Positions 1-61,584 of a stretch of 61,584 bases of DNA are shown here, piece by piece (position 1 is the stretch's first letter; each line of letters opens with the position of its first letter). Source of the stretch: a virus. Lineage: Duplodnaviria > Caudoviricetes. The stretch covers positions 1 through 61,584 of IMG/VR virus record IMGVR_UViG_3300025120_013662. One strand, written 5' to 3'. The notes beneath the pieces are model-generated. The model saw only the letters and a list, made by a program, of their open reading frames with translations, was not told the DNA's origin and did not search any database. Made by a program: the position numbers and the translations under genes.

Positions 1-591
1 CAACAGAGGGCCAAACGTGATTTTAAGCTCAAAGAGTGGCTTGTAAGTGGTTTGGAAATCGTTCCCGACCTTTACCGCTGCTTGACCGAGAAGTTCGGCA
101 AGCTGGGAGAGGACTGGGAAGTGCTCAAAGCCGAAGAACAACTCTATGTGCCCATCACCGAATTCACGGAAGCAGAAAAAAAGTTTAAAGGCTTTATTGA
201 CCTTGTGGTCTACTCCAAGAAGGATGAAAAGATTCATCTGATTGACTGGAAGACCTGTTCGTGGGGATGGAAGCGTGAAAAGAAGAGCGATACCATCTTA
301 GCTTACCAGTTGGTTTATTACAAACATTTTTATGCTCGCAAGTACGAGGTAGAACCCAAGGATATTGATTGTCATTTTGTTTTACTCAAGCGTACAGCAA
401 AGGCCGGCAAGAAGGCAGAATTCGTTAGAGTGACGGCTGCGAAAAAAAGAACGACAGATGCCCTTAACGCTTTGACTAAAGCACTGCATAATATCAACAA
501 ACAGAATTATATTAAAAATCGTACCGCTTGTACAAGCTGCAAAGACCGTTTTGGAACTTGTGAATTTTATCAGACGGAATATTGTTTATAG
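1..591 (+). CDS. PD-(D/E)XK nuclease family protein (Cas4/AddB/RecB-like), 5'-truncated by the window edge
   Basis: Frame is open from base 1 (QQRAKRDFKLKEWLVSGLEI...). Motifs E..GFIDLV..LIDWKT and QLVYY; C-terminal Cys cluster CTSC...C...C. Confidence 0.85.
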   Translation, partial: QQRAKRDFKLKEWLVSGLEIVPDLYRCLTEKFGKLGEDWEVLKAEEQLYVPITEFTEAEKKFKGFIDLVVYSKKDEKIHLIDWKTCSWGWKREKKSDTILAYQLVYYKHFYARKYEVEPKDIDCHFVLLKRTAKAGKKAEFVRVTAAKKRTTDALNALTKALHNINKQNYIKNRTACTSCKDRFGTCEFYQTEYCL

Positions 592-602
592 GGAGTAACA
601 AC

Positions 603-1865
603 TTGTCAGAAAAAAAGATTAAAGTATTAACAATTAGTGATCACCCTCTTTTACCATCGGGGGTAGGAACTCAAACCAAGTATGTAATAGAGGCACTGTT
701 ACAGACAGGAAGATTTGAGGTTATATCATTAGGAGGTGCAGTTCAGCATCCAGATTATACTCCTTCTAAAACCGAACAGTATGGTGACGATTGGGTTATC
801 TTCCCTGTTGACGGGTACAGCAACGCAGACCAAGTTAGAGCCACGTTGTTACACCATAAGCCAGATATTTTATGGTTTATGACCGATCCACGTTTTTATG
901 AATGGCTTTGGACAATAGAAGATGAAATAAGGAGTTTAGTTCCTACAGTTTATTACCACGTATGGGATAATTATCCTTATCCGTCCTATAATAAACGATG
1001 GTATGAGTCTACGGATGTTATTGCTACTATCTCTAAGGTTACTAGCGATATTGTACAAACAGTATCCCCAGACACAGAAGAAGAATATGTTCCGCATGCG
1101 GTTAATACAACTATTTTCCGAAAAATGTTTGCCCCCCAAGAACTAGAAATAGTTAAAACTATGAGGGAAGACAACTGTAAAAATAAGATGGTCTTCTTTT
1201 GGAATAATCGTAATGCTCGACGAAAACAAAGTGGCAGTTTAATTTTTTGGTGGAAAAAGTTCTTAGATAAAGTAGGTCACGACAAAGCAACTTTGATTAT
1301 GCACACAGATGTAAATGATCAACACGGACAGCCGTTGAATTATCTGTTGCAGCAACTTGATTTAACTTCTGGTCAGGTTCAGTTCTCAACACAAAAGATG
1401 CCACCTGAACAATTGGCGATGTTTTATAATATGGCAGATTGTACAATCAATATTGCCGACGCTGAAGGTTTTGGTTTGGCGACTTTGGAATCTTTGGCTT
1501 GTGAGACACCTATCATAGTTACAATGACAGGCGGACTTCAGGAACAGGTCACAGATGGAGAGAACTGGTTTGGTATTGGTATAGAACCATCTTCTAGGGC
1601 AGTTATCGGAGGAGGTAATGTCCCATTTATTTGTGAAGACAGAATCAACGAGGATGACTTTGTTGATGCTCTTGTCAAAATCTATGAGATGTCAGCCGAA
1701 GAAAGGAACGCCCTTGGTGCAGCCGGTCGAGGACACGTAATGAAAAATTACAATTTTGACCAGTTTAAGTATCAGTGGATTAATCTGATGGAAAATGTTC
1801 ACGAAAAATACGGTTCGTGGGATACGAGAAAAAACTATAAGAGTTGGGAATTAAAAGAATTATGA
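603..1865 (+). CDS. GT-B (GT4-like) glycosyltransferase
   Basis: SGVGTQ N-terminal motif, NRNARRKQ, EGFGLATLESLAC (E-x7-E). GGGAG at 591-595 favours the TTG start at 603 over 582. Confidence 0.88.
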   Translation: MSEKKIKVLTISDHPLLPSGVGTQTKYVIEALLQTGRFEVISLGGAVQHPDYTPSKTEQYGDDWVIFPVDGYSNADQVRATLLHHKPDILWFMTDPRFYEWLWTIEDEIRSLVPTVYYHVWDNYPYPSYNKRWYESTDVIATISKVTSDIVQTVSPDTEEEYVPHAVNTTIFRKMFAPQELEIVKTMREDNCKNKMVFFWNNRNARRKQSGSLIFWWKKFLDKVGHDKATLIMHTDVNDQHGQPLNYLLQQLDLTSGQVQFSTQKMPPEQLAMFYNMADCTINIADAEGFGLATLESLACETPIIVTMTGGLQEQVTDGENWFGIGIEPSSRAVIGGGNVPFICEDRINEDDFVDALVKIYEMSAEERNALGAAGRGHVMKNYNFDQFKYQWINLMENVHEKYGSWDTRKNYKSWELKEL

Positions 1866-3151
1866 AAAGAGTTTTATTAAGAGGTCCAGTACTAAGCCGT
1901 AGTGGATATGGTGAACACGCAAGGTTTATCTTTAGAGCATTAATGGATAATCCATCTCATTTTGATGTTCACGTTGAACCAACTCCTTGGGGTGCTTCAA
2001 GTTGGATAATGAAAGACACAGAAGAAACTAAGTTAATTAAAACTTGTATAGAAAAGCACAATATGTATAAGGATGTATATCCTACTTATGATATTTCTTT
2101 TCAGGTTATGATCCCAAACGAGTGGCAAAAAATAGCGAAGGTAAACATAGGAATTACTGCCGCTGTTGAGACCGATAGAGCTTCTGGCCAATGGATACAA
2201 GCTTGTAATACAGTTGTAGATAAAGTTTTGGTGGTTTCGGAACATGCAAAGAAGTCTTTGGTAGATCCAATATATACGATTTTAAATGAACAGACTAAAC
2301 AGCCAGTAGGTGCATTAAAATGCACGGTTCCTGTAGAAGTAGTTGGGTATCCTGTTAAGTATCACGATCAAGTTGATTTAGAACTAGAGTTAAAGAACGA
2401 TTTTAACTTTATGACTGTGGCACAAGACAGTCCCAGAAAAAATTTAGTAAATTCTATTAAATGGTTTCTGGACGAGTTTAAAGACGATGATGTTGGGTTG
2501 GTGATTAAGTGTCACAAGATGAACCATTCGGTACCAGATAAGTTTCATGTAACAGATTTTCTAACGGGTATTGTTAATGCCCCGGAGTACGAAGATAGAA
2601 AATGTAATGTTTACCTTTTACACGGTAATTTAACTGACGGAGAATTACATTCTTTATATAAACATCCTAAGATAAAATCTTATTTTACAGCTACTCACGG
2701 AGAGGGTTTTGGCCTTCCTATATACGAAGCAGCATATAGTGGATTACCTATTGCCGCACCTGCTTGGTCAGGACAGGTTGACTTTTTATACGCTAATCAG
2801 AAGAATAAAAAATCTGGTAAGACAAAAAAGGTTCCAATGTTTTCAAAAATTAGATATGAACTAAAGGAAATTCAGCCTGAAGCTGTCTGGGATGGTGTTC
2901 TGGTAGCAGAGTCGAAATGGTGTTATGTGGAGGAAGACCACTTCAAAAAAACACTTAGAGAATGTTATAACAAGAACAATGTGAAGAAGAAACAAGCAGA
3001 AGAGCTAAAGGTCTACCTAGAAAAAGAGTTTTCTGCTGAAAACCAATATAAAAAGTTCTTTGACTCAGTCAATGAGTATCTGACTACCCCGGACGAAGAA
3101 GACGCCGGCGAATGGCAAAACATCTTGAATAAAGTTGTGAGCTATGATTAG
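1862..3151 (+). CDS. GT-B (GT4-like) glycosyltransferase
   Basis: SRSGYG, PRKN, HGEGFGLPIYEAAYSGLP. ATG at 1862 overlaps the upstream stop (ATGA). Confidence 0.88.
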   Translation: MKRVLLRGPVLSRSGYGEHARFIFRALMDNPSHFDVHVEPTPWGASSWIMKDTEETKLIKTCIEKHNMYKDVYPTYDISFQVMIPNEWQKIAKVNIGITAAVETDRASGQWIQACNTVVDKVLVVSEHAKKSLVDPIYTILNEQTKQPVGALKCTVPVEVVGYPVKYHDQVDLELELKNDFNFMTVAQDSPRKNLVNSIKWFLDEFKDDDVGLVIKCHKMNHSVPDKFHVTDFLTGIVNAPEYEDRKCNVYLLHGNLTDGELHSLYKHPKIKSYFTATHGEGFGLPIYEAAYSGLPIAAPAWSGQVDFLYANQKNKKSGKTKKVPMFSKIRYELKEIQPEAVWDGVLVAESKWCYVEEDHFKKTLRECYNKNNVKKKQAEELKVYLEKEFSAENQYKKFFDSVNEYLTTPDEEDAGEWQNILNKVVSYD

Positions 3152-4808
3152 AGAGGTAGTATTTGTTTCTGATTTCTTCTTAGAACAAGGAGTTAATGGC
3201 GGCGCTGAATTTTATAACGATAACTTAATGAGTCTCTTAACCGACTCATATTCGTTTACAAAAGTTCAATGTACTCAGTTAACTCCTTCTTTTATATTAG
3301 AGAATAAGGATAAGTTCTTTATTGTTGCAAACTTTATGACCCTTACAGAAGAAAACAAAGAACTCTTAAAGAAAGAAGTAGAATACATAATTTTAGAGCA
3401 TGATCATAAATATGCTGCCAACAATAACCCAGCATTTTTTGATAATTTTTTAGTACCAGAAAATATGGTAATAAATAAAGACTTTTTCTCTAAAGCTAGG
3501 GCTGTATTATGCCAGAGCAAGCTTCATTCTGAAATTGTTCAAAAGAATTTAGTTGGATCAAACATTTGTAACCTTGGAGGTAATCTATGGACGGATTACC
3601 AAATAGAAGTACTTAGGGAAAGCATGAACAATGAAAAGACTATTGATTATGCAATAATGGAATCATCGAATAGAAATAAAGGAATGCCTTTTGCAATTGA
3701 GTATTGCCGGCAAAAAAATATTCAATATACGATGATCAAAAATCAGTCATATGAGGATTTTGTTAAAGAGTTATCAAAGGTTGACAGTTTAGTTTTCTTC
3801 CCACAATGGATCGAATCATACAGTAGGGTTGCTTTAGAGGCTAGGATCTTAGGTTGTAAGCTCATAACTAATGGTATGCTAGGCGTTGCTAGTGAGGATT
3901 ATTTTTCAAGTAAACCTCAACAGTTAATAGACATATTGAGTGAAAATAATAAAAGTATACTAGATGTTTTCCGAAATGCACTAGAAGGAAAGTATGATAA
4001 GATAGATTTTCTTCCTCCAATTGAATTTCCCAAGATTACGATTCTTGGTACAATGTATAATGGATCAAAATATATTAGAAGCTTTTTGGATAGTATTGTT
4101 TCTCAAACAAACTTTAGTAATTGTGAACTTATTATCATAGATGCCAACTCACCTGATAATGAGTATGAAATAATAAAAGAATACACGGCCACTTATGATA
4201 ATATCATATACAAAAGAATGGACGAAAAGATTAGTATTGCCGAAGCTTTAAACATCGGCATAGAGATGAGCACGGGAGACTTTTTAACATTCGGGCTTAT
4301 AGATGATATAAGAGATCCTGATTGTTTGTCTATCTTGTCTAAACATTTGCATTTAAATCCGGGTATTGATTTAGTGTATGGGCAATGCTTGCAAACAGAC
4401 AGCCCAAATGAGACAATGGATAATAACACTTCAGATGACAAATTTTACGAACATTCTACTTATGATTTTTCCAAAAATAGTATGATAAAGTGTTTACCCG
4501 GACCAATGCCATTGTGGAGAAAAGAAATGCACAAAAAATGTGGTTTATTTAATAAAAACTATATCTTTTCAAATGATTGGGATATGTGGCTTAGAGCGGT
4601 GGACAATGGTTCAAAGTTTAAGAAAATTGAAGCTGTTGTCGGACTATATTTAGCTGGAGGATTATCCCAGAGTGAAACAACAAACTTAAACCAACGCAAA
4701 GAAGAAGCCAAGCTTTTTTATAAATATAAACATTTGTTTGGGACAAAGAACGTGAATTCATATACATCATATTTTGAACAATTTACTGGAGAAACCAATG
4801 AGCAATAA
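3144..4808 (+). CDS. Two-domain glycosyltransferase (GT-B-like N-terminal part plus GT2/GT-A C-terminal part)
   Basis: N-half has ESYSRVALEARILGC. C-half has ELIIIDANSPD, ALNIGI, IDD and DWDMWLR typical of GT2. Confidence 0.82.
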   Translation: MIREVVFVSDFFLEQGVNGGAEFYNDNLMSLLTDSYSFTKVQCTQLTPSFILENKDKFFIVANFMTLTEENKELLKKEVEYIILEHDHKYAANNNPAFFDNFLVPENMVINKDFFSKARAVLCQSKLHSEIVQKNLVGSNICNLGGNLWTDYQIEVLRESMNNEKTIDYAIMESSNRNKGMPFAIEYCRQKNIQYTMIKNQSYEDFVKELSKVDSLVFFPQWIESYSRVALEARILGCKLITNGMLGVASEDYFSSKPQQLIDILSENNKSILDVFRNALEGKYDKIDFLPPIEFPKITILGTMYNGSKYIRSFLDSIVSQTNFSNCELIIIDANSPDNEYEIIKEYTATYDNIIYKRMDEKISIAEALNIGIEMSTGDFLTFGLIDDIRDPDCLSILSKHLHLNPGIDLVYGQCLQTDSPNETMDNNTSDDKFYEHSTYDFSKNSMIKCLPGPMPLWRKEMHKKCGLFNKNYIFSNDWDMWLRAVDNGSKFKKIEAVVGLYLAGGLSQSETTNLNQRKEEAKLFYKYKHLFGTKNVNSYTSYFEQFTGETNEQ

Positions 4809-5211
4809 GGAAAGAAAATACCTTCCAACATTATCTGAGTTAGTTGACCGACTTTCTATCGCACAATTGAAAGAAGTATTTATAGCAGAGCATAAAGAAG
4901 AATATGCGAAAGAGATTGAAGATATTGTACACGATATCCAAATGTGCCTTGATAGTACTGATGGCGCAATTGGTTCTGATGTAATCCGTGCGATTGTAGT
5001 TTTGTCACAAATGAATTTACACATTTGGCACAATGAATCAAATTATAGAAAAGGGATCAAGGATGGAAACGACCTTGAATTAACACACGGATTAAACGGG
5101 ATTAGAAACACTGCAAAGAATAAGATTCAGGAAATTTGTGGTGGCAGAAAAGATTATAAAATTGACTGTTTAGCAGCAGACTTTAAGGACTGGGAGATTA
5201 GCTGGAAATGA
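4798..5211 (+). CDS. Hypothetical helical protein within the glycan locus (possibly DUF6165-like)
   Basis: GGAG at 4788 precedes ATG 4798. SELVDRLSIAQLK resembles the GELxDKxTILxIK motif (from memory). Confidence 0.55.
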   Translation: MSNKERKYLPTLSELVDRLSIAQLKEVFIAEHKEEYAKEIEDIVHDIQMCLDSTDGAIGSDVIRAIVVLSQMNLHIWHNESNYRKGIKDGNDLELTHGLNGIRNTAKNKIQEICGGRKDYKIDCLAADFKDWEISWK

Positions 5212-6134
5212 AAGTATTAATTACTGGTGGTGCAGGTTATATTGGAAGTGAACTAACAGATGTCTTGTTGAAGGATGGTCACGAAGTAGTTGCATATGAT
5301 AACTTAATGTATGATGCAACTAGTTTGCTTCGATATACTACAAACGATAATTTTGATTTTGTAAATGCTGATGTAAGAGACTTAAATACGCTAAAAAGAT
5401 ATGCATCAAAATCAGATATTATTATTCCTCTGGCCGCCTTGGTTGGATTTCCTCTGTGTGATCAAGACCCTCGTGCAGCCAAAGAGATCAACTTTGAAGT
5501 TAATGAATGGTTAGCAAAAAATAAGTCAAAAGACCAGAGGATAATTTACCCCTGCACCAACTCTGGATATGGAACGGGTGACGGAGCGGTATGCACAGAG
5601 GAATCCCCACTCAACCCAATTTCTTTATATGGCAGAACAAAAGTAGATGCAGAAACAGCCATAAGAGAAGTTGAAAACCACCTGACTTTTCGTTTGGCTA
5701 CAGTTTTTGGACCATCTTCTAGGATGAGAACTGATTTATTGGTAAACAATTTTGTATTAAAGGCTCTTAGGGATCGAGTACTTGTATTGTACGAATGTGA
5801 GTTTATGAGAAATTATGTCCATATACATGATGTATGTGATTCTTTCAAGTATGTGATTGATAACTGGGACACTTGCAAAAATGAGACTTACAATATCGGT
5901 AATGATACTATTAATATGAATAAGCTTCAATTGGCACAGAAAATAAAAGAGCATTTACCATTAGAAATTATTAAAGCTGAATTTACTTCTGACCCTGATG
6001 TACGAGATTATGAAGTCAGTAGTCAAAAAGCATATGATAAGGGAATGATTTGTAATAGAGATTTAGATGTTGGGATCACCCAGTTGATTAAAAGTTATAA
6101 GATTATTGAATCTCCTTGGTATGCGAATTATTAA
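5208..6134 (+). CDS. NAD-dependent nucleotide-sugar epimerase/dehydratase (extended SDR)
   Basis: TGGAGYIG Rossmann motif, YGRTK catalytic YxxxK, FRLATVFG. Confidence 0.92.
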   Translation: MKVLITGGAGYIGSELTDVLLKDGHEVVAYDNLMYDATSLLRYTTNDNFDFVNADVRDLNTLKRYASKSDIIIPLAALVGFPLCDQDPRAAKEINFEVNEWLAKNKSKDQRIIYPCTNSGYGTGDGAVCTEESPLNPISLYGRTKVDAETAIREVENHLTFRLATVFGPSSRMRTDLLVNNFVLKALRDRVLVLYECEFMRNYVHIHDVCDSFKYVIDNWDTCKNETYNIGNDTINMNKLQLAQKIKEHLPLEIIKAEFTSDPDVRDYEVSSQKAYDKGMICNRDLDVGITQLIKSYKIIESPWYANY

Positions 6135-6154
6135 TAAAAACAGGAGATTCATAA

Positions 6155-7669
6155 ATGGCTTCCAATAATGTAGATGTTTTATACGTGCAACCAAACGGGG
6201 CTGGTATAATATATCAAGAACTAAGTAAAAACTATTCTGCTATTGAACCACCAATCTGGGCGGGGTTACTAGCTCAACATTCTCGTAAAAATGGGTTTTC
6301 TGTTGCAATTTTAGATTGTGAAGCTGAGCGTCTAAATCCAGATGAGAGTGCTAAAAGAATATTGGATATAAATCCACGCCTTGTGGCAATGGTTATCTAT
6401 GGGCAACAGCCATCAGCATCCACACAAAATATGTATGGGGCTAGCGTTTTATGCGACAAACTTAAAGATTCTGGATCATCTTCAAAGATTGTTCTTATCG
6501 GACTCCACCCTTCGGCTTCTTCTAGAGAAACAATGAATAGTGAAAAAGCAGATTTTGTTTGTCAAGGAGAGGGGGCATATACTGTTGATGGATTATTGCA
6601 AAGTGATATGGACAATCCAATTCACTTAGATAAAATTCCGGGATTATGGTACAGGGATAATGGCGATATAATTTGTACCCGTCCGGCTCCAGTTGTCCCG
6701 CAGAAAGAACTTGAACACGAACTACCGGGGATGGCTTGGGATCTATTGCCTATGCACCTATATCGAACGGCCAATTGGCATGCTATGTCTAATAACAATG
6801 ACAGGGAACCGTTTGCCTCACTTTATACCAGTCTCGGGTGCCCTTATCAGTGTACATTTTGTTGCATTAACGCCCCTTTCGGGAACAATAACGTAGAAAA
6901 TGGACTACAATCAAAGAGTCGATTTAGGTGGTGGGACGTAGATTTCACTATGGGTGAATTTCAAAAAATTCATGATATGGGAATCCGCAACGTAAAAATA
7001 GCTGATGAAATGTTTGTTCTAAGAAAGGATCACTTTCTAGAGATTTGTAAAAAATTAAAAGAAAGAGAATTTGATTTCAATATTTGGGCTTATGCTCGCA
7101 TCGATACAGTTCGTCCAGAGTATTTAGACGCTCTTAGGGATGCTGGCGTTAATTGGTTAGCTTTAGGAATTGAATCGGGTAACGCTACCGTAAGAAAAGA
7201 TGTGATTAAGGGCAAATTTACAGAGGTAAATATTAGAGATTTAGTCCAAGAAATTAGGAACTCAGGTATAAATGTTATAGGTAATTACATTTTTGGACTT
7301 CCAGAAGACACAGCAGACACCATGAAAGACACGCTTGACATGGCAAATGATCTTAATTGTGAATTTTCTAACTTTTACTGTACAATGGCTTATCCCGGCT
7401 CAGCATTACATATTCAAGCTAAAAAGGAAGGCTGGGATCTTCCAGATAGTTATCAGGCTTATTCACAACACTCATATGAAATCAAGCCATTAGCTACTAA
7501 ACATATTACTGCAAGAGAAGTTGTAGAATTTAGGGACAATGCTTTTAATTCACATTATAACAGACCTGAATATCATGATATGATTAGAAGTAAATTTGGT
7601 CAATCTACCGTAGATGAAATTAAGAATATGACTAAGATAAAACTAAAACGAAAAATACTAGGAGATTAA
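6155..7669 (+). CDS. Cobalamin-binding (class B) radical SAM enzyme
   Basis: N-terminal B12-binding-like region (EPP..G..A...GLHPS...GEG), then SLGCPYQCTFCC (CxxxCxxC), ADEMF, GIESGN, YIFGLPEDT. RBS AGGAG upstream. Confidence 0.9.
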   Translation: MASNNVDVLYVQPNGAGIIYQELSKNYSAIEPPIWAGLLAQHSRKNGFSVAILDCEAERLNPDESAKRILDINPRLVAMVIYGQQPSASTQNMYGASVLCDKLKDSGSSSKIVLIGLHPSASSRETMNSEKADFVCQGEGAYTVDGLLQSDMDNPIHLDKIPGLWYRDNGDIICTRPAPVVPQKELEHELPGMAWDLLPMHLYRTANWHAMSNNNDREPFASLYTSLGCPYQCTFCCINAPFGNNNVENGLQSKSRFRWWDVDFTMGEFQKIHDMGIRNVKIADEMFVLRKDHFLEICKKLKEREFDFNIWAYARIDTVRPEYLDALRDAGVNWLALGIESGNATVRKDVIKGKFTEVNIRDLVQEIRNSGINVIGNYIFGLPEDTADTMKDTLDMANDLNCEFSNFYCTMAYPGSALHIQAKKEGWDLPDSYQAYSQHSYEIKPLATKHITAREVVEFRDNAFNSHYNRPEYHDMIRSKFGQSTVDEIKNMTKIKLKRKILGD

Positions 7670-7670
7670 A

Positions 7671-8288
7671 GTGGCACTCTACACTAAAGATCAGTTAATT
7701 GCTTTTGAAGATATGATCGCTGCACATTTTAATAACGCAAAGATAAAAGCCCCTGTTCATCTTTATAATGATAATGAAGAACAGATTATTGAGATTTTTG
7801 ATCGATTTAATATTGGCAAGGACGATTGGGTTTTCGGATCTTGGAGAAGTCATTATCAATGTCTCCTGAAAGGTGTTCCTTCAGAAGAAGTCGAGCAAGC
7901 ATGTTTAGATGGCAGATCAATATCCCTCTGTTTTAATGAACATAATGTTTTTAACTCAGGGATTGTAACTGGAGCTATTCCCATTGCCGTGGGTGCTGCT
8001 CTTAGTATTAAAAAATCCGGAGGAAGTGGAAGGGTATTTTGTTTTATGGGGGATATGACTTCTGAAACCGGACAAGCCCATGAATGTATCAAATATTCTA
8101 GAAACCACGAACTTCCAATTCATTTTGTCATAGAGGATAATGGCAAGTCAGTTTGTACAGATACACGAGCTACGTGGAACTCTTCAGTCTTAACTTATGA
8201 AGGCGTACAAGATGAATATGTAACATATTATAGATACAATCTAGACAAGTATCCTCACGCAGGCGCTGGCTCTAGAGTACAATTTTAA
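7671..8288 (+). CDS. TPP-dependent enzyme, E1-alpha/transketolase PP-domain-like subunit (short)
   Basis: HLY..NEE, WRSHY, GD(M)...FVIEDN TPP-binding motif. 205 aa. Confidence 0.82.
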   Translation: MALYTKDQLIAFEDMIAAHFNNAKIKAPVHLYNDNEEQIIEIFDRFNIGKDDWVFGSWRSHYQCLLKGVPSEEVEQACLDGRSISLCFNEHNVFNSGIVTGAIPIAVGAALSIKKSGGSGRVFCFMGDMTSETGQAHECIKYSRNHELPIHFVIEDNGKSVCTDTRATWNSSVLTYEGVQDEYVTYYRYNLDKYPHAGAGSRVQF

Positions 8289-8299
8289 AGGTATAAAAA

Positions 8300-8839
8300 A
8301 TGGTTAAATACTTTGATGAACTAAAACGTGCTATGGAATATTTGGGAGAACAAGAAGACACAGTTTTCTTGGGGCAGGCTGTGGCCTACAAGGGAACAGC
8401 AATGTCTAATACACTAAAAGACATAGATCCAGAAAAATTGATTGAGATGCCTGTCTGCGAAGAAATGCAGATGGGAATTACTAACGGTCTGGCAGTCACT
8501 GGAAAGGTGCCAATAAGTGTTTATCCACGATGGAATTTTCTTATTCTTGCTGCCAATCAGTTAATCAACCACTTGGACCGTATGCCAACGTTTACTCACG
8601 GTGAATATTACCCTAAGGTAATCATCAGAACCGGAATTGGTTCCGAACGACCCTTAAATCCCCAAGCTCAGCATGTTGGAGACTTTACAGAGGGTTTTAG
8701 ACTAATGTTGAAGAATACTGAAATTATCAGACTGAAAGAACCAGAAGATATTTTTCCAGCATATCAAAAAGCATACAACAGAACTGATGGTAAGAACACT
8801 ATTCTGGTTGAGTATGGTGATTTTTATAATGAAAAATAA
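8300..8839 (+). CDS. TPP-dependent enzyme, E1-beta/transketolase pyrimidine-binding-like subunit (no C-terminal domain)
   Basis: LGQAV, EMPVCEEMQMGITNGLA, NQLINH, QH, ILVE. 179 aa. Confidence 0.82.
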   Translation: MVKYFDELKRAMEYLGEQEDTVFLGQAVAYKGTAMSNTLKDIDPEKLIEMPVCEEMQMGITNGLAVTGKVPISVYPRWNFLILAANQLINHLDRMPTFTHGEYYPKVIIRTGIGSERPLNPQAQHVGDFTEGFRLMLKNTEIIRLKEPEDIFPAYQKAYNRTDGKNTILVEYGDFYNEK

Positions 8840-9794
8840 ATCTGTGAAGGTTCTTTTTATAACTGAAAAGTGGTGCGAGGCTAATCCCCAAATGGGATTG
8901 ACTAACAATTACCATAATCTATTTGGTTCTCTAAACAGTTGTGAATTCAATAACGTAGAATTTAGTGTAGCCCATATGGATGAATATGCTCTAGTAAAAA
9001 AACAGCATATTGACACATTTATTCCCACTCTCTGTGAGAGAGAAAAGCCAGATATAGTTATTTTCTCATTGTTGGGAAAATCACATCTTAATCCCACAGA
9101 CAAGAGTTATGAATATTTCAGAGAATTAGGATGTAAGATTATCTTTATGTGGCCTGATATGCGACCTGACTGGGGGATATCTGAAGTCTCTGAATTAGAA
9201 AGTAAAGGATATGCAGATCTTCATGTTTGTTGGGGGTCTGAAAAGATTATTCCTACATCTTATGGAGAGAAGATGTTATGGTTATGGGCACCTCAGGACA
9301 AGAATCTCTATAAACCAACTGAAGACCAAGATATACCTGTAAGTTTTATTGGAAGCACTCGGCACCAAGAAAGACAGGTTTATCTCAATCAGTTGGTAAG
9401 TTCGGGAACTCAAATTCTAATAAAAGGTGGACAACGAGAACAGGGGTTAACACCCTCAGAATATTCTTCTTATATTCGCAGGAGTAAAATAAGCATTAAC
9501 TTTCCGGGATCAGATGTCGGCGACCAATGTAAAGGTCGGGTGTGGGAAATATTAGCCAGCCGCTCTATGATGCTGGAGAGAAAAAATGATTCTACTAGTA
9601 AAATGCTGACTCCGGGTGAGGATTATGTAGAGTACGAGAATGTTGAAGATCTAAAGAACAAGATTAATTATTACTTAAACAATCCAGAAGAAAGAGATAA
9701 GATCGCCTCACGGGGACACGAGACTTACAAAGAAAAGTATACGGCAACTCACTTCTGGAAAAAAACATTTGGAGCTATAGGATATGAAATATGA
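8829..9794 (+). CDS. Glycosyltransferase, CgeB/Glyco_trans_1_2-like
   Basis: VSFIGS...R, SKISINF, KGRVWEILAS, PGEDYVEY, ERDKIASRG. ATG 8829 preferred as start. Confidence 0.8.
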   Translation: MKNKSVKVLFITEKWCEANPQMGLTNNYHNLFGSLNSCEFNNVEFSVAHMDEYALVKKQHIDTFIPTLCEREKPDIVIFSLLGKSHLNPTDKSYEYFRELGCKIIFMWPDMRPDWGISEVSELESKGYADLHVCWGSEKIIPTSYGEKMLWLWAPQDKNLYKPTEDQDIPVSFIGSTRHQERQVYLNQLVSSGTQILIKGGQREQGLTPSEYSSYIRRSKISINFPGSDVGDQCKGRVWEILASRSMMLERKNDSTSKMLTPGEDYVEYENVEDLKNKINYYLNNPEERDKIASRGHETYKEKYTATHFWKKTFGAIGYEI

Positions 9795-10614
9795 TGTATC
9801 GGTTTTAATGCCGGCTATTAGAACACACAATTGGTTGATGTTGTATGGAAGTTTATTTAATTCCTGCCGAAACCACAGTTTTGAATTGGTGCTAGTAAGT
9901 CCTTTTGACTTACCTGACAATATGAAACATTTTGATAACATTACACACATAAAGGATTTCGGTGCCCCAACTCGTGCAGCCCAAATCGGTGCTATTGCTT
10001 GTCAGGGAAGGTTGACATACCATTGTGTTGACGATGCTATCTTTTTACCAAACGCTATTGATACTGCAATCGAAACATATGATTCTATTTGTGGAAAAAA
10101 AGATGTCATAAATATGAGATACAGAGAAGGGGCAGAATATTCTGGGCAAACATTGCCCCCTCATTTCTGGACAGCTTGGGCTCACGATGAATTAAGGCTT
10201 CCCGGAATACCTCAACATTATAAGATTTCATTGCATCATATGATGAGTACGGAATACTTCAAAGAGTTGGGCGGATGGGATTGTCAGTTTGAATATATTA
10301 ATCATCCACTGCACGACCTAATGTTCAGAGTACAGGCCGACGGCGGAAAGTTATATGATTCAAAATTAGATGCGACAACCTGCAATCACTTTGTAGGAAA
10401 GACAGTCGATCACGCACCAATTTTTGATGCTCAGACTTTCTTTGACAAGCCAATATTTGATACAATGTACGCAACCCCAGAAATTGCAACTACGAGAATC
10501 CATCTTGAGCTAGACAACTGGAAAAACTCTCCAGAAGTTTGGGAACGAAGATTTAAGAAAGATACAAAAGAGGAAATAGCAAAAAGTTACAAGGAGATGG
10601 GCTATGTCGGATAA
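9784..10614 (+). CDS. GT-A/GT2-like glycosyltransferase, paralog 1 of 3
   Basis: VSVLMPAIR, ELVLVSP, VDDA, LGGWDCQFE, DLMFRVQ, C-terminal VWERRF. Confidence 0.78.
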   Translation: MKYDVSVLMPAIRTHNWLMLYGSLFNSCRNHSFELVLVSPFDLPDNMKHFDNITHIKDFGAPTRAAQIGAIACQGRLTYHCVDDAIFLPNAIDTAIETYDSICGKKDVINMRYREGAEYSGQTLPPHFWTAWAHDELRLPGIPQHYKISLHHMMSTEYFKELGGWDCQFEYINHPLHDLMFRVQADGGKLYDSKLDATTCNHFVGKTVDHAPIFDAQTFFDKPIFDTMYATPEIATTRIHLELDNWKNSPEVWERRFKKDTKEEIAKSYKEMGYVG

Positions 10615-11170
10615 CAAACTGGTGAAACTTAACATTGGCTCCGGCGATAAGAAAATGTATGGCTTTGTAAATGTTGATCTCAGAAAAGAGACAGAGCCAG
10701 ATGTTATATGTGATGTAACGAAGATTCATGAAAAGTTTGAAGATGTAGACCTTATATATGCTTGCCACGTTTTAGAGCATTTCCCAAAAAAATCATCCAC
10801 TCATTTTAAAAATACTTGGTCTGAAGCTCTTAAGAGTTGGTTTGACTCCTTAAAGCCCGGTGGAATATTGAGGATAGCCATCCCTGATTTCCGAGCAGTA
10901 TGTGAACAATATCTAATAGATGGCAATTTAGAAAATATACATTGTCTTCTATATGGTGGACAAAAATACGATTTTGATTTCCACTTCCACTGTTGGGATT
11001 TTGAAGAGATCGAGAAAGATCTGCAAAAGATTGGTTTCAAGACAGTTAGAAGGTATGACTGGAGAAAAACAGAGCATTCGCACGTAGATGACTACAGTCA
11101 GGCATATCTTCCACATATGGACAAAACTAACGGTAAACTTATGAGTTTAAATGTGGAGGCCATAAAATGA
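10604..11170 (+). CDS. Class I SAM-dependent methyltransferase-like protein (Methyltransf_11-type)
   Basis: LNIGSG, NVD, HVLEH, LKPGGILRIAIPD, SLNVEAIK. Confidence 0.85.
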   Translation: MSDNKLVKLNIGSGDKKMYGFVNVDLRKETEPDVICDVTKIHEKFEDVDLIYACHVLEHFPKKSSTHFKNTWSEALKSWFDSLKPGGILRIAIPDFRAVCEQYLIDGNLENIHCLLYGGQKYDFDFHFHCWDFEEIEKDLQKIGFKTVRRYDWRKTEHSHVDDYSQAYLPHMDKTNGKLMSLNVEAIK

Positions 11171-11952
11171 AGATAGGTATTATTGGGCTTGGAGTTGTGG
11201 GCAATGCTTGTAAGTTTGGTTTTGAGAAAAACGGACATAACGTAAAAGTTCACGATATAAAATTAAATACTTCTATTTCTGATGTACTAGCTACTGAAAT
11301 TGTTTTTATATGTGTTCCAACACCAGAATCTAGAGATGGAAGCTGTGACACTTCTATAGTTGAGAGCGTAATCTCTGAATTACACAGTGTCAGTTATAAA
11401 GGACACATTGCTATCAAATCAACAGTAGCGCCGGGAACAACAGACAAACTATCAACCCTATTGGGCACACAAGTTAGTTTCGTCCCGGAATTCCTAAGAG
11501 AAAGATGTGCAATTACCGATTTTACAGAACATCACGATGTCTGTATGATTGGAACACACAGTGACGATGCGTATAAGAAGATAAAAGAAGCTCACGGTAG
11601 GCTGCCAGATAAGTTTGTTAGATTAACTCCAGCCGAAGCAGAGTTTTCCAAGTATTTTAATAATGTGTATAATGCTACCCTAGTTGTTTTTGCTAATAGT
11701 TTTTATGAAGCTTGCAAGGCTAGCGGTGTAAATTATGCAAACATAAAAAACGCAGTGGTGCAGAGAAAACACATCTCTGATAATTATCTAGAATGCAATG
11801 ACAATTTCAGAGGATTTGGTGGTATGTGTCTGCCAAAAGATACGGCTGCGCTGGCAAAGATCTGTAAAGACTTGCCAGTTAGATTTTTTGACAGCCTGTT
11901 AGAAGAAAACAGAAAATACAAAACAACAGTTTTTGATGGTATGAGGGAATAA
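11167..11952 (+). CDS. ugd: UDP-glucose/GDP-mannose dehydrogenase family protein lacking the C-terminal UDP-binding domain
   Basis: GLGVVG, ICVPTP, IKSTVAPGTT, PEFLRE, EFSKYFNN, GFGGMCLPKD (catalytic Cys). Only 261 aa. Confidence 0.85.
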   Translation: MKIGIIGLGVVGNACKFGFEKNGHNVKVHDIKLNTSISDVLATEIVFICVPTPESRDGSCDTSIVESVISELHSVSYKGHIAIKSTVAPGTTDKLSTLLGTQVSFVPEFLRERCAITDFTEHHDVCMIGTHSDDAYKKIKEAHGRLPDKFVRLTPAEAEFSKYFNNVYNATLVVFANSFYEACKASGVNYANIKNAVVQRKHISDNYLECNDNFRGFGGMCLPKDTAALAKICKDLPVRFFDSLLEENRKYKTTVFDGMRE

Positions 11953-11954
11953 TA

Positions 11955-12980
11955 ATGAAGAAAAAGATTTTAATCACAGGAAGTCAGGGATTTATCGGAT
12001 CATATTTGTGTTCTGAGTTACTGGAGAAGGGTTATAGTATTATAGGAATTGATAATTTCTCAAAATATGGCCCGGTCACTAGACCTCACGATAACCATCC
12101 AGATTTTCATTTATTGGAGATGGATGTTCTTGATGTTGACACTAAAAACCCACCATCTGAAATGCTTGATGTCGAGTATATCATCGCCGCTGCTGCTATG
12201 ATTGGCGGTATTAGTTATTTTCATAAGTATGCTTATGATTTATTGGCTACAAACGAAAGAATAATGGCAAATACTTTTGATCTTGCGATCAATCTTAATA
12301 AGAATCATAACCTAAAAAGAATTCTAGTGCTATCAAGTAGTATGGTATATGAGTCCACAGATCTATATCCAACTCCTGAGGAAGAAATTGAAAGATGTCC
12401 ACCTCCATATAGCACTTACGGATTTCAAAAACTGGCAACAGAATATTTTTGTAAAGGTGCTTATGAGCAGTATGGTGTTCCTTATAGTATTATTAGACCT
12501 TTTAATTGTGTAGGCGTTGGAGAAGAAGAGGCTATTGGCGAGGATAAGATTAAAAGCGGAAACATTAATTTAATGCTGAGCCATGTTCTTCCAGATATAA
12601 TTAATAAGATATTAAAGGGTCAAAGTCCATTGCACATTCTTGGCGATGGTAGACAAGTTAGGTGTTACACTAACGGTAAGGACATCGCTAGGGGTATTCG
12701 CCTTTGTTTGGAGAGTCCGGCAGCCGAGAATGAAGATTTCAATATTTCAACCTCTAGGGCAACAACTGTTTTAGAACTGGCAGAAATAGTGTGGAATCTT
12801 GTTAACAAAGAAGAGGAATTTTCATATACTAGTGATGAGCCTTATGAATATGATGTTCAAAAAAGAATTCCCGATGTTTCGAAAGCAAAGAATATTTTGG
12901 GATTTGAGGCGCAAATATCTTTAGAAGATTCGGTTAACGAAGTTTTAGAATATATGGTGAACAAAAATAATGAAGCCTGA
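11955..12980 (+). CDS. Extended SDR, UDP-glucuronate decarboxylase-like (UDP-xylose/apiose synthase or ArnA decarboxylase type)
   Basis: TGSQGFIG, SSSMVY, YGFQK, IRPFNCVG, GDGRQVRCYT, KRIPDVSKAK. Lies immediately after ugd. Confidence 0.75.
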   Translation: MKKKILITGSQGFIGSYLCSELLEKGYSIIGIDNFSKYGPVTRPHDNHPDFHLLEMDVLDVDTKNPPSEMLDVEYIIAAAAMIGGISYFHKYAYDLLATNERIMANTFDLAINLNKNHNLKRILVLSSSMVYESTDLYPTPEEEIERCPPPYSTYGFQKLATEYFCKGAYEQYGVPYSIIRPFNCVGVGEEEAIGEDKIKSGNINLMLSHVLPDIINKILKGQSPLHILGDGRQVRCYTNGKDIARGIRLCLESPAAENEDFNISTSRATTVLELAEIVWNLVNKEEEFSYTSDEPYEYDVQKRIPDVSKAKNILGFEAQISLEDSVNEVLEYMVNKNNEA

Positions 12981-13764
12981 ATTATCGATAATATTACCCA
13001 GTATCCGAACTGAAAGATTAGAAAGTCTTTACGAATCTATTTTAAAGTCAACTAAAAGAACTTTTGAATTAATTATTTGCGGACCTAATCAGTTACCTGA
13101 ATCTCTAAAAGATCTTAAGAATATTAAATTTGTAAAAGATTACGGATCACCTGTTAGAGCTTCTAATATTGCTGCATCTCTTTGCGAGGGCAAGATATAT
13201 ACTTGGTTCGCAGATGATTGTATATTATTTGAGGATTCATTAGATAAGTGCATTGACCAATTTGAATTATTAGGCAGCGACCCTTCAAATGTGTTGGTGG
13301 CCAAGTATTATGAAGGACAAGAGGGCAGCACTGAAAGAGAAACGCTACAACCTGATGAATATTTTAAAATAAGATCAACTCCTGCGTCTTCTCCATACCT
13401 ACCACAAGATTGGTGGCTATTCAATATAGCATTTCTACATGCTGACTTCTTTAACTCTTTGGGGGGTTGGGATTGTTCTTATGAGGGGACTTGGGCATCA
13501 CATGCAGATATGGCAATACGTGCTCAATTTATGGGTGCAAAAGTAACGATGGCTCAGGTTCCTCTGTTTACTTGTGATCATATGCCCGGAGGCACAGGAG
13601 ATCATATGCCAATATTTATATGCCAACATCAACATGATGAACCATTGTTGCATCAGAGATATAGAGATCCTAATTGGACTTCAAATATTAACTCTCGTTT
13701 AGCAATGGATAATTGGAAAAAAGCCCCCACAGTGTGGGAGAGGAGATTTAAAAATGACAGCTAG
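12970..13764 (+). CDS. GT-A/GT2-like glycosyltransferase, paralog 2 of 3
   Basis: LSIILPSIR, ELIICGP, ADDC, LGGWDCSYE, DMAIRAQ, VWERRF. Confidence 0.78.
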   Translation: MKPELSIILPSIRTERLESLYESILKSTKRTFELIICGPNQLPESLKDLKNIKFVKDYGSPVRASNIAASLCEGKIYTWFADDCILFEDSLDKCIDQFELLGSDPSNVLVAKYYEGQEGSTERETLQPDEYFKIRSTPASSPYLPQDWWLFNIAFLHADFFNSLGGWDCSYEGTWASHADMAIRAQFMGAKVTMAQVPLFTCDHMPGGTGDHMPIFICQHQHDEPLLHQRYRDPNWTSNINSRLAMDNWKKAPTVWERRFKNDS

Positions 13765-14530
13765 GTATGACGTTTCTATATGTATGCCAGCCCACAGATC
13801 TCAAATGTGGGAATCAATGTATTCTTCCCTTGCCGCCTCAGCCGCTCCATATACTTGGGAATTGGTGATCGTTGGCCCGAACTACCCATCAGCAGAGTTG
13901 ATGAGTAAATCAAATTTTAAATTTTTAAAAGATTTCGGAACTCCAACTCGATGTGCTCAAATGGCAACCCTCTTGGCTGAGGGTGAATTTATGATGTGGG
14001 GTTCAGATGATGGAAGATTTCTACCCGGAGCGATCAAGGAGTGTATCGATCTTCGTAAGACTCTGAAAAAAGAAGACGTTGTTGTTGTAAGATATTCTGA
14101 GGGAGAAAATTATTCTGGAAAGATGCCCCCAGATGATTACTGGAAAGCTTGGACACACCCTGACCAAAGATTGCCCGGTATTCCAGAAGATTCAATGATA
14201 GCACCTGTGGGTATGTATAGTACAGATTTTTTTAGGTACCTTGGTGGTTGGGATTGCAGGTTTGAACATTTAAATATGTGCTGTCACGATCTTGCCTTCC
14301 GAGCGCAGAGAGTGGGCGGAAAAGTATATCTTTCTCCCAGTTTGGTATTAGAGTGTGATTGGAATCCGGGTCAAGGAGACCACATTCCAGTCCAAGAAGC
14401 TTACCACGCAAATGATGCACCGTTGTTTGCTTCAATCTATTCTCAGGATCAGTCAGGTAGGATTCAATTGCCATATGATAACTGGACACTTAGCCCACCA
14501 GTCTGGGAAAGAAGGTTTAGAAATCGATGA
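13754..14530 (+). CDS. GT-A/GT2-like glycosyltransferase, paralog 3 of 3
   Basis: VSICMPAHR, ELVIVGP, SDDG, LGGWDCRFE, DLAFRAQ, VWERRF. Confidence 0.78.
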   Translation: MTARYDVSICMPAHRSQMWESMYSSLAASAAPYTWELVIVGPNYPSAELMSKSNFKFLKDFGTPTRCAQMATLLAEGEFMMWGSDDGRFLPGAIKECIDLRKTLKKEDVVVVRYSEGENYSGKMPPDDYWKAWTHPDQRLPGIPEDSMIAPVGMYSTDFFRYLGGWDCRFEHLNMCCHDLAFRAQRVGGKVYLSPSLVLECDWNPGQGDHIPVQEAYHANDAPLFASIYSQDQSGRIQLPYDNWTLSPPVWERRFRNR

Positions 14531-15456
14531 CAAAAAGGATATTGGTTACAGGTGGAAGAGGATTAGTCGGATCGGCAATAAGGGATATATCAAGTCTATA
14601 TCCACAATACGATTTTATATTCACACACAGAGAGGAATATGATCTCACAAAAGAATCACACATTGATAAATTGTTTTTAAAGAAAAAGCCAGATTATGTA
14701 ATTCATACCGCTGCCCGAGTTGGCGGTATTGGAAAGAACTTAAACACTCCGGCACAACAATATTTTGACAATATATTAATGAATACATATATGATACACT
14801 ATGCTCATGAGCACAATGTAGAAAAATTGATAGCTTTTTCATCTGTGTGTGCTTTCCCTGCTGACAGTGAGATTTTAAAAGAAGAATCATTACACGACGG
14901 CGCTCCTTTCGAAGCCCACGGATCATATGCCTATTCTAAGAGGATGGTAGATGTTCAAATTGAAGCCTATCGGAAACAATATAACAGACAGTATTGTTCC
15001 GTAATTCCCGGAAACATTTTTGGTGAAAACGATAACTTTAATCTTGAAGATGGACATGTTGTTCCAAGTTTAATCCATAAGGGTTATTTGGCAAAGCAAA
15101 ATAATACGTCTTTAGAGGTTTGGGGTGATGGAACACCAACAAGGGAATTTTTATATGCTCAAGATGTTGCTAGAGCCTGTGTAGAGCTATTTGAAAAAGA
15201 ATCTCTACCACAAAAAATAATTGTTTCTGGAGATCAAGAGATAACAATCAAATCCTTGATAGAGAGAATATCTCAGGTATATGGATTGGACAATATAAAG
15301 TGGTTAACAGATAAGCCAAACGGGCAGATGAAGAGGCCATCTAGTAAAGAAATACTGAAAAAAACACTTCCTAATTTACAATTTACCGATATTGATGTAG
15401 CATTAGAAAACACAATCAGGTGGTTTGAAAAGAATTATCCGGAAGTTAGAAAATGA
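14527..15456 (+). CDS. fcl: GDP-L-fucose synthase / ColC-like GDP-4-keto-sugar epimerase-reductase
   Basis: TGGRGLVGSAI, HTAARVGGI, SSVCAFP, YAYSKR, PGNIFGENDNF, GHVVPSLI, WGDGTPTREFLY. Confidence 0.9.
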   Translation: MTKRILVTGGRGLVGSAIRDISSLYPQYDFIFTHREEYDLTKESHIDKLFLKKKPDYVIHTAARVGGIGKNLNTPAQQYFDNILMNTYMIHYAHEHNVEKLIAFSSVCAFPADSEILKEESLHDGAPFEAHGSYAYSKRMVDVQIEAYRKQYNRQYCSVIPGNIFGENDNFNLEDGHVVPSLIHKGYLAKQNNTSLEVWGDGTPTREFLYAQDVARACVELFEKESLPQKIIVSGDQEITIKSLIERISQVYGLDNIKWLTDKPNGQMKRPSSKEILKKTLPNLQFTDIDVALENTIRWFEKNYPEVRK

Positions 15457-16424
15457 AAAAAGCATTAATCACGGGGATAAATGGACAAGACGGATCTTAT
15501 TTGGCGGAACTTCTTCTGAATAAGGGGTATGAAGTTCACGGAACTTTAAAAAGAAATTCAATACCAGAAAATCAAACAGCCAGAATTGAACACCTTTACC
15601 CTATAATAAAGAATAATCTTTATCATGCTGATATGTGTGATATGTCTTCCCTACTTAATGTCATTCTCAAAGTAAACCCAGATGAAATTTATAATCTAGC
15701 CGCTCAAAGCCACGTAAAAGTTAGTTTTGATCAGCCAATATACACAACTGATACGATTGTAAAGGGAACTCTAAATCTTTTAGAAATAATAAGACTGGTT
15801 AATCAGGACATTAAATTATATCAAGCAAGTAGTTCGGAAATGTTTGGTAATTCTATTGACAGCGATGGATACCAAAGGGAAACTACACCAATGATTCCAG
15901 TAAGTCCATATGCGTGCGCTAAAATGTGTGCATATAATCTTGTTGGTTGCTATAGAAATTCATACGATATTTTTGGTTCAAATGGAATTTTATTTAATCA
16001 TGAATCGCCTCGCAGGGGAACTAGCTTTGTGACCAATAAGGTGGTTATGGGCGCAGTTAAGATCAAAAAAGGATTACAAGACAAATTAACTCTAGGAAAT
16101 CTTGATAGCACAAGAGACTGGGGCCACGCCAAAGACTATGTTAAAATAATGTGGCAACTTTTGCAGCTTGACCACTCTGATGATTACGTCTGCTCCACAG
16201 GAATTTCACATAGCGTTAGAGAATTGTGCGATTATACATTCTCTCAGCTAGGTATGAATTATTTAGATTATGTTGAACAAGACCAAAAGTTTATGAGACC
16301 TTTAGAATTAAATCATTTAAAAGGAAGCACGGGTAAACTAAAAGAAGTTATTGATGTACAATTTGAATATACATTCGAATCTATGTTAGATGAGATGATC
16401 GAATACTGGTCAGATAAACTATAA
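15453..16424 (+). CDS. gmd: GDP-mannose 4,6-dehydratase
   Basis: ITGINGQDGSYLAE, YNLAAQSHVKVSF, QASSSEMFG, SPYACAK, GILFNHESPRRG, RDWGHAKDYV. Confidence 0.96.
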   Translation: MKKALITGINGQDGSYLAELLLNKGYEVHGTLKRNSIPENQTARIEHLYPIIKNNLYHADMCDMSSLLNVILKVNPDEIYNLAAQSHVKVSFDQPIYTTDTIVKGTLNLLEIIRLVNQDIKLYQASSSEMFGNSIDSDGYQRETTPMIPVSPYACAKMCAYNLVGCYRNSYDIFGSNGILFNHESPRRGTSFVTNKVVMGAVKIKKGLQDKLTLGNLDSTRDWGHAKDYVKIMWQLLQLDHSDDYVCSTGISHSVRELCDYTFSQLGMNYLDYVEQDQKFMRPLELNHLKGSTGKLKEVIDVQFEYTFESMLDEMIEYWSDKL

Positions 16425-16439
16425 CCAAACGGAGTAAAC

Positions 16440-17600
16440 GTGAATATTAAGTACCCACTTGCAAAAGAAACTATTAACGAAGAAGACATTGATGCGTTGT
16501 GTCAGTGGTTAAAGGGATATCCTCGCCTTACCAAGGGAGATCTTACTTGGGAAGTAGAAGATGCTTGGGCTAATTTTATTGGAACTAAAAGAGCAGTGTT
16601 CAATAATTCAGGATCATCAGCTAATTTGCTTATGGTATATACCGCAATGATGGCAGGAAGAATTAAGAACAAAAAGATCGCTGTTCCGGCAGTGGGCTGG
16701 GTAACGACGATATCTCCGGCAATTCAACTGGGGCTACAGCCTATTATGGTTGGAACCGATCCAAACACTTATGGAATGGATTTAGACCAACTAGAGAGAA
16801 TTTGTGAAGAGGATAGGCCAGATGCTGTTATCTTTGTGCAGGTTCTTGGTGTACCTCATTACAAAGAAAGACTTTTAAGTCTTAAAGAGAAGTATGGCTT
16901 TTGCCTACTTGAAGATTCTTGCGCTGCTTTAGGCGCAGCATACAAAGACGGAACCAGAGTTGGATCTATTGGTGATATGGCTTCTTTCTCTTTTTACTTT
17001 GGACATCAGCTATCGACAATCGAAGGCGGAATGGTGAACACCGACGACGAAGAACTATATGAAATGTTGTTGATGCTCAGGAGCCACGGATGGGGCAAAG
17101 ATTTAAATGAGGAAGCATACTCTAAACTTATGGACGATCATGATGTTGATGATTTTCATAAGCCATTCACCTTTTTTGTTCCCGGATTTAACCTTAGAGC
17201 AACGGATCTTCAGGCTTTTCTAGGTCTTCGACAAATTAAAAAAGCAGAATGGGTTTCTAAGCGAAGAAATGAAAATCACCTTCACTATGCGAAGAACCTC
17301 GAAGGTCACTTTGAGTTTCAAGACTGGGGGGACACTGTCCCGGTATCAATCTCTTTTGGCGCTCTAGCCACTAGTACGGAACATAGAAAAGAGATTGTAA
17401 ATAGACTAGTTGAGAATGGAATTGAGACAAGAGTCTTTGCTGCTGGCAATTTAGGTCTTCATCCGTTTTGGGTTGAGAGATACGGAGAGTTTCACGATCC
17501 AATGAGCGACAGAATTCACTCAACAGGATTCTTTGTGCCCAATTACCCAGAGATGAGTTTCGAGGACATCGACTTTATCTGTGATGTGATCAAGGGATAA
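16440..17600 (+). CDS. colD: DegT/DnrJ-family PLP enzyme of the ColD type (GDP-4-keto-6-deoxymannose 3-dehydratase-like)
   Basis: NSGSSANLL, LLEDSC, SFYFGHQLSTIEGG with His at the usual Schiff-base Lys position, LRSHGW, PGFNLR. Confidence 0.72.
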   Translation: MNIKYPLAKETINEEDIDALCQWLKGYPRLTKGDLTWEVEDAWANFIGTKRAVFNNSGSSANLLMVYTAMMAGRIKNKKIAVPAVGWVTTISPAIQLGLQPIMVGTDPNTYGMDLDQLERICEEDRPDAVIFVQVLGVPHYKERLLSLKEKYGFCLLEDSCAALGAAYKDGTRVGSIGDMASFSFYFGHQLSTIEGGMVNTDDEELYEMLLMLRSHGWGKDLNEEAYSKLMDDHDVDDFHKPFTFFVPGFNLRATDLQAFLGLRQIKKAEWVSKRRNENHLHYAKNLEGHFEFQDWGDTVPVSISFGALATSTEHRKEIVNRLVENGIETRVFAAGNLGLHPFWVERYGEFHDPMSDRIHSTGFFVPNYPEMSFEDIDFICDVIKG

Positions 17601-18346
17601 TGAAGATACTTGTTATTGGGGAGAGTTGCAATGATATTTTTATCTATGGAGCTTGTGACAGATTAGCCCCTGCTGCTCCTGTGCCAGTTTTTCGAAAAGA
17701 GCCGCATCTAAATGATATGAAAATATCAACTGGTGGTATGGCAATGAATGTATATAATAACATATCATCCTTCGGTGACAATGTAGAAATTATTACTAAT
17801 AAAAATTGGGAAGATATTTCAAAAAAAAGATATGTTGACTATAGGACAAATTATATAGTTTTAAGAGTGGATACAGGTGACCACGCATATGGAAGTGTTG
17901 ATCTGGACTCAATTAACTTTGATGATTATGAAGCTGTAATAATATCAGACTATGATAAAGGATATCTTTCTGAAGAAGACATCGAAAAGATCTCTGAAAG
18001 CCACCCACTTACTTTCTTAGATACTAAAAAAATACTAGATGTTTGGGCAGAGAAAATTACATTCATTAAGATAAATAATTTCGAGTTTGATCGCACTAAA
18101 AATGTACTACCTCCTAATTTTGTTAATAAGATGGTGGTAACCCTAGGACCTGACGGTTGTCGGTATTTAGACAGGGTTTTCCCGGTGCCAAAAGTCGATA
18201 TAAGAGATACCTCTGGTGCTGGTGACACTTTCATTGCTGGGCTTGTTTCTTCGTACATAAAACACCGGTCTATTGAAAGAGCAATAGAGTTTGCTAATAC
18301 CTGCGCCACAAGTGTTGTCCAGAAAAAAGGAATTGGAATAGTATGA
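17600..18346 (+). CDS. PfkB/ribokinase-family sugar kinase, HldE/RfaE kinase-domain-like
   Basis: RLAPAAPVPV, GGMAMNV, IISDYDKG, VTLGPDG, DTSGAGDTFIAG. Confidence 0.85.
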   Translation: MKILVIGESCNDIFIYGACDRLAPAAPVPVFRKEPHLNDMKISTGGMAMNVYNNISSFGDNVEIITNKNWEDISKKRYVDYRTNYIVLRVDTGDHAYGSVDLDSINFDDYEAVIISDYDKGYLSEEDIEKISESHPLTFLDTKKILDVWAEKITFIKINNFEFDRTKNVLPPNFVNKMVVTLGPDGCRYLDRVFPVPKVDIRDTSGAGDTFIAGLVSSYIKHRSIERAIEFANTCATSVVQKKGIGIV

Positions 18347-18735
18347 AAAATATTTGGGTAAACGGATGTTTTGATATACTACACATAGGGCATTTAGAAA
18401 TGTTACAATTTGCTAGATCCCTTGGGGATAATCTTAGAGTAGGTATAGACTCAGATGATAAGGTTAAAATAGACAAAGGATTGAGTAGGCCTTTTAATAC
18501 ACAGCAGAATAGAAAATCTATGTTAGAGGGTTTTTCCTGTGTTGACGAAGTTGTTATTTTCAATACCCCAAAAGAACTAGAGGATATGGTTAAAGAATAT
18601 TCCCCTGAAGCAATGGTGGTAGGATCTGATTGGAGAGAAAAACCGGTTATCGGATCATCACACACTAATGAGGTTGTATATTTTGATCGCATAGGGGATC
18701 ATTCAACTACCGCTATCTTGGAGAGGCAAAAATGA
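18343..18735 (+). CDS. HIGH-family nucleotidyltransferase, HldE/RfaE-II or TagD-like
   Basis: NGCFDILHIGH, VGIDSD..V...KG..RPFN, GSDW, RIGDHSTT. Confidence 0.88.
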   Translation: MKNIWVNGCFDILHIGHLEMLQFARSLGDNLRVGIDSDDKVKIDKGLSRPFNTQQNRKSMLEGFSCVDEVVIFNTPKELEDMVKEYSPEAMVVGSDWREKPVIGSSHTNEVVYFDRIGDHSTTAILERQK

Positions 18736-19055
18736 CGACATATATCTTCGACATTGATGGAACCATATGTAACTCAAGCGGCGGTGATTACTCTACTGCA
18801 ACTCCAAAAGAAAATAGAATTAAAAAAGTAAATCAACTGTACGGCGAGGGACATACAATTATCTTCCTGACGGCTAGAGGAATGGGGCGTTTTAATAATA
18901 ACTCATTACTAGCAAACGAAGAATTTTATGACTTAACTTTGGGACAACTAAATGACTGGGGAGTTAATTATCATAAATTGTTCCTTGGTAAACCTGCCGG
19001 GGATGCTTACATAGATGACAAAGGGATAAATGATTATGACTTCTTCAAAGATTAA
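18732..19055 (+). CDS. HAD-superfamily phosphatase (capsule-biosynthesis phosphatase-like)
   Basis: FDIDGT, TARG, GKP, YIDDK. Confidence 0.85.
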   Translation: MTTYIFDIDGTICNSSGGDYSTATPKENRIKKVNQLYGEGHTIIFLTARGMGRFNNNSLLANEEFYDLTLGQLNDWGVNYHKLFLGKPAGDAYIDDKGINDYDFFKD

Positions 19056-19392
19056 ACACGTACCCAAAGGGTGGGGCTATGAAAAATGGATTGTCAACAA
19101 AGAAGAATATTGTGGAAAACTTCTTTATTTTGAAAAAGGCAAAAGATGCTCTTGGCACTACCATAAAATAAAAGATGAAGTATTTTATTTACAATCTGGC
19201 AAAATGATTGTAAAATTCGGAGAGGACGAGGACATTAATAAAGCGGAAGAGTTAGAACTACTACCCGGAATGAACTTTCACGTCTCACGAGAATTAAAAC
19301 ATCAAATGATAGCAGTAGAAGATTCCGAATTATTTGAGTTTTCTACGGAACATTTTGACTCAGACAGCTATAGAATTAAAAAAGGAGATTAA
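19036..19392 (+). CDS. Cupin protein (sugar isomerase / mannose-6-phosphate isomerase-like)
   Basis: KGWGYEKWI, SWHYHKIKDEVFY, KHQM, EFSTEHFDSDSYR. Alternative start at 19030. Confidence 0.8.
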   Translation: MTSSKIKHVPKGWGYEKWIVNKEEYCGKLLYFEKGKRCSWHYHKIKDEVFYLQSGKMIVKFGEDEDINKAEELELLPGMNFHVSRELKHQMIAVEDSELFEFSTEHFDSDSYRIKKGD

Positions 19393-19395
19393 AAA

Positions 19396-19578
19396 ATGAA
19401 ACTATCCAACCAAGCTATCGGCGCTCTTCTGATGACATTACAGAAGTGTTTAACAGAAGAAACAGATATTACAGAATTACTTTCAGAGTGGGATCTGGAT
19501 GTAAAGGATAATCAAGTTATTGTATTAAACCCCCCGGTTGTAAAAAAGACTGAACCTAATCTTTTTGAAGTGCCCTGA
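19396..19578 (+). CDS. Hypothetical protein (60 aa)
   Basis: AGGAG RBS, ATG, and translational coupling to the next gene (TGATG). Confidence 0.7.
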   Translation: MKLSNQAIGALLMTLQKCLTEETDITELLSEWDLDVKDNQVIVLNPPVVKKTEPNLFEVP

Positions 19579-19841
19579 TGCCTCGATATATTTACAAGTG
19601 CGAAGAGTGTGAGGTTGTTTTCGAAATATCACACGGGTTCAGACAGGATCCAACTCCTTGCCCTGAATGTAACAAAACAGAGTTTCTTAAAAAACAATTA
19701 ACGACTCCAATTTCACTTGTAAAGAAAAATTTCCAAACAAGCAAGAAGTCAATCGGAAGTGTTGTAAATGAAACAATAGAAGAAACCAAAGAAGATATCA
19801 AGAAAGAAAAAGAAGCTATGAAGAAAAGGATCAAGAAATGA
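19578..19841 (+). CDS. FmdB-family zinc-ribbon protein
   Basis: MPRYIYKCEEC...FE...CPEC, followed by a basic helical tail. Confidence 0.85.
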   Translation: MPRYIYKCEECEVVFEISHGFRQDPTPCPECNKTEFLKKQLTTPISLVKKNFQTSKKSIGSVVNETIEETKEDIKKEKEAMKKRIKK

Positions 19842-20152
19842 TTTACACCATCTTAGCATTAAGTCTTTTACTAAATGTTTTTTCTTTTTGGTATATCAGA
19901 GAACTTTTAAAAAGATTTAGTTTTTTCTCGGACAACATAACAAATTTTCATAGTACAGTTGTAAATTATGAGAACCATTTAAAGAATATTTATGAGCTAG
20001 AGGTTTTCTATGGGGATGAAACTTTAGGTGGTTTACTAACCCATACCAAAGAATTAAAAAATGACATAGGATCATATAGGGAGGTTTTTTCATTAGAGGA
20101 TTTCCAAGACAGCAATTTATTAATTGAGGAAGAAGATAATGAAGAAATCTAA
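19838..20152 (+). CDS. Hypothetical protein with N-terminal transmembrane helix
   Basis: IYTILALSLLLNVFSFWYI hydrophobic stretch followed by a helical region. ATGA overlap. Confidence 0.65.
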   Translation: MIYTILALSLLLNVFSFWYIRELLKRFSFFSDNITNFHSTVVNYENHLKNIYELEVFYGDETLGGLLTHTKELKNDIGSYREVFSLEDFQDSNLLIEEEDNEEI

Positions 20153-20837
20153 AAAGAAAAAGGGAACTTCAAACCATTATTTTACGTTAGATACAGAGAG
20201 GGCAATATTGGATTTTTGCAGTAGCGAAGATCACGCCACTAGAGAATCTCTTTATATAAAAGAAATACAGCCTGCATTTAATGAAATGGTTGATAAGATT
20301 GTTTATACATACAAGTATACAAACCTTGAAAATATAGACAGGCTCAAAGATGATTGTAAGATTTGGCTTACTACTATACTTGGGAAGTTTAACCCTGATA
20401 AGGGAACAAAGGCTTTTTCTTATTTTTCAGTCGTAACAAAGAATTGGTTTACACACAAGGCCAAAAAACAAAACCAGAAAAACAAAAGAGAAGTTAATTA
20501 TGATTCGATGATTCATGAAGTTGAAGTTGTTGACTCACTCAGAGAAGACGATTTCATTAAAAAAGCAGAAGATCAGCAATTTTGGGAAATTTTGTTAACT
20601 GAGGTTGAGTTATGGCAGCATCTGCATCTTAAGGATAATGAACAAAAAGTATTAGATGCTGTTCTGACTCTAATGAAAAACATAGAGCAAATAGAAATCT
20701 TCAACAAAAAAGCAGTTTATCTTTACATGCGTGAGATAACTGGACTAAATACAAAGCAGATAGTTAGCTGCTTAAACAAGATGAGAATAAGATATCGGAC
20801 ATTTAAGAAGAAATGGGATGCGGGAGAAATTAAATAG
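20139..20837 (+). CDS. Phage sigma factor, T4 gp55-like (late transcription)
   Basis: NHYF..., KFNPDKGTKAFSYFSVVTKNWF resembles the sigma region 2 F(D/N)P.K..(P/A)F(A/S)YF motif. Sits directly upstream of the structural genes. GAGGA RBS precedes ATG 20139. Confidence 0.7.
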   Translation: MKKSKKKKGTSNHYFTLDTERAILDFCSSEDHATRESLYIKEIQPAFNEMVDKIVYTYKYTNLENIDRLKDDCKIWLTTILGKFNPDKGTKAFSYFSVVTKNWFTHKAKKQNQKNKREVNYDSMIHEVEVVDSLREDDFIKKAEDQQFWEILLTEVELWQHLHLKDNEQKVLDAVLTLMKNIEQIEIFNKKAVYLYMREITGLNTKQIVSCLNKMRIRYRTFKKKWDAGEIK

Positions 20838-20841
20838 GCGT

Positions 20842-20850
20842 CTAATTATT
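20842..20850 (+). promoter_or_regulatory. Candidate phage late promoter element CTAATTATT
   Basis: Intergenic, 20 bp before ATG 20871. Matches CTAHTTAW seen before four other genes. Confidence 0.45.
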
Positions 20851-20870
20851 ACACAAGCTAGGGGAGTAAT

Positions 20871-21167
20871 ATGAAGAAGAGCCTTAACGATTTAATAGAA
20901 CAAGCGTTAGAGAATATAAAGAACGACAGACAAGAAACAGAAATACTTTTGTCTGAGTTAAAAGAATATATGAATATATCTCGTGAGAGATACGCTGATT
21001 CGGGTCCGGTCGCCGCAAAATTTGTGGAAACATTACAAAGAAGTAATGAACAATTGGTAAAAATTGCTACCCTAGTACACAAAAAAGAAAGTGTCTCTGG
21101 GGAGGCTTCCTTATCTGATTCAGATAAAGATAATTTATTTGATATTATCAACGGTGGCGAAAAATGA
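20871..21167 (+). CDS. Hypothetical helical protein
   Basis: GGGGAG RBS and ATG; coiled-coil-like sequence. Confidence 0.7.
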   Translation: MKKSLNDLIEQALENIKNDRQETEILLSELKEYMNISRERYADSGPVAAKFVETLQRSNEQLVKIATLVHKKESVSGEASLSDSDKDNLFDIINGGEK

Positions 21168-22390
21168 CAAAAAATCTTAACGCCTATAATCGAAGACTTG
21201 AAAAGCCGTGGTCTGCTGAAAATAGAAATTCATATATCGCTGAAGAGGCGGAACGTCATAGAGTAGATAGCTGGGAAGGTCGAGCCGGATCTCAATTTGC
21301 TATAGTAAAATCTGCGGAAACAACTGATATACTTAATACATTTACAGATACCAAAGCCCCTCCGGGTTCTTTTCAGTATTCAGTTCGAGCTTATATCCCC
21401 AAGGTAATGGGGTATTTTTCTGAACCAGTGGCAGGCTCACAAAAACAACTTATAGAAGCAACCTGTCCAGAATTTATAGGGCCTAGTGAAACAGCCCCCC
21501 AGCCCGGCGAGCAAGCTGAGGTTGCTTTCTTTGATCCAAAAAATACTTCACAGAAGTTTAATAACGGAAAATTTTTAAAAGTTGTAGCGGCGGGGGTGTT
21601 TGTGGACACTCGATCAAAAGTGGTACCTTGTGCTTTAATCCCTGCTGTAAAAGGTCCAACGGCAAGTCCTGTAGCTACACCAGTCCCTGAGATCAAAAAC
21701 CCCGCCAAAAAAACAGGCGGATCTGGAGGGACGGCACCCGGTATGATAGGTCTTGATGGAAACCCCATTCCGGAACAAGCTTCTACGCCGCCACAAACCG
21801 ACTCTAATAGAATTGCTCCTGTGCAATTGGGATATACAGTTTGTGACTCGAACTATAGCGTTTCGGAATTTACCACGGCTAATGAGCAAGTTGCTAGCGC
21901 AAGGAAAAGCATAGCCAGTAATAAAAAGTTTAAACCTCGTTTTCCATCAGCGCCATCATATCCATATGGTAGTAGATTTGGGCAAAGACCAAAAGCTACA
22001 GGAGAACCCGGAGTAGAAGGACATTCAGGTGTGGATATTAAATGCCCAACAGGAACACCAATTTTGTCAGTCCTTCCCGGAAAAGTTGTTGGGGTTAATA
22101 AGTCTAACGACGAGCAAAGAGGTGGATTATGGGTTAAAGTTGAACATCCTAAATTTGGCAATATATGCACCTTTTATGGGCACTTGAATAATGTTTTGGT
22201 AAGTAGAGGTGACACGGTAGATTATGGTACTCAGATAGGCATAAGCGGAAACACTGGAAGGTCAACTGGCCCGCACCTTCATTTTGAACTTAGAAGAAAC
22301 AAGACCGATAATAGAAGTAACAAGGATCCTGTAAAGTTCCTTGCCATGGACCTTGAGGTTGGTATTTCTTATGCGGACATCCCTTCATAA
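21164..22390 (+). CDS. Tail/baseplate-associated M23 metallopeptidase with N-terminal gp5/gpV OB-like region and Pro/Thr-rich linker
   Basis: HSGVDI (HxxxD), YGHL, GNTGRSTGPHLHFE (HxH). N-terminal VRAYIP...PQPGEQAEVAF. Confidence 0.82.
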   Translation: MTKNLNAYNRRLEKPWSAENRNSYIAEEAERHRVDSWEGRAGSQFAIVKSAETTDILNTFTDTKAPPGSFQYSVRAYIPKVMGYFSEPVAGSQKQLIEATCPEFIGPSETAPQPGEQAEVAFFDPKNTSQKFNNGKFLKVVAAGVFVDTRSKVVPCALIPAVKGPTASPVATPVPEIKNPAKKTGGSGGTAPGMIGLDGNPIPEQASTPPQTDSNRIAPVQLGYTVCDSNYSVSEFTTANEQVASARKSIASNKKFKPRFPSAPSYPYGSRFGQRPKATGEPGVEGHSGVDIKCPTGTPILSVLPGKVVGVNKSNDEQRGGLWVKVEHPKFGNICTFYGHLNNVLVSRGDTVDYGTQIGISGNTGRSTGPHLHFELRRNKTDNRSNKDPVKFLAMDLEVGISYADIPS

Positions 22391-23292
22391 TGGCTAAAAT
22401 AAGATCCTTAATACTCGACGGATTAAGCGAAAACCCGAAGAGGCCAAGACATACAGGATTAACAGTTGATGTAAATCATACTGGTATATACGGCGACCCT
22501 CTTATTGAGGCAGTACCCACTTATAATAGATCAAGCTCAGAGAAAGTTCATTCTGGAAAAAATAATACGTTTATAGTTTTTGGACGAGACAGACCTAGAG
22601 ATTTAAGTAGTGGTAATGGTGGGCAGCCAATTAGCCACTGTGGATGTATAGATATCATTGCAGGAATGTCTGGGATATTAACCCGTGAAGCTAACTCTTC
22701 CGGAGAACAAGTAGTCACAGACAAGAGCCCGGAATTTGACGCAGCAAGAATATACATATCTCAAAGAGCAAAAGACATCGACTCTACAGAATATTTTGGT
22801 ATTGCGGAAGGTAAAGTCGGATTTTCTCCTCAAAGATCAGCTATAGCGATTAAGGCGGACGCTGTAAGAATCATCGGGAGAGAGGGTATAAAGATAGTAA
22901 CAGGAACTGATACCAGAAATTCCTTAGGTTTAAAAATAGATGATTTAATATTTGGCATTGATTTGATTGCCGGCAATAATGATCAGGATTTACAACCATT
23001 AGTTAAGGGAAAAAATTTACAAATAGCATTAATGCAGAATTTAGATTTAATTTCTGATATCAATGCCGTGATTACAAAATTGTGTGAAATAAAACTTCAA
23101 GAGACACTACCCATAGCCGCCGCAGCGGTTGCCTCTGGTGTCCCTTCTTCTGCTCCTGCAACTCTCGCTAACTTGACACTGTTAATTGGGGATTTGCAAG
23201 CAAATCAAAAAAACCTATGGTCCCACGGGAAAAACTTTTTATCTCCAATTGGAGATGGTTATATAAACAGTAAGTTTAATAACACTAACTAA
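22390..23292 (+). CDS. Putative baseplate hub/spike protein (gp5/gpV C-terminal-like)
   Basis: GKNNTFIVFGRDR, AARIYISQ, AIAIKADAVRIIGREGIKIVT (beta-rich), QPLVKG. Located between the M23 gene and the wedge genes. Confidence 0.5.
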   Translation: MAKIRSLILDGLSENPKRPRHTGLTVDVNHTGIYGDPLIEAVPTYNRSSSEKVHSGKNNTFIVFGRDRPRDLSSGNGGQPISHCGCIDIIAGMSGILTREANSSGEQVVTDKSPEFDAARIYISQRAKDIDSTEYFGIAEGKVGFSPQRSAIAIKADAVRIIGREGIKIVTGTDTRNSLGLKIDDLIFGIDLIAGNNDQDLQPLVKGKNLQIALMQNLDLISDINAVITKLCEIKLQETLPIAAAAVASGVPSSAPATLANLTLLIGDLQANQKNLWSHGKNFLSPIGDGYINSKFNNTN

Positions 23293-23305
23293 AGTAATAT
23301 ATTAT

Positions 23306-26300
23306 ATGACAATAACACGAAGACAGAGAAATATCATTAACCCATTTGCTAATTCATTACTGGTGGCAAGTGGAATAGATTATTCTTATGAGGATCCAAG
23401 AAACTCTTGGGTTATACAGGGTATTCACGACATTTATTTAAATTTTGGTGAGTTGCCCGTTATCGGATCAACTCTTCTAGCGGGATCAGGTTTAGCGGAA
23501 GATACATTTTTGTCCCTACAGGACGCCAAAGCTTACTCTGCCCTTTATCCACAAAATGCTAAAACTGTCATCGATGGCGATCTTTTTTCTCTTGAGGAGT
23601 GTACACCACTAGAGTCAGAAGAACAATTAGCAGCCATAGCTCAGATACTGATAACGGATAATAGTTCTGTAGTTTATTCGACCTCTACAACAGAGGAAGC
23701 TCAACGCCCAGAAAATCAAGGGGCTATTTCAGAGATTAGCGGATCATCGACTCCAAGCGATCAACAAATTTTATTGCAATCTGCGGCACAGTTGCCTTCA
23801 ATAAACTATGACCAATCAATAGAAACATTATCTAAACTCAGAAAAACCTTCCAATATCCATCGAATACAGTTTTAGACGCACCTCTACAGACTGAGGTTA
23901 ACAGCATTAACTCATCTTTGTTGTTGCAGTCAGATGGGGTTGACCTGTATGACTGGCAAAATAATGCTTTAGCAGGAAACCAATCAGAAGTCAAGTATTA
24001 TAATTCCTTAGAACAAATGTATTATTTTGTGAAGAGGACAAATTCTATAGAACCTGAAGGATATGATAATTATACAGAGAATCAATCGACCATAGACAGA
24101 GTAGTTGAAGCTAAGAATTATGGACTAACAAAAATTTTGGGCATAGCTGGTAAGTTGTCTGATGAAAACTTGGCACAGATATTAGATCCGGGAGATGATA
24201 TTTCTTCTCCCTTGGAATTTAGGAGCTTCTTAAGTGTACGTCCGGGTTCTCGTTGGGTGTATGCTGTTAGGTTAGGGAAAGAGTTTGTAGATGAATTAGA
24301 AGGTGCGGGCGTCGATGCATCTCTTGCTGATGAACAATACTCTCCATATAAAAAATCTAAGATACTATTGTCCTTAGTTACAGGGGGTCCATTTAGATAT
24401 TCTTCTTTTACTATTTCATCAATTGAGTCAAAAATAGAAAAGCTTCTGTATATTCTCCGTCAATATAGATCGTTGATGCTTATAGAAAACATAACACCAG
24501 ATATGATTGGTGGGTTTAATATTTCCTCCGAAATACAGTCTTTACAAACATTGCAAGAAAGACTTCAAGCATTTTTCACCTACAATAATGTTGAGATAAC
24601 AAGTCCGGAAAATGATTATGTTGAGTTTGTTTTTTCGCCCAATATGACTTTATCTCATGTCTTTTATAATGGCTCTTTGCATACCCAAGCAATTGGCAAT
24701 ACAGTCTTCACAAAGCCTAAATCAGGAGGTGATGCACCGACACCAGTATCTTCGGAAGCTTATACAAATGTATTTAATGGTGTTTCACCTTATTTGTGGG
24801 GTTTTCTATATAAATCATTCGATATAGTAAATGAAACAAAAGATAAGATAATAGCAGATTGGCCAACTTGGTCTGATTTTCTTAACAGGTATACCATCCC
24901 AAGCGTTAACATAAATCCGTCAAAAATAAGTGAGGAAAGAAAAAAGAAATCGTTAAAGATCGCTCCCCCTCCAAATATATTCTCATTGATCGACAGGGTA
25001 GCCAAACCTACCTCAACTCAGGCAACAGAAATATTCAATAAAAGAGAGTTATATCAAAATATTGTAAGTGCTGGTGCTTCTTGTGGTACTGGACAGGCTC
25101 AAATATTTAATGATATTATAATGTTTGCTAATTTGGTGAACGGTAAGGCATCTTTAAAATCAATTATAAGAACTGCGGTGCTTAGGTATAAAGGCGAGAT
25201 ACTTCAAAGTAAGGTCGTCCAGAATAGATTAAAGAACGAAAACAATGAAAGTTATTCTGAGATTGTGGATGTTGGTATTAATCGAGGCATAAGATATTTA
25301 GATAATCCCAGTGCTACAGACCAAGCCTTACGGGATGCGGAGGAGTTTGTCAACAGAGAATTGGCTTGTATTGTAGATGTGATAGGTGAATTTATTGAGG
25401 ATAGCGTATTGAAGCCAAACGGCAATCCTCCGTTAATATCTAGAGCGTTGAGAAGTCCTGCTGCCAGACCAGCACTATCTTTCAAGTTTAGGAAGACACC
25501 CTCTAGAAATATGTGGAAAGCTTGGACTAGCTTGTTGGATAGGCTTTTGACACAATTCGTTAAACAATTGATGTATGGTATTTTAAGAGATACCCTGAAA
25601 GCATCATTGGGTTGTGGACCAGACCAGCCAAATAACCCCGCAGCAGGCTTGAAATCTGCTATAAAATCATTAGATTATGGGCAGGCTGATCTCAATCAAT
25701 ATACAGAAGGCATTGACCTTATAGAGCTTGCACAAAAATTTGGGCTGTCTAATAAAGATATCGAAGTAGTGAATGACAAAGAAACAATAACCATGTCACC
25801 GCCACGGATAGAACAACTAGAACAACTGCATAGCGATGTATCAAATATAACAACTCCTGATGAACTTAAACTTTTGCTAGAGGGGGATGCTACAGATGAG
25901 TTGTTATCATTAATAAACGAAATGATAAATTCTGGAGAGATTGACACTGAGGGGTTTGACGGAGACACAACGGCAGCAATCGAGAGATTCCAACAATACG
26001 GAGGATATTATACAGCTTGGACCGGTCTTAGTGTTGTAGCTGGGGCTGTTGCTGCTGCAACAATAACACCTCTGGAAAAAACACCACTCTTAATGGCCCA
26101 AAGACAAGAGTCCTTACTCCCCGGCGATGAAAGATACGCTGTTCTTGGATTTAGCAATTCTGTACTGAGAGAATATTTTCAAGCTCTTGGCGATGAGATA
26201 GGGCAAGCAAAATTGGACCTCTTGGATCGACCTGCTGAAGGTGACGAGTCAACTAGCGCAGAAGATGCTTATTGTGAAGACATATCACCTTTCAGGGTAG

Positions 26301-28747
26301 ACGCTTTATTAACAAGAGAACAGTTAGAACGCCAGTATGACGATATCATAGAGGCTAAAATGAAGCAGATAGACTCCTTGTGTAATCTTGGGGATTTACC
26401 TAGCCTACAATTTCAGATGGACTCCTTTATTAATGGTCTTCCAAGTGCAGGATGGTATGATAGTATATTAGCTTTCATAGCTAGGATAAGTAATGAGTTG
26501 GCAGACCTTTTAGCCAAGTCATTGTTTGGGGACGACGAAACAGAGACGTGGTCACCTCGTGCCGAAAATTTTAATGATACTAAATTTGGACAGGCCTTAA
26601 ACGCTCAATTGGCAAATCAGTTGCCGAATAGGTTGAACTCTTTTACACAATATCCGTTTATTGACGATATATTTGAAACAAGGTCAGAAACTTTAGTAAC
26701 TCAAATTGAAGCACAGCGTTTATTTCCAGATAACGTTCTCGGCCCCCGACTTGCAGACCTACCCAACACTAGAATAAACATAGAGTGGGGACCAAGGACA
26801 CCTTCTGTAAATTTAGATATCCCGCCAGTAGGATCTGAGACAGTAAGAATATATTTTGCAGCTTCTCCTAATCGAATTGGTGATTTAATAGCAGAAGCAC
26901 CGATAGCTGCCGATGAGAATGTCCTAGAAGGTTTAAGATTACGTGGACTAAGACTGTCAAACGGTAATCCGGGAGCCTTGGCTCAGGTCGATGGAATACT
27001 AGGAATCCCACCATTTATATCCGACGGCGTCAACGCTGCCGTCGGCCACTATACCCGAGGTCTCCAAGGTCATCATCTGATAGTGGATCAGATAATACTG
27101 CCACCGTACCATAAATTGGCACATACCAACAATACGATACGAAAGCTTATCTCAAATTTTTATTACTCAGAAATCGGGCGCTCCAGACTTCCGCTATTTT
27201 TAAAAGATCTTCTTGCCCCGGTTTTTATTTCTGATAGTGATAATTGTGCTACTACGAGGGATGAATCAATTGCCTTGGCAGCACTAAATGGTATACAAAG
27301 TAGGGTCATCACCTTTTTTATGAATGTTGGTCCGTTGATGACGACTTTTCTGGGTTGGTCGGCTCCTACAACTATAAACATAATAACCACATATTTGTCA
27401 AATAAAATAATTAAAGAGTTAAAAGAAAAGGTTATCTATGGACCGTATTTGCAATCTATGGAAAAAGTAAAACTTGTCTATCATTCCGAGGACCAAGAAG
27501 GGGATAAACTTTTCCTACCAGAAAATTTGAACAATGAAGATATTCTTAGGGCTGTTATCAGACAATTTATAGAAAAATTAATCTTGAAGATAGGCAGCCG
27601 AGGGGTGTTTAGAGTAAATCAAAATCCTTTAGACTCATCTTTAAATGAAGACGGGGAAGAGCAAATACAGTGGACTTGGTACACACAGATGATTGAAGCT
27701 CTAAGAGTAGAGCTTTTGACATTACCTCACGGCGAGGGATTCTTTGGAGTGAGCGACCGTGAACGAGCAAATTTGGAAAACAACGATCGTGCTTGGCTTC
27801 AGCAGGCTTTATATTATTTACCTATTCCAATATTATATGGTGGCTATATAGTTCATTTTGATGCATCAATAGATTTGATGGGGAAATATCCCAAGTTTAC
27901 ACTTGAGTCAACAAGACGCTCTGCATACGCTGACGATAGGTTGTTGGGATCCTTAAATGATAATTATGTGCCGGCTTTTTCTACAGTATTTGCAAACTTG
28001 CCATACACTTACATTTCTGAGGATGGACAAGATACAACTGAATTTTGGACACCTGCTCAAGTAGACAAAAGAATTTTGGAACTAGAAGAAAATATCATAT
28101 TGCAATCTGAACGTGCTTTAACAGTGAGTGAATTCACAGAGGAAGACGCTCAAGAATTAGAGGGACTTGCTGACGATATACGGGATATTATCACAAATTC
28201 AATAGCAAACTTGCCAGATGCTAATGATCCTAGGGTTTTGGAATATGAGAATGTTTTTGGTAATAGGTCGATATTTAGGACATATTATAGCCCACCCGAT
28301 AATAATAGAATAGATTTTTTAGTAGGGAGAGAGTTTATGTCGGTACTGGTGCCTGAGAATCAAGAAGTATTTCTCTCAGGCGAAGTTGAAGATGTCGGCA
28401 GCGGAAGACTTAGGGGAAATGATCGCCGAGAGAGGGTTTTAGTAATTTGGGAGGCTTTACAGGCAATGCGCCGTTCTCGTTTTGGGCAAGCCCTGAGAAG
28501 AGAAGGGGCGGGTGATGGTCTGAACGTCAGGCAAACCCTAGCCCGCAACGGCGCACTTCTATGGCTTAGAGAATATCAGAACAATCTTCCATACGAGCAA
28601 GTTCTGGCAAACTACTTAAGAGAAGCAACCCTTGTAGAAAATAGAGATACTGGATTGGCAGCTTTGAGGACTATTAGAGAAACAATAAAGAATAACACTG
28701 TGGAATTAAACTCACTGAGGTATATTTTGGGAGGTAAGGATGAGTAA
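23306..28747 (+). CDS. Large hypothetical structural protein (1813 aa)
   Basis: Long open frame in the baseplate module. No recognisable domain. Confidence 0.6.
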   Translation: MTITRRQRNIINPFANSLLVASGIDYSYEDPRNSWVIQGIHDIYLNFGELPVIGSTLLAGSGLAEDTFLSLQDAKAYSALYPQNAKTVIDGDLFSLEECTPLESEEQLAAIAQILITDNSSVVYSTSTTEEAQRPENQGAISEISGSSTPSDQQILLQSAAQLPSINYDQSIETLSKLRKTFQYPSNTVLDAPLQTEVNSINSSLLLQSDGVDLYDWQNNALAGNQSEVKYYNSLEQMYYFVKRTNSIEPEGYDNYTENQSTIDRVVEAKNYGLTKILGIAGKLSDENLAQILDPGDDISSPLEFRSFLSVRPGSRWVYAVRLGKEFVDELEGAGVDASLADEQYSPYKKSKILLSLVTGGPFRYSSFTISSIESKIEKLLYILRQYRSLMLIENITPDMIGGFNISSEIQSLQTLQERLQAFFTYNNVEITSPENDYVEFVFSPNMTLSHVFYNGSLHTQAIGNTVFTKPKSGGDAPTPVSSEAYTNVFNGVSPYLWGFLYKSFDIVNETKDKIIADWPTWSDFLNRYTIPSVNINPSKISEERKKKSLKIAPPPNIFSLIDRVAKPTSTQATEIFNKRELYQNIVSAGASCGTGQAQIFNDIIMFANLVNGKASLKSIIRTAVLRYKGEILQSKVVQNRLKNENNESYSEIVDVGINRGIRYLDNPSATDQALRDAEEFVNRELACIVDVIGEFIEDSVLKPNGNPPLISRALRSPAARPALSFKFRKTPSRNMWKAWTSLLDRLLTQFVKQLMYGILRDTLKASLGCGPDQPNNPAAGLKSAIKSLDYGQADLNQYTEGIDLIELAQKFGLSNKDIEVVNDKETITMSPPRIEQLEQLHSDVSNITTPDELKLLLEGDATDELLSLINEMINSGEIDTEGFDGDTTAAIERFQQYGGYYTAWTGLSVVAGAVAAATITPLEKTPLLMAQRQESLLPGDERYAVLGFSNSVLREYFQALGDEIGQAKLDLLDRPAEGDESTSAEDAYCEDISPFRVDALLTREQLERQYDDIIEAKMKQIDSLCNLGDLPSLQFQMDSFINGLPSAGWYDSILAFIARISNELADLLAKSLFGDDETETWSPRAENFNDTKFGQALNAQLANQLPNRLNSFTQYPFIDDIFETRSETLVTQIEAQRLFPDNVLGPRLADLPNTRINIEWGPRTPSVNLDIPPVGSETVRIYFAASPNRIGDLIAEAPIAADENVLEGLRLRGLRLSNGNPGALAQVDGILGIPPFISDGVNAAVGHYTRGLQGHHLIVDQIILPPYHKLAHTNNTIRKLISNFYYSEIGRSRLPLFLKDLLAPVFISDSDNCATTRDESIALAALNGIQSRVITFFMNVGPLMTTFLGWSAPTTINIITTYLSNKIIKELKEKVIYGPYLQSMEKVKLVYHSEDQEGDKLFLPENLNNEDILRAVIRQFIEKLILKIGSRGVFRVNQNPLDSSLNEDGEEQIQWTWYTQMIEALRVELLTLPHGEGFFGVSDRERANLENNDRAWLQQALYYLPIPILYGGYIVHFDASIDLMGKYPKFTLESTRRSAYADDRLLGSLNDNYVPAFSTVFANLPYTYISEDGQDTTEFWTPAQVDKRILELEENIILQSERALTVSEFTEEDAQELEGLADDIRDIITNSIANLPDANDPRVLEYENVFGNRSIFRTYYSPPDNNRIDFLVGREFMSVLVPENQEVFLSGEVEDVGSGRLRGNDRRERVLVIWEALQAMRRSRFGQALRREGAGDGLNVRQTLARNGALLWLREYQNNLPYEQVLANYLREATLVENRDTGLAALRTIRETIKNNTVELNSLRYILGGKDE

Positions 28748-29141
28748 ATTACAAGGTATTTCAGTTAAAATTCCTCTTGTTTATAGTCAAGAGGATGGTC
28801 CTTACGAATTAAATAAGAATATTGGCGATGTGGTTAAACAAAACTTAAAGAACTTAATTTTAACTAATCCCGGCGAGAGACCAATGATTCGAGACTTTGG
28901 AGTAGGCTTTCATAGGTTACTATTTGAGCCAGTAAACTCAAGACTTTTAGAACGAATAAATACAAATATATTGAAGCAGGTAGGGAAGTACATGCCGTTT
29001 TTAAACATTGAAGATGTTATCTTTATAACCTCTGATGAAAACGATGGAATTTCCAATAATGAAATCTCGGTTACAATAAAATATAACCTAGGAGATTTAA
29101 ATCCTACCGAGACACTGACAATAACTTCTAATAACGACTAA
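28740..29141 (+). CDS. GPW/gp25-family baseplate wedge protein
   Basis: VKQNLKNLILTNPGERPMIRDFGVG...LLFEP motif. Confidence 0.92.
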   Translation: MSKLQGISVKIPLVYSQEDGPYELNKNIGDVVKQNLKNLILTNPGERPMIRDFGVGFHRLLFEPVNSRLLERINTNILKQVGKYMPFLNIEDVIFITSDENDGISNNEISVTIKYNLGDLNPTETLTITSNND

Positions 29142-29147
29142 TTAATA
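29138..29147 (+). promoter_or_regulatory. Candidate phage late promoter element CTAATTAATA
   Basis: Spans the gp25-like stop codon, 22 bp before ATG 29170. Confidence 0.4.
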
Positions 29148-29169
29148 AGTAAAATCAGGAAACTTAAAT

Positions 29170-30963
29170 ATGGCAAAAAAACCAATCAACTATACTAGTA
29201 GAGACTTCTCATCTATAAAAGATGATTTGGTTAACTATGCAAAGCGTTATTACCCAGATACTTTCAAGGATTTCAATGAGGCATCTTTCGGTGCGCTAAT
29301 GCTTGATATGGTTTCATATGTCGGCGATCAGTTGTCGTTCTATACTGATTTTCAAGCAAATGAAAGTTTCATAGATAGTGCAATACAATATGAGAACGTT
29401 GTCCGTCTTGCTAAACAAATGGGCTTTAAATTTCCGGGAGCAGCAACAGCATCTGGTGTTTGTTCTTTTTACGTGTTAGTGCCAGCCAATATAAACGGTA
29501 GAGGTCCAGATATAAATTATTTTCCGATTCTTCAGCGAGGATCTCTTTTATCTGCTGGTGGTGGTGCAGTATATACTCTTAATGAAAGTGTTGATTTTAC
29601 GGAATCTAGTAACGAAATAACTGTGGCCCGAGTAGATGAAAGCACTGGTGCTCCTACTTTTTTTGCCATAAAGGCTTTGGGAGAAGTAATTTCAGGACAA
29701 AGATTCTCAGACATTGTAACTGTTAGTGACTATGAGAGATTCAGAAGAATTCAACTTTCTAGAAAAAATATAACAGAAGTTATATCAATTAAAGATTCTC
29801 AAGGGCACGAATATTATGAAGTTGAGCATTTGTCTCAAGATGTAGTATATTTGGAATCTACCAATTACGAAACATCAAGAGAGGCAGTGCCGTACATTAT
29901 GAAAGTAAAGCCAGTTCCAAGAAGGTTTATAACTGAAAATGATACAAACGGCAATACCTTTGTTCAGTTTGGGTATGGATCGGAAGAAAACATCACAGGA
30001 GATCTTATAGTTGATCCTGCCGACGTTGTATTGGAAGTGTCCGGCAGAACTTATATATCTAGTCAGACCTTTGACCCTACAAATTTAATAAAATCAGATA
30101 AATTTGGTGTTGCTCCTACTGATACAACTTTGACAATCACATATGCAGCAAATACTGTAAATAATATCAACTCTGCTGTTAATTCAGTTACTTCTGTAAT
30201 AGACCCAATATTTACATTTAAAAATGAGTCTTCTCTTACTCGGGATATTATAAATATTGTAGAAACTTCTCTGGAGGTTACTAACGATACGCCAATACTT
30301 GGAGATTCATCTCAACTTTCGAAGGAAGAGATAAGAAATATGGCTTTCTCTACTTTCTCGTCACAGAATAGAGCAGTAACAAGATCTGATTATATAAACT
30401 TATGTTATAGAATGCCATCAAAGTTTGGAAAAATAAAACGAGTAAATGTAATCCAAGATAAAGATTCTTTTAAAAGAAATTTAAACATCTACATTCTTTC
30501 TGAGAATATAGCTGGAAATCTTACTGTTGCAAATTCTTTACTAAAACAAAATCTAAAAACTTGGTTATCATCGAAAAGAATGGTAAACGACACAGTAGAT
30601 ATTTTAGATGCAAACATTATTAATTATGGAATTGAGTTTGAAGTTTTGACAGATCTGAACGTAAACAGATTCCAAGTGCTTCAGGATTGTATACAATTTC
30701 TAAAAGATAATCTTCTAAACGTTAAGAGCGATATAGGTGAGGCATTGTATGTCTCAGAAATATATAAGCTACTTAACGAGGTAGAGGGCGTTACAGATGC
30801 TACTGACGTAAGGCTTGTGAACAAGATTGGTGGAGATTATAGTAACTATGTTTTTGATATTGATGAGAACTTATCAAATGATGGAAGATTTTTGATTGTT
30901 CCGGAAAATGCAGTTGCAGAGATTCTTATTCCGGATCAAGATATAACAGGAACAATTAAATAA
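29170..30963 (+). CDS. Baseplate wedge protein (T4 gp6 / baseplate J-like)
   Basis: INYTSRDFSSIKDDL, DFNEASFG...DMVSYVGD.LSFY.D, VQFGYG, QNRAVTRSDY. Confidence 0.9.
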   Translation: MAKKPINYTSRDFSSIKDDLVNYAKRYYPDTFKDFNEASFGALMLDMVSYVGDQLSFYTDFQANESFIDSAIQYENVVRLAKQMGFKFPGAATASGVCSFYVLVPANINGRGPDINYFPILQRGSLLSAGGGAVYTLNESVDFTESSNEITVARVDESTGAPTFFAIKALGEVISGQRFSDIVTVSDYERFRRIQLSRKNITEVISIKDSQGHEYYEVEHLSQDVVYLESTNYETSREAVPYIMKVKPVPRRFITENDTNGNTFVQFGYGSEENITGDLIVDPADVVLEVSGRTYISSQTFDPTNLIKSDKFGVAPTDTTLTITYAANTVNNINSAVNSVTSVIDPIFTFKNESSLTRDIINIVETSLEVTNDTPILGDSSQLSKEEIRNMAFSTFSSQNRAVTRSDYINLCYRMPSKFGKIKRVNVIQDKDSFKRNLNIYILSENIAGNLTVANSLLKQNLKTWLSSKRMVNDTVDILDANIINYGIEFEVLTDLNVNRFQVLQDCIQFLKDNLLNVKSDIGEALYVSEIYKLLNEVEGVTDATDVRLVNKIGGDYSNYVFDIDENLSNDGRFLIVPENAVAEILIPDQDITGTIK

Positions 30964-32444
30964 TGGCTATTAAGAGATATTTCCTAACAAAAGATACTAC
31001 AATAACAAACGCTTTTAAGTCAGACCTACTTACGAGAGGCACTGGTTCAAATATGGGTGCATCAGATATACTTGAAACTTTCGTTATCCATGGTCAGACA
31101 AGCGCTTCTGTTAATGCCACGAATGCTGAACAATCACGAGTGCTGGTACAGTTTCCTATAGTTCAATTGTTAGATGATATAACAACTGGTATAGTTCCAT
31201 CTAGTAGCGTGAGTTATCACTTGAGAATGTTTAATGCTCCTCACGGCGATACAACCCCCCTTAGTTATAGTTTAGATTTCTCTATGGTTAGTGGTGCTGC
31301 TTGGGCTGAAGGCCGAGGTCTCGATATGGAACAATATTCAGACTTGGGTGAAGCTAACTGGGTAGCCGCTATAGAGGGAACAAACTGGCAAGCAACTGGT
31401 GGCGACTATTATAGAAATGGTGCGTATAGCGCAAGTTATTTCTTTTCAGGAGGACTAGAAGATGTTGACCTGAACGTAGACTTTGCCATTAATAAGTGGC
31501 GATCCGGTGCGAACGCAAACTATGGATTATTACTGAAGCATAGGGACAATGTAATTTCAGGGAATGAAGGAACTTTTTATACTAAAAAGTTCTTTAGTCG
31601 AACTAGCGACTTTTTCTTCAAGAGGCCTTACCTTGAGGCAAGGTGGGATTCTTCAAGAAAAGATAACCGTGGCAATTGTGTCTTATCCAGTGCCCTTGCC
31701 CCTGCAAGTGATAACTTAAACACAATATTTTTATATAATAATATACGAGGAGAACTCAAAGATATACCTAGACTTGCTGGCCCCGGTCAAAAACTATTAG
31801 TTAGTTTTTATAGTAGCAGTGCAGGTGCCCCCACGGGCAACGTTTTGAGAGTCATAGATTCTAGCGGTGCTCTAGTAACTAATGTGACCGGAGGGTTACT
31901 GTCCGAAAATGGTGTAAATATAACCGGGACTTATAGTTGCTCTTTCGCCATTACCAGTAGTTTTGAATATGTTCAAGATGTTTGGCATTCAGGCGGAGTT
32001 GAATACTTTACAGGGTCGATTGTTCCTATTCCTATGTCTGCTAGCTATTTAATATATGAAGATGAGTATGTGACAGATGTTACAAATCTCAGAGATTCGT
32101 ACATTAGAGGACAGAAGCCAAGGCTAAGAGTCTTTTCTAGGAAGAAAAATTGGCAACCAAATATCTATTCAGTAGCAACAGCAGAAATAGAGCCAGAGAT
32201 TATTGAAAATTCTTTTTATCGTTTGTCTAGAACTATAGACAATCTTGAAATTATACCTTTTGGTACAGGAAGTCAAAATCATACCAGATTGTCATATGAT
32301 GTTAGCGGAAGTTATTTTGAATTGGACACTTCAACTTTAGAGTCTGGGTATTCTTATGATCTTCAATTTGTGTACCAACTTCAAGGGCAATACCGTCAGC
32401 AAACAGAAACTTTTAAGTTTAGAATAGAAGAAGAAGCCTTATGA
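30963..32444 (+). CDS. Putative virion structural protein (beta-sandwich, DNRLRE-like N-terminal part)
   Basis: KDTTITN...SRVLVQF...NYGLLLK...FFSR...RPYLEARWD. Directly follows the gp6-like gene. Confidence 0.55.
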   Translation: MAIKRYFLTKDTTITNAFKSDLLTRGTGSNMGASDILETFVIHGQTSASVNATNAEQSRVLVQFPIVQLLDDITTGIVPSSSVSYHLRMFNAPHGDTTPLSYSLDFSMVSGAAWAEGRGLDMEQYSDLGEANWVAAIEGTNWQATGGDYYRNGAYSASYFFSGGLEDVDLNVDFAINKWRSGANANYGLLLKHRDNVISGNEGTFYTKKFFSRTSDFFFKRPYLEARWDSSRKDNRGNCVLSSALAPASDNLNTIFLYNNIRGELKDIPRLAGPGQKLLVSFYSSSAGAPTGNVLRVIDSSGALVTNVTGGLLSENGVNITGTYSCSFAITSSFEYVQDVWHSGGVEYFTGSIVPIPMSASYLIYEDEYVTDVTNLRDSYIRGQKPRLRVFSRKKNWQPNIYSVATAEIEPEIIENSFYRLSRTIDNLEIIPFGTGSQNHTRLSYDVSGSYFELDTSTLESGYSYDLQFVYQLQGQYRQQTETFKFRIEEEAL

Positions 32445-35400
32445 CCAAGTCTAAACTGTTTCAAAACAGCAAGCAAGCAACTACAGTTGGGAAGTACTTA
32501 AAGAGTACATCGGCTGGTAACGTAGGCGAGGGGATAGAATCTTCTGCTCATCTTAGTGAAAGTATAAAGAGAATACAAACTTTTCTACCAGATACAAATT
32601 ATTCTGATCCGGAGAATTTTGTAAAATATGGCTCCGCAGAAAAATATTATAGGGATTCTTTTGATTACATAACAAACTATTATCCATATGATGGATCCGC
32701 CTTAGAAAAAGTAAAATTTTATAATGACTTAAATCCTCTTGAGAAATATATTTTTGAGGAAAAATACCCAACAGCAACTGGGTTTATATCGATTGGTTCG
32801 GATTATGGAACACCAGTATCTCATTCTTCGGGCTACTTTGCGCCTCAAGATTCAACTTATAACCAATACCTTCAGGCCAAAGGTGGTCCATATTCTGGAA
32901 CTATTTATTCTACTTCAGATTATCGGGTAAATAATTTAGGATTTTGTGGACCTTCCGGTTCCACTGTTGAATTCTTTTTAAGAAAAAATAATACTGGGGA
33001 TGGATATCCTGCGGGATCTGTTTCTGGTAAAGAAGTGGTTGTTGATATATGGAACGGAGTAACCTCATCGGCACCGTCATTCGGGAGGATGACAATTTTA
33101 TGCAAATCAGGTTCGCAGGATAGATTTTATGTAACACTACAATCAGGCACCCACGGTGCCGGTGTTGCAGGTGTTCAGGAGCTTCCTGTTCCTACCACTG
33201 GTGGATTAAATATTGCTGATGGTCAGTGGAGAAATTATTCGTTTGCTTTCGCTAATAGCGGTTCGAATACAATGCTTGATTTTTATGTAAACGGACAATG
33301 TGTTGGCCCTCAAATAAATATTAACTCACTTATTGGAGAAGTCACGGGTGCTTTAGTAGCTAATATAGGATCATTGCGTGGTGATGTTTATGGTCCAAAT
33401 AATAAAAACCGAGGCGCTCTAGAGGGCTATGGAAAGCTTACAGGCTCTATCGACGAATTTAGATTTTGGAAAAAAAGCCGTTCGGGCGAAGAGATAGGAA
33501 GACATTGGTTTACTGGGGTTCACGGCGGCGCAGATAAGCACCTTGCTAATGTTGATCTGGGTCTTTATTATAAATTTAATGAAGGTATAACTTTAACAAG
33601 TAGTATAGATCAGATTGCTCTTGATTATTCTGGTCGTGTATCAAATGGATCGATTATAGGATATGATGCTCAAGTAAGAAATACTGGATCTTCTATCAAT
33701 GAGCTATCTTTGTCCTCCATAAGAGAGGTTGAGGACCCAATAGTAAGAAGTTCTAATATAAAAGTACTGGAAGATAAAAATATATTAGTAACTTCAGGTA
33801 GTAACTATGATTATACTAACAATTCAAGAATTATAAATTCTATTCCTTCTTGGATCGTAGAAGAGGATGAAAATAACGGGGGAGAACTATCTTCTTTATC
33901 TCAGATCGTTTCGAGCTATTTTGACACTTTGTTTGGACAAATAACGGCACTAAGAAGAATAAAAGACAAACAATATGTTTCTGGTTCTATCTCTGGCAGT
34001 ATAAACGAATTCCCACACAATGAAAGATTAATTCAGGGTATGGGACTAGAGGCTCCTGAAATATTTGAAAACATTGGCGCTCTGGAATTATATTCACAGA
34101 GAGATGAGCAAATTAATTTTGATCAGCCTATATCAAATATTAAAAATTCAATCTATAAAAATCTATACAACAATTTAAATGAAATATATAAATCAAAAGG
34201 TACAGCCGAAGCAATAAGAAATTATATACGATGTTATGGAGTAGGAGAAGATATAATCTCTCTGAACGCATATGGAAATAATGTTGAATATTTTTTACAG
34301 AGCAACTATAAAGCTGGCACTACTCCTAAGAAGTATGCTGATTTTTCAGGACGTAGACGTAGATCAGACGTTACAGCTTCAATCTATCAGTATTATGATT
34401 CTAACGTTCAGGGTTCCCATGGAATAATTGCCGGAACTCATGCATCCGCTTCAGCCTTTACAATTGAGTATGAAGCTCTCTTTCCAGATAATTCAGTAAT
34501 CGATAATTTAGAGCACGACCCAGTTGAAGTAGTTACAGCATCTTTATTTGGATTTCACACCCCAAGAGGCGCTTTCAGCGCTTCAGTATCTGAAGTAGAT
34601 GACCTTACATGGCATTCAATGGGGGGACCTATAAAAGATGATGGTCTACAGGTTTATGCAATTAAATCTCCTGCGGAATTTGCAGAAGTGTCAAATCCTG
34701 CACATAAGGTAAGAGACGTTTATTTTGCTGTTAAGAACAGGGCTGGAACAACTCTCCTGACTAGTGATATTTATCGTAATGTTTATAGTGACCAGAAATG
34801 GAATTTAGCACTTAGCGTAAGGAATGAATTATACCCCTTCGCTCAGGAAGTAAGCGGAACAACTATAGGTTCTGCTGCCGCTAAGAAAAACCATAAGTTT
34901 ATTCTAGAACTTTACGGATCAAATTATGACGGTGGTACCAAAAGAGAGAGCTTCAAAACCACCACTACTTTGCAGTGGCCAAGTGGCTCCGCTGAAATAA
35001 CATCTTCTAAAAGACTGTATATGGGTGCCCACAGAACAAACTATACAGGAACTGTTTTGGAAAATTCTGATGTTCACGGAACTAGTTTAAGATATTGGAC
35101 TGATTACTTACCAACAGGGACAGTTGATCTTCACGCTCGTGATGCTGATAGCTATGGAAGATTAAATCCATATAGACAAGCCTATAGTTTTCAGACGCCA
35201 AATAGACCAGCAGCTTACATACCAGAAATCTCAACGTTGGCTTTAAACTGGGATTTTGCAAATGTAACAGGCTCAGACGCATCTGGAAGATTTCTGGTAT
35301 CTGATTTTTCTTCGGGGTCGTTTGCTCCAGAGATCGCCGCTACAGCATTAATTACAATCACAGGAGCAGGGGATCTAGTAGATGGTCAAAAATTCACTAT

Positions 35401-38400
35401 TAGAGACACCGCCGGAAGAGATCATACTTTTGCAATCGAAGACGCAAATGATAATACGGCAAATAATCTTATCGGTGTTGATACGGCTCAGGGCGATGAT
35501 GATGATGGCGCAGCAGCAGTTCAGTTTGCCGCAGCTATAAACGCCGGAACTTGTGCAACTACAATAACTGCTGTACGTGCTGGAGCGACAGTTATTTTAA
35601 CTCAAGATGTAGTCGGCGCTCGTGGCAATAGGTCCAACGATGATGCCGCTGCCGGAGTTACTGTAGGTGATTTCACCGGGGGCAAGGATAGTTATGAGTC
35701 AAGCTACCAAGGAATTCTTAGTGACATAAATTTACGTCAACATACGGGTAGGGGAGATTTCTTTGCTCCAAATGATACCCCAATAAGAAAACAATATGTT
35801 TATACTGAAAAACTACAATTACCAGAATATGTGACTGACGACGATATGATCCGCATCCTAGACAAAGATGTTGATACCTTTACGCTCGAAAGTCGTCCAA
35901 TGAATTACTTTTTTGCTCTAGAGAAAAGTGTTTACCAAAGTGTATCTAAGAGAATGCTACAGATGTTTGCATCAATCGATGAGTTTAATAATCTTATTGG
36001 AGAGCCAGTAAACAAATATAGGGGCAGATACAAATCTCTAGAAAAACTAAGAGAACTTTTCTTTAGGAATGTTTCTTCTGACAGGGTAGATTTACAAAAA
36101 TATGTAGCTTTCTATAAGTGGATCGACTCATCTATGGGACGAATGATAGAAGAGATGTTCCCTGCTTCTGCTCGTGTTGCAGACAATGTTAGAACAGTTA
36201 TTGAAAGTCACGCTCTTGAAAGATCAAAGATTTCTTATAAATATCCCGGAAGCAGTAAGAGGTATTTCCCAATTCTTTCTGGTACAGCAAAAAGCAATGG
36301 TGGTAGTGTTTGTATCGATACTCCCGGCTGGAAGTTTAATCACGCTCCAGTAAACAGAAAACAAAGTACAAATGCTTATTGGTGGAAATATCGAGCACCA
36401 AGAAATAGTATTCCTACTCCAGAAACTAATGTAAGTTGGATAACTGATGGAAGACAAACCGTATTTAATGCCTTAAGAAGAGAAGTTTCTGGAAGTCAAT
36501 TAGTCTGCGTATCTTCCGATATTTTAATGGGTAATAAAGAATATTTTAATAAAGTAAATAACATAACAGACTTTACTTTTGGAGAGTTTAAGCCTTTACC
36601 TGATATTGTTGATGCTATAGAACCAAATACTAAAAAAGAATTTCCATTTTTTGCTTCTCTTATAAAATCTACGGATGGAGATGCTGGAACTTTCTCAGGC
36701 AAGATGATTGCACCATTTAGAGCTATTAGCTCCTCTATTGAAACAGGAATTTTTGGTAATATTGGCGGCACTATCAAAAATGTTGATTTTGTTAATCTTC
36801 ACAATGATGAAGTCTATAACAAAGATATTGGAACCCCTATGCAAGGACCCTATACTAACGAGCACGTTGGTGGGATTCAAGCAAGACATAATAGACCTTT
36901 GCGTCTGAACAATATAACGACCAAAAGAAAAGAGTCATTCAACCTCTTGGTGGCTCCCGCTACAGGGGCTTTTACAACAATAGAAGTTACAGACGATGGA
37001 TCTTTCAGTATAGATGATTATCACGGTAAAACTATAACTCTATCTGCCGGAGGAGTTGATTATAGCGCAACAGTAAGTAAAACGACTGCTGCTGCATCAA
37101 CCTCTAAAACAGTCATAGGTATTTCAGGATCTTCAAACAAAGGATTAGTCGCACAATCTTTAATGGGCAGTCTGCTCGCATCTATTAATGCGGATGGTCT
37201 TCCTGTAACCGTAGAATTTACGGACTCAGGTGCTACTGCTAGTAAAATTAAAGTTACAAGCTTGGCTCTCGATAATTCTATGGACGCAATAGCTTTTGCT
37301 GGAACTTGGCCATCTACGGATGCCTTAATGGAGCCTAATCCTCCTACTTTCACCTTCTTGGCGAATGGAACAGCCGATGTCTTTAGGAACCTTGCTGGGT
37401 CATTAAAGACTAGTGCCGTAGGATTTGAAGATATATCTCATGGGCAATACTTCAGGGGTGGTGGAGTAAAGTCACCAGTAAACATTTCGAATATAGCATC
37501 CATAACAGGGTCTACCGGTATAGACGTTTCTTCTGGTGCTGGTGTCAAAACATTAGGAAACTTTTCAAACAAGTATGAAGTTGTACACGGTTTTGGTCGA
37601 GAATTTGCTAATATGGACTTTGTATTTAATAACAGTTCTTATTACAGTTCTGGAATCCCAAGTGCCTTTCTAACTACTCCGTCAATGCGTACTGTCTCTA
37701 CTCAAACAGGTTCGGCAGACTATGATGCGCCTAGGCAACGATCAGCTAGAATAACAAATAAAACTATTATTGCTACTCGATTTGCTGCGCCCGGAAGTAA
37801 GTTAGATTCAAAACAACAGTTCCGTGATGTAGCTTCGGATCAAATGTCCCCGAATAATGCGCTACCATTTCGAAACTTGGGAGTTAGAAAACCATATTTA
37901 GGAGCATTAAACAGTCACACTAGATGGGGTGGCTTCTCTGGTTCCAGTCCTTTTGTTCTTGATACTTTTAGAGCCGACGATAGCCATGGCTTCTTTGGTC
38001 GTCAGGAGCCATTAAAAGAGTTAAATGATGGACTTGATCTTTTCGGGTTTGCTGCTTGTTCTATAACATTTTCTAATGCTCAGTTTGCTAACGGAAACAC
38101 CTTGACGTTAAACGTCGCAGGACACACATATTCAGCAGCGGTGAATACATCTGTAAATCCGGGCTCCTCAACTGTTACGGTAATAGGTTTAAATGGCGTA
38201 TCATCTGGCGGCGGCGGTGCGAATGATGCAGCTATTGCTACAGCATTAGCTACAAGCCTTTCTCAATGGGTTTCACAATTGGTGGGCGGCGCACAAAGGC
38301 CGTTCGTGCCGATATTGGCTTCAAATGTAGTAAGAGTTCTAAGAAAAGACATGGGTGGCTCGGAAGACGGAAAGGTTTTTGAAGGAGCACTTACAGGAAA

Positions 38401-41400
38401 GACTGGTGTTTCTGTAGCGGGCTTTGCCGCAGTTGACCCAACTACACTCGCAGCTTCAGCCTACCAAAAGGCATCTGCGATGCCTCATCATAAGACCCAG
38501 AGAAATGCCGTAGAAAGAATAAGGCTTGGACTAGCACCTTCATTCCCCCCACAGTTTCCACCAGAGTCTTCTAGATTAATATCGGGATCAACTTTTGATA
38601 CCGGTTTAATTACGAGACCAATACCACAAGCAGATAGGTCAAGCTGGTTCCAATCACTTTCGGGTTCAGATTATAACAATTATCAAAGCTATGTTATTTC
38701 AAGTTCAAGATATCCATCTAGCATAACGATCCCTTCGGCATCTTTGACAACACCGGGAGCGCATGCATTGGGCGCTATTATCGTTGTTGGCAACACTTCA
38801 TCTGACTGGGATGGAAAAACTATAGATATTGAAGATGCTCTTTCAAAAGCTACAAGGTTTACGGCTGACGATAGTGTGGCGTATGGTGCATTCAGTCGAA
38901 CTGCTGGTAATCCAGTTGTATATACATACGGTGTCGATGCTGATGGCGGCGTTGAAAATAAAGCGTTCGTTGCCGGCTCGTTGTTATTAGCTATGGAGGC
39001 AGCTAACGCTGCAAATGATATGGCAATAACAGTTAGTATAGATCAATCAGGAGCGAACCCTATCATTGGTCTTCGCCAAACTTATAGAGGAACCGCAGGA
39101 AACAATACGATCGAGGGAACTGCGTTTGAGGGCGGTGGCTCTCTTGCCGGTGCGTCGGGCTTTGCTAATGGCAGTAACGATGTGCCAATATTGGCTGAAT
39201 TAGGGCAAGCACCATTTAGTGGGACAACATTCCAAAACCCCCGGAGTGGCGGTGATCCTGTATATGTTGGTAGGTATTTAACTTCATTTTTCTCTGCAAG
39301 TTACTCCGTCCTGACCGGATCTGGTGGACAGCGTGAGTTTCCTTGGTCTAGGCAAATAGGCTTTGTGCCATGGCAACAGCTTCGAGCAGGCAATACTAAC
39401 CTAGGGAGATACTACCGGCAGAACAATCTTTATGAAATTTCACCAGCTAGATACGCTCCTACCTTTTTGGCAAATGGTCAAGAACAAATGAACACAACCC
39501 CCCAAACACAACTTGGGGTACCTTTTAGGGCGCATTATGACCGTTTAAACAACGACCCAGCTAACTTCCCGGCTACGGCTGGAATATACTATAAAGACCA
39601 ACGAGCAGTCAAGAAAAGAGTCTTGAAATCGTTTATCGAGCCACCTGTTACTTCAAAATACAAGCCTTTGTTACATCAAATATCAACGTTCCGGGGGATT
39701 GCGGATGCCAATATAGCAACTTCAGATAAAAAATCTGATGTTTCTTTGTTGTATTCTTATGGGAACACGTTAATGGGATTTGCTAATAAAGATTTAAATA
39801 TTGAGATTGGATCACAGAAAAATAAAAATCATCTTTTAGGTTCGATAAGAAGGCCTTATGAGATATTAAGAGACAATTATATCGAAAACGTGATGTCTGG
39901 CACAGACGGTGTTAATATTATAAAAATGTTTGTATACTCGGAAACAATTTATCCAAAGGACAGGTATGGATATTTATCAGGTACTCGAAGCCGCCGAGCA
40001 TTCAAAAATAGATTTTGGCGAGATGATATTTCTTTTGATGAAAATTTAAAAACTTCTGGCATCGGCGGGACCACTGCTGTGAACTCAGCAGGGCTCTTTA
40101 GCACCATTGCTATAAGTAGATTTAATAGACAAATGAAAAGAATGGAGGTAGGAGTTCTTCCAACTCCAAATTCATCATCTCAGGGTGCTGTTTATATGTC
40201 ATCTCAACAAATATGGGGCGAAACAACGGGTTCATCCGCCTTAGAGGCATTATATGGTTCCGCTTCTATCTGGCCAATGGACTCATATCTATATTCTGAC
40301 GCAGTGGCAGCCAATGAATTTACATCAACCGGATCATATCCGGTGGGTATTGTGGGTAATCTTGCTGCTGGAGAACTAATGACGCCATGGCACGGGAGAC
40401 CTATACAGGATACTGCTAGCGATGCAGCGTATAAGCTTTATGCTGAATCTCAGTTCATAGGAGCACAATATATTTACACGGTGCCGTGGATTGATGGATC
40501 TCCTAGTAATACTAGAAGTTTCCTAGGTTATGCACCGGGTGCGGCTATAACAAGACCACCTTGGACAGCAGGAAGGGAGAGAAGGTTTGTCGATGGACCA
40601 ACTAAGGGACAACTCAACGAGGGCCGAGCACCTTTTTATGACACTTATGAAACTTGGGCAGACGATGTAAGAGCGCAGGGGCAAGGACATACAATTATTC
40701 CAGAGTTCAGAATTAGTGAACATGTGGAGGCTTATTCTACAGGTAGTGCGGATCAAGAAGTCCGCCGAGTTCTTGAACTAACTGGAGCCAGTCTTGGTGT
40801 TTCTACCGGCGAACAGTCTACATTTATTGATAGGTATTCACAAACTGATAAGCTTGAGTTCCTTGACACATTTATAAAAAATGGTAGTAAAGATTTATCT
40901 TTTAACAAATACCCAAAACACTTAGAGCTAAAAACTGATGCTATTGTAAAGCTTTTGCCTTACGATGGTTTTTATCCGGTACTTAGAACTGTGCAAATCG
41001 CAACGATGTTCTCTCAGTCGTATACTAAGACAAAACCACATTACCAAACAGGGGAAAATGACGTTTGGGTTGTTGGCTATTCAGGTGCTTCGGGATCTAT
41101 ATTCAAACCAGATAGTTTTAGACCTTTGCTTCGTCCGTTTTTTGCTCCCGGAATTTTGTATAATTCAATTAAATCTGGACTAGCTGTAGACTATCCCATC
41201 CGCCGTGGCGGATTAGGAACTAGGGGTGATGATGGTCAATTCCATAGAATTAGTAACTATTTGACTAATACAAATTCTGCTGGTTTCCAAGCTCTTCAGG
41301 GTCCTCTAAGTGGCGCATTATGGACTTCTGGAACAGCAGACTCAAGCAGGTATGTGGGTCAAATTCCGGGGAACACAAGAAGAAGATCAAATGGACAATT

Positions 41401-43708
41401 CGACTGGTACAATACAACAGTCGTAGTTGACGTAGATGGTTCTGATTCAGCCCACCAACATACTTATGGTGAAGATATCAGGAAATTCTTCTGGTCTGAA
41501 AGAGTAGCCTTTGAGGATCTTCTAAATCCAAAAAAAGTTTTAGAAGATACCGCATATGGCGGGATAGCATCCTCAGATGTAAACTATAATTTACATAGGG
41601 ATTGTACAGGAAGTATTTCTGGAACTATTAATGATGGGCTTTATAAGAAGGCTATATCAAATTTCTTAGCATCTGTGCCCGAGTTTTTCCTAAAGAAGAA
41701 ATCTAATCGATTTGGGAGTGAAGGATACCTTACCAAGTTTGTCTCACGTCTTGGAGCGGGAGCTAATGAAAATAACGTATCTGGAATAGAAAAAAGAACT
41801 GTTACCGTAAATACAAATACTGCGTATGTGATGGAGATAGGGTTACTAAAAACAGAACAGTTCAATCTATACAGTAATCCTTATGCTTTTGGCGTACCAA
41901 CGGCAACAGGGTCTAATGGCTGGGACCATGGTCTTCCGCTGGCAGACCGACCTGTTGGCACAAGTTGGCCCTTGCACCGTGGTGAGTTTGCGCCATTCAC
42001 TCCTCCATATTATTACGGACCAAGTACTGTAACAATTACGTATATGCCAACAACTGCGGATTTAGGCGGACAAACAGTGGGAGAAGTTTCACTGGATGAT
42101 ATCATTGGCGAAGCAGCACAAAGAACATATGTTACATTTGGCAACGAAAGCGGAAGTCTATACGATTTCTCGTCCGGATCCTTTGTAGACGTTTCGGGGA
42201 CTACTGTTTCGACGTCCAAGCAGCCATTCTATGGCTGGAATCGGGCATGGCAAAACAGGATGGACATTGATGCTTCAATAACTATTGATAATAGACATCC
42301 AATAGAAAACTCATATTATTCTCCTAGGGATCCGAACAAGTGGGTGATTATGCCAAAGTGGGAATGCCCAGTATTAGATTTTCCAAAAACTCAAACATTC
42401 ACTAATGGAATTAGAAGCACAGACTATGATTTCTCTTCCTCTATTGGTAGCAGTAAAACAGAGTTTAGTAACGGTCCACGAGAAAATCTTGATGTCAGTA
42501 CTTCTGGAATGTGGCACCAATATGGAACTTTGCCTGATGCAAATCAGGGAATTTATATATACATAAAAGACATTACACCCACTGAAACTGAAACAAAATT
42601 AGTGGGGTTCTCGACCGCTGGCGGTTATGCCACAGTTAAGAAGCTACCTAAATTTGTGATTGATTCAGAGCGTGCAATTTCTTCTTTGGCAACGCTGACA
42701 GGGTTTGATCCAGACGAGGTCATGACCGACGGATTTGAAATCTCTAAAGCAAAACGTGTTGGACAACTTGCCTCTAATCAAGAAAAAAGTATTTCCGAAG
42801 CAGTAATAGCAATGCCATACTATGAAGATCCAGAAACAAATGCTCCAACTGCTATAACGCTCAGAGCAAACCTCACCCGCCTAGGTCCAAAAGTTAAAGA
42901 ATTCCGTAGAGCTTTCACTAAATATTCTTTGCCGCCAGCTTTGTCTAGAAAATTGGTTCCTATGATTCCTAAAAAATATCCTTTAATATCACAGGATATA
43001 AATCCATTTAGTGAAGATGATTATGAAAAAGCTCTTACTTCTGGTGATGATACAACGGTTCCTGTGATATATTTGTTTGAGCATAGTATAAATTTATCAA
43101 CACAAGATTTAGCAGATATATGGCAAGGCATCTTGCCTGACATTGGACACTCTCTAAAAACAAGTGTAACTTCAATAGACCATTATATGCCGAGGTCATC
43201 AGCAAGGAATAGAAGAAGGAATACAGAAAATAAATTTCCTGAAATCTTATCAAAGCAGATAGAGCTTGATCTTCCTGATGGACAAAGAACCGGGATACCA
43301 AGGCCTGATTTGTTAGATATATCTCCCTCCTTTGAAAAAGATGGATTTCATCCAGAGATTAAGTGGCTAGTGTTCAAGGTGAAGCAAAAAGGTATTGGTA
43401 GTTATAAAGAATTTATGCAAAAAGAAATCGAGGGCTATGCTGGAGATACTTATGAAAAAGTATTTGGACGAGTATCAAGAGAAGGTATGACTCCGGCAGA
43501 AGAGCAAGCACAAAATCAAATTGAGGATGCTTGGGCTGCACAAACGTATAAAAATACTTTTGGAATAACTGACGAAAATGGTGGACCAACATATAACTGG
43601 CCATATGATTATTTCTCTCTAATAGAGAGCGCAAAAATTACATCAAAGGTTGGATTTAGACCAGACCTTGATCAAGAATTTAGAGATTATGAAGATGGTG
43701 AGGAGTAA
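32441..43708 (+). CDS. Giant tail/baseplate protein (3755 aa) with LamG/ConA-like domains and four inserted repeat modules
   Basis: NFVKYGSAEKYY; LamG-like TVEFFLR...DGQWRNYSF...FYVNGQ...GSIDEFRFW...LYYKFNEG; YKSKGT..AIR..IRCYG (baseplate-I-like). Confidence 0.7.
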   Translation: MTKSKLFQNSKQATTVGKYLKSTSAGNVGEGIESSAHLSESIKRIQTFLPDTNYSDPENFVKYGSAEKYYRDSFDYITNYYPYDGSALEKVKFYNDLNPLEKYIFEEKYPTATGFISIGSDYGTPVSHSSGYFAPQDSTYNQYLQAKGGPYSGTIYSTSDYRVNNLGFCGPSGSTVEFFLRKNNTGDGYPAGSVSGKEVVVDIWNGVTSSAPSFGRMTILCKSGSQDRFYVTLQSGTHGAGVAGVQELPVPTTGGLNIADGQWRNYSFAFANSGSNTMLDFYVNGQCVGPQININSLIGEVTGALVANIGSLRGDVYGPNNKNRGALEGYGKLTGSIDEFRFWKKSRSGEEIGRHWFTGVHGGADKHLANVDLGLYYKFNEGITLTSSIDQIALDYSGRVSNGSIIGYDAQVRNTGSSINELSLSSIREVEDPIVRSSNIKVLEDKNILVTSGSNYDYTNNSRIINSIPSWIVEEDENNGGELSSLSQIVSSYFDTLFGQITALRRIKDKQYVSGSISGSINEFPHNERLIQGMGLEAPEIFENIGALELYSQRDEQINFDQPISNIKNSIYKNLYNNLNEIYKSKGTAEAIRNYIRCYGVGEDIISLNAYGNNVEYFLQSNYKAGTTPKKYADFSGRRRRSDVTASIYQYYDSNVQGSHGIIAGTHASASAFTIEYEALFPDNSVIDNLEHDPVEVVTASLFGFHTPRGAFSASVSEVDDLTWHSMGGPIKDDGLQVYAIKSPAEFAEVSNPAHKVRDVYFAVKNRAGTTLLTSDIYRNVYSDQKWNLALSVRNELYPFAQEVSGTTIGSAAAKKNHKFILELYGSNYDGGTKRESFKTTTTLQWPSGSAEITSSKRLYMGAHRTNYTGTVLENSDVHGTSLRYWTDYLPTGTVDLHARDADSYGRLNPYRQAYSFQTPNRPAAYIPEISTLALNWDFANVTGSDASGRFLVSDFSSGSFAPEIAATALITITGAGDLVDGQKFTIRDTAGRDHTFAIEDANDNTANNLIGVDTAQGDDDDGAAAVQFAAAINAGTCATTITAVRAGATVILTQDVVGARGNRSNDDAAAGVTVGDFTGGKDSYESSYQGILSDINLRQHTGRGDFFAPNDTPIRKQYVYTEKLQLPEYVTDDDMIRILDKDVDTFTLESRPMNYFFALEKSVYQSVSKRMLQMFASIDEFNNLIGEPVNKYRGRYKSLEKLRELFFRNVSSDRVDLQKYVAFYKWIDSSMGRMIEEMFPASARVADNVRTVIESHALERSKISYKYPGSSKRYFPILSGTAKSNGGSVCIDTPGWKFNHAPVNRKQSTNAYWWKYRAPRNSIPTPETNVSWITDGRQTVFNALRREVSGSQLVCVSSDILMGNKEYFNKVNNITDFTFGEFKPLPDIVDAIEPNTKKEFPFFASLIKSTDGDAGTFSGKMIAPFRAISSSIETGIFGNIGGTIKNVDFVNLHNDEVYNKDIGTPMQGPYTNEHVGGIQARHNRPLRLNNITTKRKESFNLLVAPATGAFTTIEVTDDGSFSIDDYHGKTITLSAGGVDYSATVSKTTAAASTSKTVIGISGSSNKGLVAQSLMGSLLASINADGLPVTVEFTDSGATASKIKVTSLALDNSMDAIAFAGTWPSTDALMEPNPPTFTFLANGTADVFRNLAGSLKTSAVGFEDISHGQYFRGGGVKSPVNISNIASITGSTGIDVSSGAGVKTLGNFSNKYEVVHGFGREFANMDFVFNNSSYYSSGIPSAFLTTPSMRTVSTQTGSADYDAPRQRSARITNKTIIATRFAAPGSKLDSKQQFRDVASDQMSPNNALPFRNLGVRKPYLGALNSHTRWGGFSGSSPFVLDTFRADDSHGFFGRQEPLKELNDGLDLFGFAACSITFSNAQFANGNTLTLNVAGHTYSAAVNTSVNPGSSTVTVIGLNGVSSGGGGANDAAIATALATSLSQWVSQLVGGAQRPFVPILASNVVRVLRKDMGGSEDGKVFEGALTGKTGVSVAGFAAVDPTTLAASAYQKASAMPHHKTQRNAVERIRLGLAPSFPPQFPPESSRLISGSTFDTGLITRPIPQADRSSWFQSLSGSDYNNYQSYVISSSRYPSSITIPSASLTTPGAHALGAIIVVGNTSSDWDGKTIDIEDALSKATRFTADDSVAYGAFSRTAGNPVVYTYGVDADGGVENKAFVAGSLLLAMEAANAANDMAITVSIDQSGANPIIGLRQTYRGTAGNNTIEGTAFEGGGSLAGASGFANGSNDVPILAELGQAPFSGTTFQNPRSGGDPVYVGRYLTSFFSASYSVLTGSGGQREFPWSRQIGFVPWQQLRAGNTNLGRYYRQNNLYEISPARYAPTFLANGQEQMNTTPQTQLGVPFRAHYDRLNNDPANFPATAGIYYKDQRAVKKRVLKSFIEPPVTSKYKPLLHQISTFRGIADANIATSDKKSDVSLLYSYGNTLMGFANKDLNIEIGSQKNKNHLLGSIRRPYEILRDNYIENVMSGTDGVNIIKMFVYSETIYPKDRYGYLSGTRSRRAFKNRFWRDDISFDENLKTSGIGGTTAVNSAGLFSTIAISRFNRQMKRMEVGVLPTPNSSSQGAVYMSSQQIWGETTGSSALEALYGSASIWPMDSYLYSDAVAANEFTSTGSYPVGIVGNLAAGELMTPWHGRPIQDTASDAAYKLYAESQFIGAQYIYTVPWIDGSPSNTRSFLGYAPGAAITRPPWTAGRERRFVDGPTKGQLNEGRAPFYDTYETWADDVRAQGQGHTIIPEFRISEHVEAYSTGSADQEVRRVLELTGASLGVSTGEQSTFIDRYSQTDKLEFLDTFIKNGSKDLSFNKYPKHLELKTDAIVKLLPYDGFYPVLRTVQIATMFSQSYTKTKPHYQTGENDVWVVGYSGASGSIFKPDSFRPLLRPFFAPGILYNSIKSGLAVDYPIRRGGLGTRGDDGQFHRISNYLTNTNSAGFQALQGPLSGALWTSGTADSSRYVGQIPGNTRRRSNGQFDWYNTTVVVDVDGSDSAHQHTYGEDIRKFFWSERVAFEDLLNPKKVLEDTAYGGIASSDVNYNLHRDCTGSISGTINDGLYKKAISNFLASVPEFFLKKKSNRFGSEGYLTKFVSRLGAGANENNVSGIEKRTVTVNTNTAYVMEIGLLKTEQFNLYSNPYAFGVPTATGSNGWDHGLPLADRPVGTSWPLHRGEFAPFTPPYYYGPSTVTITYMPTTADLGGQTVGEVSLDDIIGEAAQRTYVTFGNESGSLYDFSSGSFVDVSGTTVSTSKQPFYGWNRAWQNRMDIDASITIDNRHPIENSYYSPRDPNKWVIMPKWECPVLDFPKTQTFTNGIRSTDYDFSSSIGSSKTEFSNGPRENLDVSTSGMWHQYGTLPDANQGIYIYIKDITPTETETKLVGFSTAGGYATVKKLPKFVIDSERAISSLATLTGFDPDEVMTDGFEISKAKRVGQLASNQEKSISEAVIAMPYYEDPETNAPTAITLRANLTRLGPKVKEFRRAFTKYSLPPALSRKLVPMIPKKYPLISQDINPFSEDDYEKALTSGDDTTVPVIYLFEHSINLSTQDLADIWQGILPDIGHSLKTSVTSIDHYMPRSSARNRRRNTENKFPEILSKQIELDLPDGQRTGIPRPDLLDISPSFEKDGFHPEIKWLVFKVKQKGIGSYKEFMQKEIEGYAGDTYEKVFGRVSREGMTPAEEQAQNQIEDAWAAQTYKNTFGITDENGGPTYNWPYDYFSLIESAKITSKVGFRPDLDQEFRDYEDGEE

Positions 43709-43715
43709 TTAAGAT

Positions 43716-44588
43716 ATGTCCCGTTTTTTTAATCAAAAAGAGGAAGTTATTCAAATTGAACTTACTTCTTACGGAAAGAGTAAGCTTGCGAACGGCGAGT
43801 TCAATCCAGCCTTTTATGCTTTTTATGATGATGGCGTCGTATATGATGGGATGTTTGCTGGTATAGTTGAAACACAAAACGATGTTGTGGATAGAATCGT
43901 AGAAACCCCTCGCTTAACGCCTCAGACAAGGTTTACTTCCTCAGCGGGACAAAACAGTACCATAGGATTAGAGGTGCAAGAATACGATTCTTTAACAACT
44001 GCTAATTCAAAATTCTTTAAAGTTCTTGGGGATTCTGCCCCTTGGGCCTCAAATATTCCTGCTTGGCAAATATACAATCTCTCTGGTAGTAACGGGTTTT
44101 CTGGCAGCGTACAATATAAGAGTGAAATGTCTATACCAAAATTCTCTTCTAATCTGGAGATAAACTATACAGTATCACTGGGCGATAACGAGGAAGAAAT
44201 TTCAACGTTAGTGGGAAATGATAAAATATTATTGGATATTAAAGAGTTAAATACAGTATTTAAAAATAATGAAAACTTTGAAATCGAAGTGTTTAAAGTA
44301 GAGGATAGTGGTAACGGTCGCCTAATACCTTTGAAATTCCTGAATGAAGCGACAGAAAACGCAACTTATCTTGCTCTACAAAGAGACCCTTTTATATTTA
44401 AAAATGGATTAGCTCCCAACGAAGAGGAAATAAATTTAGAATACCCAACTTTAGATAGTTCATATGTAGATTACTATTTAACAATAAGGGTTGACGATGA
44501 AATTGAAGATATACCTAGAATTTCAAAAACTTCTTTGTACGCTGGTAAAGAAGATAGCCTTCCAAACGCTATTTGTGAAGACGAATAG
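43716..44588 (+). CDS. Putative baseplate/tail structural protein
   Basis: N-terminal LTSYGKSKLANGEFNPAFYAFYDDGVVY, similar to the N-terminus of the 52099 protein. Confidence 0.55.
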   Translation: MSRFFNQKEEVIQIELTSYGKSKLANGEFNPAFYAFYDDGVVYDGMFAGIVETQNDVVDRIVETPRLTPQTRFTSSAGQNSTIGLEVQEYDSLTTANSKFFKVLGDSAPWASNIPAWQIYNLSGSNGFSGSVQYKSEMSIPKFSSNLEINYTVSLGDNEEEISTLVGNDKILLDIKELNTVFKNNENFEIEVFKVEDSGNGRLIPLKFLNEATENATYLALQRDPFIFKNGLAPNEEEINLEYPTLDSSYVDYYLTIRVDDEIEDIPRISKTSLYAGKEDSLPNAICEDE

Positions 44589-44608
44589 AACAACAAGAGG
44601 AAAACTGA

Positions 44609-47600
44609 ATGCCAAATAGAAGCTCATGTCGAATTGAAAATATTATGCCAAGTGTTACGATTGATTCGGTAACCCTTGAGAATACTATAGAAGACGATAA
44701 TGAGGTCGTATCCATCATTGTGGAGGCAAAAACTCAAGAAAAGATATCTGGTAGAGAAGCTCAGAGATGGTATTCAGATATAGATTTTTCCAGATTTGTC
44801 AGAGTAAGAATTGTTGCTTGTCTGGACGCTACGCAGGCACCTTCATTGGACTATTTACAGCAAAGATTCAATGAATACATTGATTTGTCCGAGGCTGGGA
44901 TTGCTGATCTTAACGCACAAGATTTTGTAAAATCTCAATACAATAAAATGGGTCCAATAAATGGAGACGATTTTAGCCGACTAGCTAGATCTCCCGAGGG
45001 TCCTATTGTACAAATACCCTTGAATCAAGATTTAATAGCCGAAGCTGCCAGTGATCAAGATGGAAATCTAGTACCAGAAGATGGAATTTTAAGACCATAC
45101 TATGTTCAGTCTCCACAAGAAAGGTTTTCAAATAGCCGAACTTTGGCACTACCTCAGGAAAATAATTTATCCGGAATAATTCTTTTTGATGATTCTCTTA
45201 AGGATTTGTTATTACTTGATGCTGAGGGCGAAGTGCCGGCAAGAGAAGTGCAGCAGATTGCAAGAAACATTGTCAATCAAGAAGAGACTTTTCTATATGA
45301 TGAGGTACCCTTACAAACAATAAAACTTTCAGTTGGCCCCGGCACTATTTATCCGGATGGTCAATTATCTCATTTAAGTTTATATGCTTTTTCATATATT
45401 GATTACGGACTTTTCGTAGAACAGGTAGGAGTAGAAGAAGAAAATGAGAACATGCAGTTTAGGTATATTCTAAACTCTTTAAATTCTGGTATGGGAAAGG
45501 TTAATAACTCAACCGTCATCGGAAAGCAGACCTCATATGATCCTATAGAAATTAGAACAACAGAATCAACAGAAGGATTAGTTGAATATGTTTCAACCAA
45601 TCAATCTATTGGTAACATTTCTGACCGCATTGGCGAGACGACAACCTTACAATTAAATTCCCCACAACAGAATCTGTTGTTTGACCTCAGAAGAACAAAT
45701 TTTCCAAAATTTGATAGATTTAAAACAAAATTTTATGATTCTTTTTACGGTTCTTTGGATAATTCCTTGTTGGGAAAAAGTAACTTAAAGATAATACATA
45801 ACGATAATTTCTTCTCTGACTTTTGGTTCTCAAAAGATGATGATGATAATATTCGGTATACTTACGCATTTAATATTTTATCATTCTTAGCACAAAATAG
45901 TAAATTCCCAAGATTATATACAAATAGAGAAACTTCTGAAGAGTTACTCGGCGGCGGTGACATTATTCAATTTAATGAAGTTGTTGACGAGCGAGCTAGG
46001 GTTTTAAATATAGAAGCAAAAAAGCGTCTAGTAGATTTTAATGCTTTTACAAATGATAACGATCTTGGCACAGTTGTCCGTCAAAAGAGAAAAACCTTAG
46101 AAGCTCACTTAACAGAAAAAATTATACAATCTCCTAAAATTCTTCCGAATATAAGACTTCCGGGACAAGGGCAAGACCCAATATCAGCTTTCCGAGGTAG
46201 CGGGATAACTTTTTATGAGGGGTATGATTCTCTAGAGAGTGAACATCTTTTGCAAAATGTATCCAAATACCAGTATGGGTTTAAGTGTTATGTATCAGAC
46301 CCAGCCCAGCTTTATATAGAAAGAAGCTTGCAAAGACTAATTGGAGCAGAAGGTTTAGTAAATGAATACTACAATACTGTTATAAATTCTTTGAATCTTT
46401 ATGACCCAGCCACAGGAAAAATAACAAAAGACCCTAGCGAAATAACTATTGATAATATTCCAGCCAATGATTTATTAGCGGAGCAAGTTCGAATCTTTGT
46501 TTCTTACTTGAGAAAATATAGAGTACCAATTAAAAAATCAGAGTTTAAGGGAACAGAGATAGGAAATGTTTCTATACGTGACTATCGTTCTGTTGAGTCC
46601 GTTCTTTTATCTTTAGTAAATTCTCCCTTTCCCGGTGCAGTTAAGCAAGTAGCAGATACTATTGGTATGCTGGTATCTGATTTGGCTTCAATAGTCGGAA
46701 CCCTTAATCCAAAAGGTGCAACATACGAAGCATCTGGTGAAAAATTTACCTTAGAAAATTCGACTACTCCTGTCGCTATTCGAGAGGCAGAAAATTATTT
46801 TGATGAGACAGTAGAAGCCGGTGTCACAAAAGGACTTGGATACGACTATTTTGGTGATTTCAAAAGAGACCTATTAACAACAGAGATAGAGCAAAACCAA
46901 GGGCAAGATATTCGAGGTAGAATTCTTAGAGAAGTTGGAGAACCAGTAGGTCCAACTAGAATACCTGTCGAAATATATCGCACAAGGGTCGGTCGTGAAT
47001 TTAATAAGTATTTTTGCCGAGCTATAGAAGCTGCCCAGCCAGAAGATAATGGTCCTATAGTGTATGAGCAGATGGAATATCAAGATCCTGCTTATAGGTA
47101 TTTATCTCCTGTGTTTATCCGCCGCCCCGGAAAAGAAAGAATAGATCAGTTAAGCTATTTCCCTATAACAAACGATGTAAATGCTCCTTACAATTTTGAT
47201 GAATATGCAGATTTTTTTGCAGATATTATAAAATCAAAACGTTCTATGAAGTATGCAGAAAAACCTTATTACGAGTTAGTGACTGACAATACAATTGATT
47301 CTCTACAAATAAAAACAGCTAATTCTCTCATAGAAACATTAAGTATAGATCACGGCTGTACAGTGTTGGAACAAATAGATCAACAATTTACAGTGCCCAG
47401 CCCTACAACTATTTCACCGGCTACGACAGTTACGTTTAGTACACAAGAGCTTTTACCGAGTATCTTAGGTGGCAATAATCTTGGAATCGCTGCTTCTGAG
47501 TTTAGTGCGCAGTCAATACAAGATGCTTTGGACGAGCAACGTTTGTCTGACGAGTCACAAAACCCTGCAAGACTATCAGAAGCTCTTGGTCCTGCTACAA

Positions 47601-49303
47601 AGTTATTATTTACTTTAGTCGGAGAGCTTGAGATTCAGCCAACTCCAGATAGTATTTCTTATTATGAAGAAAATTTTAATTCATCAACTCGCATGAAACA
47701 AATTTTCGAAGCCGACCACCGGAATGTCAAGCAGCTAATTGAGACACCTCAACTTGGCTTTATCCCGAACCAACTCAAGTCTATGTTAGTTTGGTCCACA
47801 TCTATTCCAGAACAGGCACTTGGGGAGGTCGGTCCAAAATTTGATGCAAGAAGAGTTCTCTTGCGACAGCAAGATATGCTTGTACCTTCAGATGGTTCAC
47901 CTTTTGACCCATCAATTTACTCTACATATTATGACCCTGCTGGTGATAATCCTCATTTCTTGATGACAAGAGACCCAATGAAGATATACTCTAAATTCTT
48001 AGCTTTTTGGATGAATTATAAACAATTAGGTATTGTTGAATATTTGTCACATTTTGATAGTGTGTCCCCAACATTCAGGATTGATGGTGATGATGATTTA
48101 GTTAGAGGCAGCAAGCTGGGCCGACCAGTTTGGATGAAGATGACGGCAGACATTGCCGATCAGTTATCAAGTGGTCAACTCGGCATTGGAAATGTTCTTT
48201 GTCGCATTCGAACGGCGTCTAACGAAGATGTTCTTGCCGATGGGTCATTGACTGATAGAGTTAATGAGGAAACAAGAAACCGGGGCGAAGGACAGGGCGA
48301 ACGTGATAATAACCAAGCATTTGACCCATTCCCAGTTGATGAGCTACCTGCAATTGATTTTGATTTTCAAGCCTTCAGAACTCCCCTTATTTTAAGACCT
48401 AGAGATATTCCCAGTCTCGCCCCGCCAGTTAATTTTCAACCTCCGGGATTTCCAAGGCCCTCAATTCTTAGTCCTGTTGCTCCAGTACAGCTAAACCAAC
48501 CCGGATTAGCTACTCCCAACTTAGTATCACCTAGGTTGGCTACTCCTAACTTAGTATCACCTAGGTTGGCTACTCCTAACTTAGTATCACCTTTATTAGC
48601 CACTCCTAGTCTTGCATCTCCAGTAACAAGAACGCAAAATACTCGCCAACGGACAGCACAGGCTCAACGACAGTCACCACAGGTTCAACAAAATAATGGG
48701 CAAGGTTCACAATTTTCAGTGGCTTTACCTAGAAGACAGCAATTTAGTTTTGCCGGCGGTGGCGCAAGAAACGTATCAGTATCCCGAGGAGTCTCACCCC
48801 GAGGTAGACTTTATCAAGCGGCTCCTAATTCAAGAAACACGAGAGAACAAGACAGAGAAGTAGACCAAGAGCAGGTAGATCAGGATATACAAAATTATGG
48901 ACTGCACGGTGCTGATCAATCAGAAAACTCTCAAACAATTTCAGATGATTTGGTTAGAAGTTTAGTTGAGAACAACTTTGAGTTTTTATCTAGAAAAGAA
49001 ATATTCAATTTACCTATATACCATGAATATTTTTATATGAGTTTTGGGTATTCTATACCGGACCCGGACAGAAGAACTGAATTACTCGGAGAAAGAGAGA
49101 TACCTCAGATGCGAATACCGGCAGAAGAGGTCAGATTAGAGGCCCCAGATGGTCTTCCAAATGTTTCTCGACAGGAAGCTGACAGAGTGCAACGAGAGGC
49201 ACAAGCTCAAGCTGGCTCTCCACCTGAGAGAAGGGTTCGACAAGATGCACAAGCACAGGGCTCTAGACGTAATATTAATACACGAGGCATCGGCAGATTA
49301 TGA
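44609..49303 (+). CDS. Large hypothetical structural protein (1564 aa) with Pro/Gln/Arg-rich low-complexity C-terminal region
   Basis: Long ORF with GAGG RBS. Contains the LATPNLVSPR tandem repeat. Confidence 0.6.
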   Translation: MPNRSSCRIENIMPSVTIDSVTLENTIEDDNEVVSIIVEAKTQEKISGREAQRWYSDIDFSRFVRVRIVACLDATQAPSLDYLQQRFNEYIDLSEAGIADLNAQDFVKSQYNKMGPINGDDFSRLARSPEGPIVQIPLNQDLIAEAASDQDGNLVPEDGILRPYYVQSPQERFSNSRTLALPQENNLSGIILFDDSLKDLLLLDAEGEVPAREVQQIARNIVNQEETFLYDEVPLQTIKLSVGPGTIYPDGQLSHLSLYAFSYIDYGLFVEQVGVEEENENMQFRYILNSLNSGMGKVNNSTVIGKQTSYDPIEIRTTESTEGLVEYVSTNQSIGNISDRIGETTTLQLNSPQQNLLFDLRRTNFPKFDRFKTKFYDSFYGSLDNSLLGKSNLKIIHNDNFFSDFWFSKDDDDNIRYTYAFNILSFLAQNSKFPRLYTNRETSEELLGGGDIIQFNEVVDERARVLNIEAKKRLVDFNAFTNDNDLGTVVRQKRKTLEAHLTEKIIQSPKILPNIRLPGQGQDPISAFRGSGITFYEGYDSLESEHLLQNVSKYQYGFKCYVSDPAQLYIERSLQRLIGAEGLVNEYYNTVINSLNLYDPATGKITKDPSEITIDNIPANDLLAEQVRIFVSYLRKYRVPIKKSEFKGTEIGNVSIRDYRSVESVLLSLVNSPFPGAVKQVADTIGMLVSDLASIVGTLNPKGATYEASGEKFTLENSTTPVAIREAENYFDETVEAGVTKGLGYDYFGDFKRDLLTTEIEQNQGQDIRGRILREVGEPVGPTRIPVEIYRTRVGREFNKYFCRAIEAAQPEDNGPIVYEQMEYQDPAYRYLSPVFIRRPGKERIDQLSYFPITNDVNAPYNFDEYADFFADIIKSKRSMKYAEKPYYELVTDNTIDSLQIKTANSLIETLSIDHGCTVLEQIDQQFTVPSPTTISPATTVTFSTQELLPSILGGNNLGIAASEFSAQSIQDALDEQRLSDESQNPARLSEALGPATKLLFTLVGELEIQPTPDSISYYEENFNSSTRMKQIFEADHRNVKQLIETPQLGFIPNQLKSMLVWSTSIPEQALGEVGPKFDARRVLLRQQDMLVPSDGSPFDPSIYSTYYDPAGDNPHFLMTRDPMKIYSKFLAFWMNYKQLGIVEYLSHFDSVSPTFRIDGDDDLVRGSKLGRPVWMKMTADIADQLSSGQLGIGNVLCRIRTASNEDVLADGSLTDRVNEETRNRGEGQGERDNNQAFDPFPVDELPAIDFDFQAFRTPLILRPRDIPSLAPPVNFQPPGFPRPSILSPVAPVQLNQPGLATPNLVSPRLATPNLVSPRLATPNLVSPLLATPSLASPVTRTQNTRQRTAQAQRQSPQVQQNNGQGSQFSVALPRRQQFSFAGGGARNVSVSRGVSPRGRLYQAAPNSRNTREQDREVDQEQVDQDIQNYGLHGADQSENSQTISDDLVRSLVENNFEFLSRKEIFNLPIYHEYFYMSFGYSIPDPDRRTELLGEREIPQMRIPAEEVRLEAPDGLPNVSRQEADRVQREAQAQAGSPPERRVRQDAQAQGSRRNINTRGIGRL
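48506..48623 (+). repeat. 30-bp in-frame tandem repeat (3 near-perfect copies plus 1 degenerate copy)
   Basis: Unit TTRGCTACTCCYAACTTAGTATCACCTAGG encodes LATPNLVSPR. Confidence 0.92.
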
Positions 49304-52011
49304 CAGGCATCAAAAGAACTATAACCTGTCGTCGGCCAACAACAAACCTTGACCCTTTGTTGAGGGCTTGGAATAATTTTCCATCAAACACTCCACCGGC
49401 AGATAGTCAACCAAATACTCCAGATTCACCACTCAATGGGATGCTCGGCGGACGCTGGGGGAAAATGATAAAATGGGACGCTATAACTCAAGACCCCGGC
49501 GCTGCTGAGTGGCGCAGAGCCCCACTATCAGATAATACTGAGAGGATTTGGTACAGTTATGCTGGATTCACGCCACAGGGCGGCGACCAAGAATTCGGAC
49601 CTGCAAGACTAGAAACAGCCGCACAACAGATTAATTGGAGCAACGCCTTTGACGGCGACCTCGCCCGAATAAGTTTTGAAGAATTTTCCAGAAACCCAAG
49701 TTATGATCAAGTGAAGTTCCCGGATTACAATATAGCTAGGTCAATATCTCAATTAGGTTTAGCTGGCTCAGGTTTGGATGACGCACCTCCTCCGGAGTAT
49801 GAGTTCTATGATTTCAGTACGGATGCCCCATACGCAAAAACCTATCTCTTAGACGAGATTTTAGATAGCCTGAGAGAGGGTAGAGAAGGTGGATATAAAA
49901 TAAAATCAGCAGCTACAATAAACCCGGAGTATAATTTCTTTTCCGAGAAATATGAAACAGCGATTGCGTCATCTGGTGTGCCCGAGGCTGTGCTTCCAAA
50001 TATGTATATTTATAGCTTTATGAGCGATAACAATGATAATTTAAACAGACCAGACTGGCAAAATGGCGAACGTGAAGCAGAACTTACAGGACGAAATTAC
50101 GATCGTCTTATAACATTAGAAGAGTTTTCCGGGGAGATCTTACCAAGGTTAAATTCAGAAGATAACGGATTCGAAGAAAATTATTTAGAAAATTACGCTA
50201 ATGCGGTTGACAATGTAATTATTGATTTTACAAGCAGTTTGGCAAGAGATTTTCGAACCACTATTTCTCCTGCTAGTGAAATGAATTTTTATGATAGTCT
50301 TAATAATAGAAAAACACAATTCCCAATGTATATTGAGTTGACCATTCCAACCTTTTCGGTTTTGGAAAATTCAATTACCCATATGATGGGAACATCAACA
50401 ACCAGCACTGGTATGTTGAATAGTTTAGTATCTACTCCCTCAACTAATCAAACCTTTAATTGTTCTTCTACTTTTTTCAAGGATAATAACTCCGTAAGAG
50501 ATCAGCAGCGTGCAGTTCTAATTTCATACTTAGCTCCGGATTTTGATGCCCGAACAAATCAAAACAACCAATCAGTGTCTATAAAAACGACACAACTGGA
50601 AGAGCCTGTATATGATTTTGATGAGTGGATGAATGGAGTTATGGATGATATTGAGACTATGGTTGTGAGCCCTGACGGACAAGAAAGGGTGATGGGACAG
50701 TGTGCAAGATTTAGAGACAGGATGATGGTTCAGGCGATGAGGAATAATATTTCTTCCTTGGCTCGATCAAATGCTCGTAGTTATACAGACATGATTTCTG
50801 GTAAATTGTGTAAGAATGAAACCATTGCGTATAAGCTAATTAAGAAGAATAGAAGGGATGAAATTATTCAAACTTTCTACTTGCCAAACACAAGCTATAC
50901 TGATACAATTAAATTTGTAGATACTCAAGTTAAATACAACAAGGATTACAAGTATGACCTTAAAGCCTATGCAGTCGTGTACGGATCAAAATATGTATTC
51001 AGAACAAGGGAGAGGACATATCCTGCATTTGGGGAAAACGAGAATTTGCAACGTCCTGCATCGGATCCAATATATTTTGTTTTTGATGTAGAGACAATAC
51101 CAAATCCAAAAGTTGTAGAATATACAATCTTTTCTGATTCTTACAAGGTACAAACAGATACCTTTCTGAGTTCTGGAGTTTCTTTTCCTCTGGTTAAGGT
51201 GTTAGATCGACCACCGATGCCTCCAGAGATGCAGGTAATTCCGTACAGAAATAATTACCAACAAGTATTAATAAATATCCAGCCGGGTTCAGGTGCTCGC
51301 CTTGGTCAGGACGCTGTAGATTTTATACCTTTAGACGAGGATGATCTAGGAGGAACTACTGGCCGCAATGCTATTGCTGTTCATCAAAAACAATTTGAAA
51401 ACTTTGATCTGATCGCTCCAAAGCTAGAGTTTAAATCAGAATCAGCAGCAGAAACAAAAAGGGTTGAAATATACAGAACAACAGAAATGCCGTTGAACGT
51501 AGAAAAGTATAATGATGCGTACAGATCTTTTGGCAGCGTTGCTCATAAAGTTTTGGATATTTCGCAAAACGAAGAACTGCCGGAAGAAGAGGCTGCGGAA
51601 GCTTTTGATTGTATTGATGATTTGGACCCTAATATAACATATTATTATACATGCCGAACGATCGATGTTCATAATAAAAAGTCAAACCCTTCAGCAATTT
51701 ATCAGGTTAAGTTAAACTATGAAGGCGGCGTTTATTACCCAACCATAGAAGCTTATCAGCCAAACATGGAGGACAGAAAAAGTCCAACTAAACCAATGGC
51801 TCGTTTTTTAGAAGTAAAAGCTTCAGACCTGCAATCCTATGTCTATAACTCTCTAGATGATGATGGTAATGTAATAAGCGAAAGAGGAGTTGTTTCCGAG
51901 TCTAGAGATCAGGTACAAAATAATCACTTTTTAGTACGTGTGACTTCTAAAGACACGGGCAGAAAATTTGAAATTAATCTAGTATTTAACAAAGGACAAG
52001 TATCTGATTAG
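49300..52011 (+). CDS. Hypothetical structural protein (903 aa), possibly with FN3/Ig-like C-terminal region
   Basis: FVDTQVKYNKDYKYDLKAY and DDLDPNITYYYTCRTIDVHNKKSNPS resemble FN3-type strands. Confidence 0.55.
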   Translation: MTGIKRTITCRRPTTNLDPLLRAWNNFPSNTPPADSQPNTPDSPLNGMLGGRWGKMIKWDAITQDPGAAEWRRAPLSDNTERIWYSYAGFTPQGGDQEFGPARLETAAQQINWSNAFDGDLARISFEEFSRNPSYDQVKFPDYNIARSISQLGLAGSGLDDAPPPEYEFYDFSTDAPYAKTYLLDEILDSLREGREGGYKIKSAATINPEYNFFSEKYETAIASSGVPEAVLPNMYIYSFMSDNNDNLNRPDWQNGEREAELTGRNYDRLITLEEFSGEILPRLNSEDNGFEENYLENYANAVDNVIIDFTSSLARDFRTTISPASEMNFYDSLNNRKTQFPMYIELTIPTFSVLENSITHMMGTSTTSTGMLNSLVSTPSTNQTFNCSSTFFKDNNSVRDQQRAVLISYLAPDFDARTNQNNQSVSIKTTQLEEPVYDFDEWMNGVMDDIETMVVSPDGQERVMGQCARFRDRMMVQAMRNNISSLARSNARSYTDMISGKLCKNETIAYKLIKKNRRDEIIQTFYLPNTSYTDTIKFVDTQVKYNKDYKYDLKAYAVVYGSKYVFRTRERTYPAFGENENLQRPASDPIYFVFDVETIPNPKVVEYTIFSDSYKVQTDTFLSSGVSFPLVKVLDRPPMPPEMQVIPYRNNYQQVLINIQPGSGARLGQDAVDFIPLDEDDLGGTTGRNAIAVHQKQFENFDLIAPKLEFKSESAAETKRVEIYRTTEMPLNVEKYNDAYRSFGSVAHKVLDISQNEELPEEEAAEAFDCIDDLDPNITYYYTCRTIDVHNKKSNPSAIYQVKLNYEGGVYYPTIEAYQPNMEDRKSPTKPMARFLEVKASDLQSYVYNSLDDDGNVISERGVVSESRDQVQNNHFLVRVTSKDTGRKFEINLVFNKGQVSD

Positions 52012-52041
52012 ATATAAATCCTTAAAAAGGTGAAAAGGATA

Positions 52042-52051
52042 CTATTTAATA
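52042..52051 (+). promoter_or_regulatory. Candidate phage late promoter element CTATTTAATA
   Basis: In the 87-bp intergenic gap before ATG 52099. Confidence 0.45.
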
Positions 52052-52098
52052 AGAACCCGAAAAAAAAGATAGATAAGGTTCTAGAAGAGGAAATATAA

Positions 52099-53139
52099 AT
52101 GGCGTTTTTAGATAACAGTGGTGATATTATTCTCGATGCAGTTTTAACTGATACTGGTCGTAAAAGACTGGCTGCTGGAGATGGAAGTTTTAGAATTGTT
52201 AAATTTGCTCTAGGTGATGACGAGATAGACTATTCTTTGTACAGAAACTCAAACAGTACTGAGGGTCGTCATCCAAGCGGGTCAGCGTATTATGATTTAA
52301 ACATCATGCAAACCCCAGTCCTAGAAGCTTTCACTGACAATGCTTCAGTGCTTAAGTCAAAACTTGTTTCCTATGCACAATCTGATTTACTATATTTGCC
52401 TGTGATAAAAGTTAATAATGTTTTGAATAAGACAGCAAATGAAAACAGTGACTGGTCTGCTTTAGAGACTCCAACTGGTGGATATATTTTATCTGTTGAT
52501 GCTACAACCTCTAATAACTTTTCTAGCAACCTTGTTTCTTTGGATGGGCTTATAAAGACAGATACAACAAATTCGCCTAGTCAAAAACCTGTCTCTCTTG
52601 ACCAAGGTTTGGATAGCACCTTGTTGTCTGTGGCTAACTTGCCGCTTGGAGATCCTCGCCGAGAAACACAATATCTTGTAGAGCTAGACAACCGTCTTCT
52701 GCGCATAATGCCTGTCGGCGGGAATAATACAAGTATGGTGGCCACGCCATCGTATATTGATGATGATAATATAGCGAGTTATTATTTCTCTCTAAATTCT
52801 AATAGCGGATATTTTGGTGGAGCGGATGCTACAAATCTTCCTCGTTTCCAGATCCCAGAAGGAAATACTGGACGAGGCGATCCAAATACTGTTTTAGGAA
52901 ATATATCGACAGGCACTGGACAATACGGAACACGTTTCGGATTTAAGCTAAAATCTTCCCTAGACGCAGAAAATAGTACAAATTTCTTCACAACGCTGGG
53001 TTCAATAACCAGTGATGATTATGATGCTGGTGGTGGGTCTACCACATATCACTTCATAGATTCTACAATTCGCATTACTGGATTTACAACAGGGTATCGA
53101 GTCGATATGCCTGTTCGACTTATTAAGAAAGCAACATAG
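52099..53139 (+). CDS. Putative tail/baseplate structural protein (tail-collar-like N-terminus)
   Basis: MAFLDNSGDIILDAVLTDTGRKRLAAG...KFALGDDEIDY. GAGG RBS. Confidence 0.65.
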   Translation: MAFLDNSGDIILDAVLTDTGRKRLAAGDGSFRIVKFALGDDEIDYSLYRNSNSTEGRHPSGSAYYDLNIMQTPVLEAFTDNASVLKSKLVSYAQSDLLYLPVIKVNNVLNKTANENSDWSALETPTGGYILSVDATTSNNFSSNLVSLDGLIKTDTTNSPSQKPVSLDQGLDSTLLSVANLPLGDPRRETQYLVELDNRLLRIMPVGGNNTSMVATPSYIDDDNIASYYFSLNSNSGYFGGADATNLPRFQIPEGNTGRGDPNTVLGNISTGTGQYGTRFGFKLKSSLDAENSTNFFTTLGSITSDDYDAGGGSTTYHFIDSTIRITGFTTGYRVDMPVRLIKKAT

Positions 53140-53148
53140 GATTTAACA

Positions 53149-54306
53149 ATGGCTACATCATTTAAGACACTTCTTGGCAGCGACATACAGAATAGCACGA
53201 CTAAACTGCATGAGGCTATTCCAATTACTGGATCGATTATTTCAGGGACATATTCCGAGGGGAATGTTAAAAATTATTCTCATGGAATGTTTCAGTCTGT
53301 ATATGACTATCCCTTTCTGAGTTCATCAGCGAATCATATTTTTGATATCACCGCTGGGTTCACCGGGACTTCGGTTTTGTCTGGTGCCGCAACGATTCAG
53401 AACAAGCAGAAAATACAAATCTACAACCAGATGGCTCAAGTCTTATGTGGACATTCTTCTGTTGGTGAAATTCTTCCCTTTGATATGAGCGGAAACTTTG
53501 CCACATCACCTTTTGATTCTGCCAAGGCGAATCGTGACAAGATGAATTCTGTCTTCTTTATTAACTTTGCTAGATTATTAAACAAGGATGAAATGCAAAA
53601 AGGATCCTTCTTTATGAATTTGGGTGTTAACCCAACGGGTGGTGTTGGATTCTCTGGTAGAGAGCAGTTAATCGTAGCTGATGTCAGTGGTGCTGATAGT
53701 TTCAGGGTCAACTCACCAGCCGGCGAATACAATTTCTTGTTTGTTACCTCCAGTGGTCCATCTGGATGTCTTATGACTCAATTTGATAACCATCCCTGTG
53801 GTCTAATTTTCTATCAAGCTGGTATAGCAGTTCTCACGTCCTCGTTGTTCGAAAGCTATAATAGTGGTGGATTCCTAAACAACAGATTGCTTGGCGCTGG
53901 CTCAGGCGCTGGTTTCCCTAAACTTAATGGACTTATTTTCCAAAATGGTGCTGAGTTTAATAAGAATGTCAAGCAAGTTTTGACTGGTACTTTCATATCG
54001 TCATCGGCGGATGGATTAAGAAACCGGATACAGAGAATTTCTTTTGCTAACACGACTGATCTAAACTCAACAATTTATTTCTGCCGAGCAAACTCAAACG
54101 AGTTTAACTACAGTAGTAACCCAACATACCTAAAAGATAGTCAGGTGAGAGTTAAGGAAGTACAGGCTGATGAGCCAGTTTCTTATATTACCACAGTTGG
54201 TCTTTATGGTGCAAATAATGAAATGTTGGCTACAGCAAAAATAAGCGAACCACTTAAGAAAACTCCTTCTAACGAGTTTACCCTGCGAGTCAGGCTAGAT
54301 TATTAG
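53149..54306 (+). CDS. Putative tail/baseplate structural protein
   Basis: C-terminal EFNYSSNPT...YITTVGLY....EMLATAKISEPLKK...RVRLDY. Paralog of the next gene. Confidence 0.65.
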   Translation: MATSFKTLLGSDIQNSTTKLHEAIPITGSIISGTYSEGNVKNYSHGMFQSVYDYPFLSSSANHIFDITAGFTGTSVLSGAATIQNKQKIQIYNQMAQVLCGHSSVGEILPFDMSGNFATSPFDSAKANRDKMNSVFFINFARLLNKDEMQKGSFFMNLGVNPTGGVGFSGREQLIVADVSGADSFRVNSPAGEYNFLFVTSSGPSGCLMTQFDNHPCGLIFYQAGIAVLTSSLFESYNSGGFLNNRLLGAGSGAGFPKLNGLIFQNGAEFNKNVKQVLTGTFISSSADGLRNRIQRISFANTTDLNSTIYFCRANSNEFNYSSNPTYLKDSQVRVKEVQADEPVSYITTVGLYGANNEMLATAKISEPLKKTPSNEFTLRVRLDY

Positions 54307-54319
54307 CAGGGGGTGAAGG

Positions 54320-55486
54320 ATGCCTTACCTCCGGCGCTTTGGCGTAAACGACATATTTAAGAACACCGTTGAGACGCAACCTCAGTATGATGTTACTATG
54401 TACTCTAACAAGGTCTTTATAAACAAAAGGCGTTTTGAAGGACAGAATGTTCCAACTGGAACAATCAGCCTATACGAAATTAATGCGGATCGAGCCACAG
54501 ATTTAATTCATGCGTTTGCAATAAAGGATGGAAATTTTCAATCCTTTGGCCCAATCTCCACAAACGACTATGCTACAGCTTCCTACGGGACAAAAATTTC
54601 ATTAGACTATCCTCTGACTTCAAGTATAGCTCGACAATACATCAGGAGCGAACCCGCTCCCTCTACGACAGATGGTTCAACTGATTCATATTTTACTGTA
54701 AGAAGAAGAATGCTGGCCCTGCAAAGTACTCTTGATTATTATAGACCCTTGAGTCCTTCGTATTCATACCAGAAACATTTTGAAACAGTACCAGTAAATT
54801 TAATAAGCATACCTTCCATTATGTTTGATTCAGGGATACAAAAAGGGTCAGTTAATCTTAAGTTTTTCTTTACTGGAACTTTAGTTGATGAAGCTGTTGA
54901 CAAAAACGAAAACGGCGAACTTATATCTACAACTGGAGCGCTAAGTGGAACCACAGTAGGGGTTGTATTGTACAATGAGGGTTTTGTTTTACTGACTTCT
55001 TCTTTGGTTCTATCAAATGATCTCGATGACTATCTTGGAACAGGAACCAAAGTAAAACCACAATGGACTTATTTCGGCTCATACTATGCTACGGGATCAG
55101 GCGGAGCCGGAGCCACAGGTAGCTCTTATACATTATCCTTTAAGGGCACAAATGAAATCCCAACAACTACTATGTTTGCAGAGGCTACTGCTGGGTCTTT
55201 AAACAATTCTCAGAACCTGACTTGGATAAGTTCATCAAATTCTAATTGGAGAGGTAGAACAAACTCCGATTCTAGTTCTTATGTTGAGCCAAAAGATATT
55301 GTAATAAAAAACACTCTTCAAAGCCAATATTGCAGATATGATGATGAATTTGAAAAACAAGTTTTTATAAGTTCTATTGGGATTTTTGATGAGCAGAAGA
55401 ATTTAATTGGTGTAGCAAAACTAGCGAACCCAGTTAGAAAAAAAGAAACTGACGCTTATACGTTTAAACTTAAATTAGATTTCTGA
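54320..55486 (+). CDS. Putative tail/baseplate structural protein, paralog of 53149
   Basis: GVVLYNEG.V.LTSS (compare GLIFYQAGIAVLTSS), NNSQN.T, FISSIGIFD...LIGVAKLANPVRKK...KLKLDF. Confidence 0.65.
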   Translation: MPYLRRFGVNDIFKNTVETQPQYDVTMYSNKVFINKRRFEGQNVPTGTISLYEINADRATDLIHAFAIKDGNFQSFGPISTNDYATASYGTKISLDYPLTSSIARQYIRSEPAPSTTDGSTDSYFTVRRRMLALQSTLDYYRPLSPSYSYQKHFETVPVNLISIPSIMFDSGIQKGSVNLKFFFTGTLVDEAVDKNENGELISTTGALSGTTVGVVLYNEGFVLLTSSLVLSNDLDDYLGTGTKVKPQWTYFGSYYATGSGGAGATGSSYTLSFKGTNEIPTTTMFAEATAGSLNNSQNLTWISSSNSNWRGRTNSDSSSYVEPKDIVIKNTLQSQYCRYDDEFEKQVFISSIGIFDEQKNLIGVAKLANPVRKKETDAYTFKLKLDF

Positions 55487-55492
55487 TATACT
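55484..55492 (+). promoter_or_regulatory. Possible extended -10 element (TGaTATACT) 6 bp before the RuvC-like ATG, implying a leaderless transcript
   Basis: TG-N-TATACT at 55484-55492. No Shine-Dalgarno before ATG 55499 and no convincing -35. Confidence 0.35.
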
Positions 55493-55498
55493 ACTTGT

Positions 55499-56077
55499 AT
55501 GATATTAGGACTTGATATTTCTACCACCATGGTTGGGGTAGCGATTATTGACAAAGAGACTAGGAAACTTATCCACTGTACTGGGTGGGATATCTCCAAG
55601 ATTACTTCAACATATGAAAAATCAGAATTTATAGGTGCAGAGTTATATTCTCTTCGTTCTGAATTTAATATTGAAAACTTATTTATAGAAACTGCTTTAA
55701 AGAAATTTATGCCGGGACGGTCCAGAGCGGACACTATTATAAAATTAGCTAAGTTTAATGGTATTGTTTCGTGGTTGTGTTATGAGTGTTTTAACTTTGA
55801 GCCAACCCATATTAACGTCAATAGTGCTCGGTCCTTATATGGGCTGTCTTTTCCTAGGGGAACAAAAGGACCCCAAAGAAAAAAGATGGTAATTGAAGCT
55901 GTAATAGATAAAGAGAAGACAGATTTCTCATATGAGATGGCTCGTGGCGGAAGAAATTTTAAAAAAGGCACCGATGATCGTGCTGATGCTGTTGTTATTG
56001 CTCGGGCTGGAGAGTTTATATTGAGGAACCAGAACAACAAAGGCTTCTTGACAGAAAAAATAGTTTTAGTTGATTAA
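55499..56077 (+). CDS. RuvC-like Holliday junction resolvase (RNase H fold)
   Basis: ILGLDISTT.VG, FIE, LAKFNGIV, K..VI, DDRADAVVIA. Confidence 0.82.
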   Translation: MILGLDISTTMVGVAIIDKETRKLIHCTGWDISKITSTYEKSEFIGAELYSLRSEFNIENLFIETALKKFMPGRSRADTIIKLAKFNGIVSWLCYECFNFEPTHINVNSARSLYGLSFPRGTKGPQRKKMVIEAVIDKEKTDFSYEMARGGRNFKKGTDDRADAVVIARAGEFILRNQNNKGFLTEKIVLVD

Positions 56078-56081
56078 CAAA

Positions 56082-56090
56082 CTACTTATT
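56082..56090 (+). promoter_or_regulatory. Candidate phage late promoter element CTACTTATT
   Basis: Ends 2 bp before ATG 56093 of a leader-bearing gene that has no Shine-Dalgarno. Confidence 0.45.
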
Positions 56091-56092
56091 GC

Positions 56093-56533
56093 ATGAAATT
56101 AAGTAAAGATATAATTCGCAATCTTATCAAAGAAGAGATTAGTGAAATGTGCGCTGCGGACCAATACAAGATGGGATCAGACGACAAGCATCAAGATTAT
56201 CATCATCAGGATGATGAAGGTGATATGGCGAAGCGCCAAATGTTCAAGACAGCCGAATATGCTACTGCTATTTTTGATATGATCCAAGACGGTGAACAGT
56301 ATCCAGCTTGGATTCAAAGCAAGATGACGAAGGTAGCAGATTATATCGGAGCAGTCAAGCACTATCTTGAGTATGATCATGTTATGGGAGAAAAGCTTGA
56401 CAAAGACGCCGATGCTGGTGATTATATTAAAGACTTCCGAAAATCTGATGCCCCACAATTCAAGGGCAAGTCAAAAAAGAAAAAGCAACAGATGGCAGTA
56501 GCTGCCTATCTTGATGCGAAAGATAACAAGTAA
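56093..56533 (+). CDS. Hypothetical protein with type-A leader (MKLSKDIIRNLIKEE); two small helical modules
   Basis: Leader, then EGDMAKRQ...PAWIQSKMT..ADYI...YLEY, then DAGDYIKDFRKSDAPQFKGKSKKKKQQMAVAAYL. Confidence 0.75.
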   Translation: MKLSKDIIRNLIKEEISEMCAADQYKMGSDDKHQDYHHQDDEGDMAKRQMFKTAEYATAIFDMIQDGEQYPAWIQSKMTKVADYIGAVKHYLEYDHVMGEKLDKDADAGDYIKDFRKSDAPQFKGKSKKKKQQMAVAAYLDAKDNK

Positions 56534-56540
56534 AAATTAC

Positions 56541-56568
56541 TTGACCTAATCAAAACATATGGTATTAT
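56541..56568 (+). promoter_or_regulatory. Sigma70-like (early) promoter
   Basis: TTGACC (56541-46), 16-bp spacer, TG-G-TATTAT (56560-68), AT-rich upstream. GGAGGT at 56579-84 precedes ATG 56591. Confidence 0.65.
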
Positions 56569-56590
56569 AGTGTTGAAGGGAGGTGCTCCT

Positions 56591-57196
56591 ATGAGTTACC
56601 AAGTCTTTAGCGATATGGATGGTGTCCTCGTCAATTTCGAGGGTGGCGTTCTAAAATTTATGAACCAACGTTTTCAGGAACTAAAAGATCAACCAGATCA
56701 TCCTGATCACAAACTTGCCCGTTCGGCTGCCAAAGAACTCGGCGGCTGGGACGTCGAGATTAACAAGTGGCACATTGCTCGATCTGATCAAGAAAAAAGC
56801 TTAGCCCGCAACTATCGGGTCCGAGACTTTATGTATCGTCTCGTAGAAGATGATGTAAATCTGTGGGCAAACCTTGAGTGGGAGCGTGGCGGCAAAGAGC
56901 TTTGGAATTATATTAAAGATATTCCCGGTTTGGAGATCTTGTCAGCACCGATGGCCGAAGGTTCCAAGATCGGCAAGCGGATGTGGGTTGAGCGAGAACT
57001 GGGTGTCCCAGTTGAAAAAGTCAATCTAGCTGACAGCAAGAAGTCCTATGGAGTTCACAACGGAAAACAAGGACTTTTGATTGACGACCGTGACAAATAT
57101 GTCAACGAGTTCCGTGACGGCGGCGGCATCGCTATTAAACATAATCCAGATGACGTGGATAATACGATTAGACAACTTAAAGAACTAGGGTTTTGA
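56591..57196 (+). CDS. 5'(3')-deoxyribonucleotidase (NT5C)-like HAD hydrolase
   Basis: FSDMDGVLVNF, ILSAP, GKRMWV, LLIDDR..V.EF...GG.AI.H. Strong Shine-Dalgarno supports ATG 56591. Confidence 0.85.
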   Translation: MSYQVFSDMDGVLVNFEGGVLKFMNQRFQELKDQPDHPDHKLARSAAKELGGWDVEINKWHIARSDQEKSLARNYRVRDFMYRLVEDDVNLWANLEWERGGKELWNYIKDIPGLEILSAPMAEGSKIGKRMWVERELGVPVEKVNLADSKKSYGVHNGKQGLLIDDRDKYVNEFRDGGGIAIKHNPDDVDNTIRQLKELGF

Positions 57197-57360
57197 TAGA
57201 GGACAAATTTGAAATCGGTGAACTTGTTTGGTTTACTTTCGACGGTGCTGTACCACGCTTAGGCGTGGTCAGTGCTATCACGAATTATTATCAGGTTCTA
57301 TTTGGTGACGAAAAATATTGGATTCCTCCTCATCACATCTCTAGGCACGACGGACTGTAA
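57193..57360 (+). CDS. Small 55-aa protein, Tudor/PWWP/SH3-like pattern (absent from the ORF track)
   Basis: TTG overlaps the upstream TGA (TTGA) and TAA abuts the primase start. Translation: MIEDKFEIGELVWFTFDGAVPRLGVVSAITNYYQVLFGDEKYWIPPHHISRHDGL. Confidence 0.65.
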   Translation: MIEDKFEIGELVWFTFDGAVPRLGVVSAITNYYQVLFGDEKYWIPPHHISRHDGL

Positions 57361-58308
57361 TTGCTTAACGACCCCAACTCGGCGAAGAAGAAAAGAATCC
57401 TTGATGAAATCCTTGGCACACCTCAGCGCCAAGGCAAGGAATATCTTTACTCTTCCCGGTGTTGCGGACACCACAAGCGCAAACTCTCAGTAAACTTTGA
57501 TAAGAACGTCGGTAAGTGTTGGGCTTGTGACTGGCGCACCAAAAATTTACGACGCATTGTAAGGCGCTGGGGTGATATAAGTCACATCCATAGATGGAAG
57601 GATTTTGACGCCGATATAGAGCTAGGCGACCTAGACAACCTCTTTGCGAAGGAAGAGGAAATAAAACAGCGAATTGACCTTCCAAATGAGTTTCAAACGC
57701 TTACGGGTCGCTCTCACCCACCATCTGCAAGAGTTCCCCTAAACTATCTCCGCAAACGTGCCGTTGTAGAGAAAGACGTCCTCTTTTGGAAGATTGGCTA
57801 CTGCGCTTCTGGGGAATACAAAAATAGAATTATTCTTCCATCATTTGACGACGAAGGTTATTGCAACTTTTTTACGTCCCGCACATATGACCCTAACATC
57901 TGGCCTCCGTATATGAACGGACCCGGCAACAAAGACATTATCTTCAACGAACTTCTGATTGATTGGGAGCGAGAGGTCACTTTGGTTGAGGGTGTCTTCG
58001 ACGCCATCGTTGCTGGCGAGAACAGCATCCCGCTCCTCGGCTCAACCCTCAGAGAAGACAGTAGACTTTTCAGGAAGATCGTAAAGAACGACACACCGGT
58101 CCTACTTGGTTTGGACAACGATGCACACAAAAAAGCTATGAAACTTGTGAAAGCGTTGCTGGCTTATGACGTAGAAGTTCGGCTTATGGACACGTCTGGT
58201 TATAAAGATGTTGGCGTGATGCCTCCTGATATATTCGAGGAACGCAAAGAGAAAGCGCCTTTTATTGATTCCGATGCCTATTTATTCAAGATTGCTTTAA
58301 TGGCATGA
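57361..58308 (+). CDS. DNA primase (Zn-binding plus TOPRIM domains)
   Basis: CCGHH...KLSVNF...CWAC, YLRKR, IGYC..GEYKNRIILP, LVEGVFDAI, PLLGS, LGLDNDA, KDVG. Confidence 0.88.
   Translation: MLNDPNSAKKKRILDEILGTPQRQGKEYLYSSRCCGHHKRKLSVNFDKNVGKCWACDWRTKNLRRIVRRWGDISHIHRWKDFDADIELGDLDNLFAKEEEIKQRIDLPNEFQTLTGRSHPPSARVPLNYLRKRAVVEKDVLFWKIGYCASGEYKNRIILPSFDDEGYCNFFTSRTYDPNIWPPYMNGPGNKDIIFNELLIDWEREVTLVEGVFDAIVAGENSIPLLGSTLREDSRLFRKIVKNDTPVLLGLDNDAHKKAMKLVKALLAYDVEVRLMDTSGYKDVGVMPPDIFEERKEKAPFIDSDAYLFKIALMA
58278..58286 (+). promoter_or_regulatory. Candidate phage late promoter element CTATTTATT
   Basis: At the 3' end of the primase gene, 31 bp before the first gene (58318) of the leader-protein array. 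Confidence 0.45.
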
Positions 58309-58317
58309 GGGCACAAA

Positions 58318-58845
58318 ATGAAAGTAACAATTTCTCAACTTCGGGGTATGGTAGAAGAAGCCTTACTTGACGAGAAGAAGAAAAAGAAGAAGAAGAAAAA
58401 AAAGAAGAAGAAAGGCGGCAAGAAAGACGCCTGCTATCATAAAGTGAAATCACGTTATGACGTATGGCCTTCTGCTTACGCTTCCGGTGCTCTTGTAAAA
58501 TGCCGCAAGGTCGGCGCTGCTAACTGGGGCAACAGCAAAAAAGAAGGCGTTGAGGATGACTACCTCCGCCAACTTGTGGAAGAAGAAATCTCAAAACTTA
58601 AAGAAGCCGACAGCGAAGGACTACGCAAATGGTTCGGTCGCAAGGGTGAAAAAGGAAGTAAGAGTGGCTGGGTAGATTGTAACACCTGTCGTAAAGATAA
58701 AAAGACGGGTAAAAAGAAATGCAGTGCCTGCGGTCGTGAAAGCGGCGAATCACGTTCAAAATATCCGAAGTGCCGACCTACACCCTCAGCGTGTAGCAAG
58801 AGCGGTAACTACGGCAAAAAATCTAAGGCAGGTAAAAAAGGATGA
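58318..58845 (+). CDS. Lys/Cys-rich protein with type-A leader, 13-Lys tract and an internal leader copy
   Basis: MKVTISQLRGMVEE; K13; DACYHKVKSRY.VWPSAYASGALVKCRK; internal YLRQLVEEEISKLKE; LRKWF..WVDC..C..C..CGR..KYPKCRP. Confidence 0.78.
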   Translation: MKVTISQLRGMVEEALLDEKKKKKKKKKKKKKGGKKDACYHKVKSRYDVWPSAYASGALVKCRKVGAANWGNSKKEGVEDDYLRQLVEEEISKLKEADSEGLRKWFGRKGEKGSKSGWVDCNTCRKDKKTGKKKCSACGRESGESRSKYPKCRPTPSACSKSGNYGKKSKAGKKG

Positions 58846-59243
58846 GAATCACGAAATCACAACTACGACAGATTATTAAAGAAGAGGTCTCAAGCGTCCT
58901 CAACGAAGAAGAAGAATATTATCACATTGAAGACGCAACCTATGAAGACGGCACGCTTGCCGAAGACGTAGAGTTTTGGGATGATGTCATAGAAGAGGCA
59001 GAGTACCAAGGACGCAAGGTCACTCTCAATAAGCCCATGCAAGGTGATGTAAAAAAATCTAAAGTTTATGTTAAGAACAAAAAGGGAAATGTAGTCAAAG
59101 TAAACTTTGGTGATCCCAACATGAAGATCAAAAAATCAAACCCTGAAGCTCGTAGCAACTTCCGTGCCCGTCATAACTGTGCGGACAAGATGAAAAAAGG
59201 AGATAAGACAACCGCAGGGTATTGGTCTTGTAAAGCATGGTAA
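58842..59243 (+). CDS. Basic Cys/His protein with type-A leader and acidic spacer
   Basis: MRITKSQLRQIIKEE; acidic segment; AEYQGRKVTLNKP...VNFGDPNMKIKK..P..R.NFRARHNC...YWSC. Confidence 0.78.
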   Translation: MRITKSQLRQIIKEEVSSVLNEEEEYYHIEDATYEDGTLAEDVEFWDDVIEEAEYQGRKVTLNKPMQGDVKKSKVYVKNKKGNVVKVNFGDPNMKIKKSNPEARSNFRARHNCADKMKKGDKTTAGYWSCKAW

Positions 59244-59707
59244 TGAAAAAATTAATGACAGAGTGGAGAAATTTTCTCCAAGAAGAAATGAAAGTTGTTA
59301 TTGGAGCAGTCAAGGATTATGTTTGTCCCCCTGCAACCCAAGATTTAAAACTCAACACTAAAAACCGTGATGCTGCTATTCACGCAGAGCATATCAAATA
59401 TGGTCCTTTGAACGTTGACGAGCCCGGTGATTACTGGGAAAATATAGCAAAGTATTGGAATACAACTGAGGATGCTGCTAAAAAATCACTATGTTCTAAC
59501 TGTACTGCTTTTGATATTTCCCCTCGAATGAAAGAGTGTATGCCCGGTGTAACCTCTGATGAAGACGGAGAACTTGGCTATTGTTGGATGCACCACTTCA
59601 AATGCCATTCAGCCCGTGCTTGTTACACTTGGGCCAAAGGTGGACCAATTGATGAAGATAGTGTATCTCACGAATGGCAATCCAAGAGCCCATTTTCGGA
59701 AGACTAA
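59243..59707 (+). CDS. Cys-rich protein with type-B leader (MKKLMTEWRNFLQEE)
   Basis: ATG 59243 overlaps the upstream TAA (TAATG). CPPATQD...CSNCTAF...GYCWMHHFKCHSARACYTW. Confidence 0.78.
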   Translation: MKKLMTEWRNFLQEEMKVVIGAVKDYVCPPATQDLKLNTKNRDAAIHAEHIKYGPLNVDEPGDYWENIAKYWNTTEDAAKKSLCSNCTAFDISPRMKECMPGVTSDEDGELGYCWMHHFKCHSARACYTWAKGGPIDEDSVSHEWQSKSPFSED

Positions 59708-59708
59708 T

Positions 59709-60308
59709 ATGAAAAAGCTAATGACCGAGTGGCGGAACTTTCAAAAAGTTCACAAAGTAAACGAGAAGATTTATAAACAATATGCCTCACGTCTCAGTGA
59801 AGACTCACAGGAGGTTTTCTGGAATTTGTCGGAAGACCAAAAAGTATTTGTTGTTGAAGACTGGATAAGCCAAGGACGCCCAGCCCAGCATCTTACAGAA
59901 GAGAAAATTGCTGACCTTGATGCCGAACAAGCATATAGCACAAAAGTTCGTGGCGTCAATGTTATTATCAATTTAAAAGATACTGACCTTGAGGGAACTC
60001 GGCACAGCAAGGAACGCCAGTTCCGTCACGACGAAAAGATTTCTAATAACGCCATCATCCAAGCAGTTGAAATGGCCATCGGCAAAATCATTCAAGATTA
60101 TGCCAACGGCGAACTTGGAAACGATGAACCCTTTCATATTCGTATGGTGGGCAAAGGCAAGGCTCCAGCCCTCAATGTTATAGCCGTTTTAGATATGCGA
60201 AAAGGTCCGGACACCATAAAAGTAATTACTGTTATGCGTAAGGACGATTTCAAAACAGATACATTTGGCGGCGGTGAACAAAAAACCTACACCGTACAAA
60301 CCCGATGA
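59709..60308 (+). CDS. Hypothetical protein with type-B leader; C-terminal domain possibly a BECR-fold RNase
   Basis: Start placed at 59709 (MKKLMTEWRNF). TRHSKERQFRH...IS...I..AV...VITVMRK. Confidence 0.72.
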   Translation: MKKLMTEWRNFQKVHKVNEKIYKQYASRLSEDSQEVFWNLSEDQKVFVVEDWISQGRPAQHLTEEKIADLDAEQAYSTKVRGVNVIINLKDTDLEGTRHSKERQFRHDEKISNNAIIQAVEMAIGKIIQDYANGELGNDEPFHIRMVGKGKAPALNVIAVLDMRKGPDTIKVITVMRKDDFKTDTFGGGEQKTYTVQTR

Positions 60309-61093
60309 AAAAAATAATGGAAAACTGGAGACACTTTAAATCTTCAGAAGAGCCAAGAATAAACAAAGGGGTTGTAAGCTTTTATAAATCACCCCTCCCA
60401 GTCGAGTATATTACAGAAGTTTTGGGAGTTCAAGTACCTCTTAACGAATCTTATACAGAATATTCTCAGACTCTTGTAGAGGAGATAATACAAGAGCAGA
60501 TTTTATTTGAGGGTTTTTTTGACTCTATCAAAGATAAAGCAAAAGAATATGGTCAAGGTCTTATGGATCTATTCACAACTTTAAGAAAAATTGTTGGCAA
60601 TAATTATCTTATTACGAAATTTGTTAGACAATTGAAAATGTATGTTGACAACATAAAACAGAACTTTAGCAACTTCATCCAAAAAGCTTTAGACGAAGTT
60701 CCAAGCTTAGGAACAATGATGACAAAGATAAAAAACGCAATACAAAAAGCATTCTCGATTGTCAATAATGCACGAGGCTGGAAGGGTGCCTTGGCATTGT
60801 CAGGTCTAATAGTAATCTTTACTTATATTCAAGATAAGTTTGGCGATGTTATAAAAAATCTAACAAATGTTGAAGAGAACGCTAAACTTTTATATCAATT
60901 TGTAATTGAAAAATTCAATTTAGAATCTGTTTCTAAAAAAATACTGGGCACGATGACTGATATAAAATCTTATCTTGGTATTCTGGGTCCCATAGTAGGT
61001 GGAGTTAAATTTGTCGCTGATGCTTTGGGATCGATTACTAGACCGTTTGTTGAAAAATATGTAGAAGAAGAGCCCATCGATCTTAACACTTAG
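60305..61093 (+). CDS. Helical protein with type-B leader and two hydrophobic segments
   Basis: MKKIMENWRHF; GWKGALALSGLIVIFTYI; YLGILGPIVGGVKFVADALG. Confidence 0.72.
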   Translation: MKKIMENWRHFKSSEEPRINKGVVSFYKSPLPVEYITEVLGVQVPLNESYTEYSQTLVEEIIQEQILFEGFFDSIKDKAKEYGQGLMDLFTTLRKIVGNNYLITKFVRQLKMYVDNIKQNFSNFIQKALDEVPSLGTMMTKIKNAIQKAFSIVNNARGWKGALALSGLIVIFTYIQDKFGDVIKNLTNVEENAKLLYQFVIEKFNLESVSKKILGTMTDIKSYLGILGPIVGGVKFVADALGSITRPFVEKYVEEEPIDLNT

Positions 61094-61105
61094 GAGAAGA
61101 ATAAA

Positions 61106-61399
61106 ATGAAAATTACAAAAGAATATTTGAGAGGTTTGATAAACGAAGAGGTAGAAACTCAACAGCAGCAGGCTAATAAACCCAAACCCGCCGCTCAACA
61201 AGCGGATGTTGAAAAAGTAAAAACTCGACTTGGTGCCGTATCTGGTCTTGAAGATCTATTGGATAAAGTAAATAGCCGAGTAGAGTTTGAGGAATTCCTC
61301 AGAGAGGTTATTAAGCTTGGAACTAAAAATGTTAAATCTCAAGATATTTTGACATCACTCAGGAATGTTTTTGCTGCTCTAAGTAAAGAACTTAAATGA
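61106..61399 (+). CDS. Small helical protein with type-A leader
   Basis: AGGAG RBS; MKITKEYLRGLINEE. Confidence 0.75.
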   Translation: MKITKEYLRGLINEEVETQQQQANKPKPAAQQADVEKVKTRLGAVSGLEDLLDKVNSRVEFEEFLREVIKLGTKNVKSQDILTSLRNVFAALSKELK

Positions 61400-61584
61400 A
61401 AAAGTTGATGACCGAGTGGCGCAACTTTCTCCACGAGGGGAAATACGAAGCAGCCACAACAGAATTGACCCGCAAGGTAATACCTCACGTCAAATATATT
61501 ATTGACGAGGTTATTCCTAGCGATAATGTCCAGAACTCACGCAAGGACTTGATTCTCGTAATCGGCAAGAAATATGAAACAGGT
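61396..61584 (+). CDS. Protein with type-B leader, 3'-truncated by the window edge (absent from the ORF track)
   Basis: ATGA overlap at 61396. Reads MKKLMTEWRNFLHEGKYEAATTELTRKVIPHVKYII... and stays open to the window end. Confidence 0.75.
   Translation, partial: MKKLMTEWRNFLHEGKYEAATTELTRKVIPHVKYIIDEVIPSDNVQNSRKDLILVIGKKYETG

Follow-up and report, generated by a model that had tools for sequence, protein, structure and literature searches.

Introduction

The internal proteins of phage T4 have only an N-terminal packaging leader in common (PMC12373910, PMC3012670), and Ip1-3 inhibit GmrSD enzymes (PMC9026906, PMC3012670, PMC12373910). IPII and IPIII start with MKTYQEFIAE, and IPI starts with MKTFKEF...ITE. 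The T4 protease gp21 cuts after L/I-X-E, and T4 propeptides comprise 10–20 residues (PMC9026906, PMC5694885); T4 also removes 65 residues from gp23, and gp21 removes nine of its own residues (PMC9958956). In giant phages, paralogous head proteins can have identical N-termini (PMC5694885). Here we describe a portable N-terminal leader that was followed up from one stretch of viral DNA (61,584 nucleotides, IMG/VR record IMGVR_UViG_3300025120_013662), referred to below, at its whole length, as the window.

Results

Three identical leaders differ only at silent positions

At the end of this myovirus contig, a tandem array was found comprising three neighboring genes (starts at 59243, 59709, and 61396) with the common N-terminus MKKLMTEWRNF (type B), one variant of it, and four genes with a second type of leader (type A). 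The leader codons read ATG AAA AAA TTA ATG ACA GAG TGG AGA AAT TTT at 59243, ATG AAA AAG CTA ATG ACC GAG TGG CGG AAC TTT at 59709, and ATG AAA AAG TTG ATG ACC GAG TGG CGC AAC TTT at 61396. An earlier note, made from sequence alone, had listed these codons and stated that all differences are silent; both claims held exactly, as the three pairs of copies differ at 6, 6, and 3 bases, with 0 replacements. When random substitutions were simulated in the 33 bases, the peptide remained unaltered in 1 of 300,000 simulations with 6 substitutions and in 788 of 300,000 with 3, placing the silent-only divergence of the three copies far outside chance. A Nei-Gojobori count gave pS values of 0.62–1.29, i.e., saturated synonymous sites, and pN values of 0–0.035; its lone “non-synonymous” step is a path-averaging artefact between AGA and CGC, both of which encode Arg.

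The start ATGs in the array abut or overlap the stop codon of the preceding gene (TAATG, TAATATG, ATGA, ATGA) and are therefore true gene starts in a tightly packed operon. Copies that the earlier note had not listed are the diverged type-B leader at 60305 (MKKIMENWRHF) and the type-A leaders at 56093, 58318, 58842, and 61106. Between 55000 and 61584 no Rfam family was matched, and both sigma-70-like promoters (16 found vs. 13.7 expected) and terminators (7 vs. 5.3) occurred at chance level. The late-promoter motif of T4 is TATAAATA; it was likewise found at chance level (7 vs. 6.1 expected).

Genes of the array carry unrelated cargos

All genes described here lie on the + strand. The first type-B gene (gene 1, 59243..59707) carries the leader MKKLMTEWRNFLQE at 59243-59284 and encodes a 154-aa product with a Cys-rich cargo, which is similar to proteins of other phages that carry the annotation “high potential iron-sulfur protein”. 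A tblastn search with this protein returned 7 phage records (best 42% identity, E 2e-25), and all 7 alignments begin at query residue 15 or later. Seven orthologues show 77–94% identity, with Cys28, 84, 87, 99, 114, 121, and 127 invariant. The protein matched no Pfam family, and an AlphaFold2 prediction with the 7 orthologues gave an unusable model (mean pLDDT 39.7).

Gene 2 (59709..60308) combines the type-B leader MKKLMTEWRNF with an unknown cargo in a 199-aa product that matched neither Pfam nor PHROG families. At residues 12–14 this gene is without the usual [LIVM]-x-E, reading FQKV and then VNE at 17–19, and its orthologue in the related genome G001 has a GTG start codon. Gene 3 (60305..61093) encodes a helical product of 262 aa with hydrophobic segments behind the diverged type-B leader; it is weakly tape-measure-like (PHROG tape-measure families, E 4e-5 to 7e-3) and is without a canonical site after the leader core, where it reads FKSSEE. 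Gene 4 (61106..61399) has the type-A leader MKITKEYLRGLINEE and a 97-aa product. Gene 5 (61396..61584), with the type-B leader MKKLMTEWRNFLHE, is truncated by the contig end; its full-length orthologues comprise 273–276 aa and carry another leader, MKLIME[QN]WRGF. In the ESM Atlas, the 59709 protein and a full-length 61396 orthologue led to viral hypothetical-protein clusters only, the single named lead (LPD23, 0.86) being weak and under the reliable range.

Upstream, a type-A leader gene at 58842..59243 (leader MRITKSQLRQIIKEE, 133 aa) matches PHROG 7595 (E 8e-12), and a gene with a type-A-like leader at 58318..58845 (MKVTISQLRGMVEE, 175 aa) matches PHROG 727 (E 3e-23). The latter has a strongly basic cargo (pI 10.0) that contains 13 consecutive Lys and a Cys-rich domain also present in cyanomyoviruses. 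Another type-A gene at 56093..56533 (leader MKLSKDIIRNLIKEE, 146 aa) has an orthologue in the related record L004.

The leader is a portable module under selection at the protein level

The leader proved to be a 14-residue module with the consensus MKKLLTEWRKFLKE, of which the 11 residues first noticed are the core. A census of viral and metagenome contigs yielded 528 ORFs with the leader (426 of them unique) from 219 sources, belonging to 134 unrelated cargo clusters including 72 singletons. Copies were gathered by patterns fixing several leader residues, which biases pN downwards and inflates the apparent conservation at positions 1, 2, 4, 5, 7, 8, 9, and 11; positions 12–14 were unconstrained by every search pattern. 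The information content is still 3.5 bits at E14 but at most 1.3 bits from position 15. Of 338 unique type-B leaders, 294 had the motif [LIVMF]12-x-E14, compared to 2.2% per position within cargos, and 336 had an [LIVM]-x-E ending within residues 12–22. Of the window's type-B genes, 59243 and 61396 have the canonical site, and 59709 and 60305 do not.

Among 5,789 pairs of leaders with unrelated cargos (109 unique DNAs), pS was 0.71 and pN 0.19 at codons 1–14; in the same set, codons 15–20 look random (pS 0.76, pN 0.68). The invariant Arg9 is encoded by all six codons (CGG 37, CGA 32, AGA 21, CGT 12, CGC 5, AGG 2). Leaders share identical codons more often than predicted from codon usage (0.557 observed vs. 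0.426), the excess being located at codons 2, 4–6, and 11; some common ancestry, gene conversion, or start-region constraint is thus still present, and a nucleotide-level constraint is possible. The leader is maintained through selection on the peptide and is portable between cargos. The earlier inference that selection acts on the peptide and not on a DNA or RNA element is thus supported by silent changes well above replacement changes across copies, with the shared-codon excess as the remaining nuance. Its companion claim, that this is not a very recent duplication, was right but understated: as the cargos are unrelated, the leader genes are no gene duplicates at all.

The Pfam families found among the cargos are mutually unrelated (ART-PolyVal, GNAT, DUF3293/SAM lyase, AAT, tRNA_lig_CPD, LRV); two of the three ART-PolyVal matches, ParB_N, and the SAM lyase on L053 fall under curated Pfam cut-offs. 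Domains of the types ART-PolyVal, DUF3990, and GNAT, as well as that of the weak ParB_N match, have been reported in proteins for which packaging and injection are predicted or known (PMC5512222). Of 74 cargo representatives, most are 47–376 aa long, three being longer (456, 480, and 541 aa), and each has at most one recognisable domain.

An unbiased scan of G001 for similarity confined to the N-terminus returned one group of 10 type-A proteins and another of 6 type-B proteins, and the same scan of T4 recovers IPII/IPIII. The leader copies counted in G001 are at least 7 for type B and 10 for type A. The type-A consensus MKITKSQLRKIIKEE has the same layout as type B.

As a helix, the 14-residue leader has a hydrophobic moment of 0.53–0.60, equalled by 1–4% of shuffles; its mean Eisenberg hydrophobicity is -0.20 to -0.33, with charged residues throughout. 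Sec/Tat and lipoprotein signals have a hydrophobic core of about 10–15 residues after a basic N-region. A signal peptide of these kinds was ruled out by the negative hydrophobicity, the scattered charges, and the high helical moment.

Searching the genomes of 185,579 species gave 0 matches to the leader consensus, and hence no prophage copy or host clue, and the leader patterns had 0 matches each in Mel-JY01, immuto, a cyanomyovirus, and T4. No match was obtained by tblastn with a 25-aa leader stretch against named phages, a query too short to be informative; a homologue search with residues 1–40 of one leader protein returned only 10 orthologues of that cargo. Five leader strings were absent from the open-access literature searched. 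Likewise, no description of the leader was found in the searched literature on capsid targeting, marine or T4-like phages, and Mel-JY01, and the relevant sections of the Far-T4 paper (PMC4360716) do not mention it. The tandem MIKLKSLLQEII... genes of Mel-JY01 were considered as the same phenomenon and rejected, as they are full-length paralogues.

Recombination takes place at the leaders

By blastn, positions 55355-60331 of the window align to 5192-264 of L004, and 61415-61584 to 271-102. A cassette of about 1.09 kb (60332..61414, + strand), holding the gene 3 cargo, gene 4 in full, and the 5′ portion of the leader that heads gene 5, is present in the window and missing from L004. Both of its breakpoints lie within leader codons, and the starts of the two leaders bounding it are separated by 1,091 bases. 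A second event concerns the cargo of 58842, which follows a type-A leader in the window and a type-B leader in L004, L156, and L207. From residue 15 on, 113 of 119 residues (95%) are identical to L004:1353-1727(-), and the flanks are conserved, i.e., type A was precisely replaced by type B. Cassettes are gained, lost, and re-headed through recombination within or at the leader. That the leaders could act as recombination points, with breakpoints to be sought in relatives, had been suggested before; the leader swap and the cassette indel support it, the latter with breakpoints inside leader codons.

The phage belongs to the T4 superfamily, and its relatives encode a gp21-type protease

The window encodes gp25-like and gp6-like proteins (PHROG 261 and 219) and is a fragment without the head module. 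It is collinear with G001 (13.3 of 61.6 kb align, mean identity 72.7%), which encodes TerL, portal, S77 protease, and a capsid protein resembling gp23. Among cultured phages, the nearest portals are those of Microcystis phage Mel-JY01 (45%), Flavobacterium phage immuto (37%), and Rhodothermus phage RM378 (31%). By the baseplate proteins of the window and the head genes of G001, the phage is a far-T4-like myovirus of the T4 superfamily.

PF03420 (Peptidase_S77) was detected in 6 of 13 leader-bearing records tested (E 1e-28 to 4e-33), including all four tested records that are at least 90% complete; no protease was found in the other 7, all of which are only 23–81% complete. For the window's own phage, which is represented without its head module, the S77 protease is inferred from these relatives. 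The relatives' capsid protein has LL[RK]E aligned with FLTE65 of T4 gp23, and the N-terminus of their protease (L7-Q8-E9) matches L7-I8-E9 of T4 gp21 column for column. Judged by L-x-E at these sites, the specificity of the S77 protease is likely conserved with T4 gp21; the cleavage itself is inferred. A conserved small protein encoded just after the protease starts with the type-A-like MKKSELKNIIKEC in 4 of 5 genomes examined, and in G005 a type-A gene lies directly upstream of the protease. A complex prediction of the S77 protease with the first 36 residues of leader proteins scored 0.01, which speaks neither for nor against binding.

Discussion

A putative capsid-targeting propeptide

We lean towards the view that the leader is a capsid-targeting propeptide cut by a prohead protease of the T4 gp21 type, although both packaging and cleavage are inferred. 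An uncultured marine myovirus lineage of the T4 superfamily would attach the 14-residue amphipathic module to many unrelated small proteins, and the leader helix would dock each protein onto the prohead's scaffolding core. Cleavage behind Glu14, at the [L/I/V/M]-x-E site, would then be the work of the gp21-type (Peptidase S77) protease. Once released, the cargo may remain in the head, enter the host with the DNA, and act early, e.g., as a counter-defence or host-takeover effector.

This reading rests on the portability of the leader with its sharp boundary at E14 and the [LIVMF]-x-E motif that no search pattern imposed; on the S77 protease of near-complete relatives, with its probably conserved specificity; on a leader-like protein in the head module; on the same N-terminal-leader architecture as in T4; and on the leader being an amphipathic helix and not a signal peptide. 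The earlier note had proposed no function, so that the capsid-targeting role is a new inference. Type A (MKITKSQLRKIIKEE) likely has the same role as type B, again by inference. As no cultured phage carries the leader, there is no virion proteome to consult.

Several observations count against the capsid reading. Two of the four type-B genes in the window are without the canonical site. Apart from the M-K start and the [IL]-x-E end, no similarity in sequence between the leader and the T4 CTS could be detected. The protease of the window's phage is inferred from relatives, and the alignment to one of these, G001, is partial and distant; 7 of the 13 records tested, all incomplete, showed no protease. 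The excess of shared codons, the collection of copies by pattern, and the Pfam matches under the cut-offs weigh on the same side.

A bolder reading is offered tentatively, and taken jointly its parts are more open to doubt than not. The leader might be a capsid-delivery tag, both universal and portable, in an uncultured marine lineage of T4-superfamily phages with a global distribution, every bearer (at least 134 families, most of unknown function) being an injected early effector; types A and B might sort cargo by place or amount in the head, and the tag might double as a homology handle for cassette exchange.

Alternative explanations

The alternative that survives best, though we consider it unlikely, is a targeting or docking helix for a destination other than the capsid. 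This could be the cell membrane, host machinery (e.g., ribosome, RNA polymerase), a phage compartment for replication or assembly, or a chaperone used in common; the L-x-E at the end of the leader would then merely belong to the amphipathic pattern. A strongly amphipathic, portable helix selected at the protein level fits any docking function, some cargos (GNAT, the Fe-S-like protein) could work in the cytoplasm without injection, and the canonical site is missing in half of the window's four type-B copies. However, docking elsewhere leaves unexplained why conservation ends exactly at a Glu preceded by [LIVM]-x, why L-x-E stands in the capsid protein and the protease at the positions cut in T4, why a head-module protein has a leader-like start, and why every near-complete leader genome encodes an S77 protease.

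It is very unlikely that the leader peptide is functionless, either as the remnant of a paralogue family or as a 5′ translation-initiation or mRNA constraint. In favor of this, 101 of the 109 copies have AAA as their second codon, CTA/CTA/ACA at codons 4–6 are commoner than codon usage predicts, and the genes are arranged in tandem. Against it, the cargos span different Pfam families in 134 clusters, the alignments of the 59243 cargo with its homologues in other phages begin no earlier than residue 15, Arg9 is invariant through six codons with pS near saturation, one and the same cargo is found with type A or type B while the flanks are identical, and an RNA constraint finds no support in Rfam. 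Also very unlikely is selection mainly for a DNA recombination site resembling integron attC, with the peptide as a by-product: breakpoints of the cassette indel and the leader swap do lie inside or at the leader, but the copies are just 79–82% identical over 33 bases with longest shared runs of about 8 bases, synonymous positions vary freely, the opposite of what a DNA site predicts, and Pfam and PHROG searches found no recombinase in the array.

Significance

If the leader is a capsid-delivery tag, more than 100 families of phage “dark matter” become candidates for injection with the DNA, and proteins co-injected with DNA act first against host defences; cargos already visible are ADP-ribosyltransferase-like, acetyltransferase, and SAM-lyase-like. 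The internal-protein principle of the T-even phages would then hold in a remote part of the T4 superfamily that is marine and uncultured, and extend to a different tag sequence and a much larger cargo repertoire. The locus is also a concrete case of a protein-level signal that serves as a breakpoint for cassette exchange, and the tag could be tried for loading foreign proteins into such capsids. Under the bolder reading, the entire injected arsenal of these phages could be read directly from metagenomes by a simple sequence tag.

Comparison with known systems

Propeptides of giant phages (phiKZ, 201phi2-1, SPN3US), which have diverged gp21 homologues, resemble the leader in a three-residue motif with a cut after Glu, inferred in our case. 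In these phages, the motifs read A/S/G-x-E and the propeptides are mostly longer than 100 residues (PMC5694885); they sit on conserved head or ejection proteins, whereas the cargo set here is open-ended. T4 Alt, a packaged and injected ADP-ribosyltransferase, and the polyvalent proteins (Iyer et al., 2017, PMC5512222) have similar types of cargo domains. In contrast to the 2–15 domains within one giant polypeptide, here one domain stands on each small protein with its own leader. The cargos were considered as polyvalent proteins themselves and rejected, since 2–15 disparate domains are called for and none has more than one that is recognisable.

The nearest likeness is to the T4 CTS and the internal proteins IPI, IPII, and IPIII: a short N-terminal leader on otherwise unrelated small proteins, with an M-K start, aromatic or hydrophobic positions, and an [I/L]-x-E end that is the gp21 site, together with a gp21-type S77 protease in the genome (seen in relatives), variable loci, and plausible, though inferred, counter-defence cargos. 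By analogy, and with packaging and cleavage inferred, the resemblance is one of mode of working and not of demonstrable homology, the new leader having 14 residues instead of 10 and no detectable similarity in sequence. The marine lineage, uncultured and of unknown host, further differs from T4 in having two leader classes, bigger arrays (at least 7 type-B and 10 type-A genes in G001 vs. 3 internal proteins), and 134 cargo clusters that include enzymes.

Identical leader peptides are encoded by silently differing DNA

A tandem array of leader genes occupies the final 5.5 kb of the window. Their proteins carry a 14-residue N-terminal leader of one of two classes in front of the remaining protein, the cargo. 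On the plus strand, type A leaders (pattern MK[IL][TS]K..LR..I.EE) start at 56093, 58318, 58842, and 61106, and type B leaders at 59243, 59709, 60305 (the variant MKKIMENWRHF), and 61396 (truncated by the contig end). Both types align without gaps and have M1, K2, a hydrophobic residue 8, R9, hydrophobic residues 11–12, K13, and E14 in common. In the type-A-like protein at 58318-58845, 13 consecutive lysines occur together with a Cys-rich domain (PHROG 727), which cyanomyoviruses have within a 665-aa protein immediately upstream of the large terminase.

The codon strings given in the earlier note for 59243, 59709, and 61396 held exactly, each translating to MKKLMTEWRNF; in every case the start codon touches or overlaps the stop of the preceding gene. 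Pairwise, the three copies showed 6, 6, and 3 differences per 33 bases, all silent. When random substitutions were simulated, the peptide remained unchanged in 1 of 300,000 trials with 6 substitutions and in 788 of 300,000 with 3. As a DNA repeat family, the four type B copies of the window share only 79–82% identity over 33 bases. The earlier observation was confirmed, and both inferences drawn from it, that selection acts on the peptide and that leaders could serve as recombination points, are supported.

Conservation ends abruptly after residue 14

When the exact leader was back-translated degenerately and used as a query, 7 viral contigs were identified, and a looser pattern gave 86 stretches; among 88 sources, a regular expression for leader ORFs was positive in 53 and negative in 35, the latter mostly chance pattern matches. 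A metagenome search for MKxLLTEWRKF returned at least 119 stretches, and no match was obtained in the bacterial and archaeal genomes searched. The census of 219 sources comprised 528 leader ORFs of ≥45 aa, 427 of type B and 101 of type A, with 426 unique ones (338 and 88, respectively). As only ATG starts were taken, leaders are undercounted. In G001, a larger related phage record, the orthologue of 59709 (184907-185506) has a GTG start overlapping the upstream TGA, with the leader intact, (M)KKLMTEWRKF.

Information content reached 3.5 bits at E14 and did not exceed 1.3 bits at later positions. Across 5,789 leader pairs with unrelated cargos, pS and pN were 0.71 and 0.19 for codons 1–14, and 0.76 and 0.68 for codons 15–20. 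Arg9 was invariant, yet encoded by all six Arg codons. The collecting patterns fix M1, K2, L4, E7, W8, R9, and F11, and pN is therefore biased low there. Identical codons were shared more often than expected (0.557 vs. 0.426), chiefly at codons 2, 4–6, and 11.

The census cargos fell into 134 clusters, including 72 singletons. Among 74 cargo representatives, Pfam matches comprised ART-PolyVal (3), GNAT (3), SAM lyase (2), DUF3293, DUF3990, AAT, tRNA_lig_CPD, LRV, and ParB_N; a score above the curated cut-off was shown for ART-PolyVal (L048:2849), GNAT (L001:5723), DUF3293 (L053:2432), AAT (L063:8755), tRNA_lig_CPD (L059:1894), and LRV (L032:11023), named by compared stretch and position. Domains of the ART, GNAT, and ParB-like kinds are characteristic of phage proteins for which injection has been predicted (PMC5512222).

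Recombination occurs at the leader

The 58842 cargo follows a type A leader in the window and a type B leader in the related stretch L004 (1353-1727, minus strand), the cargos being identical at 113 of 119 positions. Homology extends over 21 upstream bases and again from CTC AAC GAA GAA on, so the leader alone was replaced. Elsewhere the same cargo carries type B (L156, L207) or type A (L003). Window and L004 align over 55355-60331 and again from 61415, and the two end-points in L004 lie 8 bases apart within one leader; the window therefore carries about 1.09 kb extra, which brings in the 60305 cargo together with gene 61106 as well as a new leader. Orthologues of 61396 in five stretches (L004, L001, L003, L005, and L055) start with MKLIME[QN]WRGF; at the 5' end they are close to the 60305 leader (codons I-M-E), and from codon 12 onward they match 61396. 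Such a mosaic is what leader-leader crossovers would be expected to leave. Shuffling also reaches the domain level: L055 has the C-terminal domain from the 59709 cargo immediately behind a canonical leader.

Leader-bearing phages belong to the T4 superfamily

Long ORFs of the window lie almost throughout on the plus strand. Proteins encoded include a primase, a RuvC-like resolvase, and baseplate wedge proteins resembling gp25 and gp6. The window, which at 61,584 bases makes up the entire record for this genome, is a myovirus fragment that lacks its own head module. Giant ORFs of 1,813, 3,755, and 1,564 aa in the tail/baseplate region (23306-28747, 32441-43708, and 44609-49303) matched no PHROG family. 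Judged by the ORF list alone, N-termini in a long plus-strand run at 879-19392 resemble sugar-nucleotide/glycosyltransferase enzymes, several with Rossmann-type GxGxxG starts (e.g., 5208, 11955, 14527, and 15453); possibly, this is a large glycan-biosynthesis block within the phage.

G001 (190.5 kb, CheckV 100% complete) is collinear with the window and carries genes for TerL, a portal of the gp20 type, a gp21-type protease (Peptidase S77), and a capsid protein resembling gp23. The nearest cultured portals are those of Microcystis phage Mel-JY01 (45%), immuto (37%), and RM378 (31%). The leader-bearing lineage is a marine, uncultured branch within the T4 superfamily. Near-identical proteins (MVKQQIEERCQKGY... 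and MVRIAHFGDTHIKNLKYHYEYR...) occur at both ends of G001 (1161-4958 vs. 189676-190528); the contig therefore self-overlaps, with the leader array across the junction.

A match to PF03420, the Peptidase S77 family, was obtained for 6 of the 13 records with leaders, including all four that are ≥90% complete; the 7 without a match are 23–81% complete. In the capsid proteins of G001 and three further relatives (G004, G005, and G007), LL[RK]E aligns with FLTE65 of T4 gp23, which loses 65 residues (PMC9958956), and L7-Q8-E9 of the relatives' proteases aligns with L7-I8-E9 of T4 gp21, the prohead protease, which removes nine residues from itself (PMC9958956). Based on these alignments with T4 cut sites, and inferred from sequence alone, protease specificity has probably been kept in the lineage. 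A small conserved protein with a type-A-like start (MKKSELKNIIKEC) directly follows the protease in 4 of 5 genomes, and in G005 a type A gene lies immediately upstream of it. Within the head-gene module, a ribosomal protein S21 homologue is encoded between protease and capsid protein in G001 (stretch L089, 17197-17478) and Mel-JY01 (stretch L100, 10563-10790).

A putative role in capsid targeting

A signal peptide was rejected, since the leader is an amphipathic helix of negative mean hydrophobicity. As far as the sequences allow, we lean toward a leader that would act like the capsid targeting sequence (CTS) of T-even phages; packaging and cleavage are inferred only. T4 gp21 cleaves after L/I-X-E; packaging of IPIII requires no more than its first 10 residues, with residues 4 and 7 counting for targeting and 8 and 10 for processing (PMC9026906). 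[LIVMF]12-x-E14 was present in 294 of 338 unique type B leaders vs. 2.2% per position within cargos, coinciding exactly with the end of leader conservation, and the canonical site is missing in two of the four type B genes of the window. A complex prediction of the S77 protease with leader-protein N-termini (score 0.01) is evidence neither for nor against binding, and a monomer model of the 59243 protein was too poor for use.

Comparison with the T4 internal proteins

Leaders were absent from the cultured phages checked, and no description of the family was found in the literature searched (supplementary files lay outside the search). It is likely a new family, its function being inferred from sequence. 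In Mel-JY01 (PP395634), tandem genes at 60276, 60923, and 62056 (MIKLKSLLQEII...DRVWH[LV]T) have a type-A-like start followed by an ART-like motif; as a portable leader this was rejected because the genes are full-length paralogues. An N-terminal-similarity scan of T4 (NC_000866) also revealed, outside the three annotated ip genes, a 54-aa ORF (minus strand, start 19130) with a CTS-like start, MKTFKEFIKE, ending I-K-E. The T4 internal proteins Ip1-3 have nothing in common but their N-terminal leader (PMC12373910). Homology between the T4 CTS and the leader described here is not demonstrable; the leader family differs from the T-even CTS in its sequence, in falling into two classes, in forming far larger arrays, and in the open-ended repertoire of its cargos.
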